From assembly GCA_965112635.1 (NCBI GenBank), contig OZ218778.1, positions 243,666-307,665 of the forward strand: a stretch of 64,000 nucleotides of DNA, in the 5' to 3' direction. Both the position numbers and the translations under genes were made by a program. Positions 1 to 64,000 of this stretch are shown in pieces. The stretch comes from an uncultured bacterium (GTDB lineage: Bacteria > Oederibacteriota > Oederibacteriia > Oederibacteriales > Oederibacteriaceae). The notes beneath the pieces are model-generated. The model was not told the DNA's origin. It saw nothing but the letters and a program-made list of their open reading frames with translations, and made no database searches. Numbering within the stretch: the stretch's first letter is position 1; each line of letters begins with the position of its first letter.

Positions 1-50
1 ACCACCTCATAAGGAACCGGCACCATCGCGTCTTTATTGAGTTCTTTCAT
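1..50 (-). CDS. 5' end of an unidentified CDS running off the window start (N-terminus MKELNKDAMVPVPYEVV)
   Basis: ATG at 48-50 on minus strand, frame open to position 1; sits 10 nt after the cNMP-binding gene, so probably same operon. Confidence 0.3.
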   Translation of the reverse strand, partial: MKELNKDAMVPVPYEV

Positions 51-60
51 GATGTCCCCC

Positions 61-528
61 TTATGGTTTAACGTTGTAAATGTTGAGTAACTGGAACCGG
101 GCAGCTTCTAAGCGCTGGCTCATGATGACGCTGAACCGGCGCAGCAGCTCATAACCGAGCTCATGGTTGGCCTCGCATTTGCCTCTCAGGCACTTGCCGT
201 CCAGGGCGATGACCTGGGACATTTCTACGGCCTTGGCGTCAAAGCGGTTCTGGTAGGGCGGTATCAGCCACGACCAGCCCAGGATATCTCCTTCGCCCAG
301 GGTCTGCACCGTGATAGGCCCGGCCTCGGGCGAATAAACCTGGACCGCTACCTTGCCGCTGCGGATGATATAGAACTCATTGGCGTCCGCGCCCTGACGG
401 AACAGGAACTGGCCCGGGTCATAACGCCGGTTGCTGGCGCAGCCCACGACGGTCTTGAGATGAGCGTTTTGCAGGCCTTTCAAGAACGGGTGCTTGGAAA
501 GAATAGGTTCTAAGGTCTCTTTTTGCAT
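61..528 (-). CDS. cyclic nucleotide-binding (Crp-type effector) domain protein without DNA-binding domain
   Basis: 155-aa ORF with cNMP-binding signature ([30 protein letters not shown]); AGGAGG RBS; 10 nt after stop of upstream Fe-S gene. Confidence 0.8.
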
Positions 529-538
529 GGTTCCTCCT

Positions 539-1690
<1,152 letters not shown>

Positions 1691-1939
1691 ACTGCTCTCC
1701 TTTCGAGAAATTTAAAAAATGATAGCGTTATAGATGTTCTATTATTATAGGCCTTTGCTCTTTCGTCTAATTTTTGTTGGAAAATGGAAGGTTATTTTTT
1801 TTGATGTGAGATTATACATTAAAAAATAATAAATTGTAAACATCCCCGGCATATATATATAAAGAAGAACAATAGGCCAATTTACATAGGTTTACTGGGT
1901 CAAATACCAGCGGAAAAATTATGGGTTGAAGGACCTGAA

Positions 1940-1969
1940 CATGCTCAAGCATGCGTGCTTAAACACGTG
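1940..1969. promoter_or_regulatory. composite palindromic motif copy A (CATGCTCAAGCATG + degenerate CGTGCTTAAACACG), ~250 bp upstream of the AsrA-like gene
   Basis: read directly; related copies at 2051-2091 and 9151-9178. Confidence 0.4.
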
Positions 1970-2050
1970 GTCGTTCAACGGACACACTCTTTTTACTCTT
2001 TATAGCCCTCGTATGAGGGGTCCCCGAACAGGCTCACGTCATCACTGACG

Positions 2051-2091
2051 CATGCTTGAGCATGCGCCTGCGCACCTCGTGCTAAAGCACG
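2051..2091. promoter_or_regulatory. composite palindromic motif copy B (CATGCTTGAGCATG, 13-nt spacer, CGTGCTAAAGCACG)
   Basis: first half is the exact reverse complement of copy A first half; second half is the exact reverse complement of the 14-mer at 9165-9178. Confidence 0.4.
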
Positions 2092-2245
2092 TGCACCTTG
2101 AGGGCATGAGGGCGTGGGGATACCTTAAATCCTTATGGGGTTGTGCCCCGGATGTCTGCCCTACAAAGCTTTAGCGAAGTAGGGATGCTGGGAGGGGGTG
2201 TATTTGATCTAGTAAATACTGTTGGATTCTACCGGTTGGATTGCT

Positions 2246-3196
2246 TCAGCTTCCGTGCTCGTCCAGCCAGCGCAAGAGCTGGCTGATGCTTCCGGTCGCC
2301 AGGCTGATGTTGGTATCCGCCGCGCCGTAGTAAAGATTAATGGTATCCTTGTCGGCCCCCAGCGTGTATCCGCAGGGGAACACCACATTGGCCACATCGC
2401 CATGGCGCTCGTAGTCGGCCTCAGGACTAAAGATCCAGGAGTCGCCGCGCTTCAGGCATTGGTCCGGCTTGTCGAGCGCCAAGAGCGCCGCGCCCAGGCG
2501 GTAGATACACCCGGCCGCCGTTTGCCGGACCCCGTGATAAAGCATCAGCCAACCCCGGGAAGTCTCGATCAAAGGCGGAGAAAGCCCGATCTTGTTGGCG
2601 TCCCACCAGGCTCCTTTACGCGCCTTGAGGACGGGCTTATGGTCTCCCCAGTTCTGCAGGTCAGGCGAGTAGGAGATCCAGATGTCCGCCTGCGAGTAGG
2701 TCGTCGGGCGGTGGATGAGCGCGTAACTGCCGTTGATCCTGCGCGGCAGCAGAGTCGCGTCTTTGTCTTCCGGCTGCATGATCACGCCATAACGCTTGAA
2801 AACGCGGAAATCCTGCGTCTCGGCCAGTACCACGGCCGGGCCGCTTTTGCTGTAAGCGGTATACGCGACCATATAACTGCCGGACTCCTCAAAGTAGGTG
2901 ATCCGCGGGTCCTCGATCCCCCAAAGCTCCTCGGGATAATTCTGGGGATCAGGGCTGAGCGTGGGTTTTTGGTCAACGACCCACCCGTCTATCCCGTTCT
3001 TCGAGCGCGCCGCGCACAGGTGGGAATGCCCCCGCCGGTCCTCTACCCTGCAGAGCAGAAGCGTGGTGCCGTCCAAGAGCTTGATGGCGCCGGCGTTGAA
3101 CACCGTATGGGCCGGATACGGCCAGTCATCCGCCGTCAGGATTGGATTTTTTTCATGCCGTTTAAAAAGGACCTCATACCCGTGTTCCATGCTCAT
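2246..3196 (-). CDS. glycoside hydrolase family 130 protein (mannoside phosphorylase-like)
   Basis: 316-aa ORF with GH130-like signature (WGIEDPRITYFEESGSYMVAYTAYS); start overlaps stop of upstream gene (ATGA). Confidence 0.85.
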   Translation of the reverse strand: MSMEHGYEVLFKRHEKNPILTADDWPYPAHTVFNAGAIKLLDGTTLLLCRVEDRRGHSHLCAARSKNGIDGWVVDQKPTLSPDPQNYPEELWGIEDPRITYFEESGSYMVAYTAYSKSGPAVVLAETQDFRVFKRYGVIMQPEDKDATLLPRRINGSYALIHRPTTYSQADIWISYSPDLQNWGDHKPVLKARKGAWWDANKIGLSPPLIETSRGWLMLYHGVRQTAAGCIYRLGAALLALDKPDQCLKRGDSWIFSPEADYERHGDVANVVFPCGYTLGADKDTINLYYGAADTNISLATGSISQLLRWLDEHGS

Positions 3197-5451
3197 GGTT
3201 TTTTCCCCCGTCTGACAGTTTTTTCGCTGACAACGCCGATCCCGCCGCTGGAGTACATTTCCGCGAGCGCCAGCAGGAACGAGAGCGTGGACTCCGCGCC
3301 CTGGTTCGCGTTCACGGTGTCGCTATGGAGCCCGTCGCAGCAGCCGCCGGTCGATGGGTCGTAAAGTGATTGCTGCAAATGATTTTCCCCCAGCATCCAG
3401 TTAAAAGCCCGCCGCGCCTGCTTCGTCCACTGGCCGTCTCCGGTGACCCGCCCTGCCTCCAGGCAGGCCGAGACCATGCCGCAGGCTTCCACGGGCTGCT
3501 GGTCAAAAGCGGCCTTGGGCCCGCCCCGGCTGTAGAAGCCGTTCGAACCGACCGGCGCGAAAGTATCATCCCCGGAGCGCTGCACGGAGACCAGCCACCC
3601 CAGCGATCTCAAGCCCGCTTCCTTCATGATTTCATCCCCCATCAGGTTCCCGGATACGAGGAGCGCCTGGGATAACCGCGCGTTGCAGTAGGTCACGCGG
3701 TCCTCGAACCAGGGCCAGTCGCTGGTGCTGGTCCGCTGAAAAAGTCCCAGGAGACGCTCCGCCAGGGTTTTTCTCACCGACTGGATGCCGCTGTCCCCCT
3801 GGAACGCGCGAAGGTATTCGTCGATCCCTAAAAGCGCGTACGCCCAGGCGCGCGGGCTGGAAAAACCCTGGACCGCGGGTAAAGCCGCGTAAAACAAGCT
3901 GCTACTGAGGCTCTGTTGTCCGGGATCGCTGGCGCGGCCGACCACGCTTCCCAGCGCCCAAAGGGCCCGGCCATGGCTTTCTTCGGAGCCGCATTCTTCG
4001 GCCCACTGCCGGGAATAGGTGAGGAAGTTACGGAACCGGCCCTTTTCCGCGTTGAACGCGTTATTGACAAAGGCCAGATAACGGGAGGCCAGAGGAGTCA
4101 CCTCTTTGGCCGTGACCGTGCCCGCGTCCTCCAGGAGCGTCATCAGGAGCAAGGCGCGCGCGTTGTCGTCAAGGCAGTAGCCGTCCTGGTACCGCGGGAT
4201 GCTGAAGGCGGCGTGCTGCAATACTCCTGTCCCGTCCGTCATCAGCCGGAGGTGCTCTAGGTTGATCTCCGGAAGGTCAGCCGGCTGTTCCGCCAGCGTC
4301 CTGGCCTGGAACACCGTGCGCCGCCGGTCCGCTTGCCCGGATACGGCGCGTTCAAAACTCTTTAGATAGCTGGCCGCGACGCTGGGCCACAGCATTTCGC
4401 GGCCCAGGCTGGCGGCGCGCTGGCGCATGGCCAGCCGTTTCGCGTCATTACCCAGAAGGTCGTTGACGGCGTCCGCGATAGCCTTGGAGTCTTTCAAGGG
4501 GACCAGGACCCCGACGCCGTCGCGGAGCAGCTCCTGGGCGTGCCAGTAAGGAGTGGAGATGACCGCCCTGCCGGAACCCAGAGCGTAGGCCAGGGTCCCC
4601 GAGGTGGTTTGTTCCATATTAAGATAGGGCGTCACGTAGATGTCCGTCGCGGATAGGAATTCCACGAGCTCGGCCTGGCTCACGAAGCGGTTATGAAAAA
4701 TGATATTGGCGTCCACGCCCAGCCGCTGGGCGCGGTTTTCCAGCCCCAGCCGGTAGATCTCGCCGTGATGCTCTTTGACGTGGGGGTGGGTGGCTCCCAG
4801 CACGATGTAGACCGTGTCCGGATGCCGCCCCAGGATGGCCGGCAGGGCTTCGATGACATACTCGATCCCCTTGTCCGGCGAGAGCAGTCCGAACGTAAGG
4901 AGCACGGATCTGCCCGCCACGCCGAGCTTGTCCTTGCTGAGGGAGTCGAACGGCACGGCCGGTATCCCGTGGGGGATCAAGTCGATCTTGTGGTCCGGGA
5001 CCCCGTAGACCTTTCGGAGCGTCGCGGCGCCGCGCTCGGTCATGACCACGAGGCGCTCGGAAACCTGGACGAGTTCTTCCATCACGGCACGCTGGGGTTC
5101 ATTGGGTTCGCTGAGCAGCGTGTGCAGGGTCGTGACGACCGGCATCCGCAGCTCCCGGAGAAGCACCAGCAAATGGCTGCCGGCCTTGCCTCCGAAGATC
5201 CCGTATTCGTGCTGGACGCAGAGGACATCCACGGCGTTGACGTTCAAAAAATCCGCCGCCCGCCGGTACGAGGCGATATCGCTCTCGGTGATCTCGAAAC
5301 GGACGCGGCCGGAGTAATCATAACGCCGGTCGGCGTCGTTCATGGCCAGCACGAACAGGTCTTTTTCAGGGGATTGGGCCGCGACGGCCTCAGAGAGGTC
5401 ACCAGTGAAAGTGGCGATACCGCACAGGCGCGGGACATAACTGCCCAGCAT
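3193..5451 (-). CDS. GT4 (group 1) glycosyltransferase fused to a ~350-aa C-terminal domain of uncertain family (possibly glycoside-hydrolase-like)
   Basis: 752-aa ORF; N-terminal half has GT4-like architecture; C-terminal half not confidently assigned. Confidence 0.7.
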   Translation of the reverse strand: MLGSYVPRLCGIATFTGDLSEAVAAQSPEKDLFVLAMNDADRRYDYSGRVRFEITESDIASYRRAADFLNVNAVDVLCVQHEYGIFGGKAGSHLLVLLRELRMPVVTTLHTLLSEPNEPQRAVMEELVQVSERLVVMTERGAATLRKVYGVPDHKIDLIPHGIPAVPFDSLSKDKLGVAGRSVLLTFGLLSPDKGIEYVIEALPAILGRHPDTVYIVLGATHPHVKEHHGEIYRLGLENRAQRLGVDANIIFHNRFVSQAELVEFLSATDIYVTPYLNMEQTTSGTLAYALGSGRAVISTPYWHAQELLRDGVGVLVPLKDSKAIADAVNDLLGNDAKRLAMRQRAASLGREMLWPSVAASYLKSFERAVSGQADRRRTVFQARTLAEQPADLPEINLEHLRLMTDGTGVLQHAAFSIPRYQDGYCLDDNARALLLMTLLEDAGTVTAKEVTPLASRYLAFVNNAFNAEKGRFRNFLTYSRQWAEECGSEESHGRALWALGSVVGRASDPGQQSLSSSLFYAALPAVQGFSSPRAWAYALLGIDEYLRAFQGDSGIQSVRKTLAERLLGLFQRTSTSDWPWFEDRVTYCNARLSQALLVSGNLMGDEIMKEAGLRSLGWLVSVQRSGDDTFAPVGSNGFYSRGGPKAAFDQQPVEACGMVSACLEAGRVTGDGQWTKQARRAFNWMLGENHLQQSLYDPSTGGCCDGLHSDTVNANQGAESTLSFLLALAEMYSSGGIGVVSEKTVRRGKKP

Positions 5452-5669
5452 GGCGATCTTGCGGACTGCCTTTGGCGCGGTAAGGTTTTCGATAACTCCT
5501 CCGATGGCGCGCTCCTCGCTAAAGCAAGCGGAGACAGCGTCACTTCTAATGTATCACCGAATCGCGGGTGGAATATCACGATCTTCAGTCCCCGCCCTAG
5601 AGTCCGCGAGAAATAGACATTCCATTAGATTTATCAGTTGTCCTAATGGCAGTATTTGAAAGGACGGAT

Positions 5670-5948
5670 TCATTTATATATTTCTCTTCTGTGCCCAATA
5701 TCAATAATAATGACCAACAGCACATCGGATTTGATCATATAAATGATCCGATAACTCCCTACCCGGTAGGAATACTGACCTTTTAAATCCCCATGAAGGG
5801 GCTTGCCCAGATACGGTTCCCTTTCCAGGCCGTGAAGAGCATTGCTGATCCTTTCATAAAGCGGCCTGTCTCGTTTTGCAAGCTTCTTATAAAATTTTTC
5901 TGCATCTTCCTGCAGGACAACAGTGTATTTATTCAATTTCTTTTTCAA
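5670..5948 (-). CDS. type II toxin, RelE/ParE family
   Basis: 92-aa ORF, RelE/ParE-like C-terminus (YRIIYMIKSDVLLVIIIDIGHRREIYK); overlaps upstream antitoxin gene by 20 nt; AT-rich relative to neighbours. Confidence 0.85.
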   Translation of the reverse strand: MKKKLNKYTVVLQEDAEKFYKKLAKRDRPLYERISNALHGLEREPYLGKPLHGDLKGQYSYRVGSYRIIYMIKSDVLLVIIIDIGHRREIYK

Positions 5949-6195
5949 TCTCCTCTAATGGACGCACCTTGCCTTTCTTCACATTTTCCAGTCCCGCTTT
6001 AATTCTTTTCATGGCACTGCGGTCATTCAAAATATCAAGGGTTTCCATCAAGGATTCATAATCCTCATAGCTCATAATTTCAGCCACAGGTTTGCCGTGG
6101 TTCGTGACCGTGACCCTTTCCAATTTATGGTCTATCTTCTTAAGAACGCCGGGCAAGGTTTGCCTCAATTCCCTGACGCTCAAAACATTATTCAT
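5929..6195 (-). CDS. type II antitoxin, Phd/YefM family
   Basis: MNNVLSVRELRQ N-terminus typical of Phd/YefM; GGAGG RBS 8 nt upstream of ATG at 6195. Confidence 0.85.
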   Translation of the reverse strand: MNNVLSVRELRQTLPGVLKKIDHKLERVTVTNHGKPVAEIMSYEDYESLMETLDILNDRSAMKRIKAGLENVKKGKVRPLEEIEKEIE

Positions 6196-6256
6196 CTGCA
6201 ACACCTCCTCATTATGAAAATTTTATGTTAAGTATAGCAGGAAAAGGGTTAATTTG

Positions 6257-6275
6257 GTACACAGATGTGTACACA
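6257..6275. promoter_or_regulatory. palindromic candidate operator of the TA operon (GTACAC-AGAT-GTGTAC, overlapping TGTGTACACA)
   Basis: perfect inverted repeat 62-80 bp upstream of the antitoxin start, next to a TATACT -10-like hexamer on the minus strand. Confidence 0.4.
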
Positions 6276-6307
6276 TTAGGCAAAGGTGTTCTGCCGAAAG
6301 TGCTTTT

Positions 6308-6414
6308 CGACATAAATACGCAAGTAAGGAAACGCATTATTATAACTGGGCTTGCGCTTGTTTTGTCGTAAAGCTATTACGACATAAACACCCTTGAGTG
6401 GAAACGCATATTAA
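6308..6414. repeat. two degenerate ~35-bp direct repeats with 72-bp period (CGACATAAA...GGAAACGCAT)
   Basis: read directly; only two copies, roughly three-quarters identical. Confidence 0.4.
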
Positions 6415-6429
6415 AATCTGCAAGGGTGT

Positions 6430-7479
6430 TTAGCAGATCCTCGGCAGTTGGTCTCCGCTGAGCATGTCCAGGATCCTTCTCACGCCGATTTTGCTCTCCA
6501 GCGTGACCTGGCCCTTGGCGGCATCCAAAACCTTTCCCACCACAGCCGCTTCTTTACCAAGAGGATGGGCCCTCATCAAGTTAAGGGCTTTTTTCTCGTC
6601 TTTTTCCGGCACAAACAAGGCAAACCTGCCCTCATTGGCCACATACAAGGGATCCAGCCCCAGCATTTCACAGGCCGCCTGCACTTGATTGTTTACTGGG
6701 ATGGCCTTTTCTTCCAGGGCTATTTCCCTGCCAGAGGCCTGGGCTATCTCCACCATTGTCGTAGCCAATCCGCCCCGGGTCAGGTCGCGCAAACAATGGA
6801 CCTCGACCTCGGCCTTTAAGAGCTCCAGCACCAGGCCGGACAAGGGAGCGCAGTCGCTCTGGATGGTGGTTTCAAAATTCAACCCTTCCCGGCTGGCCAT
6901 GATGGCCATGCCGTGCCTGCCCAAATCTCCGTTGATGAGGATCTTGTCTCCGGGTTTGATGCTTTTGGGATGGATAACCAGCTTGTGGTCTATGGCTCCC
7001 ACCCCGGCGGTATTGATATACACGCCGTCCCCCTTGCCTTTGTCCACCACTTTGGTGTCACCGGTCACGACCTGCACTCCGGCCTCTTCGGCTGTTTTGG
7101 CCAGGGACTGGACGATTTGCCACAAGGTTTCCATGGCCAAACCTTCTTCCAATATAAAGGAAGCGGAAAGATAGAGCGGCCTGGCCCCGCACATGGCCAG
7201 ATCATTGACCGTGCCGCACACAGCCAGCTTGCCTATATCCCCGCCGGGGAAAAATAAAGGTTTGACCACGAATGAGTCCGAAGTGAAGGCCAGTTTTTCC
7301 CGTGTCGTGGGGAACACCGCGCTGTCGTGCCCTGCTCCAGGCAGGTCATTTTTAAAGGCGGGCAAAAACATTTTTTCGATGAGCTGGTGCATGAGTTTGC
7401 CGCCGCTGCCGTGGCCCAGGGTCACGACCGGATATTGGGCTATGGGGATGGGGCAGGTCAGATTAAATTCTTTAGGCAT
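6430..7479 (-). CDS. hypE: hydrogenase maturation carbamoyl dehydratase HypE
   Basis: HypE-like sequence ending in the characteristic C-terminal PRIC; AAGGAG RBS before ATG at 7479. Confidence 0.9.
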
Positions 7480-7501
7480 AAATATGCTCCTTAAAAATTG
7501 T

Positions 7502-7572
7502 GTCCAAAGTCTCAAGTCCAATGTCCAAAGTTTTTGTGTAACTTTGAACTTTAAACTTTGAACTCGGAACTA
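7502..7572. repeat. hypD-hypE intercistronic repeats (GTCCAAAGT x2, AACTTTGAAC x3) able to form stem-loops
   Basis: read directly in the 105-nt gap between hypD stop and hypE start. Confidence 0.4.
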
Positions 7573-7584
7573 TCATTACTCCAA

Positions 7585-8670
7585 TCAATGCTTCCTATAG
7601 TTGTAATAAGCTGCGCAGGCGCCCTCAGGCGACACCATCGGCGCACCCAGCGGCGTTTCCGGAGTGCAACGCGTGGCAAAAGCCGTGCATTCCTTGGGTT
7701 TTTTGATGCCCTGCAGGACCAGACCGCTGATACACTCGGGGTCTTCGCTCACCGCCAGGTCTTGGAGGTCAAACTTTTTTTCCGCGTCATAGGCCGCATA
7801 CTGGGGCCGCAGACCTAGGCCGCTCAAGGGGATCTCTCCGATACCGCGCCATTTGCGCGGTACGATCTGAAAAACTTCCTTGATGAGTGTCTGGGCAGGT
7901 AGATTGCCCTGCCTCTGGACACTGCGGGTATATTGATTCTCCACTTTGGCTTCGCCTTTTTCCAGTTGAGCGATGCATAGATACAGCCCCTCTAAAATAT
8001 CCACTGGTTCGAACCCCGTGACCACGATGGGAACTTTGAATTTCGCCGCCAGCGGTTCATACTCGGTATAACCCATGACCGTGCACACATGGCCCGCGGC
8101 CAGGAAGCCGTTGATCCTTTGGTTCGGGGAACTCAGGATCGCCTCCATGGCCGGCGGCACCAACACATGAGAGACCAGAATGGAAAAGTTCTTTATCCCC
8201 TGTTCCTTGGCCTGGAAAACCGCCATGGCATTGGCCGGCGCCGTAGTCTCAAACCCCACGGCAAAAAACACCACCTGTTTCCCTGGGTTTTCCCGGGCCA
8301 GCTGGAGACAATCCAGGGGTGAATACACCATGCGCACATCCCCGCCCTGGGCCTTGGCCAACAACAGGTTCTCTTTGGTCCCGGGCACGCGCATCATATC
8401 GCCGAAAGAGCAAAAGATGATGTCAGGCCGATGGGCCAGCTGGATGGCCTTATCGATGAGCTCGACGGGTGTCACGCACACCGGACATCCCGGGCCGTGG
8501 ATCAGGGTGATCCCCTTGGGCAACAGCTCATCCACTCCGTACTTGACGATGGAATGCGTCTGTCCGCCGCACAGTTCCATGATGTTCCAGGGCTTGGTGG
8601 TTATCTTCTGGATAAGTCCGGCGATATGGCGGGCTTGTTCCGGGTCACGGTATTCGTCGATAAATTTCAA
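7585..8670 (-). CDS. hypD: hydrogenase maturation factor HypD
   Basis: 361-aa ORF with HypD motifs (CGGQTHS, GPGCPVC); apparent TTG start overlapping the hypC stop. Confidence 0.9.
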
Positions 8671-8912
8671 CCAATGCCTTCCCTTCCCAGGGCATCCATC
8701 TCACGAAAAGCTTCGTAGACTTTGGCCGCTTCTTTTTCATCCAACCGGCTGATGGCAAAACCCACATGCACATACACATAGTCGCCGACCTTAGCCTCAG
8801 GCACATAGGCCAGGCAGGCCTCTTTGATCACGCCTTCGTAACTCACTTTGCCCATACGGGTCTGGGCGTTCTCTTCAATGCTAATGATCTTACCGGGTAT
8901 GGCTAAACACAT
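8667..8912 (-). CDS. hypC: hydrogenase maturation factor HypC
   Basis: 81-aa ORF starting MCLAIP, the HypC/HupF hallmark. Confidence 0.9.
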
Positions 8913-8927
8913 AATTAAATACCTCCC

Positions 8928-8974
8928 AGACCAGCTTGCAAATTTTCAACATACTTTCCCTCTAAAGCTGGTCT
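8928..8974. promoter_or_regulatory. 10-bp perfect inverted repeat (AGACCAGCTT / AAGCTGGTCT) in the hypC leader
   Basis: read directly, 16-60 nt upstream of hypC start. Confidence 0.3.
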
Positions 8975-9150
8975 TTATCGTAAAGTGCTTTCAACAACCT
9001 TATTATTATCATTATTTCACGAATCATTAGTCCGGGCAACCGCTTCAAGTATTATCTGATGAGACTTTTTCGGCGGACTAATGAGGTTGACTTTCCCCTC
9101 TGGGCTTGTTAGCTTTTTTTTGCACTGGGCAACAGCCCAGCCCGGAGCGC

Positions 9151-9178
9151 CATGCTCATGCATGCGTGCTTTAGCACG
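9151..9178. promoter_or_regulatory. composite palindromic motif copy C (CATGCTCATGCATG + CGTGCTTTAGCACG), ~240 bp upstream of hypC
   Basis: read directly; related to copies at 1940-1969 and 2051-2091. Confidence 0.4.
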
Positions 9179-9212
9179 AGCCAAAGGATCATTCTTGGCA
9201 AGCGAAGGTGCA

Positions 9213-9252
9213 GTTCGTATGCTATTCTATAAAAAATTAATAGCATACGAAC
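9213..9252. promoter_or_regulatory. candidate NikR operator: perfect 14-bp inverted repeat with 12-bp spacer, containing GTATGC-N19-GCATAC
   Basis: read directly; 50-90 bp upstream of the OMP gene that heads the nikR/nickel-uptake block; overlaps a possible -35 TTGGCA / -10 TATGCT. Confidence 0.45.
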
Positions 9253-9304
9253 CAGCATCAATTATTCAATTTTTTGTAAAGAACTTTAAATTAGGAGGAA
9301 ATAA

Positions 9305-10229
9305 ATGTTCCCCTCCAAAGTCTATCTATTCATTTTCACACTGCTCCTATTATCCTTGACCAATCAGGGCCTGTGCCATGTGATACCCACTACTCCTAAT
9401 GATGACTGGAATCCAGTTTCCACCGGCCCCATCAACACCTGGACCGCTTCCCTGGAACCCGCCGGGGAACTTAACACTCAGCTCTTTGTTTTTTACACCA
9501 TGACCACGGGATTTTATGACGGGGCGGGAAAGTTCTGGTCATTGCCGGATAACACCACCAAGACCCAGTTCCAGGAGCAGCTGTTCCTCCAATATGCTAT
9601 CAACCCTATGTTTGAAATGGATGCCCAACTTTCCACTTTTCAAAATACGCTCAAGGTCGGCGACCAGACTTCCTATTATAGTGGCCCGGGTGACTCGATC
9701 TTCTTTTTGCGTTATGCCATCGCCACCGAAACTCATCCTTACCCCTTCCTGACCGGCGTACTCCAGCTCAGGGTTCCCTCGGGCAATTTTCTTAACCAAA
9801 CCTCCACCCTAAGGACTTCTGATCTCACCGGCACGGGAAGCGTGGGCAGTGGGTATGGGGTTGATGGCCACCAAAAAACTCAAACCATTCTTGCTGCATA
9901 CCGACCTCATCTACAATGTACCCTTACAGACCCAGACCAATATCACTTCTATTAACTACGGCGACTCCGTGAATTATGACCTGGGTGCCGAATACTTTAT
10001 GTCCTACGGATTTAACCTGTCCATGGAGATGAATTATATCTACGAGGCCACTGGCAGTATTTATGGCTTATTCACTCCCGGCGTTTCGGGTAACTACCTC
10101 ATGCTGACCCCGGGACTAGGCTGGGCCGTAAAAAATACCCAGTTACTACTCGGCTATCAATGGGGACTCTATGGCGTCAACACCGATGCCCTAAGTTCCT
10201 ATGTCTTTACCGCCTCGGCTCCGTTCTAA
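9305..10229 (+). pseudogene. putative outer-membrane beta-barrel protein, reading frame broken at an A6 run near 9874-9879
   Basis: signal peptide MFPSKVYLFIFTLLLLSLTNQG, C-terminal aromatic residue; two overlapping ORFs (9305-9955, 9849-10229) rejoin if A6 is read as A5. Confidence 0.5.
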
Positions 10230-10267
10230 AAAAACACTCGTCGGACAAAACTTAAGGAGGCAAAATT

Positions 10268-10684
10268 ATGGCAGGTTTAGTAAGATTTGGCGTATCCCTG
10301 GAAAAAGAACTTCTCAAAAAATTTGATCGACTTATCACCCAAAAACACTACACCAACCGCTCCGAAGCCCTGCGCGACCTCATCCGGGAAGAATTGGTCA
10401 AAGAACAATGGAACCAGGGAGACGAAGTGGCCGGCGCCATTACCCTGATCTACAACCACCACCATAGAGACCTGACCGATAAATTGACTAACATTCAACA
10501 TGATTATGGAGACTGCATCCTGTCTTCCCAGCACATCCACCTAGACCACCACCACTGCCTGGAGATCATCGCGGTCAAAGGGTCCCCCAGCCAGGCGCAA
10601 AAACTGGCCGACACCCTCCACGCGGTTAAAGGAGTCATGCATTCCAGCCTCAGCATGTCCACCACCGGCAAAGAAATACATTAA
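10268..10684 (+). CDS. nikR: nickel-responsive transcriptional regulator NikR
   Basis: 138-aa ORF: ribbon-helix-helix N-terminus (RFGVSLEKELLKKFD) plus His/Cys-rich C-terminal domain (HHHRD, HLDHHHC). Confidence 0.9.
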   Translation: MAGLVRFGVSLEKELLKKFDRLITQKHYTNRSEALRDLIREELVKEQWNQGDEVAGAITLIYNHHHRDLTDKLTNIQHDYGDCILSSQHIHLDHHHCLEIIAVKGSPSQAQKLADTLHAVKGVMHSSLSMSTTGKEIH

Positions 10685-10816
10685 ACCGTATTTTCACTCG
10701 TAACTCCCAGTCCATATCTCCTCAAAAATAATGACCCTCAAACTCTTGACAGACCTACTCCTATGTGTTACTTTTCCAAAATTCGTGTTACTAATTATAC
10801 AAGAGGAGGATTTAAG

Positions 10817-13009
10817 ATGATGAAAAGCAATAAAACCAGGTTTTCCTTGGTCGGTTTTATTTTTTGTTCGCTATTGTTGTCCAACCCTAGCTGGGGGCAG
10901 GATGGCGCCAACAGCACCCTGGATGCATTGCGTCATGACAGCAGCCCTGCGGCAGTTACTAAGAGCGCTATACCTGTAAGTGTGACCAAGACCGCTGCAA
11001 CGGAGTCAACCGTGGCCGGTGAAGAAGTAGTGGTTAGAGGCAGGGCTGCCAACTTGCTGGGACTGGCAGACTCGGCCATGCAGGGCAGTGTCAGCCAGGA
11101 AGACCTGAGCCACCGTGCTTTGCTCAGGACGGGAGAAGTTATGGAAGCCGTACCCGGACTGCTCATCACACAGCACAGTGGTGACGGCAAAGCCAACCAG
11201 TATTTCAGCCGAGGTTTTAATCTTGATCACGGCACTGATTTTTCATTCAATGCTGATGATGTTCCTATTAACCTGCCCAGCAATGCCCATGGTCAAGGCT
11301 ATACAGACCTTAATTTCCTCATTCCCGATCTGGTTAAGGAAGTGAACTATTCCAAAGGACTTAATAGCGTTGAATACGGGGAATTTAATACCGCAGGCTC
11401 AGCCAATTTTGTTTATCCCAATACTCTGCCCCAAAATATCGCTTCTCTGACCATGGGAGAATGGGGATATCAGAGAGGGCTTTTGGCCGCATCCAACCCC
11501 TTGGGGTCAGGGAATTTGTTGTACGCCGTGGAAGTTTGCGGTTATGACGGTCCCTGGGATGTCCCGGAAGATAATAAAAAATATAATGGATTGCTTCGCT
11601 ACAGTTATGGAAACTCAGAGAGCAGGTGGGCGATCACGGCATCCCTTTATCAGGCTGCCTGGACCTCCACTGACCAGGTCCCGCAACGAGCGGTGGACGA
11701 GGGTCTGATCGATTTCTGGGGCAGCCTTGATCCGACTGATGGCGGTAAGACAAAACGCTACAGCGTTTGGGCAAGCTGGAATGGCCAATCCCAGGACTGC
11801 CAGTCCATGGTCATGGCCTATGAAACCTATTTTCATATGAATCTTTGGAGCAACTTCACCTATTTTACTGACGATCCTGTTCACGGCGACCAGTTTGAAC
11901 AGGAAGATGAGCGGTATATCACCGGCGCTAAAGCCAGGCAGATATACAACAACACTATCGCCGGGCTGGCCATGAAAAATGAGATCGGCGCGGATTTCCG
12001 CAATGATGACGTGCCCATCCTGGGCCTTTACGATACGGAGGCTCATATTCCGTGGCAAACCGTCCAGCTTAACCAGATGGTCCAAACCAGCGGAGCTCCC
12101 TATGCGGAAAATACCACTTATTGGACACCATGGCTGAGAAGTATTTTGGGATACCGTCACGACTTCTTCCATTTCAAAGTTAACGGTGCTACTCCTGCTA
12201 CCAGCGGAGAGGCTGATGCCAACATAGCCGAACCTAAGGTAGCCCTGGTGCTGCGGCCTTATGAAGGGCCGGTGGAGCTGTACGCCAACTATGGCTGGGG
12301 TTTTCACTCCAATGACGCGCGTATCATTGCGCCGGATGCTTTAAATCAGTTAAGCATTATGGGCAACAATGTGAACACCGCTCCCCTGGTCCACGCGGAG
12401 GGAGAAGAAGTAGGCGCCCGTTTCGGCTGGCAGAATTTATTTGAATCCACGGTATCTTTATGGCGCCTGCATCTGGATTCTGAATTGACTTTTGACGGAG
12501 ACGCGGCCGCTCCCAGTCCCAATGGGCCTTCTACGCGTAATGGGGTGGAATGGTCCAATTCCTTGAGGCCTAAACCCTTTTTCCTGGATTTCGACTACTC
12601 CTGGTGCCAGGCGCGGTTTGATCAGACTGCGTTAGATGATGATGGAGAGCACCCGGGTGAGTATGTGCCGGAGGCTCCGGTAAACATGGCTACAGCCACT
12701 TTAGGCACTGATCCCATAGAAGGCTGGTCTGCGGACTGTCGTTTGCGTTACTTTGGGGCAAGGCCGCTGGTACCGGATAATTCGGTGCAATCCAGCGACC
12801 TGACACTGGTAAGTCTTCGTGTCAGCCGTCAGCTGACGGAAAATCAATCCATTTTCTTCGATATTTTTAATCTTTTTAACCAGCGGGGTTATGATATTTC
12901 TTATTATTACGCCACAAGCGTACAGTCGGGAGCCCCGTCGATCCCGGACATAAACAGTAAACCCGCTGAGCCGCGGTCTTTGCGTGTGACCTGGCAGGAC
13001 CGTTTCTAA
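10817..13009 (+). CDS. TonB-dependent outer-membrane receptor, probably nickel/metal uptake by context
   Basis: signal peptide, plug-domain-like region, ~700-aa barrel ending in F; GAGGAGG RBS before ATG at 10817 (track ORF starts at 10763). Confidence 0.85.
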   Translation: MMKSNKTRFSLVGFIFCSLLLSNPSWGQDGANSTLDALRHDSSPAAVTKSAIPVSVTKTAATESTVAGEEVVVRGRAANLLGLADSAMQGSVSQEDLSHRALLRTGEVMEAVPGLLITQHSGDGKANQYFSRGFNLDHGTDFSFNADDVPINLPSNAHGQGYTDLNFLIPDLVKEVNYSKGLNSVEYGEFNTAGSANFVYPNTLPQNIASLTMGEWGYQRGLLAASNPLGSGNLLYAVEVCGYDGPWDVPEDNKKYNGLLRYSYGNSESRWAITASLYQAAWTSTDQVPQRAVDEGLIDFWGSLDPTDGGKTKRYSVWASWNGQSQDCQSMVMAYETYFHMNLWSNFTYFTDDPVHGDQFEQEDERYITGAKARQIYNNTIAGLAMKNEIGADFRNDDVPILGLYDTEAHIPWQTVQLNQMVQTSGAPYAENTTYWTPWLRSILGYRHDFFHFKVNGATPATSGEADANIAEPKVALVLRPYEGPVELYANYGWGFHSNDARIIAPDALNQLSIMGNNVNTAPLVHAEGEEVGARFGWQNLFESTVSLWRLHLDSELTFDGDAAAPSPNGPSTRNGVEWSNSLRPKPFFLDFDYSWCQARFDQTALDDDGEHPGEYVPEAPVNMATATLGTDPIEGWSADCRLRYFGARPLVPDNSVQSSDLTLVSLRVSRQLTENQSIFFDIFNLFNQRGYDISYYYATSVQSGAPSIPDINSKPAEPRSLRVTWQDRF

Positions 13010-13037
13010 CTAAATAATTAAGGAGGAAATTAACTAG

Positions 13038-13661
13038 ATGCAGACTATTTTGCAAAACTTGGCTCTGATCGGGGACGTCTGGGTCATCTACCTTTTGATC
13101 GCCGCAAGCCTGCTTTCTTTGGCGGTCATGGTGGAAAGATGGATGGTCTTCTCGCGTAACAGGGGAGATGTCACGGTTCTAATGGACGGATTAGGCGAAC
13201 GCCTGGAAAAAAAGGATATCAAGGGGGCTCTGGAATTTACCCGTGGTTTTCCCAATGTGGAGGGCAGGGTTGCCGTGGCGGGACTGGAGCATTTTTCCAA
13301 AGGCGCGGCTTCCGTGGAAGAGGCCATGTCCGCCAGGATCATCCGAGAGCGGAAGCATTTGGGGAAAAAACTGATCATCCTCAGCACGCTGGGCAATAAC
13401 GCGCCCTTTATCGGGTTGTTCGGGACCGTGCTCGGTATCATCAAAGCGTTCAACGACCTTGCGGTCAGCGGAAGCTCGGGGGTGTCCGTGGTCATGGCCG
13501 GCATTTCCTCGGCTCTGATCGCCACGGCATTCGGCATCGCGGTGGCTGTCCCCGCCGTCATAGCCAATAATTATTTCCGCAACCGGCTCAACGAGGTCAG
13601 ATCCAACGCCGAAGAGGTGTCCAAAATGCTTTTGCTTTACATCAAAGCGCAGGGAAAGTAG
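13038..13661 (+). CDS. exbB: MotA/TolQ/ExbB proton channel protein
   Basis: 207-aa membrane protein with ExbB/TolQ-like TM helices; AGGAGG RBS. Confidence 0.85.
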   Translation: MQTILQNLALIGDVWVIYLLIAASLLSLAVMVERWMVFSRNRGDVTVLMDGLGERLEKKDIKGALEFTRGFPNVEGRVAVAGLEHFSKGAASVEEAMSARIIRERKHLGKKLIILSTLGNNAPFIGLFGTVLGIIKAFNDLAVSGSSGVSVVMAGISSALIATAFGIAVAVPAVIANNYFRNRLNEVRSNAEEVSKMLLLYIKAQGK

Positions 13662-13670
13662 GAGGAAGCC

Positions 13671-14069
13671 GTGCAAAACTCTGAAGACGAACAGGAAATA
13701 GTCGGCGGCATCAATATCACGCCCATGGTGGATATCACCCTGGTACTGTTGATCATTTTCATGGTCACGGCGACCTTTATGGCGCAATCAGGCCTGAAAG
13801 TGAACCTTCCCAAGGCGGTCACTACCGAAGCGGCTTTCACCGCCAGCCTGACCGTAACCCTGGATTCCAAGGGTTATCTCTATCTGATGAAGTCACCCAT
13901 AGATGAGAAAGGTCTCAGGGCTGCCCTGCAGCACGAAGTCAGGCTCAATCCCGGCGTGAAAGTTACCATTGCCGCAGACAAGAAACAATATTATGAGCAG
14001 GTCATCCATATCCTGGACCTGGTCAAGCAGGCGGGTATCAGTAAAGTGGCGCTAGCCGCGGAAAGGTAG
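13671..14069 (+). CDS. exbD: ExbD/TolR biopolymer transport protein
   Basis: 132-aa ORF, single TM then periplasmic domain; GTG start with GGAGGA RBS. Confidence 0.85.
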   Translation: MQNSEDEQEIVGGINITPMVDITLVLLIIFMVTATFMAQSGLKVNLPKAVTTEAAFTASLTVTLDSKGYLYLMKSPIDEKGLRAALQHEVRLNPGVKVTIAADKKQYYEQVIHILDLVKQAGISKVALAAER

Positions 14070-14075
14070 GGCGGG

Positions 14076-14684
14076 TTGTTTTCTGTTTCCGGTGTGAATG
14101 GTGGGTGGCAGGACCCTGGAAGAAAAGATTTTTATCTGGGCGCCGTGGTGTCATTGGCCGTGCATCTGGCGCTGCTTGCCATTTTTTACTGTTTATTTTC
14201 CTACCTGAAGAACAGCGCGCCTGTGTCCATGGACCTGGACCTTTCCGTGGCCCCTGCTGTGGTTCCCTTGAGCCGTCCCGTGAAAAAAGAACATGTGGTT
14301 CCGCCCCAAGCCTGGGTGGCGCCTAAAGCTGGGATAGCTCCGACACCCCAAAATGTAAGTGAAACCGCCCAGCCGGTGGAAGAACAATATGTGCCCTCAG
14401 CCGTTACAGCGCTCAAGCCCCGCTGGTTAGACGGGTTTATTACCGATGAGGACTACCCGCCGCAGGCGCGGAGCAAAGGGGAAAAGGGAACGGTCAAGGC
14501 GGAAGTTTTTATTGATGCCTCAGGTATGGTCAAGGATCTGAAAATAGTCCAGGAAAGTTATCCTGCCTTGAATGAGGTGGTTTTGCACAAATTAAAGGAT
14601 GCCAAGTTTACGCCAGCCCGTGATGCCTCGGGAAAACCTGTGCCCTGCAAGATGTTGCTGCCCATTAAATTTGAATTGTATTAA
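14076..14684 (+). CDS. tonB: energy transducer TonB
   Basis: N-terminal TM, Pro-rich linker, TonB-like C-terminal domain; TTG/GTG start, exact start uncertain. Confidence 0.7.
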   Translation: MFSVSGVNGGWQDPGRKDFYLGAVVSLAVHLALLAIFYCLFSYLKNSAPVSMDLDLSVAPAVVPLSRPVKKEHVVPPQAWVAPKAGIAPTPQNVSETAQPVEEQYVPSAVTALKPRWLDGFITDEDYPPQARSKGEKGTVKAEVFIDASGMVKDLKIVQESYPALNEVVLHKLKDAKFTPARDASGKPVPCKMLLPIKFELY

Positions 14685-14766
14685 GATAGTTCTTGATTAT
14701 GTTCAGGAAAAAGCTATTACCAAAACAGTGAAGCCATCCTGCTGACTTTATGAAAGGATAAATTTT

Positions 14767-15786
14767 ATGCACATTCCTGACGGATATTTAGGACCGACCA
14801 CCTGCGGATTTTTTTATGTGGTCATGGTGCCGATCTGGATGACCGCTTCCCGCATGGTCAAAAAGACCCTCAAGGCCGGTCAGATCCCTTTTCTGGCCAT
14901 TGGCGCGGCTTTTAGCTTTGTCATTATGATGTTCAATGTCCCCATCCCCGCTGGCTCTACCGGCCACGCGGTAGGCGGCGCCTTGATCGCCATCCTGCTC
15001 GGACCCTGGGGCGCCTGTCTGACCGTTTCCGTAGCCTTGGTCATCCAGGCCTTTTTGTTCGGAGATGGCGGCCTGACCGCCATCGGCGCCAACTGCTTTA
15101 ATATGGCCGTCGTACTGCCCTTTTCTGCGTACCTTATTTACCGGCTCTTGTCCGGCTCCGCCCAAAAAAGTCCGACCAGAAATGTCTGGGCCGCGGGTAT
15201 CGCCGGCTACCTTTCCATCAATATCGCCGCTCTGTGCGCCGGTGTGGAGTTCGGCTTACAGCCTTTGCTCTACCATACCGCGGATGGACAGGCTCTTTAC
15301 TGCCCGTTCGGCTTGAGCGTTGCAGTGCCGGCCATGCTGGGCGGACACTTGCTGGTTTTTGGGTGGATAGAAGGCTTGGTCACCGCTCTGCTGGTCAAAT
15401 ATCTCCAACAGCACTCTCCTGAAATGCTCGCTCGCCCCGCCCTAAAAACTTCCACCAAATTATGGGCCTGTCTTGGCATCCTTGCGGTGCTGACCCCGTT
15501 AGGACTGCTCATCCCCGCCTGGCTCCACGGAGGAGACGCCTGGGGTGAGTGGGCGCCTGAAGAAATACAAAAAATCGCCGGCTATGTTCCCCAGGGCCTG
15601 CAAAAACTTTCCGCGCTCTGGAATGCCCCTTTGGCTGACTATGGTTTTAAAAGCTGGGAAGGAAAAGGATTGGGATACTCAAGCCTAGCCTATATAATAT
15701 CAGCCGTTCTAGGCGCAGCCCTGATCGCTTTTTGCGTCTGGTTATTGTTCAAATATCTCTTCCGGAAAGGCTTTTCCAAAAAATGA
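14767..15786 (+). CDS. nikMN: ECF-type Ni/Co transporter substrate-capture protein, fused NikMN (CbiMN-like)
   Basis: starts MHIPDGYL (CbiM/NikM hallmark); 339 aa with extra C-terminal TM region consistent with an N-component fusion. Confidence 0.85.
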   Translation: MHIPDGYLGPTTCGFFYVVMVPIWMTASRMVKKTLKAGQIPFLAIGAAFSFVIMMFNVPIPAGSTGHAVGGALIAILLGPWGACLTVSVALVIQAFLFGDGGLTAIGANCFNMAVVLPFSAYLIYRLLSGSAQKSPTRNVWAAGIAGYLSINIAALCAGVEFGLQPLLYHTADGQALYCPFGLSVAVPAMLGGHLLVFGWIEGLVTALLVKYLQQHSPEMLARPALKTSTKLWACLGILAVLTPLGLLIPAWLHGGDAWGEWAPEEIQKIAGYVPQGLQKLSALWNAPLADYGFKSWEGKGLGYSSLAYIISAVLGAALIAFCVWLLFKYLFRKGFSKK

Positions 15787-16589
15787 ATTTTGTGGAACGC
15801 ACTATCCTGGCTGCTCTTTCCCTGCTGAAAAATTCCATGTTCGCCGAGGATATCGCCCGCCAAAAAGGGCTCTTACAAACACTGGACCCACGGGTCAAGG
15901 CTGTTTCTTTGCTGGCCTTGATCGTGCTGGTCCTGTTCACCAAAAACTTATGGGTACTGGCTTGTATTTATGGTCTATGTCTGGTCCTGGCTATGCTATC
16001 GAGGATCCGCCTGCTGTTTTTCCTGGAGCGCACCTGGATCTTTATCCCCCTGTTTTCCCTGCTCATCGCCATACCTGCTCTTTTTAGTTTTGTATCACCG
16101 GGCCGGCCTTTGTTCTCCTGGGGGATATGGACCATCACCAGCCAGGGATTAGGCAGCGCCGTCATCTTTATCAGCCGCGTCATCACCTCGGTGTCCCTAG
16201 CCGTGCTTTTGAACCTGACCACCCGTCACCTGGAACTGCTCAAGGTCCTTAGGATATTCGGGATCCCGCAAATGTTCGTCATGATCCTGTCCATGAGCTA
16301 CCGTTATATTTTTCTTTTTGTGGAGATCATGGAAAACACCCACCGGGCCGTGCAGAGCCGCGTCGGCTCGGCCATTCATTATAAAAAAGGTCAGCACCTG
16401 GTGGCCTGGAGCATGGCTGGCCTGTGGAGCCGTTCAGTCGGCCTGCAGGAACAGGTGCACCACGCCATGCTCTCCCGCGGATTTCAAGGCGAGCCGGTCC
16501 TCCTGCACCGCATGAGCACAAGGTTCAGGGACTGGGCCTGGCTGGCCTGCGTTCTCGTCCTGGTAGTCTGTTTGTGGGGAGCGTCCTGA
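15783..16589 (+). CDS. nikQ: ECF transporter transmembrane (T) component NikQ/CbiQ
   Basis: polytopic membrane protein; ATG overlaps nikMN stop (ATGA). Confidence 0.8.
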   Translation: MNFVERTILAALSLLKNSMFAEDIARQKGLLQTLDPRVKAVSLLALIVLVLFTKNLWVLACIYGLCLVLAMLSRIRLLFFLERTWIFIPLFSLLIAIPALFSFVSPGRPLFSWGIWTITSQGLGSAVIFISRVITSVSLAVLLNLTTRHLELLKVLRIFGIPQMFVMILSMSYRYIFLFVEIMENTHRAVQSRVGSAIHYKKGQHLVAWSMAGLWSRSVGLQEQVHHAMLSRGFQGEPVLLHRMSTRFRDWAWLACVLVLVVCLWGAS

Positions 16590-17401
16590 TGAAACCTATC
16601 TTTGAGTTTCAAAAAGTCAGCTATGCTTACCTGGGTAAATTCCCGGCCCTGCGGGACATCACTCTAACTATCCCGGCTGGAAAAATGGTCACCCTGGTCG
16701 GCGCCAACGGTTCGGGCAAATCCACGCTCCTGCAGATGATGGACGGTCTTTTGTTCCCGGACAGCGGGACCATAGTTTTTGATGGCAGACAGCTGGCCAG
16801 CGCTGAACTGGAAAAACAGGACTTTTCCAAGACCTTTAGACAAAAGGTAGGACTGGTCTTCCAGAACCCCGACATCCAGCTTTTTTGTCCTACGGTCCGC
16901 GAGGATATTATTTTTGGTCCGCTCCAGCTGGGGATAGACGAAAAAATAGTGATGAACCGATTGGAAGAGTTGGCCGTAGCCCTTAAACTCACGCCTCTCC
17001 TGGACCGTGCCCCGCATCAGTTGAGCATCGGCGAAAAACGCAAGGTGGCCATAGCCTCCACCCTGGCCATAGACCCTGAGGTTTTGCTTTTGGATGAACC
17101 CACAGCCGGCCTGGACCCCATGACCACGGCTTCCATCCTGGAGATCCTGCTCACAGCCAATCAGTCAGGCAAGACCATTATTACAGCCACCCACGACCTG
17201 CATATTTTAGAGGAGATCGCGGACACAGTGTTCGTTTTCGGGCAGGATAAGACCATCGTCGCGGAAAGCACCCCCGAATCCATACTCAAGGATACGGACC
17301 TCCTGCAAGCGAACAACCTGGTGCATTTTCATCCGCACAGCCATAAAGGCAGGATGCACCAGCATCCCCACCAGCACCCGGACCACCACGAAGGAAGCTA
17401 A
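16589..17401 (+). CDS. nikO: ECF transporter ATPase NikO/CbiO with His-rich C-terminal tail
   Basis: Walker A GANGSGKST, signature LSIGEKRK, Walker B LLLDEPTAGLD; tail HFHPHSHKGRMHQHPHQHPDHHEGS; start overlaps nikQ stop. Confidence 0.85.
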   Translation: MKPIFEFQKVSYAYLGKFPALRDITLTIPAGKMVTLVGANGSGKSTLLQMMDGLLFPDSGTIVFDGRQLASAELEKQDFSKTFRQKVGLVFQNPDIQLFCPTVREDIIFGPLQLGIDEKIVMNRLEELAVALKLTPLLDRAPHQLSIGEKRKVAIASTLAIDPEVLLLDEPTAGLDPMTTASILEILLTANQSGKTIITATHDLHILEEIADTVFVFGQDKTIVAESTPESILKDTDLLQANNLVHFHPHSHKGRMHQHPHQHPDHHEGS

Positions 17402-17423
17402 AGCCCCTGTATTTGAAGGCTCT

Positions 17424-17816
17424 TTATCTAAGCTGTTCTATCCGCTTTTTCAGCTCATTGAATACATCCTGGAAGCTTTGCCTTTGTTCTTCCTGGGTCA
17501 GGCCCGGCCTGGCCGGGTCAGGCAAGCCCCAATGTATCCTCTTGGCCTTGCCCAAAAATACCGGGCATTCCTCCTCCGCGCACAGGGTTATGACCGTATC
17601 CACCGTGGCGGGGTCTATCTCCTTCACGGATTTGGAGCGTTGTTGGGATAGGTCGATGCCAGCCTCCTGGGCAACTTGGATGGCCAGTGGATGGACCCGT
17701 GAAGGCTTGGACCCGGCGCTTTGCACCATGACCTCGGGCCCCAAGATATGCCTGGCCAATCCTTCAGCCATCTGGCTGCGCGCCGAATTGCCCACGCAAA
17801 GGAAAAGTATCTTCAT
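17424..17816 (-). CDS. arsC: arsenate reductase, LMW-PTP/thioredoxin-coupled type
   Basis: 130-aa ORF with CVGNSARS P-loop. Confidence 0.85.
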
Positions 17817-18874
17817 GGCTTCCCTTCCTTAAAATAGGCCCTCTTGAAATACAACGCCACATTGACCAGGCTGATCAAGACCGGCACCTCGACCAAGGGG
17901 CCGATGACCGCGGTAAAGGCCACTGCCGAACCAATGCCGAACACGGCCACCGCTACCGCGATGGCCAGCTCAAAATTGTTGCTGGCCGCGGTAAAAGACA
18001 ATGAAGCGGTCTGGGCGTAACCGGCCTTGAATTTTCTGCCCAGGTAAAAGGAGATAAAGAACATCACCACAAAATAGACCAGGAGCGGCATGGCGATACG
18101 CAGGACATCCAGCGGAATGCGGACTATGGTCCCTCCCCTGAGCGAAAACATCACGACGATCGTAAAGAGCAAAGCAATGAGCATGATAGGACTGATACGG
18201 GGAATGAATTTATTTTGGTACCACTCTTTGCCTTTGGCCCGGATCAGGAAGATGCGCGTGAACAACCCGGCCAGGAAAGGGATACCGAGATAGATAAAAA
18301 CGCTCTTGGCGATCTGTGCGATGGTCACGGGTACCGCGGCTCCGGCCAGGCCAAACCATCTCGGCAGGACCGTGATAAAGACCCAGGCAAATACGGAAAA
18401 AAACAGGACCTGGAATATGGAGTTAAAAGCCACCAGCCCGGCGCAGTATTCGCTGTCCCCGCAGGCCAGCTCGTTCCAGACAATGACCATGGCAATGCAC
18501 CGGGCCAGTCCTATCAGGATGAGGCCGATCATGTATTCGGGGTAGTGGCGCAGGAACAGGACAGCCAGGCTGAACATCAGGATAGGCCCAATGACCCAGT
18601 TGAGAACAAGGGACAGGATCAGGACCTTGATATTTTTGAACACATCTCCCAGTTCCTCGTATTTGACCTTGGCCAATGGCGGGTACATCATCAGGATAAG
18701 CCCGATGGCTATGGGAATATTTGTCGTACCCGAGGAAAAGCCGTTGACCAGAGATGAAATGCCCGAATAAAAATATCCTATGCCCACGCCCATCCCCATA
18801 GCCAGAAATATCCACAGGGTTAAATAACGGTCCAGGAAGGAAAGTTTTTTAAGAAGACTATTTGGGGGTTTCAT
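17813..18874 (-). CDS. acr3: ACR3-family arsenite efflux permease
   Basis: 353-aa polytopic membrane protein of ACR3 size and pattern; stop overlaps arsC start. Confidence 0.8.
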
Positions 18875-18919
18875 TTACACCATACTTTGAAATTAAAGTG
18901 TGTTTTGTTTTGGAAGGTC

Positions 18920-21010
18920 CTAAACGGTGTTTAAAAGCTCAATCAGTTCCCCGACCTCAAAAGGTTTCCTAAGGCTTCCGTTAAATCCGTATTTCTTGGG
19001 TTCCACGATCACCGGGTCATTGTAATATCCGCTGGAGACGAACACCGCCAGGTTTGGGGCGAACCCCCTGATCTTCTCGACCGCCTCCTTGCCTCCCATG
19101 CCCATGGGGATGGTAAGGTCCAGGATCACCGCCATAAAAGGTTCCTTTTGATGCTCCGGGTTTTTTAAAAACTCTAGGGCCTCTTTTCCGTCCTTGGCGC
19201 CGATGGGAGCGCACCCCAGGGTGATGAGCGTCCGGGCCAGCATTTTGACCACATCCGGCTCGTCGTCCATGATCAATATCTTGCCTGTCTTTTTCAGGTT
19301 AAACACCTTCTGAGCCGCATCCTCCGGCAAAGGCTTTTGGGAAGCAGGCAGGTAAACATGGAAGGTGGACCCTTTGAGCGGAATGGATTCTACATCGATA
19401 CAGCCGCCATGATTTTTGACGATGGAATAGGCTGAGGTCAATCCCAGGCCGCGTCCTCCGATCTTGGTGGTGTAGTAGGGGTCAAAAATGCGTAGCTGCA
19501 CCTCCGGCGCTATCCCTGTCCCGTTGTCCCTGAAGGAAACCCTGACATAATTTCCTTCCGGCAAACTGGGATGCTGCTTGGCCAGGAGGGTCACGTTTTC
19601 CGCCGTCACTTTAAGGCTCCCTCCGCCGGGCATGGCCTGGACCGCGTTGAGGAGGATATTTTCAAAGACCTGCCCTATCTGATTCTCGTCATAATCCAGG
19701 GACCACAAACCTTGTTCGATCCTGAACTCCGGACGGATACGGGACCCGCTCAGGGTGAACTGGACGACACTGGGGATGAATTTGGCCAAAGTGCCCGTCT
19801 TTTTGGTCGGAGCCCCTCCTCTGGAAAAGGTGATCAGTTGGTTGGTGATGGACCGGGCCCGTTCCATGGTCTTGAGGGAATCGCTGAGGCACTCCAGCAT
19901 ATCCTGCCGTTTGGGGTCCATGCGCAAAAGCTGCAGGTTGCCGTAAATAATACTGAGCAGGTTGTTGAAATCGTGGGCGATGCCCGCGGCCAGGATGCCG
20001 ATGGACTCCAGCTGCTGGGTCTTTTGGAGCTGCAGTTCGTATTTCTCGTGCTCTTCAACGGCCCGCTTGCGGTCCGTGATGTTGCGGCAAAAGGATACAA
20101 TATCCTTGACCCCTCCGCCGGTTGTTTCCACCGTGGCATTGATCACGACATGGACGCGGGTGCCGTCGCGGTGCTGGTAAATTGTCTCAAAATCATTGAG
20201 ATACCCCTGCCGGGCGCACAGAGCCACCGCCCGGGCGTCCTTTTCCTTCTCCTGGGGAGCGGTCCATTCGATGACCGAATGCCCCACCACTTCTTCTGCA
20301 CGATTAAAACCTGCGAGGCGGCAGTAGGGTTCGTTGGCCGCCCGGACCACCCCGTGGTCATCGGTGACCGCAAACCCTGTATCCGTATTGTCCAAAAGCT
20401 GGCGGTATCTCGTTTCGCTTTCCAAAAGCTCCCTTTCCGTCTTTTGGCGCCGGGCCAGTTCATCCTGGGCTTGGCTTAGGTTTTTCCTCATGTTGGTCGT
20501 AAGAACATCGACGGCAAAAGCCCACACCGTCAGGATAATGGTGATGACAATAAAGTCAAAACCAAAGGTTTCCGGGATGGGCAGCGGCTGGTACCATCCG
20601 TATTTTTGGCCGAAAACCAGCCAGGCGAGAGAGGCCAAGACCAGGCCGACCGTGATCATCAAAGCGGTCCGTCCGAGGGTGAGCCCGGCGACCACAAAGA
20701 TTACTGGAATAGCGAGGATTCCAACATCCCTGTAGCCCTGGCCATAAGTCGCAAAAAGCACCAGGATGACCAGCTGAAAAAAGATAAGGACCCAGTTGCC
20801 CAAAATAGTCTTGCCCCGTAACAACAGGATAAAGGGAACAAGTTGAAGGATACTTCCAATGATAGCGACCGCGATCTCATAAGGCTCCTTATCCAGGATG
20901 CCGGTAAGGATGAGAAAAGCATAGGCTATCCAGGCGACTGTCATCAGGGTGAAAAGAACCCGGCGGTTTTGTCTGTCCTGGACGCTTTCAATATTGTTTG
21001 GCAAGGTCAA
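18920..21010 (-). CDS. hybrid sensor histidine kinase (multi-TM N-terminus, PAS, HisKA, HATPase, C-terminal receiver)
   Basis: H-box [10 protein letters not shown]; HATPase motifs; receiver with ILIMDDEPD. Confidence 0.8.
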   Translation of the reverse strand: MTLPNNIESVQDRQNRRVLFTLMTVAWIAYAFLILTGILDKEPYEIAVAIIGSILQLVPFILLLRGKTILGNWVLIFFQLVILVLFATYGQGYRDVGILAIPVIFVVAGLTLGRTALMITVGLVLASLAWLVFGQKYGWYQPLPIPETFGFDFIVITIILTVWAFAVDVLTTNMRKNLSQAQDELARRQKTERELLESETRYRQLLDNTDTGFAVTDDHGVVRAANEPYCRLAGFNRAEEVVGHSVIEWTAPQEKEKDARAVALCARQGYLNDFETIYQHRDGTRVHVVINATVETTGGGVKDIVSFCRNITDRKRAVEEHEKYELQLQKTQQLESIGILAAGIAHDFNNLLSIIYGNLQLLRMDPKRQDMLECLSDSLKTMERARSITNQLITFSRGGAPTKKTGTLAKFIPSVVQFTLSGSRIRPEFRIEQGLWSLDYDENQIGQVFENILLNAVQAMPGGGSLKVTAENVTLLAKQHPSLPEGNYVRVSFRDNGTGIAPEVQLRIFDPYYTTKIGGRGLGLTSAYSIVKNHGGCIDVESIPLKGSTFHVYLPASQKPLPEDAAQKVFNLKKTGKILIMDDEPDVVKMLARTLITLGCAPIGAKDGKEALEFLKNPEHQKEPFMAVILDLTIPMGMGGKEAVEKIRGFAPNLAVFVSSGYYNDPVIVEPKKYGFNGSLRKPFEVGELIELLNTV

Positions 21011-21026
21011 GGTCGCTTCCCTTTCT

Positions 21027-24134
<3,108 letters not shown>

Positions 24135-25280
24135 TTAGCAGTTGAATATTTTCTTTTTTTGCTTCAGGTAATATTCATAGTTTTTGAGCGGGACAGTAGG
24201 CGGGCAGCGGTGGTCAAACCCGGGCACAAACCCTCCCTGCTTGACCGTAGCTTCCAGATATCTGAGCTCGTCGTCAATATCCTTGAACGAGCCCTGTATC
24301 TTGATCTTGTCCACTCCGCCCCACAGCAGGATCTGGTCCCCATATTTAGCCCGGAGCTTGACCGGGTCCGTGCCGCAGGCGCGCTCCATGGGGAACATGC
24401 AGTTGTATCCCGCCTCCAGGAAAATGGGCACCAACAGGTTGATGTCACCGTCGCAGTCCGTATAGATCACGTCGATCCCGTATTTGTGGAGCAGGCGGCT
24501 GATCTTCTTGTACTGGGGCAGGACATACTGGCGGTACATGGCCGGCGAGATCATGGGCCCGTTCTTAAAAGCCACATCCTCCCAGCCGTGGGCAAAATCG
24601 AACTGGACTTCCTTGAGAGCCGGTTCGATCAGGGCGCAGATAAAATCACCCATATACTCGATCATCTCGGCCATAAGCTCCGGCTGGTCGTAAAAAGCCA
24701 CGGTGATGTTCTCGAAACCCATCCAGTCACGGGGCTTGCCGATCATAGAGCCAATATCTATGCCCACGGGTACTTTGCGGTTGATCCAGCCCTCCACGTC
24801 CTTTTTCCAGGTCTTCGGATATCGCCCGGGGTCATGCGGGTCCAGCCTGGTCTTTTTGAACTCTTTCCAGTCCGCTGGGCCTTTGATGGGGAATTCGATG
24901 AAATGAGGGATGGAGGACATGCCCTTCTTTCTATTGATCTCGCATGTGACGCCGTTAGCGTCGATCATGATGACATGGCTTTCGCTTTTTTCCAGTATCC
25001 TTTCCTCAAAGTAGGGGTAAACATTCGTTTGTATCCCGTCCCCTTCGCAGCTTTCGATCCCGAAATACTGGTAGGCGGTCGCCTCGTCCTTGACCCATGC
25101 AGGCAGGCCCTGCTGGTGCCAGACATCCAGGGTCTCTTCCCAATACCCGAACTCAAAATTGGGGATCCTGTCCACGCTTTGATAATGCATGGTGCGCTGG
25201 AAGCGCTCCCGCGGGGACATGCTCTTATTCTTTTTGGGAGCCTGTTTTTTATCCGCTATTTTTTTAGCCGCTTTGACCAT
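24135..25280 (-). CDS. uroporphyrinogen decarboxylase (URO-D)/MtaA-family protein with Lys-rich N-terminal extension
   Basis: URO-D-like fold; ATG at 25280 has GGAGGGG RBS; alternative starts at 25364 and 25220. Confidence 0.75.
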   Translation of the reverse strand: MVKAAKKIADKKQAPKKNKSMSPRERFQRTMHYQSVDRIPNFEFGYWEETLDVWHQQGLPAWVKDEATAYQYFGIESCEGDGIQTNVYPYFEERILEKSESHVIMIDANGVTCEINRKKGMSSIPHFIEFPIKGPADWKEFKKTRLDPHDPGRYPKTWKKDVEGWINRKVPVGIDIGSMIGKPRDWMGFENITVAFYDQPELMAEMIEYMGDFICALIEPALKEVQFDFAHGWEDVAFKNGPMISPAMYRQYVLPQYKKISRLLHKYGIDVIYTDCDGDINLLVPIFLEAGYNCMFPMERACGTDPVKLRAKYGDQILLWGGVDKIKIQGSFKDIDDELRYLEATVKQGGFVPGFDHRCPPTVPLKNYEYYLKQKKKIFNC

Positions 25281-25388
25281 GGATCCCCTCCACAACGCGT
25301 AAGGAACGATGAAGTAATGATTGACCCTCAATAATAGAACAGGGGTACCCAATTGTAAATACAACGGATACCCCTGATCCTTATTAAA

Positions 25389-26207
25389 TTATGGGCGTTT
25401 TTTGGCCAGTCCCAGGAATGATACGACGACCAGCAACAGAACCGGCATAACCCCAAAACAAACCACGATGAAAGGGCCCGTGGGCATATCCAACCCGTAG
25501 CTGACGGCCATGGCCCCCAGGCTAACGATGAACCCGAAAACCCAACCGAAGATCAGCCTGGCCTTTATGGTGGTAAAAAAGTATGTGCTAATCAGCGAAG
25601 GCACGATCAGGTACGAGAAGACCTGCAGGACACCCGCGATGCTCACCGAGGAAGTGATGACGATCCCGAACAGCACATAGAACAGCAGGTCCCATCCCAT
25701 GGTCCTCTCGGTCCGGCGCCCGAAAGAAACATCCAGTAGGGGCTTGCGGAAAACATAATGGATCAACCCGACCACCGCGTAAATGACCGCCGTCTTGACC
25801 ACATCATGCCAGGTCACCCACAGGATCTGCCCGGCCAGCAGGTCTTTGATGTGTTCCAGGCCGTGGGCCAGCCTGTTGGCCACCAGCACGACCGCGGCCG
25901 AGGAAAGGGCGAAAACAACACCAATGATCGCTTCCTGCGAGAACATGCTTTCTTGTCTCCGGGCCAAGGCGAATATCCCAGCCGCCAAAAAGGTCGAACA
26001 TAAGGAGATGAAATAAAGGGTCAGAGAGTGTTCCTCGAACCCCAGCAGCAAAGCCACCGAGGCCCCCAGCGCCGCGACCTGGGCCAGGGAGAGATCCACG
26101 AAAATCACTCCCCTGGCCAGCACATGCATGCCCAAGTAGCAATGGATGCCCGCTAAAATAAGGGACATCACAAAAGGCGCTAAAAGGAACTGAATAGCTT
26201 CGTTCAT
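25389..26207 (-). CDS. metal ABC transporter permease, ABC-3 (ZnuB/MntB/TroC-like)
   Basis: 272-aa polytopic membrane protein of ABC-3 size and pattern. Confidence 0.85.
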   Translation of the reverse strand: MNEAIQFLLAPFVMSLILAGIHCYLGMHVLARGVIFVDLSLAQVAALGASVALLLGFEEHSLTLYFISLCSTFLAAGIFALARRQESMFSQEAIIGVVFALSSAAVVLVANRLAHGLEHIKDLLAGQILWVTWHDVVKTAVIYAVVGLIHYVFRKPLLDVSFGRRTERTMGWDLLFYVLFGIVITSSVSIAGVLQVFSYLIVPSLISTYFFTTIKARLIFGWVFGFIVSLGAMAVSYGLDMPTGPFIVVCFGVMPVLLLVVVSFLGLAKKRP

Positions 26208-27128
26208 TTATTTACCCTCAATGATCGAGACAAGCCGCTCCACCAGGTCGTCAGTGGTCTTGACGGCTGGCTCTCCGCCGACCTCCTCCGGAACCATGAC
26301 CACCCTCATTCCCGGCACCTCCTGGATGACCTTGTCGGCAAAGCTGGTGTCAAAGACATTCTCCACCATGATCAGCTTGATCCCCTGCTCTTTGGCCACC
26401 CGGATCACTTCCAGGATATGCTTGGCCGTGGGCGGGATACCGGGTTTTGGCTCCATGGTGATGGGATTCTCGATACCGAACCGGTCAAAGAAATAATTGA
26501 GCGTTTTGTGATAGGTGATGATCTTCTTGACGCCGGCCTTGTTGATTCTGTCCAGCCATGCCTTGGTCTTTTCCTCCAGTCGTTGCTGCATTTTTTTGGC
26601 GTTATCCATGTAAAGATCGGCGTGTTCCGGGTCCATTTCTCCCAGATGTTCGGCGACTTTGATCGCCACCTGTCCTACCCGGATGGGATCAGTCATAAAG
26701 TGGGGATTTCCAAAAGGATGGACATCTCCTTCTGCCCTGGAAACCTTGGTATTGGGAACCTCGATGGTCTCGATGAATGGCCCCACCTCCAGATAACCGG
26801 CAGTTCCCGGCATGACTTTGGGATTGCGCGCCCCCTGCAGGATGGGAGGCAGCCATCCTATCTCCAGCTCCAGCCCGATGGACACTACCAGGTCAGCGCG
26901 ATTGACCTTGACCATATAGGAAGGTTTGGCCTCTATGTAATGGGGGTCCTGGGTCCCTTTGGACAGGGACTCCACGGTCACATGATCCCCGCCGATCTCC
27001 GAGACCATGGCGGCCAGGTCCGGGATGGTTGTGATCACGTTAAGTTTAGCCTGCGCTGGTCTGGCCAAGGCACACGCCACGACCAAACCAAACATCGTTA
27101 ATGTTCGTTTCATAATGGTCCTCCTCAA
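26208..27128 (-). CDS. metal ABC transporter substrate-binding protein (ZnuA/TroA-like)
   Basis: signal peptide, cluster-9 SBP-like sequence with His/Glu/Asp metal-site region. Confidence 0.85.
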   Translation of the reverse strand: MRRTIMKRTLTMFGLVVACALARPAQAKLNVITTIPDLAAMVSEIGGDHVTVESLSKGTQDPHYIEAKPSYMVKVNRADLVVSIGLELEIGWLPPILQGARNPKVMPGTAGYLEVGPFIETIEVPNTKVSRAEGDVHPFGNPHFMTDPIRVGQVAIKVAEHLGEMDPEHADLYMDNAKKMQQRLEEKTKAWLDRINKAGVKKIITYHKTLNYFFDRFGIENPITMEPKPGIPPTAKHILEVIRVAKEQGIKLIMVENVFDTSFADKVIQEVPGMRVVMVPEEVGGEPAVKTTDDLVERLVSIIEGK

Positions 27129-27131
27129 CGT

Positions 27132-28229
27132 TTAGTAAGAATGGGCGGGATGAGCGCCGATGGTGATGTTCATTTGCACGCTGACTTTATTCTCAGGGGT
27201 ACCTAGCCCGTCCTCCAAATGGTCGTACTGTAGCCTAAAACCTGAAAACTCGGAAGGCAGCAGCGCCAGCAGCACGCTTTCTTTTTTCTGGGTCTGGACT
27301 ATTCCCTGCTGGGCCGCGCTAATATCCTGGACTCCCGCCTGGGCATCTTCAAACCTGGCCTGGATCCACCACAGTTCGGCGAACTGGTACTGCACCCAAG
27401 TGGCCATGCCACTCTGGAACTCTCCGTTGGGGTCTCCTTTAAGGTCAGCCCAGAGGCACTCCGTGTTCCAGATCATGGAGTTGTATTTGCCGCCCACCAG
27501 GGGACGCCATTTAAAGGTCAGGTCCGAACCATAAACCTGGGAGTAGGAGCCGTACTGGTTGTTTCCTTCAGTGCCGGACACACCCCAGTCCATCGTGGTC
27601 TCTTCGGTCAAGTCCCAAAGGTTCCTTAAATGGACCAAAGACGCCGGGCTGTTGCGGTCAGGACTATCGTAGAGGATGGAGTTGGTCCCCTGAAATTCCT
27701 GCACCGTGAGCTCCATGAACCAGTCCGTGGGCATCAAAAAGGCGCCCGAAACGCCCACTCCGCTCAAGCTGTCTCCCACCAGCTCCTGGTCGATCAGGGG
27801 CGCGTCAATGAAGGGAAAGGCATGGGTATGCATGGTATTGTGGCGATCCAGGGCGGTCTTAAATTTCCCCAGTTTAAAGGTCATGCCTGAAAGATCGATG
27901 GTTTCCACAAAGACCTCTTCGGGGTCGATCCCAAAATCTGAAGTCGGGGAGTCCTGACTGATGGAAAGCAGGGCATTGGCGTGGAAATAAGGGTCCACGT
28001 CGGAAAAGAACTGCATCTCCGCTTCCTGCAAATAGAACCCGTTTAACTCATTGGGAAACAATGTGGAAGTATCGTTTCCCCTGTTACTGTTCTGATAAAG
28101 GGTTAAAAAATTAACTGATGTATCGGGATTGGCGTATTTGGTGTTGGCATTGACCTGGGCCGTCAGGGGCAAGGCACACAGGAGGGCCGCTGCCATGAAT
28201 ACACCTATGCCCGAATATAATTTAGACAT
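27132..28229 (-). CDS. putative outer-membrane beta-barrel protein/porin
   Basis: signal peptide MSKLYSGIGVFMAAALLCALPLTAQ, alternating amphipathic pattern, C-terminal aromatic; AAGGAG RBS. Confidence 0.5.
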   Translation of the reverse strand: MSKLYSGIGVFMAAALLCALPLTAQVNANTKYANPDTSVNFLTLYQNSNRGNDTSTLFPNELNGFYLQEAEMQFFSDVDPYFHANALLSISQDSPTSDFGIDPEEVFVETIDLSGMTFKLGKFKTALDRHNTMHTHAFPFIDAPLIDQELVGDSLSGVGVSGAFLMPTDWFMELTVQEFQGTNSILYDSPDRNSPASLVHLRNLWDLTEETTMDWGVSGTEGNNQYGSYSQVYGSDLTFKWRPLVGGKYNSMIWNTECLWADLKGDPNGEFQSGMATWVQYQFAELWWIQARFEDAQAGVQDISAAQQGIVQTQKKESVLLALLPSEFSGFRLQYDHLEDGLGTPENKVSVQMNITIGAHPAHSY

Positions 28230-28256
28230 AGTTTTCTCCTTAATTTTTTAGTTGAC

Positions 28257-28280
28257 GAACCTGTAGCGTTTAACAGGTTC
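28257..28280. promoter_or_regulatory. 8-bp inverted repeat GAACCTGT-N8-ACAGGTTC just upstream of the OMP/SBP/permease operon RBS
   Basis: read directly. Confidence 0.3.
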
Positions 28281-28296
28281 TACGGAACCTAACGAA

Positions 28297-28563
28297 TTAG
28301 GAGACGGCAGGCGGAGCCTTGTTGCTGATCAGTTCCTTGGCTGGAGTGGGTAAAAAATCAGGGATGGGATTGGGTAAGAATGAAATGAATTCGAACTGGG
28401 GAGTGATGACCACGGCCTCTACCGTGCTGACGAATACGCATTGGCCCCAGTTGCACGCTAAACAATGGTCATCGGGTTCATCCAAGGGATGGTTATGGAG
28501 GAATGGGATAGCTGAAAACCACAAACACAGAACGATAAATAATATTTTTTTGGTCAGTGTCAT
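28297..28563 (-). CDS. small secreted/membrane protein with HNH..DxxDH and CxxC motif (possible metal-binding)
   Basis: 88-aa ORF from ATG 28563; signal-like MTLTKKILFIVLCLWFSAIPFL then HNHPLDEPDDHCLACNW. Confidence 0.4.
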   Translation of the reverse strand: MTLTKKILFIVLCLWFSAIPFLHNHPLDEPDDHCLACNWGQCVFVSTVEAVVITPQFEFISFLPNPIPDFLPTPAKELISNKAPPAVS

Positions 28564-28620
28564 GGCTATAAGGCTAACCCTTCTCACCCAATAAAGTCAA
28601 GAGAGTAGAAGTTTGTATCA

Positions 28621-29244
28621 TTACTCGTAGCAACCACAGTCTTTGCTGCTAGCGTTCTCCCAGCCTTCCCGGCCGATGAGCACGGCAATGCCCAGGCTGG
28701 TGACCGAGTCAAACCAGGCCAGCCCGGTCGCGGTAAAGAGAAACGACCCGGCCAAAAGCAATCCGGACAACCACATGCAGGATAAGGTGCAAAAAGCATC
28801 GGCCTCCAGGGCCGGACTGCGCAATCCCTGGGCCGCCTGCTTTTTATAATGATAGAGGACAAACATCACTCCCAGGGAGATGACGGCAATGATCATGCCG
28901 GGCAAACCGGTCTTGGGCCTGAACTTATCGCTCCACTCCAGGACCACTCCGGCCGCCAGCAGGACGGACAATAATAAAAGGAACCAGCCGATGATGCGGT
29001 GGGCCAGGTGTTCGGCCCCGGCTGTCCGTGTTTTTTTGGATTCCCTGCGGCTGAAACACCATAGCACCACGACCGCCGAGGCGGTCTCGATAAGGCTGTC
29101 GAACCCGAACCCCAAAAGGGATAGGGACTCCGCGGCCAGGCCGAACCACAGGCTCACCAAAAACTCGGCCAGGTTGTAAAAGACCGAAGCCCAGGCCAAA
29201 ACAAGGGCCAGCTTTACCCACTGGCGCCGTGGTACTTTTTTCAT
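28621..29244 (-). CDS. cation-diffusion-facilitator-like membrane protein, TM domain only
   Basis: ~207-aa polytopic protein with CDF-like TM motif SLSLLGFGFDSLIE and C-terminal CGC; AAGGAG RBS before ATG 29244. Confidence 0.5.
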   Translation of the reverse strand: MKKVPRRQWVKLALVLAWASVFYNLAEFLVSLWFGLAAESLSLLGFGFDSLIETASAVVVLWCFSRRESKKTRTAGAEHLAHRIIGWFLLLLSVLLAAGVVLEWSDKFRPKTGLPGMIIAVISLGVMFVLYHYKKQAAQGLRSPALEADAFCTLSCMWLSGLLLAGSFLFTATGLAWFDSVTSLGIAVLIGREGWENASSKDCGCYE

Positions 29245-29255
29245 ACACACTCCTT

Positions 29256-29299
29256 AAAAAAGAAAAGCAGCCTTCGCTTAGATAAGAAGACTGCTTTTC
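29256..29299 (-). terminator. candidate rho-independent terminator after the small ORF (9-bp stem, 20-nt loop, T6 on minus strand)
   Basis: GAAAAGCAG...CTGCTTTTC inverted repeat followed on the minus strand by TTTTTT. Confidence 0.4.
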
Positions 29300-29316
29300 T
29301 CAGAATCCCTAATAGA

Positions 29317-29388
29317 CTAACAGCATTTCCCCTTGTGAACCTTACCACAACCAGGGCACTTCTTTGCTTTTTTTGTCTTTTTCGCCAT
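29317..29388 (-). CDS. unannotated 23-aa Lys/Cys-rich small ORF (MAKKTKKAKKCPGCGKVHKGKCC)
   Basis: ATG 7 nt after AGGAGGG, below the ORF-track size cutoff, followed by the terminator hairpin; 50 nt downstream of the URO-D gene. Confidence 0.3.
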   Translation of the reverse strand: MAKKTKKAKKCPGCGKVHKGKCC

Positions 29389-29438
29389 ATGCCCTCCTTT
29401 CTTTACAGCATTATACTCCAAAAACATTTCAAGTAAAT

Positions 29439-30485
29439 CTACCCTGCTTTTCTAGCCTCGTCATACATGGCCACGATGTTCTCCACCGGCGTGATGGACT
29501 GGATATTATGGCAGGGCGATAGGATATACCCCCCTCCCTCACCCAAAATCCTGATATTATCCCGGACCTCCTGCCTGACTTCGGCAACCGTTCCAAAGGG
29601 CAGGGTCTGCTGGTTGTCCATGGCTCCGTGGAAGCACAGCTTGGCGCCGAAGGTTTTCTTGAGCACCTGCCGGTCCATCCCTGCGCAGCGCCACTGGATG
29701 GGGTTCAAAATATCCACCCCGATCTCGACCAGGTCCGGGATGATGGCTAGGATGGCCCCGTCGCTGTGGGTCATGACGTAAGCCCCGTGCTTGTGCACCA
29801 ACTCCATCATTTTTTTCATCCTCGGTTTTAAAAATTTCCTGAAAATAGCCGGGCTGTACAAAAGGGATTCCTGGGTCCCCAGGTCTTCGGCGATATAGGC
29901 AATATCAATGTTCCCCTTGGCAGCAATGAGGGTCTTTTCGTTCAGTTCGTAATGGATCTGGAAGATCCGCTCCAGGGCCGCTTCCACCATCTCCGGATTC
30001 TCGTAAAAGTCGGACATGGCCTGTTCCATGCCCCGCATATAGCTATAAAGCCACATCGGCTCAAAGTAACTTCCCTGGATGGGTCTGCCCTTGTATTCCA
30101 GGCATTTGTCCAGGACATTTTCAAAGGTCCACCATTTTGGATCCGGCCAGGGATAATCTTCCATCTCCTTGACGCTGGTGATCTTGGCCAGGGGGTTGCG
30201 GGCTATCTCATCATAAGTTCCGGCGCCGTTGGCATAGTTGACCTTCCGCCACTCCATGCCCCAGATATCCGCCTTGCCCCGTTCCTTGGCATGGGGGTCG
30301 TGCAAATCCCCGCCCACCCCCACAACGCGGTCTATGTTCAGTTTGGCCCAAAGTTCATCCGGGTTCTTGCATTTCAATTCTTGGAGAAGCTTATCGGTGA
30401 TCTCCGGTGTTCCCCAGTAATCCGTCGGGATATGGTCCACGCCTTTCTTGGCTATGGTCGCTCTCCAGCGTTCCTTAGAAGTCAT
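29439..30485 (-). CDS. uroporphyrinogen decarboxylase (URO-D)/MtaA-family protein
   Basis: 348-aa ORF with URO-D-like fold. Confidence 0.8.
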   Translation of the reverse strand: MTSKERWRATIAKKGVDHIPTDYWGTPEITDKLLQELKCKNPDELWAKLNIDRVVGVGGDLHDPHAKERGKADIWGMEWRKVNYANGAGTYDEIARNPLAKITSVKEMEDYPWPDPKWWTFENVLDKCLEYKGRPIQGSYFEPMWLYSYMRGMEQAMSDFYENPEMVEAALERIFQIHYELNEKTLIAAKGNIDIAYIAEDLGTQESLLYSPAIFRKFLKPRMKKMMELVHKHGAYVMTHSDGAILAIIPDLVEIGVDILNPIQWRCAGMDRQVLKKTFGAKLCFHGAMDNQQTLPFGTVAEVRQEVRDNIRILGEGGGYILSPCHNIQSITPVENIVAMYDEARKAG

Positions 30486-30600
30486 TATTACCCTCCATTG
30501 TTCGAAGTGTCCTGTAAATTGGTTAATTCTTGCGCTTTAACGGCGTAAAGTCAAGCCAACGGCCTGTTCTGCAAAACACCTAATTCTAGCTTGACTTTTT

Positions 30601-30620
30601 AACTATACGCCCGTATAGTT
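30601..30620. promoter_or_regulatory. candidate TetR operator palindrome AACTATAC-GCCC-GTATAGTT
   Basis: perfect 8-bp arms 30 bp upstream of the TetR start. Confidence 0.4.
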
Positions 30621-30650
30621 ATACAGAGGTATAGATATAAAGGAGGCACA

Positions 30651-31292
30651 ATGCCTAGACCTTCGAGTGATTCTGATAAAAAACTTATCCAGGCAGCTTT
30701 GGAACTGCTGGACCAGACTGGTTTTAGCGGCCTAAAACTAAGGCAGGTGGCCGCTAAAGCCAAGGTCAACCTGGGCATGTTCCATTACCACTTCAAAACT
30801 AAGGAAGATTTTGAGGCTAAAGTTCTGGAAGCGGTCTACGAGAGTATGTTCAGCAAGCTCAGCCTTGAATCAACCGGCCCTGAACCTGGCCTGGAGCGTC
30901 TGAGGAAGGCCCTGTTCACCTTTGGCCAGTTCACCCGGCAGCACCGCCGCATAGTCCTGGGCCTTTTGCACGATGCCATGAACGGCCACAAGGGCATCCT
31001 GCAGTTCGCTCAAAAGAATTTTCCCCGCCATATCAAAGTCCTAGTTGACCTCATCCAGGAATGCCAACAACAGGGCTCTTTAGAAAAGTCGGACCCCATG
31101 GACGCCCTGATCTTTTTAATGAGTGCTATCAACCTGGCCAATGCCATTTCCGGCATACTGGAAAAAACTGAGGAACATAAACTCTTCTCCTTCAAGCTCA
31201 AGCTCATCCAGTCCCGCTTGATCTCCGACCAAGCCATCCAGCGCCGGGTGGACCTGGCTCTCAAAGCCCTGTCCCCGGCCAAAGGAGCCTGA
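30651..31292 (+). CDS. TetR/AcrR-family transcriptional regulator
   Basis: N-terminal HTH (FSGLKLRQVAAKAKVNLGMFHYHF), ~210 aa; AGGAGG RBS. Confidence 0.85.
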   Translation: MPRPSSDSDKKLIQAALELLDQTGFSGLKLRQVAAKAKVNLGMFHYHFKTKEDFEAKVLEAVYESMFSKLSLESTGPEPGLERLRKALFTFGQFTRQHRRIVLGLLHDAMNGHKGILQFAQKNFPRHIKVLVDLIQECQQQGSLEKSDPMDALIFLMSAINLANAISGILEKTEEHKLFSFKLKLIQSRLISDQAIQRRVDLALKALSPAKGA

Positions 31293-31293
31293 T

Positions 31294-32661
31294 ATGAAAA
31301 AATTGTTATCTACCGTTCTATCTTTAGGATGCCTGCTGGCCGCACAGGCGTCCTCTGGCGCCCCCACCCTCAAACTATCCCTGGCCGAGATGGTCAAGCA
31401 GGCCATGCTCAACTCCAACCAGCTCACGGCAGCGGAACTGGACTGGCACGCGGCCCAGCGCCGCTCGGACCTGGCCGGTTCGGCCCTACTCCCCTATGTG
31501 GGCGCACAAGGTTCTTGGAGCCGCGTCTCCATCATCCCTTCCCTCAGCCTGTTCCCCAACCAGCCGCCAATGCAATTCGGGGACTATCAGAATTATAACT
31601 ATGGCCTGGCGGCCAGCTGGACGGTGTGGGACTGGCTGGGGACTTTTAACAGCGCCGAAAGCAACCGAGAAGCGGCCTGGGCCAAGGAACAGCAATGGCG
31701 GACCATGGTCCTGCAGACCGTGCTCACAGCCAGGCTGGCTTATTTCCAGGTCCAGGCCAATCTGGAACAGGTACGGTTGGCCTCGGACTCCCTCAAGCTC
31801 GCCCAGTCCCAGTACAGGGATGTGGATCTCCGTTACCACGCGGGCACGGCCAGTAAGATCGACGAACTCTCCGCTCACCAAGAGGTTCTGACCTGGCAAA
31901 GGCAGTTCCGCCAGGCCCAGGCTGACCTGGCCGGCTCCCTGCGCACCCTCTATAGCCTTACCGGCCTGGACCCCCAGGCTGACCTGAGCCTGCCCTACGA
32001 TAGCCGCCTGGCCGGTAATATGCCTGATAATATAGGGAATCCAACGGTTTTTGTGGCCCTGGATAACATCCAGGATTCGGCCAAAATCTTGGAGCCGGGC
32101 ACCCACGATCGTCCGGACAATACCCTTCCCCAGGTCCAGATCTACCAGGCGCTTTCTGATTCATTCAAAAAACTGGGGTGGAGCGCGGATGCGGCCTTCC
32201 TGCCCCGGTTCCAGGTGCAGGCCACAGCCGGTTACCAGTATCCCAACGGCCCGGTCCTAGAGACCATTCAGCAAAACACCGTGGCGGTGTCGGCTTCCAT
32301 GCCTCTTTGGGATTGGGGCAGGACCATCAACCAATCCGCGGAAGCCAGAGACCAGTCCCTTACCTATGAAAAACAGCGCGACCAGTCCTTGACCGACCTG
32401 GGCCGGAACTGGGACATGGCCCAGGACCAGCTTCAGGGTCTGCTGGACCAGCAAAAGCTCAACAACCAGTACGTATCCGAGGCCGAGCAGTTGGCTAAAC
32501 TCGTTTACCAGTCCTACCAGTCCGGCCGTTCCAGTTTCTTGGATGTCCAGTCCGCCAACTTGCGGGAAATGGAAGCTAAGGTCCAGTCCGTCCGGACCGA
32601 CATACAGGTCTTGATACAGATGGCGACCCTATCTGCTCTATCCAAAGGAGGTTCCTTATGA
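31294..32661 (+). CDS. TolC-family outer-membrane efflux protein
   Basis: signal peptide, 455 aa, outer-membrane-factor-like repeat structure. Confidence 0.8.
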   Translation: MKKLLSTVLSLGCLLAAQASSGAPTLKLSLAEMVKQAMLNSNQLTAAELDWHAAQRRSDLAGSALLPYVGAQGSWSRVSIIPSLSLFPNQPPMQFGDYQNYNYGLAASWTVWDWLGTFNSAESNREAAWAKEQQWRTMVLQTVLTARLAYFQVQANLEQVRLASDSLKLAQSQYRDVDLRYHAGTASKIDELSAHQEVLTWQRQFRQAQADLAGSLRTLYSLTGLDPQADLSLPYDSRLAGNMPDNIGNPTVFVALDNIQDSAKILEPGTHDRPDNTLPQVQIYQALSDSFKKLGWSADAAFLPRFQVQATAGYQYPNGPVLETIQQNTVAVSASMPLWDWGRTINQSAEARDQSLTYEKQRDQSLTDLGRNWDMAQDQLQGLLDQQKLNNQYVSEAEQLAKLVYQSYQSGRSSFLDVQSANLREMEAKVQSVRTDIQVLIQMATLSALSKGGSL

Positions 32662-33386
32662 AGAAAAGAATTCCGATCATCCTGGCGGTCATTTTGCTGG
32701 TGATCGCGGCCATCATCGTCTGGCAGGTTTGGCTCAAAGGGCCGTTCCGCTACGCCGGCACGGTCGAGGCCACCGAGGTGGACATCCCTTCCCGCCTGGG
32801 TACGGTCATCACTTCTTATGAGGTCAAGGAAGGCGACAAGGTCGCCAAAAGCCAGCTTATGGTGGTCTTGTCCGGGGACGAGGTCAAAGTGGACAGCGAC
32901 GAGGCCGCAGACGACTACCACCGAGCCATTTCTCTTTACCAGAGCGGTTCCATGGCCAAGGAGGCTTTTAACCATATTAAATCCCGCTGGGAGACGAGCT
33001 CGCTGCGGGTCTCCTGGTGCAATGTCAAAGCGCCTCTGGCCGCCACGGTCCTGACCAAATACCACGAACCCGGTGAATGGGTCAACCCGGGTACCAAGCT
33101 TCTGACCCTGGGAGACCTGTCCGAGGTCTGGGCCTACGTGTATGTGCCCGAGACCAAGCTCGCTTCCCTCAAATTGAACGGGGAGATCCGGGGCTGGCTG
33201 GCCGACACGCACCAGTACTTCCAGGGCAGGATCAGCAAGATCAACGACGAAGCAGAATTTACCCCAAAAAATGTGCAAACCCAGGCTGAACGTACCCGTC
33301 TGGTCTATGGGGTCAAATGCGTTTTCCCCAATCCCGACGAAATCCTCAAGCCCGGCATGACCATTGAGGTAGAGTTTCCCAAATAA
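32658..33386 (+). CDS. HlyD-family periplasmic adaptor (membrane fusion protein)
   Basis: N-terminal TM then adaptor-like domain; overlaps TolC stop. Confidence 0.8.
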   Translation: MKKRIPIILAVILLVIAAIIVWQVWLKGPFRYAGTVEATEVDIPSRLGTVITSYEVKEGDKVAKSQLMVVLSGDEVKVDSDEAADDYHRAISLYQSGSMAKEAFNHIKSRWETSSLRVSWCNVKAPLAATVLTKYHEPGEWVNPGTKLLTLGDLSEVWAYVYVPETKLASLKLNGEIRGWLADTHQYFQGRISKINDEAEFTPKNVQTQAERTRLVYGVKCVFPNPDEILKPGMTIEVEFPK

Positions 33387-33448
33387 CGGTTGGCCCTATT
33401 GTTCCTGGCCGGTTTTCCAAGCCTATAGGTCGGAAATCAGGTGGAAAA

Positions 33449-34204
33449 ATGACGGAAAAAACCCATGTTTCCTTTGAAATCAAAGGGGTTTATAAAAAAA
33501 TGGGCCTCAACCAGGCCCTGGACGGAATCACCACGCTTTTTGACGCCTCCACCCTGCACGGCCTTATCGGCCCGGATGGGGCCGGTAAAACCACTCTCCT
33601 GCGCTGCCTCATCGGCCTGCTGAAACCCAATAGCGGGGAGATCCTTTACTTCCAGGAGCAAAGCCAGGTCCCCTTTTCTAACGTCAGGGACGGCCTGGCC
33701 TACATGCCCCAGCAGCAAAGCCTGTACCCGGACCTTTCCATTGACGAACATTTGGAATTTTTCCGAGACCTCTACCAGATCCCGCCGGAAATTTACTCAC
33801 AGCGTCGCGATGAACTCCTCCAGTTGGCTCGTTTGGCCCAGTTCAAGGACCGTCCGGCCGGACAGCTCTCCGGCGGCATGTATAAAAAGCTCGGTCTCAT
33901 GTGCGCCCTGCTCCGCTCCCCCTCGGCCGTACTGCTGGACGAGCCCACCAACGGCGTGGACCCCATCAGCCGCCGGGAGTTTTGGGATATGCTCTACCGT
34001 CTGGTGGGACAGGGTGTCCTGGTCCTCATTTCCACGGCCTACATGGACGAGGCCGAACGCTGCGGCAAGGTCCATATCCTGTCACATGGGAAACTTTTGA
34101 CCAGCGGTGAGCCTGAAAATGTCCTTACCGCGGAAAAGGTCCGCAACTTCGAGGAGCTTTTTATGAAATATGACCGGCTTGAGACAGCTTTAAAGGAGAG
34201 ATGA
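33449..34204 (+). CDS. ABC transporter ATP-binding protein
   Basis: Walker A GPDGAGKTT, signature LSGGMYKK, Walker B LLDEPT. Confidence 0.85.
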   Translation: MTEKTHVSFEIKGVYKKMGLNQALDGITTLFDASTLHGLIGPDGAGKTTLLRCLIGLLKPNSGEILYFQEQSQVPFSNVRDGLAYMPQQQSLYPDLSIDEHLEFFRDLYQIPPEIYSQRRDELLQLARLAQFKDRPAGQLSGGMYKKLGLMCALLRSPSAVLLDEPTNGVDPISRREFWDMLYRLVGQGVLVLISTAYMDEAERCGKVHILSHGKLLTSGEPENVLTAEKVRNFEELFMKYDRLETALKER

Positions 34205-35140
34205 ACATGTCTAGCGTCTTGAACACTCCCAGCGTTGAGGTCAACGGCCTTACGGTCAAATTCGGTAAATTCACGGCTGTGGACAACATCTCCTTCAGGG
34301 TCGCCCAGGGAGAGATTTTTGGGTTTTTGGGGGCTAACGGCGCCGGCAAGACCACGACCATCCGTGTCTTGTGCGGACTCCTCATGCCCACCAGCGGTAG
34401 CGTGTCCGTGGCCGGCCTGGAGGTCAAGCAAAGCCTGCAGGCAATCAAACAAAAGGTCGGCTACATGTCCCAAAAATTTACCCTGTACCAGGACATGACC
34501 GTGTGGAGAAAACCTGGCCTTTACCGCGGCCCTGCGCAAAATTCCCCAGGAAGTCTTTCAACAGCGTAAAAAAGAACTGCTGGAGTTCATTGGCTTCCAT
34601 GAGCCGGAAAAAACTTTTGTCAAAGACCTGGCCGGGGGCCTCAAACAGGAAGTGTCCCTGACCGCGGCCATGCTGCACGACCCTGAGATCGTGTTTTTGG
34701 ACGAACCCACAGCCGGGGTGACCCCGGCCAGCCGCCAGCGCTTTTGGGACCTCATCCGCCAACTCTCCGCCAAGGGCAAAACCGTTTTTGTGACCACCCA
34801 TTACATGGATGAAGCTGAAAACTGCGGCCGTATCGCTCTCATGCGGGCCGGCCAGATCATAGCCCTGGATACCCCGGAAAACCTTAAAAACACGCGTTTT
34901 CCTTATCCTCTTTATGAGATCACCCCCAAACCAGGGGCAGCCCCGGACTGGCTTGACCGTCTGCAAAAGGACAAGCGCCTGGATTTGTCACCTTACGGTC
35001 TGCGTTACCATTGCGCAGTCAAAGATAAAGCAGCTTGGCCGGAAATTTCCACATTTTTAAGCGAGCAAGCCGCTTCCCATCCTATCAAACCGTCCCTGGA
35101 GGATGTTTTTATCCAGCTTGTGGAAGGAGTGGACCGATGA
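34201..35140 (+). pseudogene. second ABC transporter ATP-binding protein, frame broken near 34507-34513
   Basis: Walker A GANGAGKTT in first ORF; Walker B VFLDEPT in ORF 34652-35140; removing one base at tgg-a-gaaaac restores TVWENLAFTAAL. Confidence 0.7.
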
Positions 35141-36258
35141 ACTCCTTTTTTGTCTGGACCAGAGCCTTGTCCATCGCCCGCAAGGAGACCCGGCATGTGC
35201 TGCGCGACCCCTTTACGCTGGGCCTGGCCTTGGGGTTACCCCTGGCCATGGTGGTGTTCTTCGGGCTGGCCATAGATTTTAACGCCAAGGACTTGAAACT
35301 CACCATCTATGACCGGGACCAGAGCCGGGCTTCTCGCCAAGTGGCGGATGCGTTCCAAAGTTCGGGCTATTTCCGGGTCAAGTACGGCAACCTCAACGTC
35401 AATCCCACCAATGACCTGGACGCGGAAAGGGCCAAGGCGGTTTTGATCATTGAACCGGAGTTCCAGCAAAACCTGGGAGCCGGCCGTCCTACCCGGGCCC
35501 AGCTGCTGGTGGACGGAGCGGACAATTCTACGGTCGGCATGATCCTGGGTTATGTGGCCGGTATCCAGCAGTCCGCTGCCGAAAAGTTCACCGGCCAAAA
35601 GGTCGTCCAGCCCATTACCCTCAAAACCCGTTTCCTTTTCAACCCCGAGCTCAACACCCAGTGGTTCATCGTCCCCGGCCTGGCCGCCACGGTCATGGCC
35701 ATCCTGGCCATTCTTTTGACCGCCCTGACCGTGGCCCGCGAATGGGAGAACGGCTCTATGGAACTGCTGCTGTCCACACCCGTTAAACCACTGGAGATCA
35801 TCGCCGGTAAAATTGCCCCCTACCTTGTCATCGGGCTTTTAGCCCAGGCCACGGTCTATGTGCTGGCCAGGGTGGGCTTTGGGGTGCCTTTTGAGGGCAG
35901 CCACATCCTGCTTTTGTTTGGCAGCCTCCTGTTCCTGGCCGCCTATTTTGCCCAGGGCATCCTGATTTCCGTGACCGCCCGCCAGCAGCAGATCGCTATG
36001 CAATTAGCCATGCTCACGGGTATGCTGCCGACCATGCTCTTGTCCGGGTTTGTCTTTCCCGTGGAAAGCATGCCTCCCTTCTTCCAATACCTCTCCATGA
36101 TCATGCCCGCCCGCTGGTATATGGAGATCCTGCGGAGCCTGTTCTTGCGAGGTGCTGATTTGGTCCAGCTGGCTATCCCTTTTGGAGCCCTGGCCTTGAT
36201 CAGCGTAATCATGGTCACGGCCGCCACCAAACGCTTCAAAACGGATGTGGAACCATGA
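35137..36258 (+). CDS. ABC-2 family transporter permease
   Basis: polytopic membrane protein; ATG 35137 overlaps upstream stop. Confidence 0.8.
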   Translation: MNSFFVWTRALSIARKETRHVLRDPFTLGLALGLPLAMVVFFGLAIDFNAKDLKLTIYDRDQSRASRQVADAFQSSGYFRVKYGNLNVNPTNDLDAERAKAVLIIEPEFQQNLGAGRPTRAQLLVDGADNSTVGMILGYVAGIQQSAAEKFTGQKVVQPITLKTRFLFNPELNTQWFIVPGLAATVMAILAILLTALTVAREWENGSMELLLSTPVKPLEIIAGKIAPYLVIGLLAQATVYVLARVGFGVPFEGSHILLLFGSLLFLAAYFAQGILISVTARQQQIAMQLAMLTGMLPTMLLSGFVFPVESMPPFFQYLSMIMPARWYMEILRSLFLRGADLVQLAIPFGALALISVIMVTAATKRFKTDVEP

Positions 36259-37367
36259 ACCAAACTGTCGTTGGATTCATCAAAAAAGAGCTTATCCAGG
36301 CCTTGCGTGACAACAGGATGCGGGTTCTTATTTTTATCGCGCCCCTGCTGCAGACCTGTATCTTTGGTTTGGCCATCCAAACCGAGATTAAAAATATCCA
36401 GCTTTCCGTCATGGCCTCACCCAGCGACCGCCTGATGAGCCGTATCGCGCAAAGAGCTTTTGCTTCCGGTTGGTTCATTCCGGCCGCCAGCCATGAGACC
36501 GACCCTTTTCGACAGGTCCAGTCCGGCCAGGCTGACGCCGTCCTCGTGGCCCCTAAGGAGGGCTTGGATGCTGCCGTGGAAAGGGGCCGGGGCCAGGTGC
36601 AATACCTGGTCAACGCCAGCAACGTCCTCAAAGCCAGCGCCATGGAGAACTATATGCAGGCCGCCATCCAGGAAGTCGTCCAGGACAGCGCTTCCAGCCT
36701 GCCCAGCGGGGCTGTACCCGCCATACCCCTCAATCTGGATATCCGCATCCTCTATAATCCCGAGCTGATATCCTCCGTTTTCATGGTGCCCAATGTCATT
36801 GTGTTCATCCTCTGCCTGGTTTCCATCGTCCTGACCGCCATGGCCCTGGCCCGGGAAAAGGAGATCGGCACCTTTGAGACCCTGCTGGCCTCGCCCGCCA
36901 AACCCTGGGAGATCATGATGGGTAAAACTATTCCCTTTATCATTATCGGGTTCATTGATGTGCCGCTGGTCATGTGTTTTGGGGTGTTCTTTTTCAGCGT
37001 GCCAGTGAGAGGCTCTATCCTTCTCTTGGGCCTATCCTCCGCCGTGTTCCTGTGCACCACGGTGTCGGTCGGTATCATGATCTCGACCCTGGCCAAAAAC
37101 CAACAGCAGGCTATGATGGGCAGTTTTATGTTCCTGTTCCCTGCCTTTATGCTTTCCGGCATCTTTTTCCCTGTGGAGAATATGCCGTCCTATTTAAGGT
37201 TCGTGGCCTACCTCAACCCCCTGAAATATTTCGTGGCTATTCTGCGCAACATTATGCTCCGGGGTGGGGACCTTTCGTTGGTGGCTTATAATCTAGGCGT
37301 GCTTATTTTAATGGGAACTCTTGCCGTGCTTTTCAGCTACAGGCGTTTTCATCAGACCTTGGACTAG
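36255..37367 (+). CDS. ABC-2 family transporter permease (second copy)
   Basis: 370-aa polytopic membrane protein; overlaps upstream stop. Confidence 0.8.
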   Translation: MNQTVVGFIKKELIQALRDNRMRVLIFIAPLLQTCIFGLAIQTEIKNIQLSVMASPSDRLMSRIAQRAFASGWFIPAASHETDPFRQVQSGQADAVLVAPKEGLDAAVERGRGQVQYLVNASNVLKASAMENYMQAAIQEVVQDSASSLPSGAVPAIPLNLDIRILYNPELISSVFMVPNVIVFILCLVSIVLTAMALAREKEIGTFETLLASPAKPWEIMMGKTIPFIIIGFIDVPLVMCFGVFFFSVPVRGSILLLGLSSAVFLCTTVSVGIMISTLAKNQQQAMMGSFMFLFPAFMLSGIFFPVENMPSYLRFVAYLNPLKYFVAILRNIMLRGGDLSLVAYNLGVLILMGTLAVLFSYRRFHQTLD

Positions 37368-37370
37368 ACA

Positions 37371-38393
37371 TCAGCGTGGGGGGCGCGCTTCCAGTTTTTT
37401 TTCCAGCCGCGTTTGCAGGATCACCCGCCGGCCTCCGCTAATCTTGAGGATCCGCTCCACCGTCATAGAGCGCGTTAGCGCAACATAGATCATCTGGTCG
37501 TCACGCAATCCCCGAAAGTAATGCTCAAAGTCGTCCGCCGCAGCGTCGTTGAGCTGCACACCCCGGAGGTTCTCCATTTTTCGCCAGCAGGGAATGTGCT
37601 GCGTGTGATAGCCGCAGAGGTGGATCGTACCGCCCTCGGGATAAACCCTTAGCACCTGCGCGTCCAAAGGCGCGACATGCTCCGCGTAGGCCTGGGGCCC
37701 TACCAGCTGGGTCGAGCAGCCGCAGATATGGCCGAACCCGTCCGGTGCGTAACGGTGCGAAGAGGCATAAAATCGGACTCGTTTTTGAGGAAAACGCTTA
37801 CGGATCAGCCGGTGCAGGGCCTCTATGGTGTCCGCGATCACGGCCAGGCCGGCCATATCCGCGGTTTCTACCAGGGAAAGCGCCATAAGCGCACGCTCGC
37901 CAAAGAGGTTTAGGGCAATATTGAGCGGTGAGGCAAATACAGGGGTCGTAAGAGAGATTCCCTTTGGCAGGCTGGACAGAGCCCGGCTCATAGCCTCCAG
38001 CGACCAGAGCACGAGTTCCGCGTGCTCTACGTCAACAGGTTTCAAACTCCCCAGTTCAGTTGGAAGCTGGTCAGCCCAAAAGTTCCCGTCCCGCTCGCTG
38101 ACATGGGCTCCAAAAAGCGCGTCCACAAAATGCACTCCCAATGGCCAGAACTCGGCTACCAGCGGACTGAACGTGATTGTGTCAGCTCCCAGGCTGGCGT
38201 TTTCCTCAAAGGAACGAATCATCGCCTTGAGCCACTCTGCAAAGGACTCCTCATCCGGCCGCAAATATTCCCTTTGAGGTATGTTGGCGATTGAAAGCAC
38301 TGACTCGCCCGGATGCCCGATATACAAATCCCTAAACGCCTTCACATGGGCTTCCTGGGCAATCTTAATCGCAGGATCACTAAGTTTCACCAT
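37371..38393 (-). CDS. hypothetical enzyme, possibly a third URO-D/MtaA-family paralog
   Basis: 340-aa ORF with Cys/His-containing C-terminal half (GHICGCSTQL, HLCGYHTQHIPC); family call is tentative. Confidence 0.45.
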   Translation of the reverse strand: MVKLSDPAIKIAQEAHVKAFRDLYIGHPGESVLSIANIPQREYLRPDEESFAEWLKAMIRSFEENASLGADTITFSPLVAEFWPLGVHFVDALFGAHVSERDGNFWADQLPTELGSLKPVDVEHAELVLWSLEAMSRALSSLPKGISLTTPVFASPLNIALNLFGERALMALSLVETADMAGLAVIADTIEALHRLIRKRFPQKRVRFYASSHRYAPDGFGHICGCSTQLVGPQAYAEHVAPLDAQVLRVYPEGGTIHLCGYHTQHIPCWRKMENLRGVQLNDAAADDFEHYFRGLRDDQMIYVALTRSMTVERILKISGGRRVILQTRLEKKLEARPPR

Positions 38394-38438
38394 TGGCTTC
38401 CTTTCCAGCCTAGCCCAAAATGTAATGTCATGGTGAGC

Positions 38439-38978
38439 TTAATCAAAGACGACATCCTCATTTTGCACATACCCGCGGTTCTGGACTTTAGCTTTGGTCC
38501 TGTTTCTTTTGACTTTTACTTTTTCCGTCACAGGCCCTGTCCCCTCAGGAACAGCCTGCTTTTCCCTGACCGTATTGGCCTTGAGGAATTTTTTGACGGC
38601 TCCGATGACCTCATCCTCATAACGCGGATGGCTCTCCAGGACCCACTCCGTGAACTGCCCCAGCTCTTCTGGGGACACTTTGAGCCACAGGCTGTTCTTG
38701 TCCAGCCAGGCCAGGAGCACGGCCAGGCTGACCTGCTTCTGGGCCTGTTTGCCGAACGGCGGCTCTTTGAGGAATCGGTAGAACAGGACCGCGCCTTTGT
38801 CCAAAGTGCCGGGATAGGGATTTTGGTCAATGAAATTCTCGAACGGCGCAGCCAGGTCTTTTTCCAGGATATTGGCTGGCCTGGGATCAGCTACCTCTGC
38901 CAGTCCCTTTTTGACCATCTCGCTGACCAGGTACTCCACTTCTGCCAGACCAAGCCGGGTCATCAGCGTCCGCTCCAT
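38439..38978 (-). CDS. hypothetical protein with basic C-terminal tail
   Basis: 179-aa ORF overlapping the upstream HTH gene by 16 nt; no recognised motifs. Confidence 0.4.
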   Translation of the reverse strand: MERTLMTRLGLAEVEYLVSEMVKKGLAEVADPRPANILEKDLAAPFENFIDQNPYPGTLDKGAVLFYRFLKEPPFGKQAQKQVSLAVLLAWLDKNSLWLKVSPEELGQFTEWVLESHPRYEDEVIGAVKKFLKANTVREKQAVPEGTGPVTEKVKVKRNRTKAKVQNRGYVQNEDVVFD

Positions 38979-39232
38979 TTCGACAATATGCCGCCAAAAT
39001 CACTGGATATCCGCTCCAGACAAGTATTGAGGCGCTGAATATCCTTTTCGCCCAATGTTTTGCCCAAAATACCGTCTATATGGTCGCTGGGAATCACATA
39101 ATTCCGGCCGATTTTCTCGCCTGTTATCAGGCCTTTTTTGACCTTTTGGAATACCGCTATCCTGCTGACTCCCAATAAATCAGCAACTTGTTTAATCGTT
39201 AAATATCGTTGTTTTTCAATCACTTTAACCAA
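38963..39232 (-). CDS. small helix-turn-helix DNA-binding protein (excisionase/MerR-like HTH)
   Basis: 89-aa ORF with HTH LTIKQVADLLGVSRIAVFQKVKKG. Confidence 0.6.
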   Translation of the reverse strand: MVKVIEKQRYLTIKQVADLLGVSRIAVFQKVKKGLITGEKIGRNYVIPSDHIDGILGKTLGEKDIQRLNTCLERISSDFGGILSKWSGR

Positions 39233-39456
39233 CCTATGTTAATAATATCTATCTAACTTAACAACAGTTAACTTACATAATATCTTAACATATCCATCAA
39301 AAAATGCAATATCGACAGGCTTATTTGATTTTACTCAGGAGTTGCATATCACAGGATTTCTTATAGCAATGGTTTTAGGTGAATTATCAAGTTTGGAAAG
39401 GAGTAATAGGGAATCCCTTTGGACATTTGTGCCGCAAACCTTGCAGTTTCTCTTCC

Positions 39457-40878
39457 CTATTTCCCCTGGTTTTTGGGGCCTCGGTGCTGGCTGTGGCTGA
39501 AACTATGACCTTGCCCCTGACCGTAGTGGCTCTGGGGCCTGTGGCTATCTCCGTGGTGGCCCTGGGGCCTGGAGTGGTGCGGATGGTGGGGATGGCCTCC
39601 TCCTAGATAGCCGGTAGGCGGTTTTTCATTATAGTCAAAGTCGGGCAGGAGCACGGCCGGCAGTTTTTTGTTCACCAGTTTCTCGATATCCCGAAGCATC
39701 AGGTTGTCCTGGGGTGTGACAAATATAAAAGCGTCGCCTTCGGTATCTTTGCGGGCGGTCCGGCCGATACGATGGATATAATCCTCGGCGGCCTGCGGCA
39801 CATCGTAGTTGATGACATGAGTGATGTCCGTGAAATCAATACCCCGGGCCGCAATATCGGTCGCGACCAGGACCCTGATATCGCCCTTTTTGAAACGATG
39901 GAGCACTTCCCGGCGGTGGGTCTGGCTCTTGTCGCCGTGGATGACCTCGGAATCCACCCCGTGCCGCCTGAGCTTTTGCACCAGGGAGTCCGCCGAATGC
40001 TTGCTCCGGACAAAGACCAGGACCGAGTAGAGCGCCTGCTGTTCCAGCAGTTTGATCAGGAGCTTGGTCTTGAGATGCCGCTCCACCGGGAACATGGCCT
40101 GGCGGATGCCGCTGGGCGGGGCCTCCCGGCCCACCCGCACGGTCACCGGGTCTTTGAGGACCACATGGGTCAGTTCTATGATCTCCTGCGGCATGGTGGC
40201 TGAGTAGAGCAGGGTCTGCCTTTTGGCCGGGACATAGCTCAGGATGCGCTTGATATCCGGCATGAATCCCATGTCCAGCATCCGGTCCGCCTCGTCCAGC
40301 ACCAAAACCTCCAGATTGTTGAACTTCGCGTACCCCCGGCGCAGGTGGTCCATAAGCCGGCCCGGTGTGGCCGCGATGATGTCAAAACCGGTGCGCAAGG
40401 CGTTCTCCTGGGCATCAAAACCCACCCCGCCGTAGACCGCCGCGCACCGAATCTTGGTGTGGTAACCTAAGGCCGTAGCCTGCTCATCTATCTGGGCAGC
40501 CAGCTCCCGGGTGGGCGTCAGGATGAGGACCCGGATGCCTGTCCCGCGGTTGTGCAGGATGCGGTGCATCAGGGGGATGAGGAACGCCGCGGTCTTGCCT
40601 GTGCCGGTCTGGGCCGTGGCGATGAGGTCATGGCCTTTTAAAACCTCAGGGATGGCCTGTTCCTGGACAGGCGTTGGTCGGGTATATCCCATATCTTTGA
40701 TGCCGCGGAGCAGGTCTGGATGCAGGTTAAATTTAGCGAAAATGGGCGTTTCCCCCTTTTCATAGATTAAATATCTCTCCAAGTATAGCCTTTTAATCTG
40801 CCTATAACTATCAAATATTGCGGAAGCGGCTGTCTTCTTTATTTGGTGCCGGATTGTTATAATTACTCCGCTGGTCAT
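39457..40878 (-). CDS. DEAD-box ATP-dependent RNA helicase with His/Gly/Gln-rich C-terminal tail
   Basis: Q-motif PTPVQ, Walker A AQTGTGKT, DEAD, SAT, HRIGRTAR; true start probably downstream of 40878. Confidence 0.85.
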   Translation of the reverse strand: MTSGVIITIRHQIKKTAASAIFDSYRQIKRLYLERYLIYEKGETPIFAKFNLHPDLLRGIKDMGYTRPTPVQEQAIPEVLKGHDLIATAQTGTGKTAAFLIPLMHRILHNRGTGIRVLILTPTRELAAQIDEQATALGYHTKIRCAAVYGGVGFDAQENALRTGFDIIAATPGRLMDHLRRGYAKFNNLEVLVLDEADRMLDMGFMPDIKRILSYVPAKRQTLLYSATMPQEIIELTHVVLKDPVTVRVGREAPPSGIRQAMFPVERHLKTKLLIKLLEQQALYSVLVFVRSKHSADSLVQKLRRHGVDSEVIHGDKSQTHRREVLHRFKKGDIRVLVATDIAARGIDFTDITHVINYDVPQAAEDYIHRIGRTARKDTEGDAFIFVTPQDNLMLRDIEKLVNKKLPAVLLPDFDYNEKPPTGYLGGGHPHHPHHSRPQGHHGDSHRPQSHYGQGQGHSFSHSQHRGPKNQGK

Positions 40879-40910
40879 TTCAAACTAGAACAGAAAGGCA
40901 GGCAAAAAAT

Positions 40911-42428
40911 ATGAAATCGTACTATATCGGAGTGGATTGCGGGACCCAGAGCACCAAGGCAGTGGTCATGGACGGCCAAACCGGGGCCATCCTGGGGAGT
41001 GCCAGCGAGACTTATGACCTCATCCCCGGCCTTCCTGCCGGCCACAAAGAGCAGCACCCCGAGACTTGGATAAAAGCGGTCAAGCACTGCGTCCAAAAAG
41101 CCGTGAAACTTTCCCATGTGGACCGCAATAAGATAAAAGGCATAGGTATTTCCGGCCAGCAGCACGGTTTTGTGGCCCTCGACAAGGACGACCGGGTCAT
41201 CCGTCCGGCCAAACTTTGGTGCGACACCAGCACCATCAGCCAATGCCATACCATCACCCGCAAGGTCGGCGGCGAAGACAAAGTCATCCAGCTGACGGGC
41301 AACACAATTTCAGCCGGCTTTACCGCTCCCAAGATCCTCTGGCTCAAGGAAAAGGAACCCAAAAATTTTGGCCACTTGGCCTGCGTGATGCTTCCTCATG
41401 ATTATATTAATTTCTGGTTGACCGGCGAAAAGATCATGGAGCCAGGGGATGCCTCAGGCACCGCCATGTTTGATGTCAAAAAACGGTCCTGGTCGGACAA
41501 GGTCGTCCGGGTGGTTGACTCCAGGCTGTCCACCAAACTCCCTCCAGTCGCCAAAACCTACCAGTCCATCGCTACCTTGCGGCCTGGGGTGGCTAAAGAA
41601 CTGGGGCTCTCGCCTGATGTCCAGGTCAGCCCCGGCGGCGGCGACAATATGATGGGAGCCATCGGCACCGGCAATGTGGAGCCGGGTATGGTCACAGCCA
41701 GTCTGGGTACATCCGGCACCATCTATGCCTATTCCCCTAAACCCATGGTGGACCCGCGGGGAGAGATCGCTGGGTTCTGCGACAGCACCGGCCACTGGCT
41801 GCCCCTTCTTTGCACTCTGAGCGTGACCGTCTCCACCGAGCTGGCTAAAAAAGCTTTCCAGCTGGGCAATGACGCCTTGACCAAAACCGTGGCCAGGGTG
41901 CCAGCCGGAGCCGGCGGCCTCCTGCTGCTCCCCTATTTTGAGGGCGAACGCACCCCCAACCTGCCCGAAGCCACCGGAGTGTATTTTGGCCTCAGGGAAA
42001 AGACTTTCCAGCCTGCCGTGATGGCCCGGGCCGCTATGGAAGGCGCGACCCTGGGCATGAACTACGGCCTCAACCGGATGAAAGCCCTGGGTATCCGGCC
42101 CAGGCAGATACGCTTGATTGGCGGCGGGTCAAAAAATCCGGTGTGGCGGCAGATGGCCGCGGACATCTTCAACGTGGAAGTGGTCAGTATGGTCCAAGCC
42201 GAAGGCGCGGCCTTTGGCGGGGCGCTGCAAGCCCAGTGGTGCTGTGAAAAAACCAGCCTCCCGGCTCTGTGTCAGCGGTTTGTCCAAACAGACAGCAGGA
42301 CCAAATGTGTCCCGGACAAAAAAAAGGCAGCCCTTTATCAGGAGCTGCAGCATATCCATAACGCCCTGTCCGCCAGTCTAAAACCGGCCTTCCATCTCCA
42401 CCGCCGTTTTTTAGAGAAGCACGGTTAA
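40911..42428 (+). CDS. FGGY-family carbohydrate kinase (xylulokinase-like)
   Basis: 505-aa ORF with N-terminal YYIGVDCGTQSTKAVV. Confidence 0.85.
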   Translation: MKSYYIGVDCGTQSTKAVVMDGQTGAILGSASETYDLIPGLPAGHKEQHPETWIKAVKHCVQKAVKLSHVDRNKIKGIGISGQQHGFVALDKDDRVIRPAKLWCDTSTISQCHTITRKVGGEDKVIQLTGNTISAGFTAPKILWLKEKEPKNFGHLACVMLPHDYINFWLTGEKIMEPGDASGTAMFDVKKRSWSDKVVRVVDSRLSTKLPPVAKTYQSIATLRPGVAKELGLSPDVQVSPGGGDNMMGAIGTGNVEPGMVTASLGTSGTIYAYSPKPMVDPRGEIAGFCDSTGHWLPLLCTLSVTVSTELAKKAFQLGNDALTKTVARVPAGAGGLLLLPYFEGERTPNLPEATGVYFGLREKTFQPAVMARAAMEGATLGMNYGLNRMKALGIRPRQIRLIGGGSKNPVWRQMAADIFNVEVVSMVQAEGAAFGGALQAQWCCEKTSLPALCQRFVQTDSRTKCVPDKKKAALYQELQHIHNALSASLKPAFHLHRRFLEKHG

Positions 42429-42453
42429 GCAGGCAAAAACACCTTTCCGCGCC

Positions 42454-42849
42454 CTAGACACAGACTGTTTCCCCAATACCCAGCAGGTCTTTGACCTGAT
42501 CGATAAAACTCCTATTATCTATGGGCTTGGAAATATAGGAGTCAAACCCGGCTGCCCATATCTTTTCCTGTTCGTCTCTCATAGCCAGGGCAGTCAGGGC
42601 CACGACCTTCACGCCCGCGGTCCTTTGCTCACCCCGGATCCGCTTAAAAATGGTAAAGCCGTCCACCTCCGGCAGATTGATATCCAGCAGGACGAGGTCG
42701 GGGACACAGCTTTCCAGCACCCGGAAGCACTCCTCCGCGTTGAACGCCTTCAGCACCCTGAGCCCCTGCATTTCCAGCAGGGCCTCGGCAAGCCTCATAT
42801 TCGCTTCATCATCCTCTACCATCAATACTGTTTTGCTTTGCGTGAACAT
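42454..42849 (-). CDS. single-domain response regulator (receiver only)
   Basis: 131-aa CheY-like receiver (LMVEDDE, LLDINLPEVDG, YISKP). Confidence 0.8.
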   Translation of the reverse strand: MFTQSKTVLMVEDDEANMRLAEALLEMQGLRVLKAFNAEECFRVLESCVPDLVLLDINLPEVDGFTIFKRIRGEQRTAGVKVVALTALAMRDEQEKIWAAGFDSYISKPIDNRSFIDQVKDLLGIGETVCV

Positions 42850-45022
42850 GAACTCCTCCTTGTAGGATCAAAATTCTTTCCGCAGTTTCCGTGCCGCAAA
42901 CTTCTCCCGGTGCCGGCTGCGGCCTGACTGCGCTGAGATCCGGTAAAGCTAAATAAAACCGGGAACCCTTGTCTTTGCCCTTGCTCTCGCACCACAACCG
43001 GCCTTTCTGCATATCCGCTATTTTCTTGGAAAGCGCCAGGCCCAGCCCCGTGCCTCCATACTGGCGGTTGAGGCCGCCCTGGACCTGTTCAAATTCATTA
43101 AATATCCTGAGCTTGTCTTTTTCTTCGATACCGATGCCCGTATCCTCAACGCAGATGCTTATCTCCCCGTTGTTTCCGCCCGCGGTCAGGCGGATCTCCC
43201 CGCCTTCCGGGGTGAATTTGACCGCGTTGGAGAGCAGGTTATTGACCACCTGCTTTATCATGCGTTCATCCGCATAAACAACGCCCGCTTCCCTGGCCAC
43301 CTGCAAAGAAACTTTGATCCTCTTTTTCTGGATCTTATCCGTCACCATCATCAGACTGGACTCCAGGAGCTTTCTGAGATCCACCTCGCTCGCCTCCGAG
43401 GTCACTTTGCCGGTCTCTATCTTGTTCAGGTCCAGAATATCGTTGATCAGGGAAAGCAGATGCTTGCCGCTATCGTAGATATTTAGGGCATACTCGGACT
43501 GCTTAGCGGTCAGCGGCCCGACATCGCCCGACTTCATCATGTCCGAAAACCCGATGATGGCATTAAGGGGAGTTCGTAATTCATGGGACATCGTGGCCAG
43601 GAAAGCCGACTTGGCCCGGTTGGCGGATTCGGCCGTTTCACGGCCCAGATTGGCCTCTTCAATTTTTTTGCTCAAGGTGATATCCCTGACCGTGGCCTGC
43701 AGGAATTGCTTACCCTCCAGTTCCATGCGGGTCAGAAGTACGGTAGCGGGGAAATCCTCGCCGTTTATCCGTTTGTGTGTCCACTCAAATAGGTTATTTC
43801 CCTCCCGCATCGCTTTTTCGATCATTTCCTTGGCCTTTTCGCCGGATGGCCGGCCGTCCGGCTGTTTTTCCGGGGATAACTTACCCGGTCTGTAGGAATT
43901 AAAATCCTTTGAGTCCTTTGCTCCGAACATCCTGACCGTTTCCGGATTTCCTGAGGTGAAATTCCAGTCAGGCGGCTTCAGGGTCATCAGGGCGTCGCTG
44001 GAATATTCAAATAGATAACGGTATCTTTCTTCGCTTTTTCTCAGGGATTCTTCCATGGTTCGGCGGGAGGTGGCGTCACGGAATATCCCCATCATATACT
44101 GCTTGCCTTCCAGTTCGATTTGGTGGGAACTGATATCCGCGTAAATAAGGGAGCCATCCTTTCGTTTAAAAGGCACATCTGTTTCCATCAAAACCTGGTT
44201 TTTGGGGCCTTTATCAAATCTTTCCGCGGCACTCCCAAAAGCCTGGGGAGGATGGATATCCCTGACGCCCATGCGAGTCAATTCCTCATGCCCGTAGGCC
44301 AGGAGTTGGCCCATGCTCTGGTTCGCGTCAAATATTTTCATGGTTTGGGGGTCCACCAGCATGATGCCGTCCGAGGCATGGTCAAAAATGGCCTTGAACT
44401 TGCCTTCCCCCAGGCTCAAGGCTTTGCTGGTCCTGTTCCGCTCGGTGAGGACCATCCTTTGGGCGATAAGAAAACCAATAAAGACGAAGAACCCGACCAC
44501 CCCAAAGACATTGTTCCGGGCCTGGATGTTTTTTTGCATCGTGGAAACGAACAGCGACCTGATAGTGTTCCTCAAGGTGAAAGCATTTTTGAATACTTCA
44601 TCGGCCTGCCGGGGACCCGGTTGTTCCAAAGTCCCTGGGGTGGCTGCGCCATATTGGACCGGCGTATCCTGGATCCACAGGGGGGACATACCGGACAGGG
44701 TGGCCTCAAAGTTTTTTTGGACTTTTTGCAGGAGCGCCTTGTCCTGGGCGCTGGTAAAACTTTTGAGGGCTGTAGCCAGCAGGCCCTCTAAAGTGCTGGT
44801 TTTTTTATCCCACTCGGTTTTTAGTTGCTGGCTGGGATACAGCAGGTACCTGGCCCTCAGGACGATCCTGGCCGAAACCGTGTTGCTCATTTCATCGGCG
44901 AGCTGGAGGTTCCGGCTGGCCAGGGTAATATCCCTCAGGGTCCAGGCCAGGGCCAGGAGCATGAGCACGACCCCTCCCGCATATATCCATCCATTGTCTT
45001 TCATCCATTTATCCATCCTCAT
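42809..45022 (-). CDS. membrane-anchored PAS sensor histidine kinase
   Basis: N-terminal TM, PAS domains, H-box SHELRTPLNAI, HATPase motifs. Confidence 0.8.
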   Translation of the reverse strand: MRMDKWMKDNGWIYAGGVVLMLLALAWTLRDITLASRNLQLADEMSNTVSARIVLRARYLLYPSQQLKTEWDKKTSTLEGLLATALKSFTSAQDKALLQKVQKNFEATLSGMSPLWIQDTPVQYGAATPGTLEQPGPRQADEVFKNAFTLRNTIRSLFVSTMQKNIQARNNVFGVVGFFVFIGFLIAQRMVLTERNRTSKALSLGEGKFKAIFDHASDGIMLVDPQTMKIFDANQSMGQLLAYGHEELTRMGVRDIHPPQAFGSAAERFDKGPKNQVLMETDVPFKRKDGSLIYADISSHQIELEGKQYMMGIFRDATSRRTMEESLRKSEERYRYLFEYSSDALMTLKPPDWNFTSGNPETVRMFGAKDSKDFNSYRPGKLSPEKQPDGRPSGEKAKEMIEKAMREGNNLFEWTHKRINGEDFPATVLLTRMELEGKQFLQATVRDITLSKKIEEANLGRETAESANRAKSAFLATMSHELRTPLNAIIGFSDMMKSGDVGPLTAKQSEYALNIYDSGKHLLSLINDILDLNKIETGKVTSEASEVDLRKLLESSLMMVTDKIQKKRIKVSLQVAREAGVVYADERMIKQVVNNLLSNAVKFTPEGGEIRLTAGGNNGEISICVEDTGIGIEEKDKLRIFNEFEQVQGGLNRQYGGTGLGLALSKKIADMQKGRLWCESKGKDKGSRFYLALPDLSAVRPQPAPGEVCGTETAERILILQGGVHVHAKQNSIDGRG

Positions 45023-45065
45023 ATTCCTGTCCCCCTTCCCAAAATAGCCATGACCCTTTGATGCA

Positions 45066-46631
45066 TCATTGGAATTCTTCCTTACCGGCCATCACCATCT
45101 GGAAGGCCTTGGCCTCTTCCCGGCGGCCTAAAGAAATCAGCGGTTTAACAAAGGAAAAAATGGTCTTTTTTTCACTGGCCGCAGCCAGGGGCAGGCTAAA
45201 ACTTATGGAATTGTCCCCCTTGGAGGGAAAATCCACCTTGATTTCGCCCTGATGCGACTCCACGATCCTCTTGGCTATGGCCAGCCCCAGGCCTATGCCC
45301 GGGATATCGCCCGCGCCCTCTTTGTCCACCTGATAAAAAGTGTCAAAGATCTTCTGCCGTTCCTCGCAGGGTATGCCGGGGCCGTTATCGCCCACAGAGA
45401 ACCTGACCAGGCCTTGCTCCTGCCTGGCCGTGAAAGTGAGCTTGACTATCTTTTGGTCGTTGAATTTCACGGCGTTCTCAATGAGGTTGCTCAACAGTAT
45501 CTCCAGCATCACCGGGCTGAGCCGCAGCCCCACCATGCTGCCCGGCAGGTCGAATGTGTATTCGATCTCTTTATCCGTATGCTTTTTGAGGATGGCCTTC
45601 ACGATTCCCTCTATCCGGTCCATATACACAGAGCCCTCTCCGACACCTTTGCCCCCGTAACGGGCCGCCGTGTCCACATTGACAAAATCCGTTATTTTTT
45701 CCATCACCTTTGAAAACTCGGCCAATCTTTTCATCGTGGCCTCTGCGGAGTCCCTGAGCCGGGTATTTTTCATGGCCACAAAGGCCTCTTTCATCTGGGC
45801 CAAATGGCCCAGGCTCAGGTTCAGGGGAGCATGCACTTTTTGGGCGATAAGGTTGAGAAAATTTGCTTTCCGGTGCTTTTCTCCCCTCTGTTCCGTCACG
45901 TCATGCAAAATGATGACCACGCTGGTTGTCCTGCCCTGGCTGTCCCTGATCACCCTGGAACTGAAACTAAGTATCAGCGGCCAGTAGGTGGGGAACTCGG
46001 GCCGCTCCAGGTCAAAATCAAGGTCGTCAATGACCAGGTCGGTCTTCAGCTCGCCTTCATAATGGACCTTAAAGGTCTGGTGCAGGCGGTCCAGCCAGTC
46101 CGGGGACGGCTCCACAAAGCTCAGCAGCTCCCGGGCCAGCTGGTTGGACCGGACGATCCTCAGGTCCGCGTCGCAGACGATCAACCCTTCACTGGCCCGC
46201 TCAATGACCTTTTCCAGCTTTTTCTTTTCATCCACCCGGGAGCGTTCATTGTGGAGCTGGAGGAGCGTCTTGACCTTGGCCAGCACTTCATTGATATCAA
46301 AAGGCTTGGAAATAAAATCATCGCATCCCGCCTCTATCCCGGAGATCCGGGCGCTGGTTTCGGCCAGCGCCGTGATCATCACCACGGGCAGCGTCTTAGT
46401 GCTTTCCGCGGCCCGGATCTTCCGCGTCACCTCGAAACCATCCATATCCGGCATCATCACGTCCAGCAGGACCAGGTCTATTTTTTCATAGGTGAGTTTC
46501 CTTAGGGCCTGCCCCCCGTTTTCCGCGGTGACGACCTCGTAACCCTTGGACTTGAACAAAGTGGCCAGGAGCTCCACATTAAGGGGCTCGTCGTCCACCA
46601 CCAAAATCGTGGTTTTTTCAACTATATTCAT
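45066..46631 (-). CDS. receiver-PAS-histidine-kinase-like fusion protein
   Basis: N-terminal receiver (ILVVDDEP, LLDVMMPDMDG), central PAS, C-terminal HATPase-like domain; ATG 46631 overlaps upstream stop (ATGA). Confidence 0.75.
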   Translation of the reverse strand: MNIVEKTTILVVDDEPLNVELLATLFKSKGYEVVTAENGGQALRKLTYEKIDLVLLDVMMPDMDGFEVTRKIRAAESTKTLPVVMITALAETSARISGIEAGCDDFISKPFDINEVLAKVKTLLQLHNERSRVDEKKKLEKVIERASEGLIVCDADLRIVRSNQLARELLSFVEPSPDWLDRLHQTFKVHYEGELKTDLVIDDLDFDLERPEFPTYWPLILSFSSRVIRDSQGRTTSVVIILHDVTEQRGEKHRKANFLNLIAQKVHAPLNLSLGHLAQMKEAFVAMKNTRLRDSAEATMKRLAEFSKVMEKITDFVNVDTAARYGGKGVGEGSVYMDRIEGIVKAILKKHTDKEIEYTFDLPGSMVGLRLSPVMLEILLSNLIENAVKFNDQKIVKLTFTARQEQGLVRFSVGDNGPGIPCEERQKIFDTFYQVDKEGAGDIPGIGLGLAIAKRIVESHQGEIKVDFPSKGDNSISFSLPLAAASEKKTIFSFVKPLISLGRREEAKAFQMVMAGKEEFQ

Positions 46632-48103
46632 TGCTTTTCCTTCTCCTGACAGCAAGTTGCCTCAAAAATACCGGCGAGCATCCGGCCTTTCTCGTCGGCA
46701 TCTCCCGGCTGGTAGCTTTTGCCCGATACCCCGGACCGGCCCACGGGCAGATGGATATAAAAAATGGTCCCCTGTTCCTGGGATGTTTTATAAAAGATAT
46801 GACCCTTGTGCGCTTCCACGATCTCCCGGCAGATGGACAGCCCCAGTCCCGCGGCCCGCTCCGCGGTTTTGGTGGTAAAGAACGGCTCAAATATCCTGCC
46901 GCGTATCTCCTCCGCGATGCCCGGACCCCTGTCCTTGACGCTGATTTGGACCTTGTCCTCGCCCAGATGGTCGGCCGCCAGCGAGGTCCTTATTTCTATG
47001 ATGCCATCCTTTTGAACGAGCGAGATGGCCTGGGCCGCGTTGTGGATGAGATTAAGGAAGACCTGCTGCATCTTCAGCTCATCGCAGCGGACCGGGGGCA
47101 GGTCCAAGGCCGGTTCAAAGACCAGTTTGATGCCGTGCATGGTCAGGATATTCTGGACGATCTGGATGCTCCGCCTCAGGCAAAGGTTGATGTCCAATGT
47201 CTCCAGGCCGGGCTCATTGTTCACGGACAGGCTGATGGTCCGCTTGACCATCACCTGGCACTGGGTCCCTTCGCGGATGATGTTGTCCGCGGCTAGCATC
47301 CTGCCCTCCGGGCCCAGGTATTCCTGCTGGAATTTTTCCGCCTCCCGGACCATCAGGGTCAGGGAATCATTGACGCTCTCGGCCATGCCGTGCAGTATTT
47401 CCCCCAGGGTGGCCATGCGCTGGGTGCGGTCCAGCCGGACCTGCGCCATCTTCACTTCCCTGGTCAGCTTCTCGCTGAGCTGGCGGCTGTTCTCGGACTG
47501 CTTCCTGAACCCGCGTTCCTGCTCCATCAGGAAGCTGTAGAAGATGGTCAGGACAAAGATAAAGGGGATGCGTATCAAAAAGGTCGTCTCCATCAGGCTC
47601 TGGCTCATGATGCCCGTGGAATGCAGGACCATCAGCGCGTACACGCCCGAGACGACCCCAGCGATCAGGAGGTTTTCCAGCAGGTTGCGCCCAATGGCCA
47701 CCATAAAGATAAGGAGGAAATAGGCCAGGTAAAGGTCGGTATCAAATTTACGGAGCAGGAGGATGGCCAGGGTGATGACAGCCGTGTCAAAAATGAACAG
47801 CACCAGGTTTTGCCAGGCCTGGTCAAAACGCGCCAGCCTGGAAACAGTCACCCAGATATTGGACGCGGCGTAGCAGGTCAGCAGAAGGGCCAGTAGAACC
47901 AAGTTCCAAAAATGCATTCCCCGGCCGGCGTAGATCATAAAAAGGGTGAGGGTCAGGAGCACCATCCAGCGGAGCATGAGGATGGCCCGCTTGGTACCCT
48001 GGCTGCCTTCCTGCTTCACGGTCATGCCTCGGAACAACTTAAGGGCCTGTTCACGGGCTCCATACAGGACACCCTTCAGCCGACTTGCCAAAACCTGTTC
48101 CAT
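46628..48103 (-). CDS. sensor histidine kinase with polytopic membrane N-terminal domain
   Basis: ~5 TM helices then HisKA/HATPase (NLIHNAAQA, DRGPGI, GLGLSI). Confidence 0.8.
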   Translation of the reverse strand: MEQVLASRLKGVLYGAREQALKLFRGMTVKQEGSQGTKRAILMLRWMVLLTLTLFMIYAGRGMHFWNLVLLALLLTCYAASNIWVTVSRLARFDQAWQNLVLFIFDTAVITLAILLLRKFDTDLYLAYFLLIFMVAIGRNLLENLLIAGVVSGVYALMVLHSTGIMSQSLMETTFLIRIPFIFVLTIFYSFLMEQERGFRKQSENSRQLSEKLTREVKMAQVRLDRTQRMATLGEILHGMAESVNDSLTLMVREAEKFQQEYLGPEGRMLAADNIIREGTQCQVMVKRTISLSVNNEPGLETLDINLCLRRSIQIVQNILTMHGIKLVFEPALDLPPVRCDELKMQQVFLNLIHNAAQAISLVQKDGIIEIRTSLAADHLGEDKVQISVKDRGPGIAEEIRGRIFEPFFTTKTAERAAGLGLSICREIVEAHKGHIFYKTSQEQGTIFYIHLPVGRSGVSGKSYQPGDADEKGRMLAGIFEATCCQEKEKQ

Positions 48104-48369
48104 ACTGCCTCCCCCTTCGCATGCGAATGGTTAACAACATAGTCAACACTATCATTTGCGGGATAAAGGCAGAAGGAGCCAGGGCTGTAAATACATTGAT
48201 TTTTAAAGGGTAATTAGCTGTCCTGGAGCAGGAGATAATTGGAGTATTGTTGAGAAAAAGCTATTTCATACCTCATTTCAGCAAGTACCCCTTTTTGTCC
48301 ACTTGATGAAATGAGCCTACCACCCCATTTTCTCTGTTCAATGTTGTTTCTCTAGTTCAGGGTTCTGAC

Positions 48370-49950
48370 TGGGGAACGGGGAAGGGGGATTGTTAAACAG
48401 CTGGTTGCTCAGGCATACAGGGCTTTGTGGACCGCGGCGAGCATGGTTTCGGACTCGTAGGGCTTGCCCAGGAACCGGTAACCCAGCTTGTCCAATTCGG
48501 GCAGTTCTATCCTGTCGTCCAGATAGCCGCTGCAGACCAGCACCTTGATGCCGGGGTTCTGCCTGCTGACCTCCTCCGCGAGCTGTCTGCCGTCCATGCC
48601 TGGCAGGATCATATCCGTAAAAAGCAGGTTGAATTTTTTCTTTTCTTCTTTAAAAGAGATGAGGGCCTCCTCTGCGTTCTGTGCGGGAAACACAATATAA
48701 CCATGCTTCTGGAGGATGACCGTGCTCAGGGCCAGGTTTTCCGGCTGGTCTTCCACCAGCAATATCCTTTCTCCGGTCCCCCGGCCGTACTCCAGCGCTA
48801 TTTTTTTTGACTCCCTGGGTTCCTCGCTCTTTCTGGTGTCCATAGGGAGCCACACCTTGAACTCCGTGCCCTGACCCGGCTGGCTGGACACATTGATCCA
48901 CCCGTTATGCTGTTTCACGATGCCATAGGTGACCGACAGCCCCAGTCCCGTGCCCTTGCCACGGGTCTTGGTGGTAAAAAAGGGCTCAAATATTTTTGCC
49001 ATGGTTATCGGCTCCATACCCTTCCCGTTGTCTTTGACCGTCAGGCACACGAACTCGCCAACCCGGGCTTCGGATATTTCCAGGGCCTGGCTCTCGCTTA
49101 GAGTGCAGTTGCAGGTCTGGATGAGCAATTGGCCGCCCTGGGTTATGGCATCCCGGGCATTGACGCAAAGGTTCATCAGGACCTGTTCCATCTGGGTCTG
49201 GTCGGCGTAGATGGCCTGGAGGCCCTTATCCAGCTCCAGTTTCAAAGTAACCTTTTCACCCACTGCCTCTTTGAGCATCTTTTCCATATCCTGGACCACT
49301 AGATTCAAGGAAAGGGACTTGGGGGACAGGTTTTGTTTGCGGCTGAACGCCAGCAGCTGACCGGTCAGGGCAGCGGCTTTTTTACCCGCGCCCTTTACTT
49401 CCTCCAGATAGGATTGGACAGCATCCCGGTCATCTTTTTTGATGAGGGCCAGGTCAGAGTAACCGATAATGACATTAAGCAGGTTGTTGAAATCATGGGC
49501 AATGCCTCCGGCCATCTCCCCGATAGAGGCCAATTTTTGGGCCTGCATCAGGCCCTGTTTCAGGAGTTTAAATTCCGTCACATTGGAGGCTATGGTGGAG
49601 AAACCGATGGCCTGGCCATTTTGTCCTTGAAGCGGGGTTATGGTCAAAGCCACCTGGATGGTCTCCCCGTTCTTGCGCAGGTGCTCGGTCTCAAAATGGG
49701 CAATTTTATGGCCTGCGTTGAGTTGCTCTGTAAGCATCCGCATCTCTTCTTTGCGTTCCGCGGGAACCAGTTGTTCCGCAGACATTCCAATGGCTTCCGC
49801 TGGGGAATAACCATAAATCTTTTCCGCACCCCTGTTCCAGCTCGTGATGAGGTTCGCCAAATCCCTGCTGAATATCGCGTTATCCGAGGATTCCACGATC
49901 GTCGCCAGCAGGCGGTCTTTTTCTTCCGCTTTCCGGCTCTCGGTGATGTC
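48370..49950. repeat. paralogous segment (3' part of hybrid kinase plus ~40 bp of 3' flank) duplicated at ~53130-54710; bounds approximate
   Basis: long near-identical protein stretches ([61 protein letters not shown]) and shared downstream GGGAAGGGGGATTGTTAAACAGCTGG. Confidence 0.6.
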
Positions 49951-51081
49951 CCTGGAAACGGCGAGTAAACCTATGATCTTTTTGTGTTCCGCCCCTTCCC
50001 AGATGGGGGTTTTGACTTCCCAGAACACCCGGCCATTCTCCGAGACGACCTCCTCGGTGGTCTGTTCGCCCTGTAAAACCCGGGCCTCAATGGCCTTGAT
50101 CTGCTCGGCCGCGCCAGTGGGCATCAGTTCGGAGTCCTGACGGCCTATCAATCCCTCCAGGGAACAGCGGAACAGCTCCAGGGTCGCCTTGTTGCCGTAA
50201 ACATACCGGGACTGGGCGTCCTTGAAATAGACATAAACGGGTATCTGGTCCATGATCTCCCGGAAACGCTGGGCTTCGTCCAGAGCCCTGAGCAGTTTCA
50301 ACTCCTCCTGCTTGCGTTCGGTGATGTCCTCGGATATGCCCAGCAAATATTTCGTGACCCCATCCTCCCCCCGAATGCAAACCTTGCGGGTATGAAGAAT
50401 CCGTTGGCCTTTCTTGGCTGTCAGGATAAATTCTTCCGGGATATCCAGCATCCCCGCTTCGCCATCCAGCACCTCACGGTCTTTGCTCATGAAATTGGCC
50501 GCCTGTTCAGGAGGGAAAAGGTCCAGGTTATTCCTGCCCAGCAGGTCTTTGCGGTCATATCCCAGGAGTTCCTCGCCCGCGCGGTTGAATATGACGAAAC
50601 GCAGGTCTTTGGACTCTTTGAGGAATATCATGAGCGGAATATTTTCTACGACGGATGCGAAAAGGCTTTTCGATTCCCTCAACTCCCTCTCCGACCGCTT
50701 GCGCTCTATGGCATATCTCAATGAACGGATCAGCAGGGAACCGTCAAATTTCCCTTTAACCAGATAATCTTCCGCGCCCGTATGAAGGGAATCCACAACT
50801 AGTGCTTCATCATCCAGCCCGGTGATCACCACCACCGCGGTCCCGGGGGCATTGCCCAGGATGCTTTTCAGCGTAGTGATCCCCTGACTGTCCGGCAAAT
50901 TAAGGTCTAGTATGAGGCCGTCAAACGAACTCTTGCGTAACTGATCGACCGCGTTATCCAGCGTGCCTACAGTTGATATTTCATACCGGCCGACACCGGC
51001 TTTTTTGACCATTTCCTGGATGAGCCGAGCATCGCCCGGATTGTCCTCGACCAATAATAGTTTTATCTTTGGCTCCTCCAT
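48409..51081 (-). CDS. hybrid sensor histidine kinase (REC, 3x PAS, HisKA, HATPase, REC)
   Basis: 890-aa ORF; N-terminal receiver [11 protein letters not shown]-box [11 protein letters not shown]-terminal receiver [10 protein letters not shown]. Confidence 0.85.
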   Translation of the reverse strand: MEEPKIKLLLVEDNPGDARLIQEMVKKAGVGRYEISTVGTLDNAVDQLRKSSFDGLILDLNLPDSQGITTLKSILGNAPGTAVVVITGLDDEALVVDSLHTGAEDYLVKGKFDGSLLIRSLRYAIERKRSERELRESKSLFASVVENIPLMIFLKESKDLRFVIFNRAGEELLGYDRKDLLGRNNLDLFPPEQAANFMSKDREVLDGEAGMLDIPEEFILTAKKGQRILHTRKVCIRGEDGVTKYLLGISEDITERKQEELKLLRALDEAQRFREIMDQIPVYVYFKDAQSRYVYGNKATLELFRCSLEGLIGRQDSELMPTGAAEQIKAIEARVLQGEQTTEEVVSENGRVFWEVKTPIWEGAEHKKIIGLLAVSRDITESRKAEEKDRLLATIVESSDNAIFSRDLANLITSWNRGAEKIYGYSPAEAIGMSAEQLVPAERKEEMRMLTEQLNAGHKIAHFETEHLRKNGETIQVALTITPLQGQNGQAIGFSTIASNVTEFKLLKQGLMQAQKLASIGEMAGGIAHDFNNLLNVIIGYSDLALIKKDDRDAVQSYLEEVKGAGKKAAALTGQLLAFSRKQNLSPKSLSLNLVVQDMEKMLKEAVGEKVTLKLELDKGLQAIYADQTQMEQVLMNLCVNARDAITQGGQLLIQTCNCTLSESQALEISEARVGEFVCLTVKDNGKGMEPITMAKIFEPFFTTKTRGKGTGLGLSVTYGIVKQHNGWINVSSQPGQGTEFKVWLPMDTRKSEEPRESKKIALEYGRGTGERILLVEDQPENLALSTVILQKHGYIVFPAQNAEEALISFKEEKKKFNLLFTDMILPGMDGRQLAEEVSRQNPGIKVLVCSGYLDDRIELPELDKLGYRFLGKPYESETMLAAVHKALYA

Positions 51082-51094
51082 TTTTTCCTGCGTC

Positions 51095-51544
51095 CTATCC
51101 TTGGAGAGGAAGCTTAACCACGGTCAGCCAGAAATCCTCTATAATTTTAACCACTTTATAAAACTGATTAAAATCCAAAGGTTTGGTGATATAGGCATTG
51201 GCATGAAGATTGTAGCTTTTTATAACATCCTCGTCCGCCTTGGAAACGGTCAAAACCACCACGGGAATGCTTTTCAAGGCCTCATCGGATTTGACCTCTT
51301 TTAGAACTTCCCTGCCGTTCTTCTTGGGGAGATTCAGGTCAAGCAAGACAATGTCCGGGCGGGATAATTTTTCGTATTTTCCCTGCTTCCTAAGATAAGC
51401 CATAGCTTCCACCCCATCCCCTACAACATTCAAAGCATTCCTTATCTTGGCATCCTTGAACGCCTCCTGGATAAGCCGAATATCACCCGGATTGTCCTCC
51501 ACCAGCAGTATTTCTATCGGCTTTCCTATATTATTCATTTCCAT
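51095..51544 (-). CDS. single-domain response regulator of the phytochrome-associated (Rcp-like) CheY type
   Basis: 149-aa receiver ([27 protein letters not shown]). Confidence 0.85.
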
Positions 51545-51559
51545 TTTCCCCTCCTCCTA

Positions 51560-52655
51560 TTAATCTTTTAAAGTGAAATAAAAAACTGTGCCCTTTCCAT
51601 ATTCGGACTCATACCATATCTTCCCCCCATTACGCTCCACGATACGCTTGCAAACAGCCAGGCCCACCCCGTTACCGGGGTACTTGACCCCTGCCAACCG
51701 CTGAAATAGGGAAAAAACCCTATCCTTATACTGGGGTTCTATTCCGATACCATTGTCCTTGATGGAAAAAACAACCTCTTTTCCCTTTTTCCCCGCAGAA
51801 AGATGAACACACGGTGCCTGTTCTCCGCAAAACTTGATGGAGTTGGCAATGAGATTCTGCAAAACCTGAAGAAGCTGGGAGGGGTCGGCCATGACCGCTG
51901 GCAAAGGATCTGTGGGTAATGACCGCTTTATTCTCTAATATGGCCAATTTCAGATTGGCCAGAGCGCCTTTAAGGACCTCCTCGGTATCCACCAGCTCCA
52001 GGGGTTTAGCCTGGGACTCTACCCGTGAGAATAATAACAGACCGTCAATGAGTCCCTGCATGCGGGTAGCTCCGTCTACGGCGAAATTGATGAATTCATC
52101 AGCATCCTGGTCCAGTTTGCCTTTATAGCGTTGCTCTATCAATTGAAGATAACTTACGACCATCCGGAGCGGCTCCTGCAGGTCGTGGGAGGCGATATTG
52201 GCGAACTGCTGGAGGTCTTCATTGCTGCTTTTTAGTTTTAAGGCATATTTCCTAATCTCCTCTTCCTCTTTGTGCCTGGTGATGTCCTCGATGGCCAGAA
52301 GAATGATATGCTCTTTTCCTAATGCTCTCTGAATTTGCCTTGCATTCAAAAGTAAGATGCGCCGGCCAATGGTGTCAAAATCGTGCTCCACCTCAAAATT
52401 GTCAAAGGAGGTCTTTTGAGGAAGGATGTTTTCCAGCAGTTCCCTTAGCTGGGGAATATTCCACTGTTTGTTACCCAGGTCATAGATTAACTGCCCCACC
52501 GTCTCTGCCGGGTTTACCTTAAAAAATTCATAGAAGGAACGGCTGGCGGAGATGACCCTGAGGTCCTGGTCCAGAACGACCAAGGGTTCGCGAATGGTAT
52601 TGATAATGCTTTCGGCGTATTCCTGGGATTCTACTGCTGTTTTTTCGCTAAACAT
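51560..52655 (-). pseudogene. PAS sensor histidine kinase, frame broken near 51905-51925 between HisKA and HATPase
   Basis: ORF 51726-52655 carries PAS and H-box (SHDLQEPLR); ORF 51560-51904 carries N-box/HATPase (QVLQNLIANSIKF, DNGIGI) in another frame. Confidence 0.65.
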
Positions 52656-52712
52656 TTCTTATCTCCTTGCTGGCTGCCTGGCCGCGTTCCCTGGCCCTTT
52701 CAGGCCAAGGCT

Positions 52713-52895
52713 TTACCTATGGAGTGAAAATACTACTGAGCTTGTTTTTGCAGGAGTTCGGATTGTAGGATGGTGATGTCTGTGGGTGGTGCGGCTCGAG
52801 GTGAAATTATTCTTGCAGGTATGGTTGAGTCCCTCAAAAATACTTCCCTTGAGGCTGGGACATTTCATATCACAGGTACAGTTATCTTTGGTCAT
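52713..52895 (-). pseudogene. internally deleted remnant of an FNR-like regulator gene (paralog of 56524-57219)
   Basis: N-terminal 27 codons (MTKDNCTCDMKCPSLKGSIFEGLNHTC) match the intact paralog; last ~12 codons in another frame (ILQSELLQKQAQ, stop at 52734) match its C-terminus. Confidence 0.55.
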
Positions 52896-52901
52896 TTTCT
52901 A

Positions 52902-52915
52902 CCCCCCCCCCCCCC
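52902..52915. repeat. C14 homopolymer (G14 on the minus strand) followed by A7, 6 nt upstream of the remnant ATG
   Basis: read directly. Confidence 0.9.
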
Positions 52916-53129
52916 GAAAAAAAGGGTGGAGGTTTCTACAATTAAGTTTAATCCTCTTCCTCTGCATTAGGAAGATATAAAAAAATTATCTTTTGCAAAT
53001 GGATATTGGGCCATTAACCGTCTTAAGAAAGCTGAGCAATATCAAGGGGTTTGCAACAATAGCGCCCCAAACAAGGGTTTTATTGGGTAACATGGATCAT
53101 AATTCAAAAATCCTCCTCTACCTCCCCCT

Positions 53130-54710
53130 TTTCTGTAAAGGGGGAAGGGGGATTGTTAAACAGCTGGCTGCTCAGGAATACAGGGCTTTTTGGACCGCCG
53201 CCAGCATGGTTTCGGATTCGTAAGGTTTGGCTAGGAACTGGAAACCTTGGTTGGTGAGTTCGTTTTGCTCCACGATCTTATCCAGATAACCGCTGGTCAC
53301 CAGCACCCGGATGTTAGGATTCTCTTTTCGGATTTCCTTGATAAGTGCATTCCCATCCATGCCGGGCAGAATGATGTCGGTAAAAAGCAATTTAAACCCT
53401 TTTTTCTCTTCCTTGAACGCCCTGAGGGCGTCTTCTGCATTCTCAGCGGGAAAAACAGTATAACCTTGTTCTTCGAGTATCTTGGTGGCCAGGGCCAGAT
53501 TGTCCGGCTGGTCCTCCACCAAAAGTATTTTTTCACCAGCGCCCCGGCCGTGCTCCAGGGCTATTTTCTTTTGTAGCTTGGGCTCCTGGTCTTTGCGTTC
53601 ATCCCTGGGGAACCATATCCTGAACTCTGTGCCTTTCCCAGGCTGACTGGACACATTGATCCACCCGTTATGCTGTTTCACGATGCCATAGGTGACGGAC
53701 AGGCCCAGGCCCGTGCCCTTGCCCCTGCTCTTGGTGGTAAAAAAGGGGTCAAATATTTTGGTCAGGGTCATGAAATTCATTCCTATACCGTTGTCCTTGA
53801 CTGTCAGGACTATAAAATCCCCGGGACGGGCTTCACGGATAACCTGCGCTTCTAACTGGCCAAGGGACACTGCCTGGGTCTTGATAAGCAGTTGGCCTCC
53901 CTGAGGCATGGCGTCGCGGGCGTTGACGCACAGGTTCATCAGGACCTGCCCTAACTGGTTCTGGTCCGCATATATTCTTTCTTGTCCTTTACTCAAGGCC
54001 AGCGTAAGCACGACGTGTTCACCCACCGCCTCTTTGAGTATTTTTTCCATACCCAGGACCACTTCATTCAGGGATAAGGACTGGAGGGACTGGTTCTGTT
54101 TGCGGCTGAAGGCCAGCAATTGTCCGGTCAGGGAGGCGGCTTTTATGCCCGCGCCTTTTATCTCCTCCAGGTAGTTCCTGGCGGCAGTCCAGTCATTGGC
54201 TTTCATCAGGGCCAAGTCAGAATAGCCGATGATGACGTTGAGCAGGTTGTTGAAATCATGGGCAATGCCTCCGGCCAATTCCCCGACAGAGGCCATTTTC
54301 TGGGTCTGGACCAAATCGCTCTGCAGGCGCCGGAATTCGGTGATATCGGTGGCGATGGTGGACCCGCCGACGACCTGGCCGTTCTTGTCGTAGATAGGCG
54401 AAAGGGCCAGCATCACCTGGACCCGGGTCCCATTTTTATGCAGGCGCTCTGTCTCAAAGCGCAGTATGGGTTGGCCAAGGTTAAGTTTTTTGGTGATCTC
54501 CAGCATCTCTTCCCTGCGTTCCGGAGGGACCAATTTTTCCGCGGACATGCCGATAGCCTCCTGGACGGAATACCCATATATCTTTTCCGCGCCCTTGTTC
54601 CAGCTCAAAATTATTTGATGATGGTCCCTGCTGAATATCGCGTCACCTGAGGATTCCGCGATGGTGGCCAGCAAGCGGTTTTTTTGTTCGGCTTCCCGGC
54701 GCTGGGTAAT
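53130..54710. repeat. second copy of the paralogous hybrid-kinase segment (see 48370-49950); bounds approximate
   Basis: same shared protein stretches and 3' flank. Confidence 0.6.
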
Positions 54711-56507
54711 ATCTTGGACATAGTTCACAAAATAAAGGATAACTCCCGTGGAGGGCTTGCGCACTGCAGCCACAGACACATTGGCCCAAATAATCCGGCC
54801 GTCCTTGCGTAAATACCGCTTTTCTAGGATGGCATTGTCAGCCTCACCCTCCGTCATGCTCCTCATGGCTTTTAACCCTATTTCATAATCTTCCGGATGA
54901 GTGATGCTGTTAAAGGTTTTGCCTAAAAGCTCATTCTCACCAAACCCCAGCATTTCGTTCATGGCCCGGTTGACCCTGAGATACCGGCCTTCAATATCCA
55001 CTAGGCTGACCCCGACCACGGCGTTTTCAAAAGAGGTCCTGAAAAGCTCCTCGCTCTCGGCCAAGGCCTTTTCAGCTTGCCGGCGTTCAGTCACATCGCT
55101 CATAAAATTGAGCGTAGCCAGCCGGCCCTGCCATTCGATCCTGACGGCGTTTATCTGCACCCAGCGCAGCTGGCCCGAAGCGGTCAGGATGCGGAACTCA
55201 TATATTTTTTCCAGGTCCTCCCCAGCCAGCCGTCTCAGGTGGTTTGCCGCGACCATGGCCCGGTCTTCCGGATAGATGAAATCAGTGAAAGGATGGCGGG
55301 ATATCTCTTCGGGTGGATATCCCAATTCCCGGACTGTGGCCTTGTTCACGAAAACCAGTTTGTTGTCCTGGGCCACCATGATCATTTCCTGGGAATTTTC
55401 CACGACCTGGCGGTATCTTTTCTCGCTCTCCCGCAGTGCTTCTGAAGCTTTCCTGAACTCGGTAATATCCCTTGCCGAGCTGAGCGTCCCGGTGATGCGC
55501 CCCTCCTCATCATGGACAAGGGAGTTATGAAAAGCCAATAAACGCCTGTCTCCTTGTTTGGTGACCACAAAATTCTCAAAATATTCAACTGGCTTGATAG
55601 CGCCGGAGATGATCTGGTCAAAAACAGAATGGACAGCCTGATACTCCTCGGGAGTAACGCAGGTCTTGAACCAGTCCTTGCCCAGGAGCTCTCCCTCCTG
55701 GTAACCGAGGAGTTCGTGACCCTTACGGTTGAGGAGCACGACCTGGCCCTGGGTGTCCAGCACCACCATCAATACCTGGGCAACTTCAAGATATTCGGAG
55801 GCTTTTCTTCTTTCGGCCCTTAAATACGCCACATCCTTCTTGCGCAGGGTCACATCGTTGGCCATGGATATATTTAACTTTCGCCCATCCGCGGTCCGGC
55901 CCAAGGCAGTAGATTGAAATTCCCAAACCCGGGTCTTCCCGCTTTTCGTCTTGACTGTGAACTCTCCCTCATTGTACCGGATGCCATCGTCCAGAGAAAA
56001 AAACAGATTTCTCCGGGACTGGACTTTGTCCTTTTTCAGCCCATAGGCAAGCTCAAGCCAAGCATCTAGTGTAGGTATGTCCGCCCGGCTATATCCGGTC
56101 AGTTCTTCCCAAACCTGGTTGACCCGGATGACCTCGCCATCCTCCGCGTAGATCATGATGGGAAACGGTGACAGCTGTATCACTTTTTCCCGCTGTTCCA
56201 GGCTGAGCCTCTCGGCTTTTTCTATGTGCTGGAGCAAAACGACCACGATAAACATGGAAAGGGATAAGGCAAAACGCCTCCCGGTCTCCAGAGGGTCAAT
56301 CGTGCTGGGAACATGGTTTACGAGCATCTGATACAGGGGGGAAAACGCAGGTAAAAGATCAAAACAAGGGCCAAACCCATGAAGGACCAGGAGACTTTCC
56401 TTTTGGACTTGGGCAGGCCCAGGAGGACCATCACCATGGCTATGAGGGCAATGATGGCCGAGGCCACATTGACCACGGTCAAAAACATGGCTGTCCCTCC
56501 TTTTCAA
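53172..56507 (-). CDS. hybrid multi-PAS sensor histidine kinase with C-terminal receiver; N-terminus uncertain
   Basis: multiple PAS, H-box [10 protein letters not shown], HATPase, receiver [10 protein letters not shown]; a 56-aa 2-TM ORF with strong RBS (56318-56488) lies in a neighbouring frame across a C6 run. Confidence 0.8.
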
Positions 56508-56523
56508 TGTATGGTGACGATGA

Positions 56524-57219
56524 TTACTGGGCTTCCTTTTGCAGGAGTTCGGACTGCAGGACTGTGATCCTTTTGCCTACCAGGGAAATGATCTTTTTTT
56601 TCTCCAGTACTTTCAGGGCCCGGATGGCGGTCTCCTGGGCCGTGTCCGCCAGCTCGGCCAGCTCGGTCCGGGAAAGCTGGATGTTGAGCGAACCGTCCTT
56701 GGCCGGAGCATAGTCCCGGGCCAGCTTGCACAGCACCTCGGCCACCCGGTTCTTGACCGGCTTTTGGACCGCGCTTTCCAGCCGGGACAGGGTGTCGCCC
56801 ACCTCGGCTCCCATCCGGCTCATGATGTTCTCTCCCAGCCGGGGATCCAGCCCCAAGGCCGCGAATAAAATGGAGCGTTCAATGAAGCAGACCTGGGTTT
56901 CCTCCAGGGTTTCCGCAGAGGTGAAATTGACCTTGCCCGACATCAGCGCGGACACACCCAGCGCATCACACGGTCCGGCGATCTGGACGATCTGCTCGCG
57001 GTCCAGGCGGCCGGTTTTGTAGAGTTTTACTTTTCCGGAACGGATGTGATAAATGCCGTAGGGTTTATTGCCCTCATAAAAAAGGTTTTGTTTGGGTTTG
57101 TAGGTGTTGGTGGTGCGGCCCTTGGCGATATAATCCAGGCATTCATGGTTAAGCCCCTCGAATATACTTCCCTTGTAGCCGGGACATTTGGCGTCACAGG
57201 TCCAGTTTTGATTGACCAT
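56524..57219 (-). CDS. Crp/Fnr-family regulator with FNR-like cysteine pattern
   Basis: cNMP-binding-like fold plus C-terminal HTH (LSRTELAELADTAQETAIRALK); N-terminal C8-x3-C12-x14-C27 plus internal Cys (GPCDALG); AAGGAAG RBS before ATG 57219. Confidence 0.8.
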   Translation of the reverse strand: MVNQNWTCDAKCPGYKGSIFEGLNHECLDYIAKGRTTNTYKPKQNLFYEGNKPYGIYHIRSGKVKLYKTGRLDREQIVQIAGPCDALGVSALMSGKVNFTSAETLEETQVCFIERSILFAALGLDPRLGENIMSRMGAEVGDTLSRLESAVQKPVKNRVAEVLCKLARDYAPAKDGSLNIQLSRTELAELADTAQETAIRALKVLEKKKIISLVGKRITVLQSELLQKEAQ

Positions 57220-57302
57220 CCACGCTTCCTTTCTCCCCTGCCTCAATGTCTACATATAAAGTATAGTCCTTATAACCTGATTTCTGACAATGAAATGGCT
57301 GG

Positions 57303-57698
57303 CTAATTCGATCCGGGCAGGAGGTCATTGAGGGTCTTGAGAAACTGAGTTATATCCATGGGTTTAGAGATATAGCCGTCAAAGGAGTACGATTGGACCT
57401 CTTCCCGGTAATGGGGATTGCCCATGCCTGTGAAACTGACGACCTTGACGGCTTTGAAAGCCTCATTCTGCCGGATCATTTTGAAAATCTCAAATCCGTC
57501 AATGTCAGGAAGCCCGATATCCAGCAGGACAATATGTGGAACTATGGTGTCCAGGATTTCTATGGCCTCCTCACCTGTCGCGGCCTGATGGACCTGCCAG
57601 CCGTCCATTTTTAGGATCTCCACGGATATCTTCAGATTGGTCGGATGGTCCTCTACGACCAAAATGATCTTGGTTTTTACCTTTTCGCCATTAGCCAA
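57303..57698 (-). CDS. single-domain response regulator (receiver only)
   Basis: 131-aa CheY-like receiver (ILVVEDHPTN, LLDIGLPDIDG, YISKP). Confidence 0.8.
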   Translation of the reverse strand: MANGEKVKTKIILVVEDHPTNLKISVEILKMDGWQVHQAATGEEAIEILDTIVPHIVLLDIGLPDIDGFEIFKMIRQNEAFKAVKVVSFTGMGNPHYREEVQSYSFDGYISKPMDITQFLKTLNDLLPGSN

Positions 57699-57866
57699 TG
57701 TTTACTCCCCGTTGCCATGGATTGGTTTCTCGAATTTTTGTACCACTAATCTACCTTATAATTGGAAATCCCGTCAAGTTCCAGTTCAGTTGGATTGATG
57801 AGATATCGGGCAGGGCAATCCTTTTGATAATGATTCTTTCCCAACCGCCAGGGCCATCACAAATTT

Positions 57867-58883
57867 TCAGTCAGCACTCTGGTCGCCTATCTTGTGCTTG
57901 GCTATCTCGCAAAAACACCGCGTATGATTGGCGCACTGCGGGTCATACACCATGGCTTTTTTCAGATTAGAGACGGCGGCCTTGTAAAGCTCCGGGTCGC
58001 CGGTGAGGATACCCAAGCTCATCTGGGTGAGGCCGCAAAGACGATACGCCGCCACGTATTGCGGATCAAGCTCAATGGCTTTGTTAAAACAGGAGACGGC
58101 TCCCTTGATGTCATTGATCTGCCATAAATAAAATCCCCTATTATAATATTTCTCCGCCTCTCCCACGCTGATGCCGTCATTGGGGATCTTATAGCCCATG
58201 AGTTCCACATCTTTCTGGAGATGGATCAGGGAAATAACGACCACCGGATTGGATGAGTCTATTTTGGCCAGAGCCTCCGAAGCGCAATGCCGGACCTGCT
58301 GATCCGGGTCACTGAGCAGCTGGAACAGGGCAGGCATGGCGTCTTTATCAGAGGGATCGATGTTTCCCAGGACACCCGCGGCACAGCAGCGGACATTCCC
58401 ATCCGAGTCCTTGAGAAGATCCAGGAGCGGCGAGAGGATTTCTTTGGTTAGCGGTTTGATCTGTTGCAGGGCTTCCGCGGCCTTGGAACGGACCTCGGCA
58501 TCCTGGTCCTTGAGCATTCCCAGAAGAACAGGCACGTCTTTTTCACCGACTTTATTCCAATCCAAGTTCCCGGGTTTAGCGCTTGGAGCTACGGATTCCG
58601 CGGACTTTAAGGACCGCAGATCATTTTCTAGTTTTATTTTATCCGCCCTGACAGCCTCCGCAACCCGTTGTTTAAGTTCTGTATCTATACTTACTTTATC
58701 CTGCTCCATGGCCTTCAGATCCGCCTTGAGCGTGGCCTGGTCCTGCGCGATGGTTAGTTCGAGCTGATCGACCATGGGGTTGGCTGCCACAGGCAGGGTA
58801 GCCATTATGGTCATAAGCACGGCGATGCAAAAAAATACTATCAGTGCAGGGCATGAGTTTTTTGGGACAGCCAAGTTTTCCAA
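57867..58883 (-). CDS. secreted/membrane-anchored HEAT-repeat plus TPR-repeat protein
   Basis: three HEAT-like repeats (DAEVRSKAAEAL, DGNVRCCAAGVL, DQQVRHCASEAL) then TPR-like region; start uncertain (TTG 58883 with GGAGG, or GTG 58931). Confidence 0.6.
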   Translation of the reverse strand: MENLAVPKNSCPALIVFFCIAVLMTIMATLPVAANPMVDQLELTIAQDQATLKADLKAMEQDKVSIDTELKQRVAEAVRADKIKLENDLRSLKSAESVAPSAKPGNLDWNKVGEKDVPVLLGMLKDQDAEVRSKAAEALQQIKPLTKEILSPLLDLLKDSDGNVRCCAAGVLGNIDPSDKDAMPALFQLLSDPDQQVRHCASEALAKIDSSNPVVVISLIHLQKDVELMGYKIPNDGISVGEAEKYYNRGFYLWQINDIKGAVSCFNKAIELDPQYVAAYRLCGLTQMSLGILTGDPELYKAAVSNLKKAMVYDPQCANHTRCFCEIAKHKIGDQSAD

Positions 58884-59056
58884 GGTCGTACACCTCCGCT
58901 TTCCTCTAGTGCAAGTGTACCCCTGGACCAAAAAATCCCTTATGACGCAGGAAGACTGGCCGATTGATATTTGGATACGGAAAAGCTGACGCAGGTCAAT
59001 AGATGAAGGGTGTGTTTTTCAGGATTTTAAGCAATTTTCCGTAAAAAACTTTGGGG

Positions 59057-59941
59057 TTAGGGCCTTTTGGAGCCCCGGGCTAGCATCAGGGAAGGATTAA
59101 AATTCTCGTAAAGAGCAATATTTTTGCCTGATTTTTTAGCCTGGGCCACCAGTTGGCTGGCCTGCCTGAAGAGGTCCTGGCTTTCCGGAACATCCTCTCC
59201 CACGCTGACCAAACCGCAGCTGAAAGTGATCTTCCAGTTGTTGTATTCCATGGCCTTGTTCAGGTTCTGGTGGACCCTGTTCCAAAATTCTTTGGCGCCG
59301 GTTCCATCGATATTCACCAGCAGGACCCCGAACTCGTCCCCGCCCAGCCGGGCCACCTCGTCGCTTTCCCTGATATGCACTTTCAAAGTTTCAGCGACTT
59401 TGGCCAGCACCTCGTCGCCTGCCCTATGGCCCAGTGTGTGGTTTAAGTCCGCGAAATCATCCAGGTCAATGACCGCCAAGGTGTAGGGCGTATTTTTGTG
59501 CTGGCGTCTGTTCTCCTCGCGGTCCATGGCCTCATACAATCCCTGCCGGTTCAGGGTTTGGGTCAGATGGTCGGTCTTGGTAAGGACGATCTCGCGTTCC
59601 AGGGTTCCGCGGATGCGGCCGAGAAGGAGTGCGATAAGGGTGAAAACGGCGAGGTCCACTCCGCAATTCCAATAAGCAATGGTTTGTTGGGAATAGAGTT
59701 GATGGATGAAGTTCGTCCACACCGCAATGACTGCGCCCAAGGCCGTGCCAGCCCACCATCCCACGGTCCAGGTGGCCAACCCTACTGGAAAAATATAGAA
59801 AAGGAACAGGCTCGCTTCTTTGCCGGTAAGGTCATCTACATAAGTGATGATCAGGATGAGGAAAAGGCAGATGGCCAGGCGCATGGCATAGGGCAGTCTT
59901 TCCATCCAGCCGAACAGATTTTTTGGGTCAAAGTTTTGCAA
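59057..59941 (-). CDS. membrane-anchored diguanylate cyclase (GGDEF domain)
   Basis: N-terminal TM helices; GGDEF motif in RLGGDEFGVLL. Confidence 0.8.
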   Translation of the reverse strand: MQNFDPKNLFGWMERLPYAMRLAICLFLILIITYVDDLTGKEASLFLFYIFPVGLATWTVGWWAGTALGAVIAVWTNFIHQLYSQQTIAYWNCGVDLAVFTLIALLLGRIRGTLEREIVLTKTDHLTQTLNRQGLYEAMDREENRRQHKNTPYTLAVIDLDDFADLNHTLGHRAGDEVLAKVAETLKVHIRESDEVARLGGDEFGVLLVNIDGTGAKEFWNRVHQNLNKAMEYNNWKITFSCGLVSVGEDVPESQDLFRQASQLVAQAKKSGKNIALYENFNPSLMLARGSKRP

Positions 59942-59969
59942 GGCTCAGCACACCTCAAAAGTTATTACT

Positions 59970-60015
59970 GCTGGCAAGAAAATCACGGGCGTAAGCCCGA
60001 GAATGAATTGCCAGC
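59970..60015 (-). terminator. candidate structured 3' element/terminator after macB: 8-bp stem enclosing a CGGGC-GTAA-GCCCG hairpin
   Basis: nested inverted repeats read directly; only a weak T-run follows on the minus strand. Confidence 0.3.
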
Positions 60016-60090
60016 CCGCAGCGAAGCGGAGGAGTAACAAACATAATAAACTCTTCCATACAAATACCATGCCTGTGAAGGCGTGGATGT

Positions 60091-62094
60091 TTATTCGTAA
60101 CGCAGGGCCTCGATGGGTGATAGCTTGGAAGCCTGCCACGCCGGCCAGATCCCGAATATAATGCCTGTTCCAGCTGAGATAAAGACCGCCAGGAACACCG
60201 TGCCCCAGGGAAGCGAAATAGGCCAACCAGCCAGGACCGCCGTACTGATAGCGCCGCTGGAGCCGATCAAAATGCCGATGAATCCGCCGATCACTCCGAT
60301 CAAAATCGACTCGACCAAGAACTGGAACATGACCTCCATATTGTGCGCGCCGAGCGCTTTGCGCAATCCGATCTCCTTGGTCCTTTCCCTGACCGAAACC
60401 AGCATGATGTTCATGATACCGATGCCGCCCACAAACAGGGACAATAATGCGATCATGCTGATCATGGTGGTCAGAGTGCCGACCGTGTCCTGCTGGGCCT
60501 GCTGGATGTCCGACATATTGCGCACCGTGAAATCATCCAGTTTGCCCGGTTGGATATGCCGAGTGTGCCTCAAGATCTGAGAAACCTCCTGGATGCAGCC
60601 GTCCACGCCCTCCGGCGTTTTGGCGTCCACATCTATATAGTTGATGGTATTGAGACCCAGAAGACGGTACATGGCCGTATGCAAAGGCACGATCACCACA
60701 TCATCTTCATCCCGGTAGGTGGCTCCTTTGACGGGCAGGACCCCCAGCACTTGGAAATTGATCTTGTTGATCTTGATCTGGGTGCCGGTAGGATTGAAAT
60801 CCGGAGGGTAGATGCTCTTGACCACTGTAACTCCCAAAAGGCAGACTTTGGCCCGCTGTTGGTCTTCCTTTTCCGTGAAAAACCTGCCCGTGACCGGTTT
60901 GGAAGCCCTCATATCCTCATAGGTATATTCGCAGCCCGTGACCCGAGTGCTCCAGTTCTGGTCGCCATAACTGACCAACACACCCCCGCCCACACAACCG
61001 TCCACATGCCGGATCATGCTCTCCTGCTGATTGACCTGCCTAAGGTACAGGAGATCCATGAGCGTGAACTTCGGAGCACTTCCCGAACCTCTGGCGTCCT
61101 GGTTTCCTGGGAAGACCATCAAAAGATTGCTGCCCAACGAGGCCAGCCTCTGCTTGACCGCCTCTTTGGCCCCGTCACCGATGGCGGTCATGGCAATGAC
61201 CGCGGCCACGCCGATGATAATACCCAGCATGGTCAAAAAAGTGCGGAATTTATTCAGCGAAAGGGCAATGAGGGCCATTTTGACGTTCTCCAGGATCTCT
61301 GAGAATCCGGGAATGACGGTACTTTTTGGCACCGCTATCTGCCTGTCTTTTACCATGTTTTTGTGTTCCGGCCTGTTCTGAACATCTGAAATGATCTTCC
61401 CGTCTTTCATCGTGATAACGCGGCGCGCATGGGCGGCGATATCAGTCTCATGGGTGACCACGATAAGCGTCACTCCTTCCTCGCGGTTGAGACGGTCCAA
61501 TTCTTCCATGACTTCCACGGCCTGCTGGCTGGAAATATTCCCGGTCGGTTCGTCGGCAAAAAGAATGGAGGGAGAATTGACCAGGGCCCGGGCAATGGCG
61601 ACCCTTTGCTGCTGTCCCCCGGATAGCTGGTGCGGAGCATGGTGGAGCCTGTCGCCCAAACCGACCTTTTCCAAAAGGGTTTTAGCCCTGGCCTGAGGGT
61701 TGGGATGCCGGGCATAAATGGCCGGCAGGGCCACATTGGCTAGCGCTGTGGTCCTGGCGAGGAGGTTGAAGAATTGGAATATAAACCCTATGGCCCGATT
61801 GCGCAGGCTGGCGATCTGATCGTCGTTCAGCTCGGACATCTCATATCCGGCCAGAGAGATGCTTCCCGAAGTTGGCCGATCCAAAAGGCCCAGGATCTGC
61901 ATCAAGGTGGATTTGCCTGACCCAGAAGGCCCGACAATAGCGATATACTCCCCGGCCTGGATATCCAGGTCCAGATGGTCCAGGGCACGGACCACCACTC
62001 CGGACCCTTTTAGTTTTTTCTCGGCGGTCGCGTAGACCTTGCTCAAATCCCTGACTCGGATAAGCGGCCCGTTGCTGCTGGGTGTGGGGCTCAT
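60091..62094 (-). CDS. macB: MacB-type ABC transporter (ATPase fused to FtsX-like permease)
   Basis: Walker A GPSGSGKST, signature LSGGQQQRVAIARAL, Walker B LFADEPTGN; C-terminal 4-TM permease; ATG 62094 preferred over track start 62250. Confidence 0.85.
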   Translation of the reverse strand: MSPTPSSNGPLIRVRDLSKVYATAEKKLKGSGVVVRALDHLDLDIQAGEYIAIVGPSGSGKSTLMQILGLLDRPTSGSISLAGYEMSELNDDQIASLRNRAIGFIFQFFNLLARTTALANVALPAIYARHPNPQARAKTLLEKVGLGDRLHHAPHQLSGGQQQRVAIARALVNSPSILFADEPTGNISSQQAVEVMEELDRLNREEGVTLIVVTHETDIAAHARRVITMKDGKIISDVQNRPEHKNMVKDRQIAVPKSTVIPGFSEILENVKMALIALSLNKFRTFLTMLGIIIGVAAVIAMTAIGDGAKEAVKQRLASLGSNLLMVFPGNQDARGSGSAPKFTLMDLLYLRQVNQQESMIRHVDGCVGGGVLVSYGDQNWSTRVTGCEYTYEDMRASKPVTGRFFTEKEDQQRAKVCLLGVTVVKSIYPPDFNPTGTQIKINKINFQVLGVLPVKGATYRDEDDVVIVPLHTAMYRLLGLNTINYIDVDAKTPEGVDGCIQEVSQILRHTRHIQPGKLDDFTVRNMSDIQQAQQDTVGTLTTMISMIALLSLFVGGIGIMNIMLVSVRERTKEIGLRKALGAHNMEVMFQFLVESILIGVIGGFIGILIGSSGAISTAVLAGWPISLPWGTVFLAVFISAGTGIIFGIWPAWQASKLSPIEALRYE

Positions 62095-62110
62095 AAATTC
62101 CTTTCCTGAA

Positions 62111-63088
62111 CTACTGCGGACGCTGGCGGTTGCCGCTTTGACTGCCGGCGCTGGGAGTGGTCCGGCTTTGCGGACGGCCGAATTGGAACATACCCAGAGA
62201 AGCGGCTCCTTTGACTTTGAGGGACTCCACTTGGACCGAATCGTTCTCATTTAATCCGGACAACACCACGACCTGGCTGCCATCCGAATCGCCCAGCTTG
62301 ACCTCCCGTTTTTCCGGTTTTTTGGCCAGGTCATTCTGCACCCGGAGGAACACCGTGGTATTTTCGCCGCCCTTGACCGCCCAGGAGGGGATCAACAGGC
62401 TGTTATCCGCTTCTTTGATGATGAAATTGATGTTCGCGGTCATCCCGGCCCGGAGCACGCCTGGTTCTTGGCGGGGAATAAGATCAACATAATAACTCAC
62501 CACATTGTTGACCTTTACGGCCTGATGAGTGATCAAAGAAACATCCGCTAAAAATAGCTTGTCTGGATAGGAGTCCACCGTAACCTCGGCTTTTTGGTCC
62601 ATCTTGATATTCGCCAGGTCCGTTTCGTCCACATAGGCTTCGACGATGAGCTTGTCAGAAAGGTCATACAGGTCCGTATCGCCGGCCACGGTCTGCCCTT
62701 CCACCACATTTCGCGCGATGATCAGGCCGTCCGTGGGCGCCACGATAGGGGTCGGCTGGAAAGCCTTCTCCCAATACGATAGTTCATCCTTGCCCTTGGC
62801 CAAGGCCATGTCCAATAGAGCCGCCCTGTCTGACGAGCTCATCCAGGCGATGATCTGGCCTTTTTTCACATGGGTTCCCTCATCGACGAGGATCTTATCA
62901 ATACGGCCCGCCACAGGAGGTAAGATAGAGACCTTATTTAAAGGCGTAATGATCCCGTTGGCCTGAACGGTCTGCTTGAAATTGCCCCTGCTTACCTTGA
63001 CTTTCTGGGCATCCTCGCTCGCATGGTTCCCGCAGCCTATGATGAAAAATACCATGGCCGCAGCCGTTATACAGGTCAAACGTTTCAT
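62111..63088 (-). CDS. macA: MacA/HlyD-family periplasmic adaptor
   Basis: lipoprotein-like N-terminus (ITAAAMVFFIIGC) then adaptor domain; AAGGAAGG RBS before ATG 63088. Confidence 0.8.
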   Translation of the reverse strand: MKRLTCITAAAMVFFIIGCGNHASEDAQKVKVSRGNFKQTVQANGIITPLNKVSILPPVAGRIDKILVDEGTHVKKGQIIAWMSSSDRAALLDMALAKGKDELSYWEKAFQPTPIVAPTDGLIIARNVVEGQTVAGDTDLYDLSDKLIVEAYVDETDLANIKMDQKAEVTVDSYPDKLFLADVSLITHQAVKVNNVVSYYVDLIPRQEPGVLRAGMTANINFIIKEADNSLLIPSWAVKGGENTTVFLRVQNDLAKKPEKREVKLGDSDGSQVVVLSGLNENDSVQVESLKVKGAASLGMFQFGRPQSRTTPSAGSQSGNRQRPQ

Positions 63089-63124
63089 AGAACCTTCCTT
63101 TCTTGGCAAACTTTGTTCCATATT

Positions 63125-64000
63125 TTAAGGTTTAAGCTCTGACTCTAAAGTCAGACCCAAGGCTTTATCAAAACTTACTTTGGCTTGGGCGATATTGAGT
63201 TTATCGGAAAGCTGGCTCTGTTGGGCTGAAGTATAACCTGTTTCCGCCTGCTCAAAATCAAGGTACTGGGCCAGGCCTGATTCATACAAGGCCCGGACCG
63301 TCTTGAACCGCTCTTCCCCAGATTGGACGAGCAAATTGGTGTAAACAGTATGCTGCTGATCGGATACATAGGTGATCCAGGCCTGATAAAGCTGCAATTG
63401 CAAAGACCCGACAAGGTCATCCAGGTTATCTTTACTGGCCAGCCACTGATGGGTGGCCTGCGTGATGGAAGCCTCCTGGCCAAATCCGGAGAATAGGCTG
63501 AAACCTGTGGAAAGACCCACGCTTCCAGGTGGACTGGGTGGGAGGCCAGGAACTCCCATCAGAATAATTGTAGCCGCTGTTTAAATTAAGGGAAGGATAC
63601 CGCGTGGACAAACTGCCGTTCATTGCCGCCTCGGCGGCTTCCACGATAGCCTTTTGCAGCATCAAAGCAGGATTCTCCTCGTACATCCTTTCATACCACG
63701 GCTCGATCTCCTCGGGCGGTTCCGGGGTCTCTAGGTTTCCGGACACCTTGATAGTTTCCTTGATATCTCGCGGTTTACGTCCCAATAAGTAGGCCAAATT
63801 TTTTTGCTGTGAATCCAGATCTTCCTGGGACTGCTTGGTTTGCCATGCTATTTGCGCTTCTTCAGCTTCGGCTTGGAGATAAGCCCAGTGCGCTTCACGG
63901 CCGGATTTATACTGCATCTGGATATAACGGGTATCCTGGTTCAATCTCTCTTTGATGGATTCTAAAAGAACCAGGTTCAACTGGTCATAGATGATCCTGT
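63125..64000 (-). pseudogene. TolC-family outer-membrane factor, partial (5' end beyond window), frame broken near 63510-63560
   Basis: two overlapping ORFs (63125-63559, 63432-63980) both with outer-membrane-factor-like sequence; upstream frame still open at 64000. Confidence 0.65.

Follow-up and report, generated by a model that had tools for sequence, protein, structure and literature searches.

Organization of the locus

The window, as the whole stretch of DNA under analysis is called here, comprises 64,000 nucleotides of a 2,876,006-bp NCBI contig. On its minus strand lies a histidine kinase gene that belongs to a signaling gene cluster, together with genes for a HEAT/TPR protein, a GGDEF protein, a Crp/Fnr-type regulator, a single-domain response regulator and downstream kinase paralogs. 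The coordinates of these and of the other features described below are given in Table 1.

Two reading frames meet at the beginning of the kinase gene. The upstream frame encodes a product of 56 amino acids (P0156) and is preceded by a Shine-Dalgarno sequence, AAAGGAGGG, which is separated from the ATG at 56488-56486 by a 6-nt spacer, ACAGCC. The kinase frame extends without interruption from 56507 to 53172, and the first ATG in it is found at 56327 (MLVNHVPS...), with no Shine-Dalgarno element in the sequence upstream of it, and the part of the frame lying 5' of this codon translates to a Gly/Pro/His-rich sequence that does not resemble a protein. Both starts had been described in these terms by the initial annotation, which saw a strong ribosome binding site and two predicted helices in the small ORF and a weak internal ATG in the kinase frame. 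The sequence and the hydropathy profile bear out this description.

The small ORF contains a run of cytosines close to its 3' end. The run is exactly six bases long in the window, as had been reported. Addition of one C to the run produces a single ORF of 1105 residues. To make the same 1105-residue product from the C6 template, a ribosome would need to shift by -1. The last five residues of the 56-residue ORF, CIRCS, and the stop codon after them are out-of-frame read-through.

Table 1. Features of the kinase locus and of the other sites discussed in the text. Positions refer to the window.
Feature	Position	Strand	Remarks
Shine-Dalgarno sequence AAAGGAGGG	56503-56495	minus	read directly from the sequence
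56-aa ORF, probably artefactual	56488-56318	minus	stop TAA at 56320-56318; residues 1-51 correspond to the N-terminus of the restored protein (TM1 and TM2)
C6 run, probable under-call site	56341-56336	minus	GGGGGG on the plus strand; C7 in the other two assemblies
Internal ATG, Met55 of the restored protein	56325-56327	minus	gene callers' start for the 1051-aa P0007
Restored gene of a putative membrane-anchored hybrid sensor histidine kinase, 1105 aa	53172-56488	minus	C7 reconstruction, equal to P0154
TM1, residues ~2-25	56414-56485	minus	Kyte-Doolittle hydropathy
TM2, residues ~34-50	56339-56389	minus	hydropathy; aligned to TM2 of P0052
TM3, residues ~73-89	56223-56273	minus	hydropathy; aligned to TM3 of P0052
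Five tandem PAS domains, residues ~100-721	54327-56192	minus	Pfam PAS, PAS_3, PAS_4, PAS_9, PAS_8
HisKA dimerization/phospho-acceptor domain, residues 736-799	54093-54284	minus	Pfam PF00512, above the gathering score
HATPase_c catalytic domain, residues 842-963	53601-53966	minus	Pfam PF02518, E = 2e-24, above the gathering score
C-terminal receiver, residues 988-1100	53190-53528	minus	Pfam PF00072, E = 1.1e-20
PAS-HisKA-HATPase_c kinase, split	51560-52655	minus	309-aa and 114-aa ORFs owing to the extra base at 51911
Extra base, CACAGATCC vs CACGATCC	51911		sequences on the minus strand; neighboring kinase split, 364 aa intact in the ENA contig
Extra A, GGAAGCGTGGG vs GGAGCGTGGG	63524		sequences on the minus strand; outer-membrane efflux (OEP) gene broken, 438 aa intact in the ENA contig
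Extra A, same 10-mer context GGAAGCGTGGG	9838		307-aa gene cut to 216 aa
Extra T, CCGTGTGGAG vs CCGTGGGAG	34504		310-aa ABC ATPase split; intact in Logan contig L083
ABC-transporter ATPase, split in the window and in the ENA contig	34207-35140	plus	120-aa and 162-aa pieces
Crp/Fnr-type regulator	56524-57219		
Single-domain response regulator	57303-57698		
Crp/Fnr-type regulator relic	52713-52895	minus	paralog of the Crp gene at 56524-57219
REC-PAS-HisKA-HATPase_c-REC kinase, 890 aa	48409-51081	minus	downstream paralog

Domain structure and topology of the restored kinase

The fused protein has three hydrophobic segments at its N-terminus. TM1 and TM2 are separated by a positively charged loop, PKSKRK, which directly precedes TM2; TM3 is followed by charged residues and leads into the PAS array. 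There is no Pfam match in residues 1-100 of the fused protein. Each of the five PAS models listed in Table 1 matches four or five stretches of the fused protein. The HisKA domain contains an H-box (AHDFNN), and the receiver, with 74.3 bits, lies above the cut-off of 30.2.

The distribution of hydrophobic segments and charges, read by the positive-inside rule, suggests that the N-terminus is outside the cell and the C-terminus is inside. The chain would enter the cell with the KSKRK loop, form an outer loop of some 22 residues, and return through TM3. Such an arrangement would place the PAS domains, HisKA, HATPase_c and the receiver in the cytoplasm. The signaling function of the 1105-residue kinase, including its autophosphorylation and phosphotransfer activity, is putative.

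Homologs across the frame junction

A HMMER scan was carried out with the first 218 residues of the fused protein against 1.84 billion representative sequences. Residues 55-218 of the query are matched by P0007 (1051 amino acids) from its own residue 1. This protein is identical to the kinase of the window called from ATG 56327. The query is matched from its residue 4 to its residue 217 by residues 4-221 of P0052, a 437-residue sensor protein in which three TM helices and a PAS domain precede an HD-GYP output domain. A cluster mate of P0052, P0155, bears the source name 'PAS domain S-box-containing protein/putative nucleotidyltransferase with HDIG domain'.

The alignment with P0052 spans the frame junction. 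In BLASTP, residues 1-87 of the fused N-terminus align with P0052 free of gaps, and the two sequences read YLRFPPLYQML (query) and VRRFIPLYTML (P0052) at the junction. The E-value of 1e-43 over residues 1-218 becomes 7e-10 when the TM region alone is considered. The C7 reconstruction fits P0052 gap-free; a C4 reconstruction is one residue short. Because P0052 runs through the C7 junction in this way, the ancestral state is a single ORF. Residues 1-218, that is, the three-TM module and the adjoining PAS domain, recur in P0052 at 34% identity over about 220 residues.

The 1.84 billion representatives searched with HMMER include no standalone protein that corresponds to the N-terminal stretch, which is found only as the N-terminus of P0052. 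The three-TM module thus seems to be rare, as judged from the one such representative in this collection. When residues 1-218 of the fusion were used in a word-indexed protein search, three matches were obtained, which are all confined to PAS and of which none covers residues 1-70. In the contig index, neither the 56-residue ORF nor P0007 gave a record on exact look-up. When one genome per species was scanned with the full protein, no ortholog was found among the at least 80 loci listed, all of which are at the level of paralogs (28-44% identity) and start at residue 72 or later; the genome of the window itself is not among the loci listed. The matches of the early searches were likewise PAS or kinase paralogs, with identities of 28-49%. 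A scan of JGI metagenomes for the context of the C run, with C6 to C8 allowed, gave 0 matches. An Rfam scan over the window identified no RNA family and hence flagged no riboswitch or recoding element.

The C run in other assemblies of the same strain

P0007 and P0156 are both encoded by the contig from which the window is taken. The cluster of P0156 has this one member only. The 90% cluster of P0007 has one other member, the 1105-residue P0154, which is encoded on a 387,426-bp contig (ENA/NCBI). P0154 is identical to the C7 reconstruction residue for residue. The earlier suggestion that one additional C would create a three-TM sensor kinase is thereby matched by a protein that is already present in public data.

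The P0154 locus (ENA ERZ25039471, contig_13894; L081) is syntenic with the window. Over the 20,831 nt from position 43170 to position 64000, the two sequences have 0 mismatches and differ by three single-base indels, one of which is C6 versus C7. The 1105-residue gene is intact in this locus and in a further one, L084. A 6,183-bp Logan contig (L085), a direct assembly of run ERR11523656, differs from the window at a single place, where it has G7 on the plus strand, and its gene call extends from the ATG that follows the Shine-Dalgarno sequence through the C run to the end of the contig (747 amino acids). A literature search for the run and analysis accessions gave no paper. The gene calls in L081, L084 and L085 all begin at ATG 56488. 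The reading as a homopolymer under-call, which the initial annotation had offered as one of two options, is thus favored by two further assemblies of this strain, which have a C7 run in DNA that is otherwise 100% identical. The pattern is real in the sequence as given, and the C6 length itself very probably is not.

Other single-base indels in the window

About 60 kb of the window have been compared with the ENA contig. There are 0 substitutions and four single-base indels in this comparison, and a fifth indel is common to both sequences and becomes apparent against Logan data. All five break genes in the window, and each of these genes is intact elsewhere. Between positions 3037 and 23661 the window departs from the ENA contig solely in the extra A at 9838. 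Between 21294 and 42661 the two are 100% identical, and both have the extra T at 34504 when compared with Logan contig L083. Positions 12129-16885 are identical to Logan contig L087.

As the ABC-transporter ATPase gene is split in the ENA long contig and intact in L083, the ENA contig also contains uncorrected indels. Because the insertion at 34504 is common to the window and the ENA contig, these two are perhaps not fully independent. It is the Logan contig spanning the C run that serves as the independent witness for its length.

The four insertions (9838, 34504, 51911 and 63524) all lie at or beside the motif CGTGGG. As CGTGGG takes up far less than 1% of all positions, the coincidence is not due to chance. 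Both true GGAGCGTGGG sites, at 9838 and 63524, read GGAAGCGTGGG in the window, in which no GGAGCGTGGG is left. The window also has 31 intact CGTGGG sites that are unaffected. The insertions look like a systematic consensus error. Its motif specificity suggests a possible link to DNA modification, and perhaps the organism has a methyltransferase that recognizes CGTGGG. Nanopore consensus sequences are known to accumulate errors at methylation motifs and, after these, at homopolymers (PMC6591954). Two other papers (PMC9262707, PMC12007338) appear to deal with errors that fragment genes in assemblies of long reads. The error pattern suggests a nanopore-type long-read assembly as the source of the window.

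The break at 51911 had been considered as a case of real pseudogenization. This reading was dropped, as the gene is intact in the ENA contig on otherwise identical DNA. Frameshifts were also considered for further ORFs that overlap in the window (CbiM/CbiQ/ABC, MacB/HlyD and ParE/Phd), which are intact, separate genes.

Paralogs and relics in the neighborhood

The 890-residue kinase gene downstream matches positions 53172-54750, which encode the C-terminal half of the 1105-residue kinase, along 1.6 kb in which about 74% of the DNA is identical. It appears to be a recent paralog, and tandem duplication seems to have enlarged the cluster. The Crp relic combines some 100 nt from the 5' end of a Crp gene (76% identical) with 44 nt from its 3' end (84% identical), the two being joined by an internal deletion of about 536 nt. 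Since the relic is identical in the ENA contig, its decay is genuine, and it represents a duplicate of the Crp-kinase module.

An intergenic tract of 14 cytosines is found just upstream of the relic, at 52902-52915 of the plus strand (poly-G on the minus strand), with T7 in front of it. In the ENA contig its length is unchanged. This tract could be prone to slippage, or its true length could be uncertain in long-read data.

Interpretation of the C run

By combining the comparison of assemblies with the homology across the junction, it is possible to describe how the two ORFs would have arisen. Very probably, the assembly of the window under-called a run of seven cytosines as six, and the real locus would be one gene. 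The reading of C7 as C6 would break the frame within this gene. Translation from the strong-RBS ATG 56488 would give the 1105-residue hybrid sensor histidine kinase, with three membrane crossings at the N-terminus ahead of its cytoplasmic five PAS domains, HisKA, HATPase_c and receiver. The 56-residue 'small membrane protein' would then represent TM1 and TM2 of the kinase followed by five out-of-frame residues, and the 1051-residue 'kinase with a weak ATG' would be the remainder of the same protein. The window copy, which is one base short in the C run, reads as 56 plus 1051 amino acids.

The run length does differ among assemblies, C6 in one and C7 in others, and poly-C/G tracts are classic slippage sites. 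A real C6 allele might thus be present in the strain or in a subpopulation of it, as a fresh inactivating frameshift (an incipient pseudogene) or as a product of slipped-strand phase variation, by which a three-TM membrane-anchored kinase would alternate with a truncated form and a two-TM peptide. That genes do decay in this region is evident from the nearby Crp relic, which is the same in both assemblies. Such an allele is nevertheless very unlikely. The five frameshifting indels are accompanied by 0 substitutions in about 60 kb, and four non-homopolymer insertions at one motif would make an unnatural mutational spectrum. Seven bases are short for a contingency tract, and the other seven C/G runs of six or more bases in the window, C14 included, have the same lengths in the ENA contig. 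C6 is therefore better regarded as an error than as a rare real allele, as far as the sequences allow a judgment. It is very unlikely that C6 occurs in part of the population and that slippage at the poly-C tract works as a switch by which the multi-PAS hybrid kinase is separated from its two N-terminal helices. If this were true, the kinase would alternate between two states, a sensor with its full membrane anchor and a shortened form that is translated poorly.

The small ORF seems translatable, with its strong Shine-Dalgarno sequence, clean ATG and two hydrophobic helices, and it had been proposed as a separately translated small membrane protein, with the kinase starting at ATG 56327. The homologs do not sustain this proposal. 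The 56-residue product has no standalone relatives and forms a singleton cluster limited to the contig of the window, its sole homolog is the N-terminus of a longer sensor rather than a separate small ORF, and ATG 56327 lacks a Shine-Dalgarno sequence. The C6 template might also be recoded, with the fusion made by a programmed -1 ribosomal frameshift, for which a P-site tRNA-Pro could conceivably re-pair after a -1 step on CCC CCC, or by slippage of transcription at the C run. The sequence in frame 0 (U UUC.. / UUU CCC CCC UGU), however, is not an X XXY YYZ heptamer, and the candidate U CCC CCC does not conform to X XX. Known transcriptional slippage occurs on A/T runs of nine or more, and C6 is far below this. 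The frame change is not conserved, as the assemblies of the same strain and P0052 have the region in a single frame. Recoding is also unneeded, since, with C7, the fusion is already encoded as one frame in the same strain. Two functional genes, or recoding on a C6 template, are thus hardly credible.

Consequences for the genome and for protein collections

A single gene with an under-called C run involves no new biology, and the practical value of the finding lies in quality control. In this assembly a single-base indel breaks a gene about once every 12 kb (five in about 60 kb). Where split genes, small upstream ORFs or frameshifts are encountered elsewhere in this genome, a consensus error should be suspected first. 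The public protein collection holds the artefacts P0156 (56 amino acids) and P0007 (1051 amino acids) beside the correct P0154 (1105 amino acids).

Comparison with known systems

The locus resembles the fragmentation of genes by indels in long-read assemblies. It has a single-base deletion in a homopolymer and other single-base indels, and there are no substitutions relative to assemblies of the same strain. The insertions gather at one short motif (cf. PMC6591954), and each error gives rise to two called ORFs. As a difference, the CGTGGG motif is not tied to a known methyltransferase here, and the sequencing platform is deduced from the pattern of errors.

A likeness to phase-variable contingency loci also exists, in that a poly-C tract lies in the 5' part of the coding region and its length decides whether the full-length product is made. 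In contrast to these loci, the tract has seven bases, and its length differs between assemblies and not between reads or strains. It is also surrounded by indel errors of this assembly that lie outside homopolymers.

What the gene really encodes is a hybrid kinase of ordinary design, anchored in the membrane and carrying several PAS domains, and the feature itself is not new. The restored protein shares with other multi-PAS hybrid kinases the N-terminal TM helices, five PAS domains, a HisKA domain with its H-box, HATPase_c and a receiver. It differs from them in its three-TM module, which belongs to no Pfam family and has one detectable family of relatives, P0052/P0155, where the same module is joined to an HD-GYP output domain instead of a kinase.

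What the first reader, a model, noticed from the sequence alone, without database searches (positions are those of the whole stretch)
57139..57219. FNR-like cysteine arrangement in the Crp/Fnr regulator, retained in the decayed paralog
The regulator has Cys at positions 8, 12 and 27 (C-x3-C-x14-C) plus an internal Cys, resembling E. coli FNR, which binds a [4Fe-4S] cluster through three N-terminal and one central cysteine. The same N-terminal cysteines are present in the remnant copy. Beside sensor kinases and hydrogenase genes, an Fe-S-based O2 or redox sensor is plausible.
Basis: partly seen in the sequence, partly recalled or inferred. Interest (0 to 1): 0.5.

Follow-up and report, generated by a model that had tools for sequence, protein, structure and literature searches.

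The report
FNR-like cysteine sensor regulator, divergent variant
A Crp/Fnr-type gene regulator carries cysteines at three of the four positions where the oxygen sensor FNR holds its iron-sulfur cluster, so it is probably a redox or oxygen sensor of an unstudied FNR-related subfamily, but its "third N-terminal cysteine" is not the FNR one.

Summary
The 231-aa Crp/Fnr regulator (56524-57219, minus strand) has Cys8, Cys12 and Cys27, plus Cys84, Cys111 and Cys164. An internally deleted paralog remnant (52713-52895) keeps the three N-terminal Cys.

Two alignment methods place C8, C12 and C111 on FNR C20, C23 and C122. These three are Cys in about 85% of 221 relatives. C27 aligns with FNR E38 on helix A, not with C29, and occurs in only three sequences. 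The usual fourth Cys in the subfamily lies on strand beta3 (position 58 or 60). This protein has His58 there.

The protein scores far below the curated FNR cut-off and lacks the cAMP-binding residues. Close relatives have 27 perfect ATGAT-N4-ATCAT boxes, all intergenic, next to molybdenum-cofactor, cytochrome c and NnrS genes. The window's only two TGAC-N4-GTCA palindromes bracket the regulator's own operon, and the closest orthologue's locus has a near-identical box.

The hydrogenase maturation genes are about 48 kb away, not beside it. Cys retention in the remnant is not statistically informative.

Most likely this is a divergent member of an uncharacterised Fe-S-type FNR-like subfamily that controls its own operon and the adjacent sensor kinase. 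No cluster has been shown.

The parts
56524..57219 (-). Crp/Fnr-family regulator CDS, 231 aa (stop codon included)
   Evidence: Pfam cNMP_binding at aa 39-119 and HTH_Crp_2 at aa 158-228. AF2 model has mean pLDDT 91. Foldseek gives TM 0.8-0.9 to GlxR, Mtb CRP and holo-FNR. The same CDS is called in two other assemblies.
57139..57219 (-). N-terminal Cys segment, aa 1-27: C8 (57196-57198), C12 (57184-57186), C27 (57139-57141)
   Evidence: C8 and C12 align with FNR C20 and C23 and are Cys in 85% of 221 relatives. C27 aligns with FNR E38 and is found only in P0001-P0003.
57046..57048 (-). His58 codon on strand beta3, at the position that is Cys in 65% of relatives
   Evidence: Among 175 relatives with the N-terminal Cys pair and C111, 141 have Cys and 9 have His at position 58 or 60. 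The AF2 model has a strand at 55-61.
56887..56889 (-). Cys111 codon on strand beta8, equivalent to FNR C122
   Evidence: MAFFT and hhalign. It is Cys in 87% of relatives. The AF2 model has a strand at 108-114.
56611..56643 (-). DNA-recognition helix TAQETAIRALK (aa 193-203), with Q195, E196 and R200
   Evidence: E196 and R200 are invariant in the family. They align with FNR E209 and R213 and with CRP E181 and R185. Q195 occupies the position of CRP R180 and FNR V208.
58986..58999 (-). Candidate operator site A, TTGACCTGCGTCAG, about 110 nt upstream of the HEAT/TPR gene that heads the HEAT/TPR - receiver - regulator - kinase gene string
   Evidence: It is one of only two TGAC-N4-GTCA matches in 64 kb. 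Its flanks match the box in the orthologue locus L086.
56469..56482 (-). Candidate operator site B, TTGACCGTGGTCAA, a perfect palindrome 42-55 nt after the regulator's stop codon, overlapping codons 3-7 of the sensor kinase
   Evidence: It is the only exact TTGAY-N4-RTCAA match in the window; 0.31 are expected by chance.
53032..53045 (-). Degenerate operator-like site, TTGATATTGCTCAG(CTTT), 137 nt upstream of the remnant's ATG
   Evidence: It shares TTGA...TCAGCTTT with site A.
52713..52895 (-). Remnant of a paralogous regulator: a 60-codon ORF with aa 1-40 homologous (C8, C12, C27 kept), about 536 nt deleted internally, and the last 14 codons at 52736-52777 out of frame
   Evidence: The ENA assembly (L084) shows no difference from the window here.
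57303..57698 (-). Stand-alone response-regulator receiver (131 aa) immediately upstream. The receiver-regulator pairing is also present in the orthologue locus.
   Evidence: Pfam annotation. L086 has the same receiver-regulator order.
53172..56488 (-). PAS-rich hybrid sensor kinase (1105 aa in other assemblies), 35 nt downstream of the regulator. In the window the ORF is broken by a 1-nt deletion at 56335.

Best explanation
The gene encodes a divergent member of an uncharacterised, FNR-related subfamily of Crp/Fnr regulators. This subfamily carries a Cys/His-lined sensory metal site, most likely an O2-, NO- or redox-labile iron-sulfur cluster.

The site is built from the N-terminal pair C8 and C12 (FNR C20 and C23) and from C111 on beta8 (FNR C122). 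The fourth ligand is not the FNR C29 equivalent. It is either His58 on the neighbouring strand beta3, a position that is Cys in most relatives, or the clade-specific C27 on helix A.

By analogy with FNR, the cluster-loaded dimer would bind TTGAC-N4-GTCA(R) boxes. Two such boxes bracket its own operon. The regulator would thereby control its own expression and that of the adjacent receiver and PAS-rich hybrid sensor kinase, feeding a redox signal into a two-component cascade.

Shown here: family membership, the alignment and conservation of the residues, and the existence and placement of the DNA boxes. Inferred: metal or cluster binding, which residue is the fourth ligand, the signal, and the direction of regulation.
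For: - Alignment: C8, C12 and C111 align with FNR C20, C23 and C122 in MAFFT and in hhalign (probability 99.6%, 228 columns).
- Conservation: these positions are Cys in 85%, 85% and 87% of 221 relatives.
- Fourth position: of 175 relatives with that triad, 141 have Cys and 9 have His at beta3 position 58 or 60. Of the 25 with neither, 19 carry an extra N-terminal Cys.
- Cys/His exchange: Cys and His alternate at positions 58/60 and 111 (a subclade has C-x3-C, C60 and H111). This points to metal ligation rather than a disulfide.
- Not cAMP: the residues at the positions of CRP E72 and R82 are V89 and F99, so cAMP is not the ligand.
- Structure: in the AF2 model (pLDDT 91) H58 and C111 sit mid-strand in beta3 (55-61) and beta8 (108-114). 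These strands are neighbours in the jelly roll (inference from the known topology).
- Helix A: in the FNR crystal structure, residues just before and within helix A line the cluster cavity (PMC4672761), so C27 is not excluded as a ligand.
- Regulon of relatives: 27 perfect ATGAT-N4-ATCAT palindromes, all intergenic, against about 0.8 expected. They lie upstream of the regulator itself, moaA, cytochrome c and radical-SAM genes, and in loci that also carry NnrS, which is typical of anaerobic or NO-responsive regulons. Eighteen TTGAY-N4-RTCAA boxes occur against 2.9 expected across the related loci, mostly in Sericytochromatia.
- This locus: the only two TGAC-N4-GTCA sites in 64 kb lie within 2.6 kb around the gene. 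A near-identical box with matching flanks sits beside the 54%-identical orthologue.
Against: - No biochemical evidence exists for any member of the subfamily that I could find.
- This protein is the most eroded version of the motif. It has a one-residue insertion in CxxC, the nearly invariant R15 is Tyr, the Cys21 found in about a third of relatives is Glu, and Cys58 is His.
- C27 does not align with C29.
- I could not obtain model coordinates, so no distances between C8, C12, C27, H58 and C111 were measured.
- Site B lies inside the kinase coding sequence, and a 10-base palindrome there could be coincidental (0.31 exact matches are expected per window).
- The box of this clade (TTGAC) differs from that of the wider subfamily (ATGAT) although both have the same Q-E-T-A-I-R helix.
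- The host organism and its lifestyle are unidentified.
Confidence: 0.55

Rival explanations
1. Thiol-disulfide redox switch. The cysteines form reversible disulfides instead of binding metal, as reported for Lactobacillus casei FLP (an N-terminal Cys plus a central Cys at the FNR C122 position) and CprK (C11-C200). Candidate pairs are C8-C12, an N-terminal Cys with C111, or C27 with C164.
For: - C111 occupies the FNR C122 position, and an N-terminal Cys is available. The FLP and CprK precedents come from my own knowledge. [quoted passage not shown]
- Six triad-bearing relatives have neither Cys nor His at beta3 and no extra N-terminal Cys.
- C27 and C164 are both rare and co-occur in P0001-P0003.
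Against: - Four to five conserved Cys/His positions are more than a disulfide switch needs.
- His replaces Cys at positions 58/60 and 111 in several lineages, including this protein. That fits a metal ligand and cannot form a disulfide.
- The C27/C164 co-occurrence is a single evolutionary event, so it is not evidence of coupling.
Confidence: 0.15
2. Structural or regulatory Zn(II) (or other non-Fe-S metal) site. The Cys/His set holds the N-terminal arm on the beta-roll, and the regulator responds to another input, for example the adjacent receiver protein or kinase.
For: - A Cys3His or Cys4 set is equally typical of Zn sites (general knowledge).
- The gene is embedded in two-component genes, and the receiver-regulator pairing is conserved in the orthologue.
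- Cys-less relatives in Bipolaricaulota sit next to PAS kinases and receivers, so that gene context does not need the Cys motif.
Against: - Three positions are homologous to bona fide [4Fe-4S] ligands of FNR.
- Relatives' boxes sit at genes for molybdenum cofactor, cytochromes c and radical-SAM enzymes, and NnrS genes lie in the same loci. This is the kind of regulon that O2 or NO sensors control.
Confidence: 0.15
3. Decaying sensor. The ancestral cluster site is being lost in this lineage, and the protein now acts as a constitutive or differently controlled DNA binder. The cysteines would be historical leftovers.
For: - Several subfamily hallmarks are lost in this one protein: the CxxC spacing, R15, C21, C58 and G84.
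- Its paralog has already been destroyed.
- Cys-less branches of the family exist.
Against: - C8, C12 and C111 are all retained.
- The 54%-identical orthologue P0002 keeps C8, C12, C27 and C111 with the same C-x3-C spacing.
- C58 is replaced by His, another ligand residue, and the same replacement is seen in P0086.
Confidence: 0.1

Closest known systems
FNR of E. coli and Aliivibrio fischeri (N-terminal [4Fe-4S] O2 sensor; PDB 5E44)
   Same: - Same two-domain Crp/Fnr fold (TM 0.83 to 5E44).
- Equivalents of ligands C20, C23 and C122 are present.
- E and R of the recognition helix are conserved (FNR E209 and R213).
- The DNA boxes are palindromes with a TGA-N6-TCA core, like TTGAT-N4-ATCAA.
- No cAMP-binding residues.
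   Different: - Only 25-26% identity, and 59.6 bits against a 228-bit family cut-off.
- No C29 equivalent.
- C-x3-C instead of C-x2-C.
- His or Cys on beta3 as the likely fourth ligand, or C27 on helix A.
- Ile instead of Ser212, and Gln instead of Val208.
- Thr143 at the position of Asp154, the residue that tunes the FNR monomer-dimer switch (my reading of the alignments).
- Box TTGAC-N4-GTCA here, and ATGAT-N4-ATCAT in relatives.
Bacillus subtilis / B. cereus Fnr (C-terminal [4Fe-4S], three Cys plus Asp)
   Same: A Crp/Fnr regulator whose cluster is held by three Cys plus a non-Cys residue. This is a precedent for a 3Cys + His/Asp ligand set (PMC12937710, PMC3520743; the Asp ligand is from my own knowledge).
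   Different: The cluster sits at the C-terminus of the DNA-binding domain. This protein has no C-terminal Cys cluster.
FLP (Lactobacillus casei) and CprK (Desulfitobacterium): thiol-disulfide controlled Crp/Fnr regulators
   Same: An N-terminal Cys plus a Cys at the FNR C122 position (FLP), or an N-terminal Cys paired with a Cys in the DNA-binding domain (CprK). Here the candidate pair is C27 and C164.
   Different: This subfamily has four to five conserved Cys/His positions with Cys-His exchange, which fits metal binding better. No evidence for disulfides was obtained here. The comparison rests on my recollection of the literature.
HcpR2 of Desulfovibrio desulfuricans (Fe-S containing, NO-responsive Crp/Fnr regulator)
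   Same: A non-FNR Crp/Fnr regulator from an anaerobe proposed to use an Fe-S cluster that is damaged by NO (PMC5701242). Some relatives of the window protein sit in loci with NnrS genes.
   Different: No hcp gene is in the window. I could not obtain the HcpR2 sequence to compare Cys positions. The HcpR boxes reported for delta-proteobacteria (TTGAC-N4-GTCAA; PMC1274295) resemble the boxes here, but those HcpR proteins were described as lacking the FNR Cys motif.

Membership tests
Crp/Fnr superfamily | N-terminal cNMP-binding-type beta-roll, long dimerisation helix and C-terminal HTH_Crp domain | tested here: met
   Pfam PF00027 (53 bits) and PF13545 (52 bits), both above their cut-offs. AF2 plus Foldseek gives TM 0.8-0.9 to many Crp/Fnr structures.
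FNR sensu stricto (NCBIfam NF008365) | Whole-protein HMM score above the curated cut-off | tested here: not met
   59.6 bits against a cut-off of 228, and the HMM match covers only aa 41-229.
FNR sensu stricto (NCBIfam NF008365) | Four cluster ligands C20, C23, C29 and C122 (C-x2-C-x5-C plus a central Cys) | tested here: not met
   C8, C12 and C111 align with C20, C23 and C122. The C29 position is Ser18, and C27 aligns with E38. The first pair is spaced C-x3-C.
FNR sensu stricto (NCBIfam NF008365) | E--SR recognition helix and TTGAT-N4-ATCAA box | tested here: inconclusive
   E196 and R200 are present, but Ser is replaced by Ile199 and Val208 by Gln195. Local boxes are TTGAC-N4-GTCA(A/G). Close relatives use ATGAT-N4-ATCAT, and Sericytochromatia relatives use TTGAT-N4-ATCAA.
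FNR sensu stricto (NCBIfam NF008365) | O2-labile [4Fe-4S] cluster controlling dimerisation | not testable with these tools
   This needs anaerobic purification and spectroscopy.
CRP-type cAMP receptors | cAMP-contacting residues of the phosphate-binding cassette (CRP E72, R82, S83) | tested here: not met
   The aligned residues are V89, F99 and T100. NCBIfam CRP scores 49.8 bits against a cut-off of 266.
Uncharacterised 'CxxC - beta3 Cys - beta8 Cys' FNR-like subfamily (defined here from 221 relatives) | N-terminal CxxC, Cys at beta3 position 58 or 60, and Cys at beta8 position 111 | tested here: inconclusive
   The N-terminal pair is present with one inserted residue, and C111 is present. The beta3 position is His58, as in P0086 and P0207.
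Uncharacterised 'CxxC - beta3 Cys - beta8 Cys' FNR-like subfamily (defined here from 221 relatives) | Q-E-T-A-I-R recognition helix | tested here: met
   The protein has TAQETAIRALK. E196 and R200 are invariant, and T197 and I199 are at least 90% conserved.
Uncharacterised 'CxxC - beta3 Cys - beta8 Cys' FNR-like subfamily (defined here from 221 relatives) | ATGAT-N4-ATCAT operator near the gene | tested here: not met
   No intergenic match with up to one mismatch occurs in the window. This clade (window and L086) has TTGAC-N4-GTCA(R) instead.
FLP / CprK-type thiol switches | Redox-active disulfide between an N-terminal Cys and a central or DNA-binding-domain Cys | not testable with these tools
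   Candidate residues exist (C8, C12 or C27 with C111 or C164), but no coordinates or chemistry are available.

The most novel reading that the evidence does not exclude
The window protein represents a widespread but unstudied branch of Crp/Fnr regulators, found in uncultured 'Deltaproteobacteria'-labelled MAGs, Sericytochromatia, Elusimicrobia, Nitrospirae and Bacteroidia. In this branch the sensory cluster is clamped between an N-terminal CxxC and two residues of the beta-roll itself (beta3 position 58/60 and beta8 position 111, each Cys or His), not by FNR's three-Cys N-terminal loop. The branch also has its own operator (ATGAT-N4-ATCAT, with Gln195 reading the outer adenine). In the window's clade the ligand set has been remodelled to Cys3His or to include C27, the box has changed to TTGAC-N4-GTCA, and the output is a sensor-kinase cascade rather than respiratory genes.
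Probability: 0.3. Interest if true: 0.55.

Novelty: new variant of a known kind. Interest (0 to 1): 0.4.

Why it matters
FNR is the textbook model for how an Fe-S cluster converts O2 into a transcriptional decision. Only two ligand architectures are described in the recent structural review I read: N-terminal in Gram-negative bacteria and C-terminal in Bacillus (PMC12937710).

A third architecture would use beta-roll residues, with natural Cys-His-Asp variation at the fourth ligand. It would give a ready-made natural series for studying how ligand identity tunes O2 and NO sensitivity. It would also supply a predicted regulator and operator for anaerobic-respiration genes in several uncultured phyla.

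For this particular gene the practical value is modest. It gives a candidate redox input into a dense two-component signalling island, together with testable operator sites.

Tried and rejected
- Hydrogenase context. The only hydrogenase-related genes are hypE and hypD, beside nikR and Ni/Co transport genes at 6-17 kb, about 48 kb away. I rejected this as support.
- Remnant as evidence of constraint. Keeping three of three Cys at 55% identity has P of about 0.17, and dN/dS is about 0.76. This is uninformative.
- Decay of the neighbouring kinases. The frameshifts at 56335 and 51911 are absent from the ENA and Logan assemblies. They are differences specific to this window's assembly, not decay.
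- cAMP receptor. Rejected, because the cassette residues are missing.
- Fold search against PDB. It returns the generic Crp/Fnr fold and does not discriminate between subfamilies.
- AF2 model. No coordinates are returned, so Cys-Cys distances could not be measured.
- Source organism. It is not among the GTDB species representatives at more than 41% identity, the clusters carry no names, and HypD relatives are spread over Verrucomicrobia, Acidobacteria and NC10. It remains unidentified.
- ATGAT-N4-ATCAT box in the window. Only coding-region near-matches were found.
- Sigma-70 promoter scan around the boxes. Nothing useful emerged.
- Literature searches for a described Crp/Fnr subfamily with this Cys pattern. 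None was found in the held library. This is not proof of absence, and the original HcpR2 biochemistry paper was not available.
- Bipolaricaulota relatives that share the regulator - PAS kinase - receiver arrangement. They lack all the Cys, so that gene context does not depend on the motif.
Full report
**What is at the coordinates**

The minus-strand ORF 56524-57219 encodes a 231-aa protein, MVNQNWTCDAKCPGYKGSIFEGLNHECLDY.... It has Cys at positions 8, 12, 27, 84, 111 and 164. The interval in the finding, 57139-57219, is exactly codons 1-27, so the C-x3-C-x14-C description is correct. Two other public assemblies of the same organism call the same start codon.

The protein has a cNMP-binding-type beta-roll (aa 39-119) and an HTH_Crp_2 domain (aa 158-228), both above Pfam thresholds. 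An AlphaFold2 model built on 78 homologues has mean pLDDT 91. It superposes on GlxR, mycobacterial CRP and holo-FNR with TM 0.8-0.9. It is clearly a Crp/Fnr regulator.

**The remnant**

tblastn of the regulator against the window finds residues 1-40 again at 52895-52776. This copy is 55% identical, keeps C8, C12 and C27, and has an extra C6. The last 14 residues are found at 52777-52736 in another frame. At DNA level the two pieces are 76% and 84% identical to the intact gene and are joined by 3 nt where the intact gene has about 536 nt. This is a clean internal deletion that leaves a 60-codon ORF. The ENA assembly shows no difference from the window across this region.

The remnant adds little to the argument. 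With 22 of 40 residues identical, keeping three of three Cys has P of about 0.17, and dN/dS over the 40 codons is about 0.76.

The apparent decay of the adjacent kinases is a feature of the window's assembly. Both the ENA and the short-read Logan contigs differ from the window by single-base indels, at 56335 (a G run) and at 51911. These restore an 1105-aa kinase that starts at ATG 56488, and an intact 364-aa PAS kinase.

**Do the cysteines match FNR?**

I took E. coli fnr from the MG1655 record. MAFFT with 60-220 relatives and an independent profile alignment with hhalign (probability 99.6%) agree:
- C8 aligns with FNR C20.
- C12 aligns with FNR C23, with one extra residue between the pair in the window protein and its closest orthologue.
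- C111 ('TQVCFIE') aligns with FNR C122 ('SMVCEIP').
- FNR C29 aligns with Ser18.
- C27 aligns with FNR E38, which lies in helix A. That helix spans Asp36-Ile45 in the crystal structure (PMC4672761), and the AF2 model has a helix at 25-34.

The protein is also not an FNR orthologue by score: 59.6 bits against a 228-bit cut-off, with the HMM match starting only at residue 41.

**Family-wide conservation**

A word-indexed search gave 84 relatives. An exhaustive HMMER search gave 10,566 proteins at E <= 0.001, and the best 150 representatives were returned. In 221 aligned relatives, Cys frequencies at the window protein's positions were as follows:

| Position | Residue in window protein | Cys frequency in relatives |
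|---|---|---|
| 8 | Cys | 85% |
| 12 | Cys | 85% |
| 111 | Cys | 87% |
| 58 | His | 65% |
| 21 | Glu | 32% |
| 27 | Cys | 3 sequences only (window protein, P0002 at 54% identity, P0003 at 47%) |

Among the 175 relatives with the N-terminal pair and C111, 141 have Cys and 9 have His at beta3 position 58 or 60. Of the 25 with neither, 19 have an extra N-terminal Cys. P0086 (43% identical) has exactly C, C, H58 and C111 with no other N-terminal Cys. P0085 has Asp at position 58. One subclade has C-x3-C, C60 and His111.

Cys-His exchange at two positions argues for a metal-ligand role rather than disulfide chemistry. H58 and C111 lie mid-strand in beta3 (55-61) and beta8 (108-114) of the model. 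These strands are neighbours in the jelly-roll topology of cNMP-binding domains.

The subfamily's site therefore seems to be an N-terminal CxxC plus beta3 and beta8 residues, often with a further Cys at position 21. The window protein is its most altered version: C-x3-C, R15 replaced by Tyr, C21 by Glu, C58 by His and G84 by Cys, with C27 and C164 added. C-x3-C spacing is compatible with a [4Fe-4S] cluster, as in the radical-SAM motif C-x3-C-x2-C (my own knowledge).

**What the ligand is not**

The residues at CRP E72, R82 and S83 are V89, F99 and T100. cAMP sensing is therefore excluded.

**DNA recognition and regulon**

E196 and R200 are invariant in the family. They match FNR E209 and R213 and CRP E181 and R185. 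Gln195 sits where CRP has R180 and FNR has V208.

I scanned 80 related loci from species-representative genomes. They come from MAGs labelled Deltaproteobacteria, Sericytochromatia, Elusimicrobia, Bipolaricaulota and Nitrospirae.
- A half-site count in the intergenic DNA of the closest loci gave one overwhelming palindrome, ATGAT-N4-ATCAT (22 hits in 49 kb).
- Across all loci there are 27 perfect copies, all intergenic by a crude ORF call, where about 0.8 would be expected for 819 kb. They lie upstream of the regulator itself, moaA, a cytochrome c, radical-SAM genes and others. Pfam assignments are, which also identifies NnrS and multihaem cytochromes in these loci.
- TTGAY-N4-RTCAA occurs 18 times across all the loci against 2.9 expected; 13 of the 18 are in Sericytochromatia loci.

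These are the targets one expects for an O2- or NO-responsive regulator.

The window has no intergenic ATGAT box. However, its only two TGAC-N4-GTCA palindromes in 64 kb (0.59 expected) are both at this operon:
- Site A (58986-58999) lies about 110 nt upstream of the HEAT/TPR gene that heads the HEAT/TPR - receiver - regulator - kinase string.
- Site B (56469-56482) is the only exact TTGAY-N4-RTCAA in the window. It lies 42-55 nt after the regulator's stop and overlaps codons 3-7 of the kinase.

The locus of the closest orthologue, P0002, has the same receiver-regulator order. Between the regulator and the next receiver-kinase pair it carries CTATTGACCTAGGTCAGTTTTT. Site A reads CTATTGACCTGCGTCAGCTTTT, so the flanks match as well. 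A degenerate copy, CCTTGATATTGCTCAGCTTTC, lies 137 nt upstream of the remnant.

I conclude that this clade uses TTGAC-N4-GTCA(R) and is at least autoregulatory. It probably also controls the downstream kinase. The clade differs from the wider subfamily at A194 and K203 of the recognition helix, which may explain the changed box; this is inference.

**Context claims**

The regulator is indeed surrounded by two-component genes. The hydrogenase genes are only the maturation genes hypE and hypD at 6.4-8.7 kb, with nikR and Ni/Co transport genes next to them. That is about 48 kb from the regulator and not a meaningful neighbourhood. Bipolaricaulota relatives that share the regulator - PAS kinase - receiver arrangement have none of the cysteines, so that context does not depend on the motif.

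**Mechanism, rivals and novelty**

The best reading (confidence about 0.55) is an Fe-S-type sensory site held by C8, C12 and C111 plus either H58 or C27. By analogy with FNR (PMC4672761), it would govern dimerisation and DNA binding at the TTGAC boxes.

The rivals are:
- a thiol-disulfide switch of the FLP or CprK kind (about 0.15);
- a Zn or other structural metal site with the signal coming from the adjacent receiver or kinase (about 0.15);
- a sensor in decay (about 0.1).

None of these can be separated without chemistry or model coordinates.

In the literature I could search, Fe-S Crp/Fnr regulators are described with an N-terminal three-Cys loop plus C122 (FNR, FnrP, ANR), with a C-terminal cluster (Bacillus Fnr), or as HcpR2 (PMC12937710, PMC4771820, PMC3520743, PMC5701242). 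I found no description of the CxxC / beta3 / beta8 pattern or of the ATGAT box. That library is incomplete, so this is not proof of novelty.

I therefore rate the finding as a new variant of a known kind. It is a real and probably functional motif, but the FNR analogy holds for three ligands only, and the specific C-x3-C-x14-C reading is likely wrong about the third N-terminal ligand.

Noticed in passing
L005-L029, L041, L058, L076, L082 (for example L017 5854-5867, L021 5936-5949, L016 7464-7477): There are 27 perfect ATGAT-N4-ATCAT palindromes, all intergenic, upstream of the regulator's relatives and of moaA, cytochrome c, radical-SAM and other genes. This is a predicted operator for an uncharacterised Crp/Fnr subfamily.
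   Followed up: partly
window 52902-52915: A 14-nt C run on the + strand (G run on the coding strand) lies immediately upstream of the remnant's ATG. It is the only homopolymer of 9 nt (C/G) or 10 nt (A/T) or longer in the window. The short-read Logan contigs end on either side of this region.
   Followed up: no
window 56335 and 51911: Single-base indels relative to two other assemblies of the same organism split two sensor-kinase ORFs in the window only: the 1105-aa hybrid kinase that starts at 56488, and a 364-aa PAS kinase at 51560-52655. These are probably consensus errors.
   Followed up: yes
window 48409-51081 and 53172-56488: The two hybrid PAS kinases are paralogues, about 75% identical at DNA level over roughly 1.4 kb of their 3' halves. 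Each follows a copy of the regulator (intact or remnant), which indicates a duplicated regulator-kinase module.
   Followed up: partly
window 61-528 (-) and 539-1690 (-): A stand-alone cNMP-binding-domain protein (155 aa, 28% identical to the regulator's beta-roll) sits next to a 4Fe-4S dicluster protein. Similar stand-alone cNMP-domain proteins of about 120 aa flank the regulator's relatives in 19 related loci.
   Followed up: no
window 56728-56730 (C164) and 57139-57141 (C27): C27 and C164 are both rare in the family and co-occur in P0001-P0003. C164 is also present in P0086. They could form a CprK-like pair between the N-terminus and the DNA-binding domain. This was not tested.
   Followed up: no
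window 6430-17401: This stretch holds hypE, hypD and nikR, a TonB-dependent receptor with ExbB, ExbD and TonB, and a CbiM/Q/O-type Ni/Co transporter. Together they form a nickel-supply and hydrogenase-maturation island.
   Followed up: no
L063-L069, L072, L077, L080, L083: Bipolaricaulota relatives of the regulator are followed by a PAS histidine kinase and a receiver, as in the window, but lack all the conserved Cys.
   Followed up: partly
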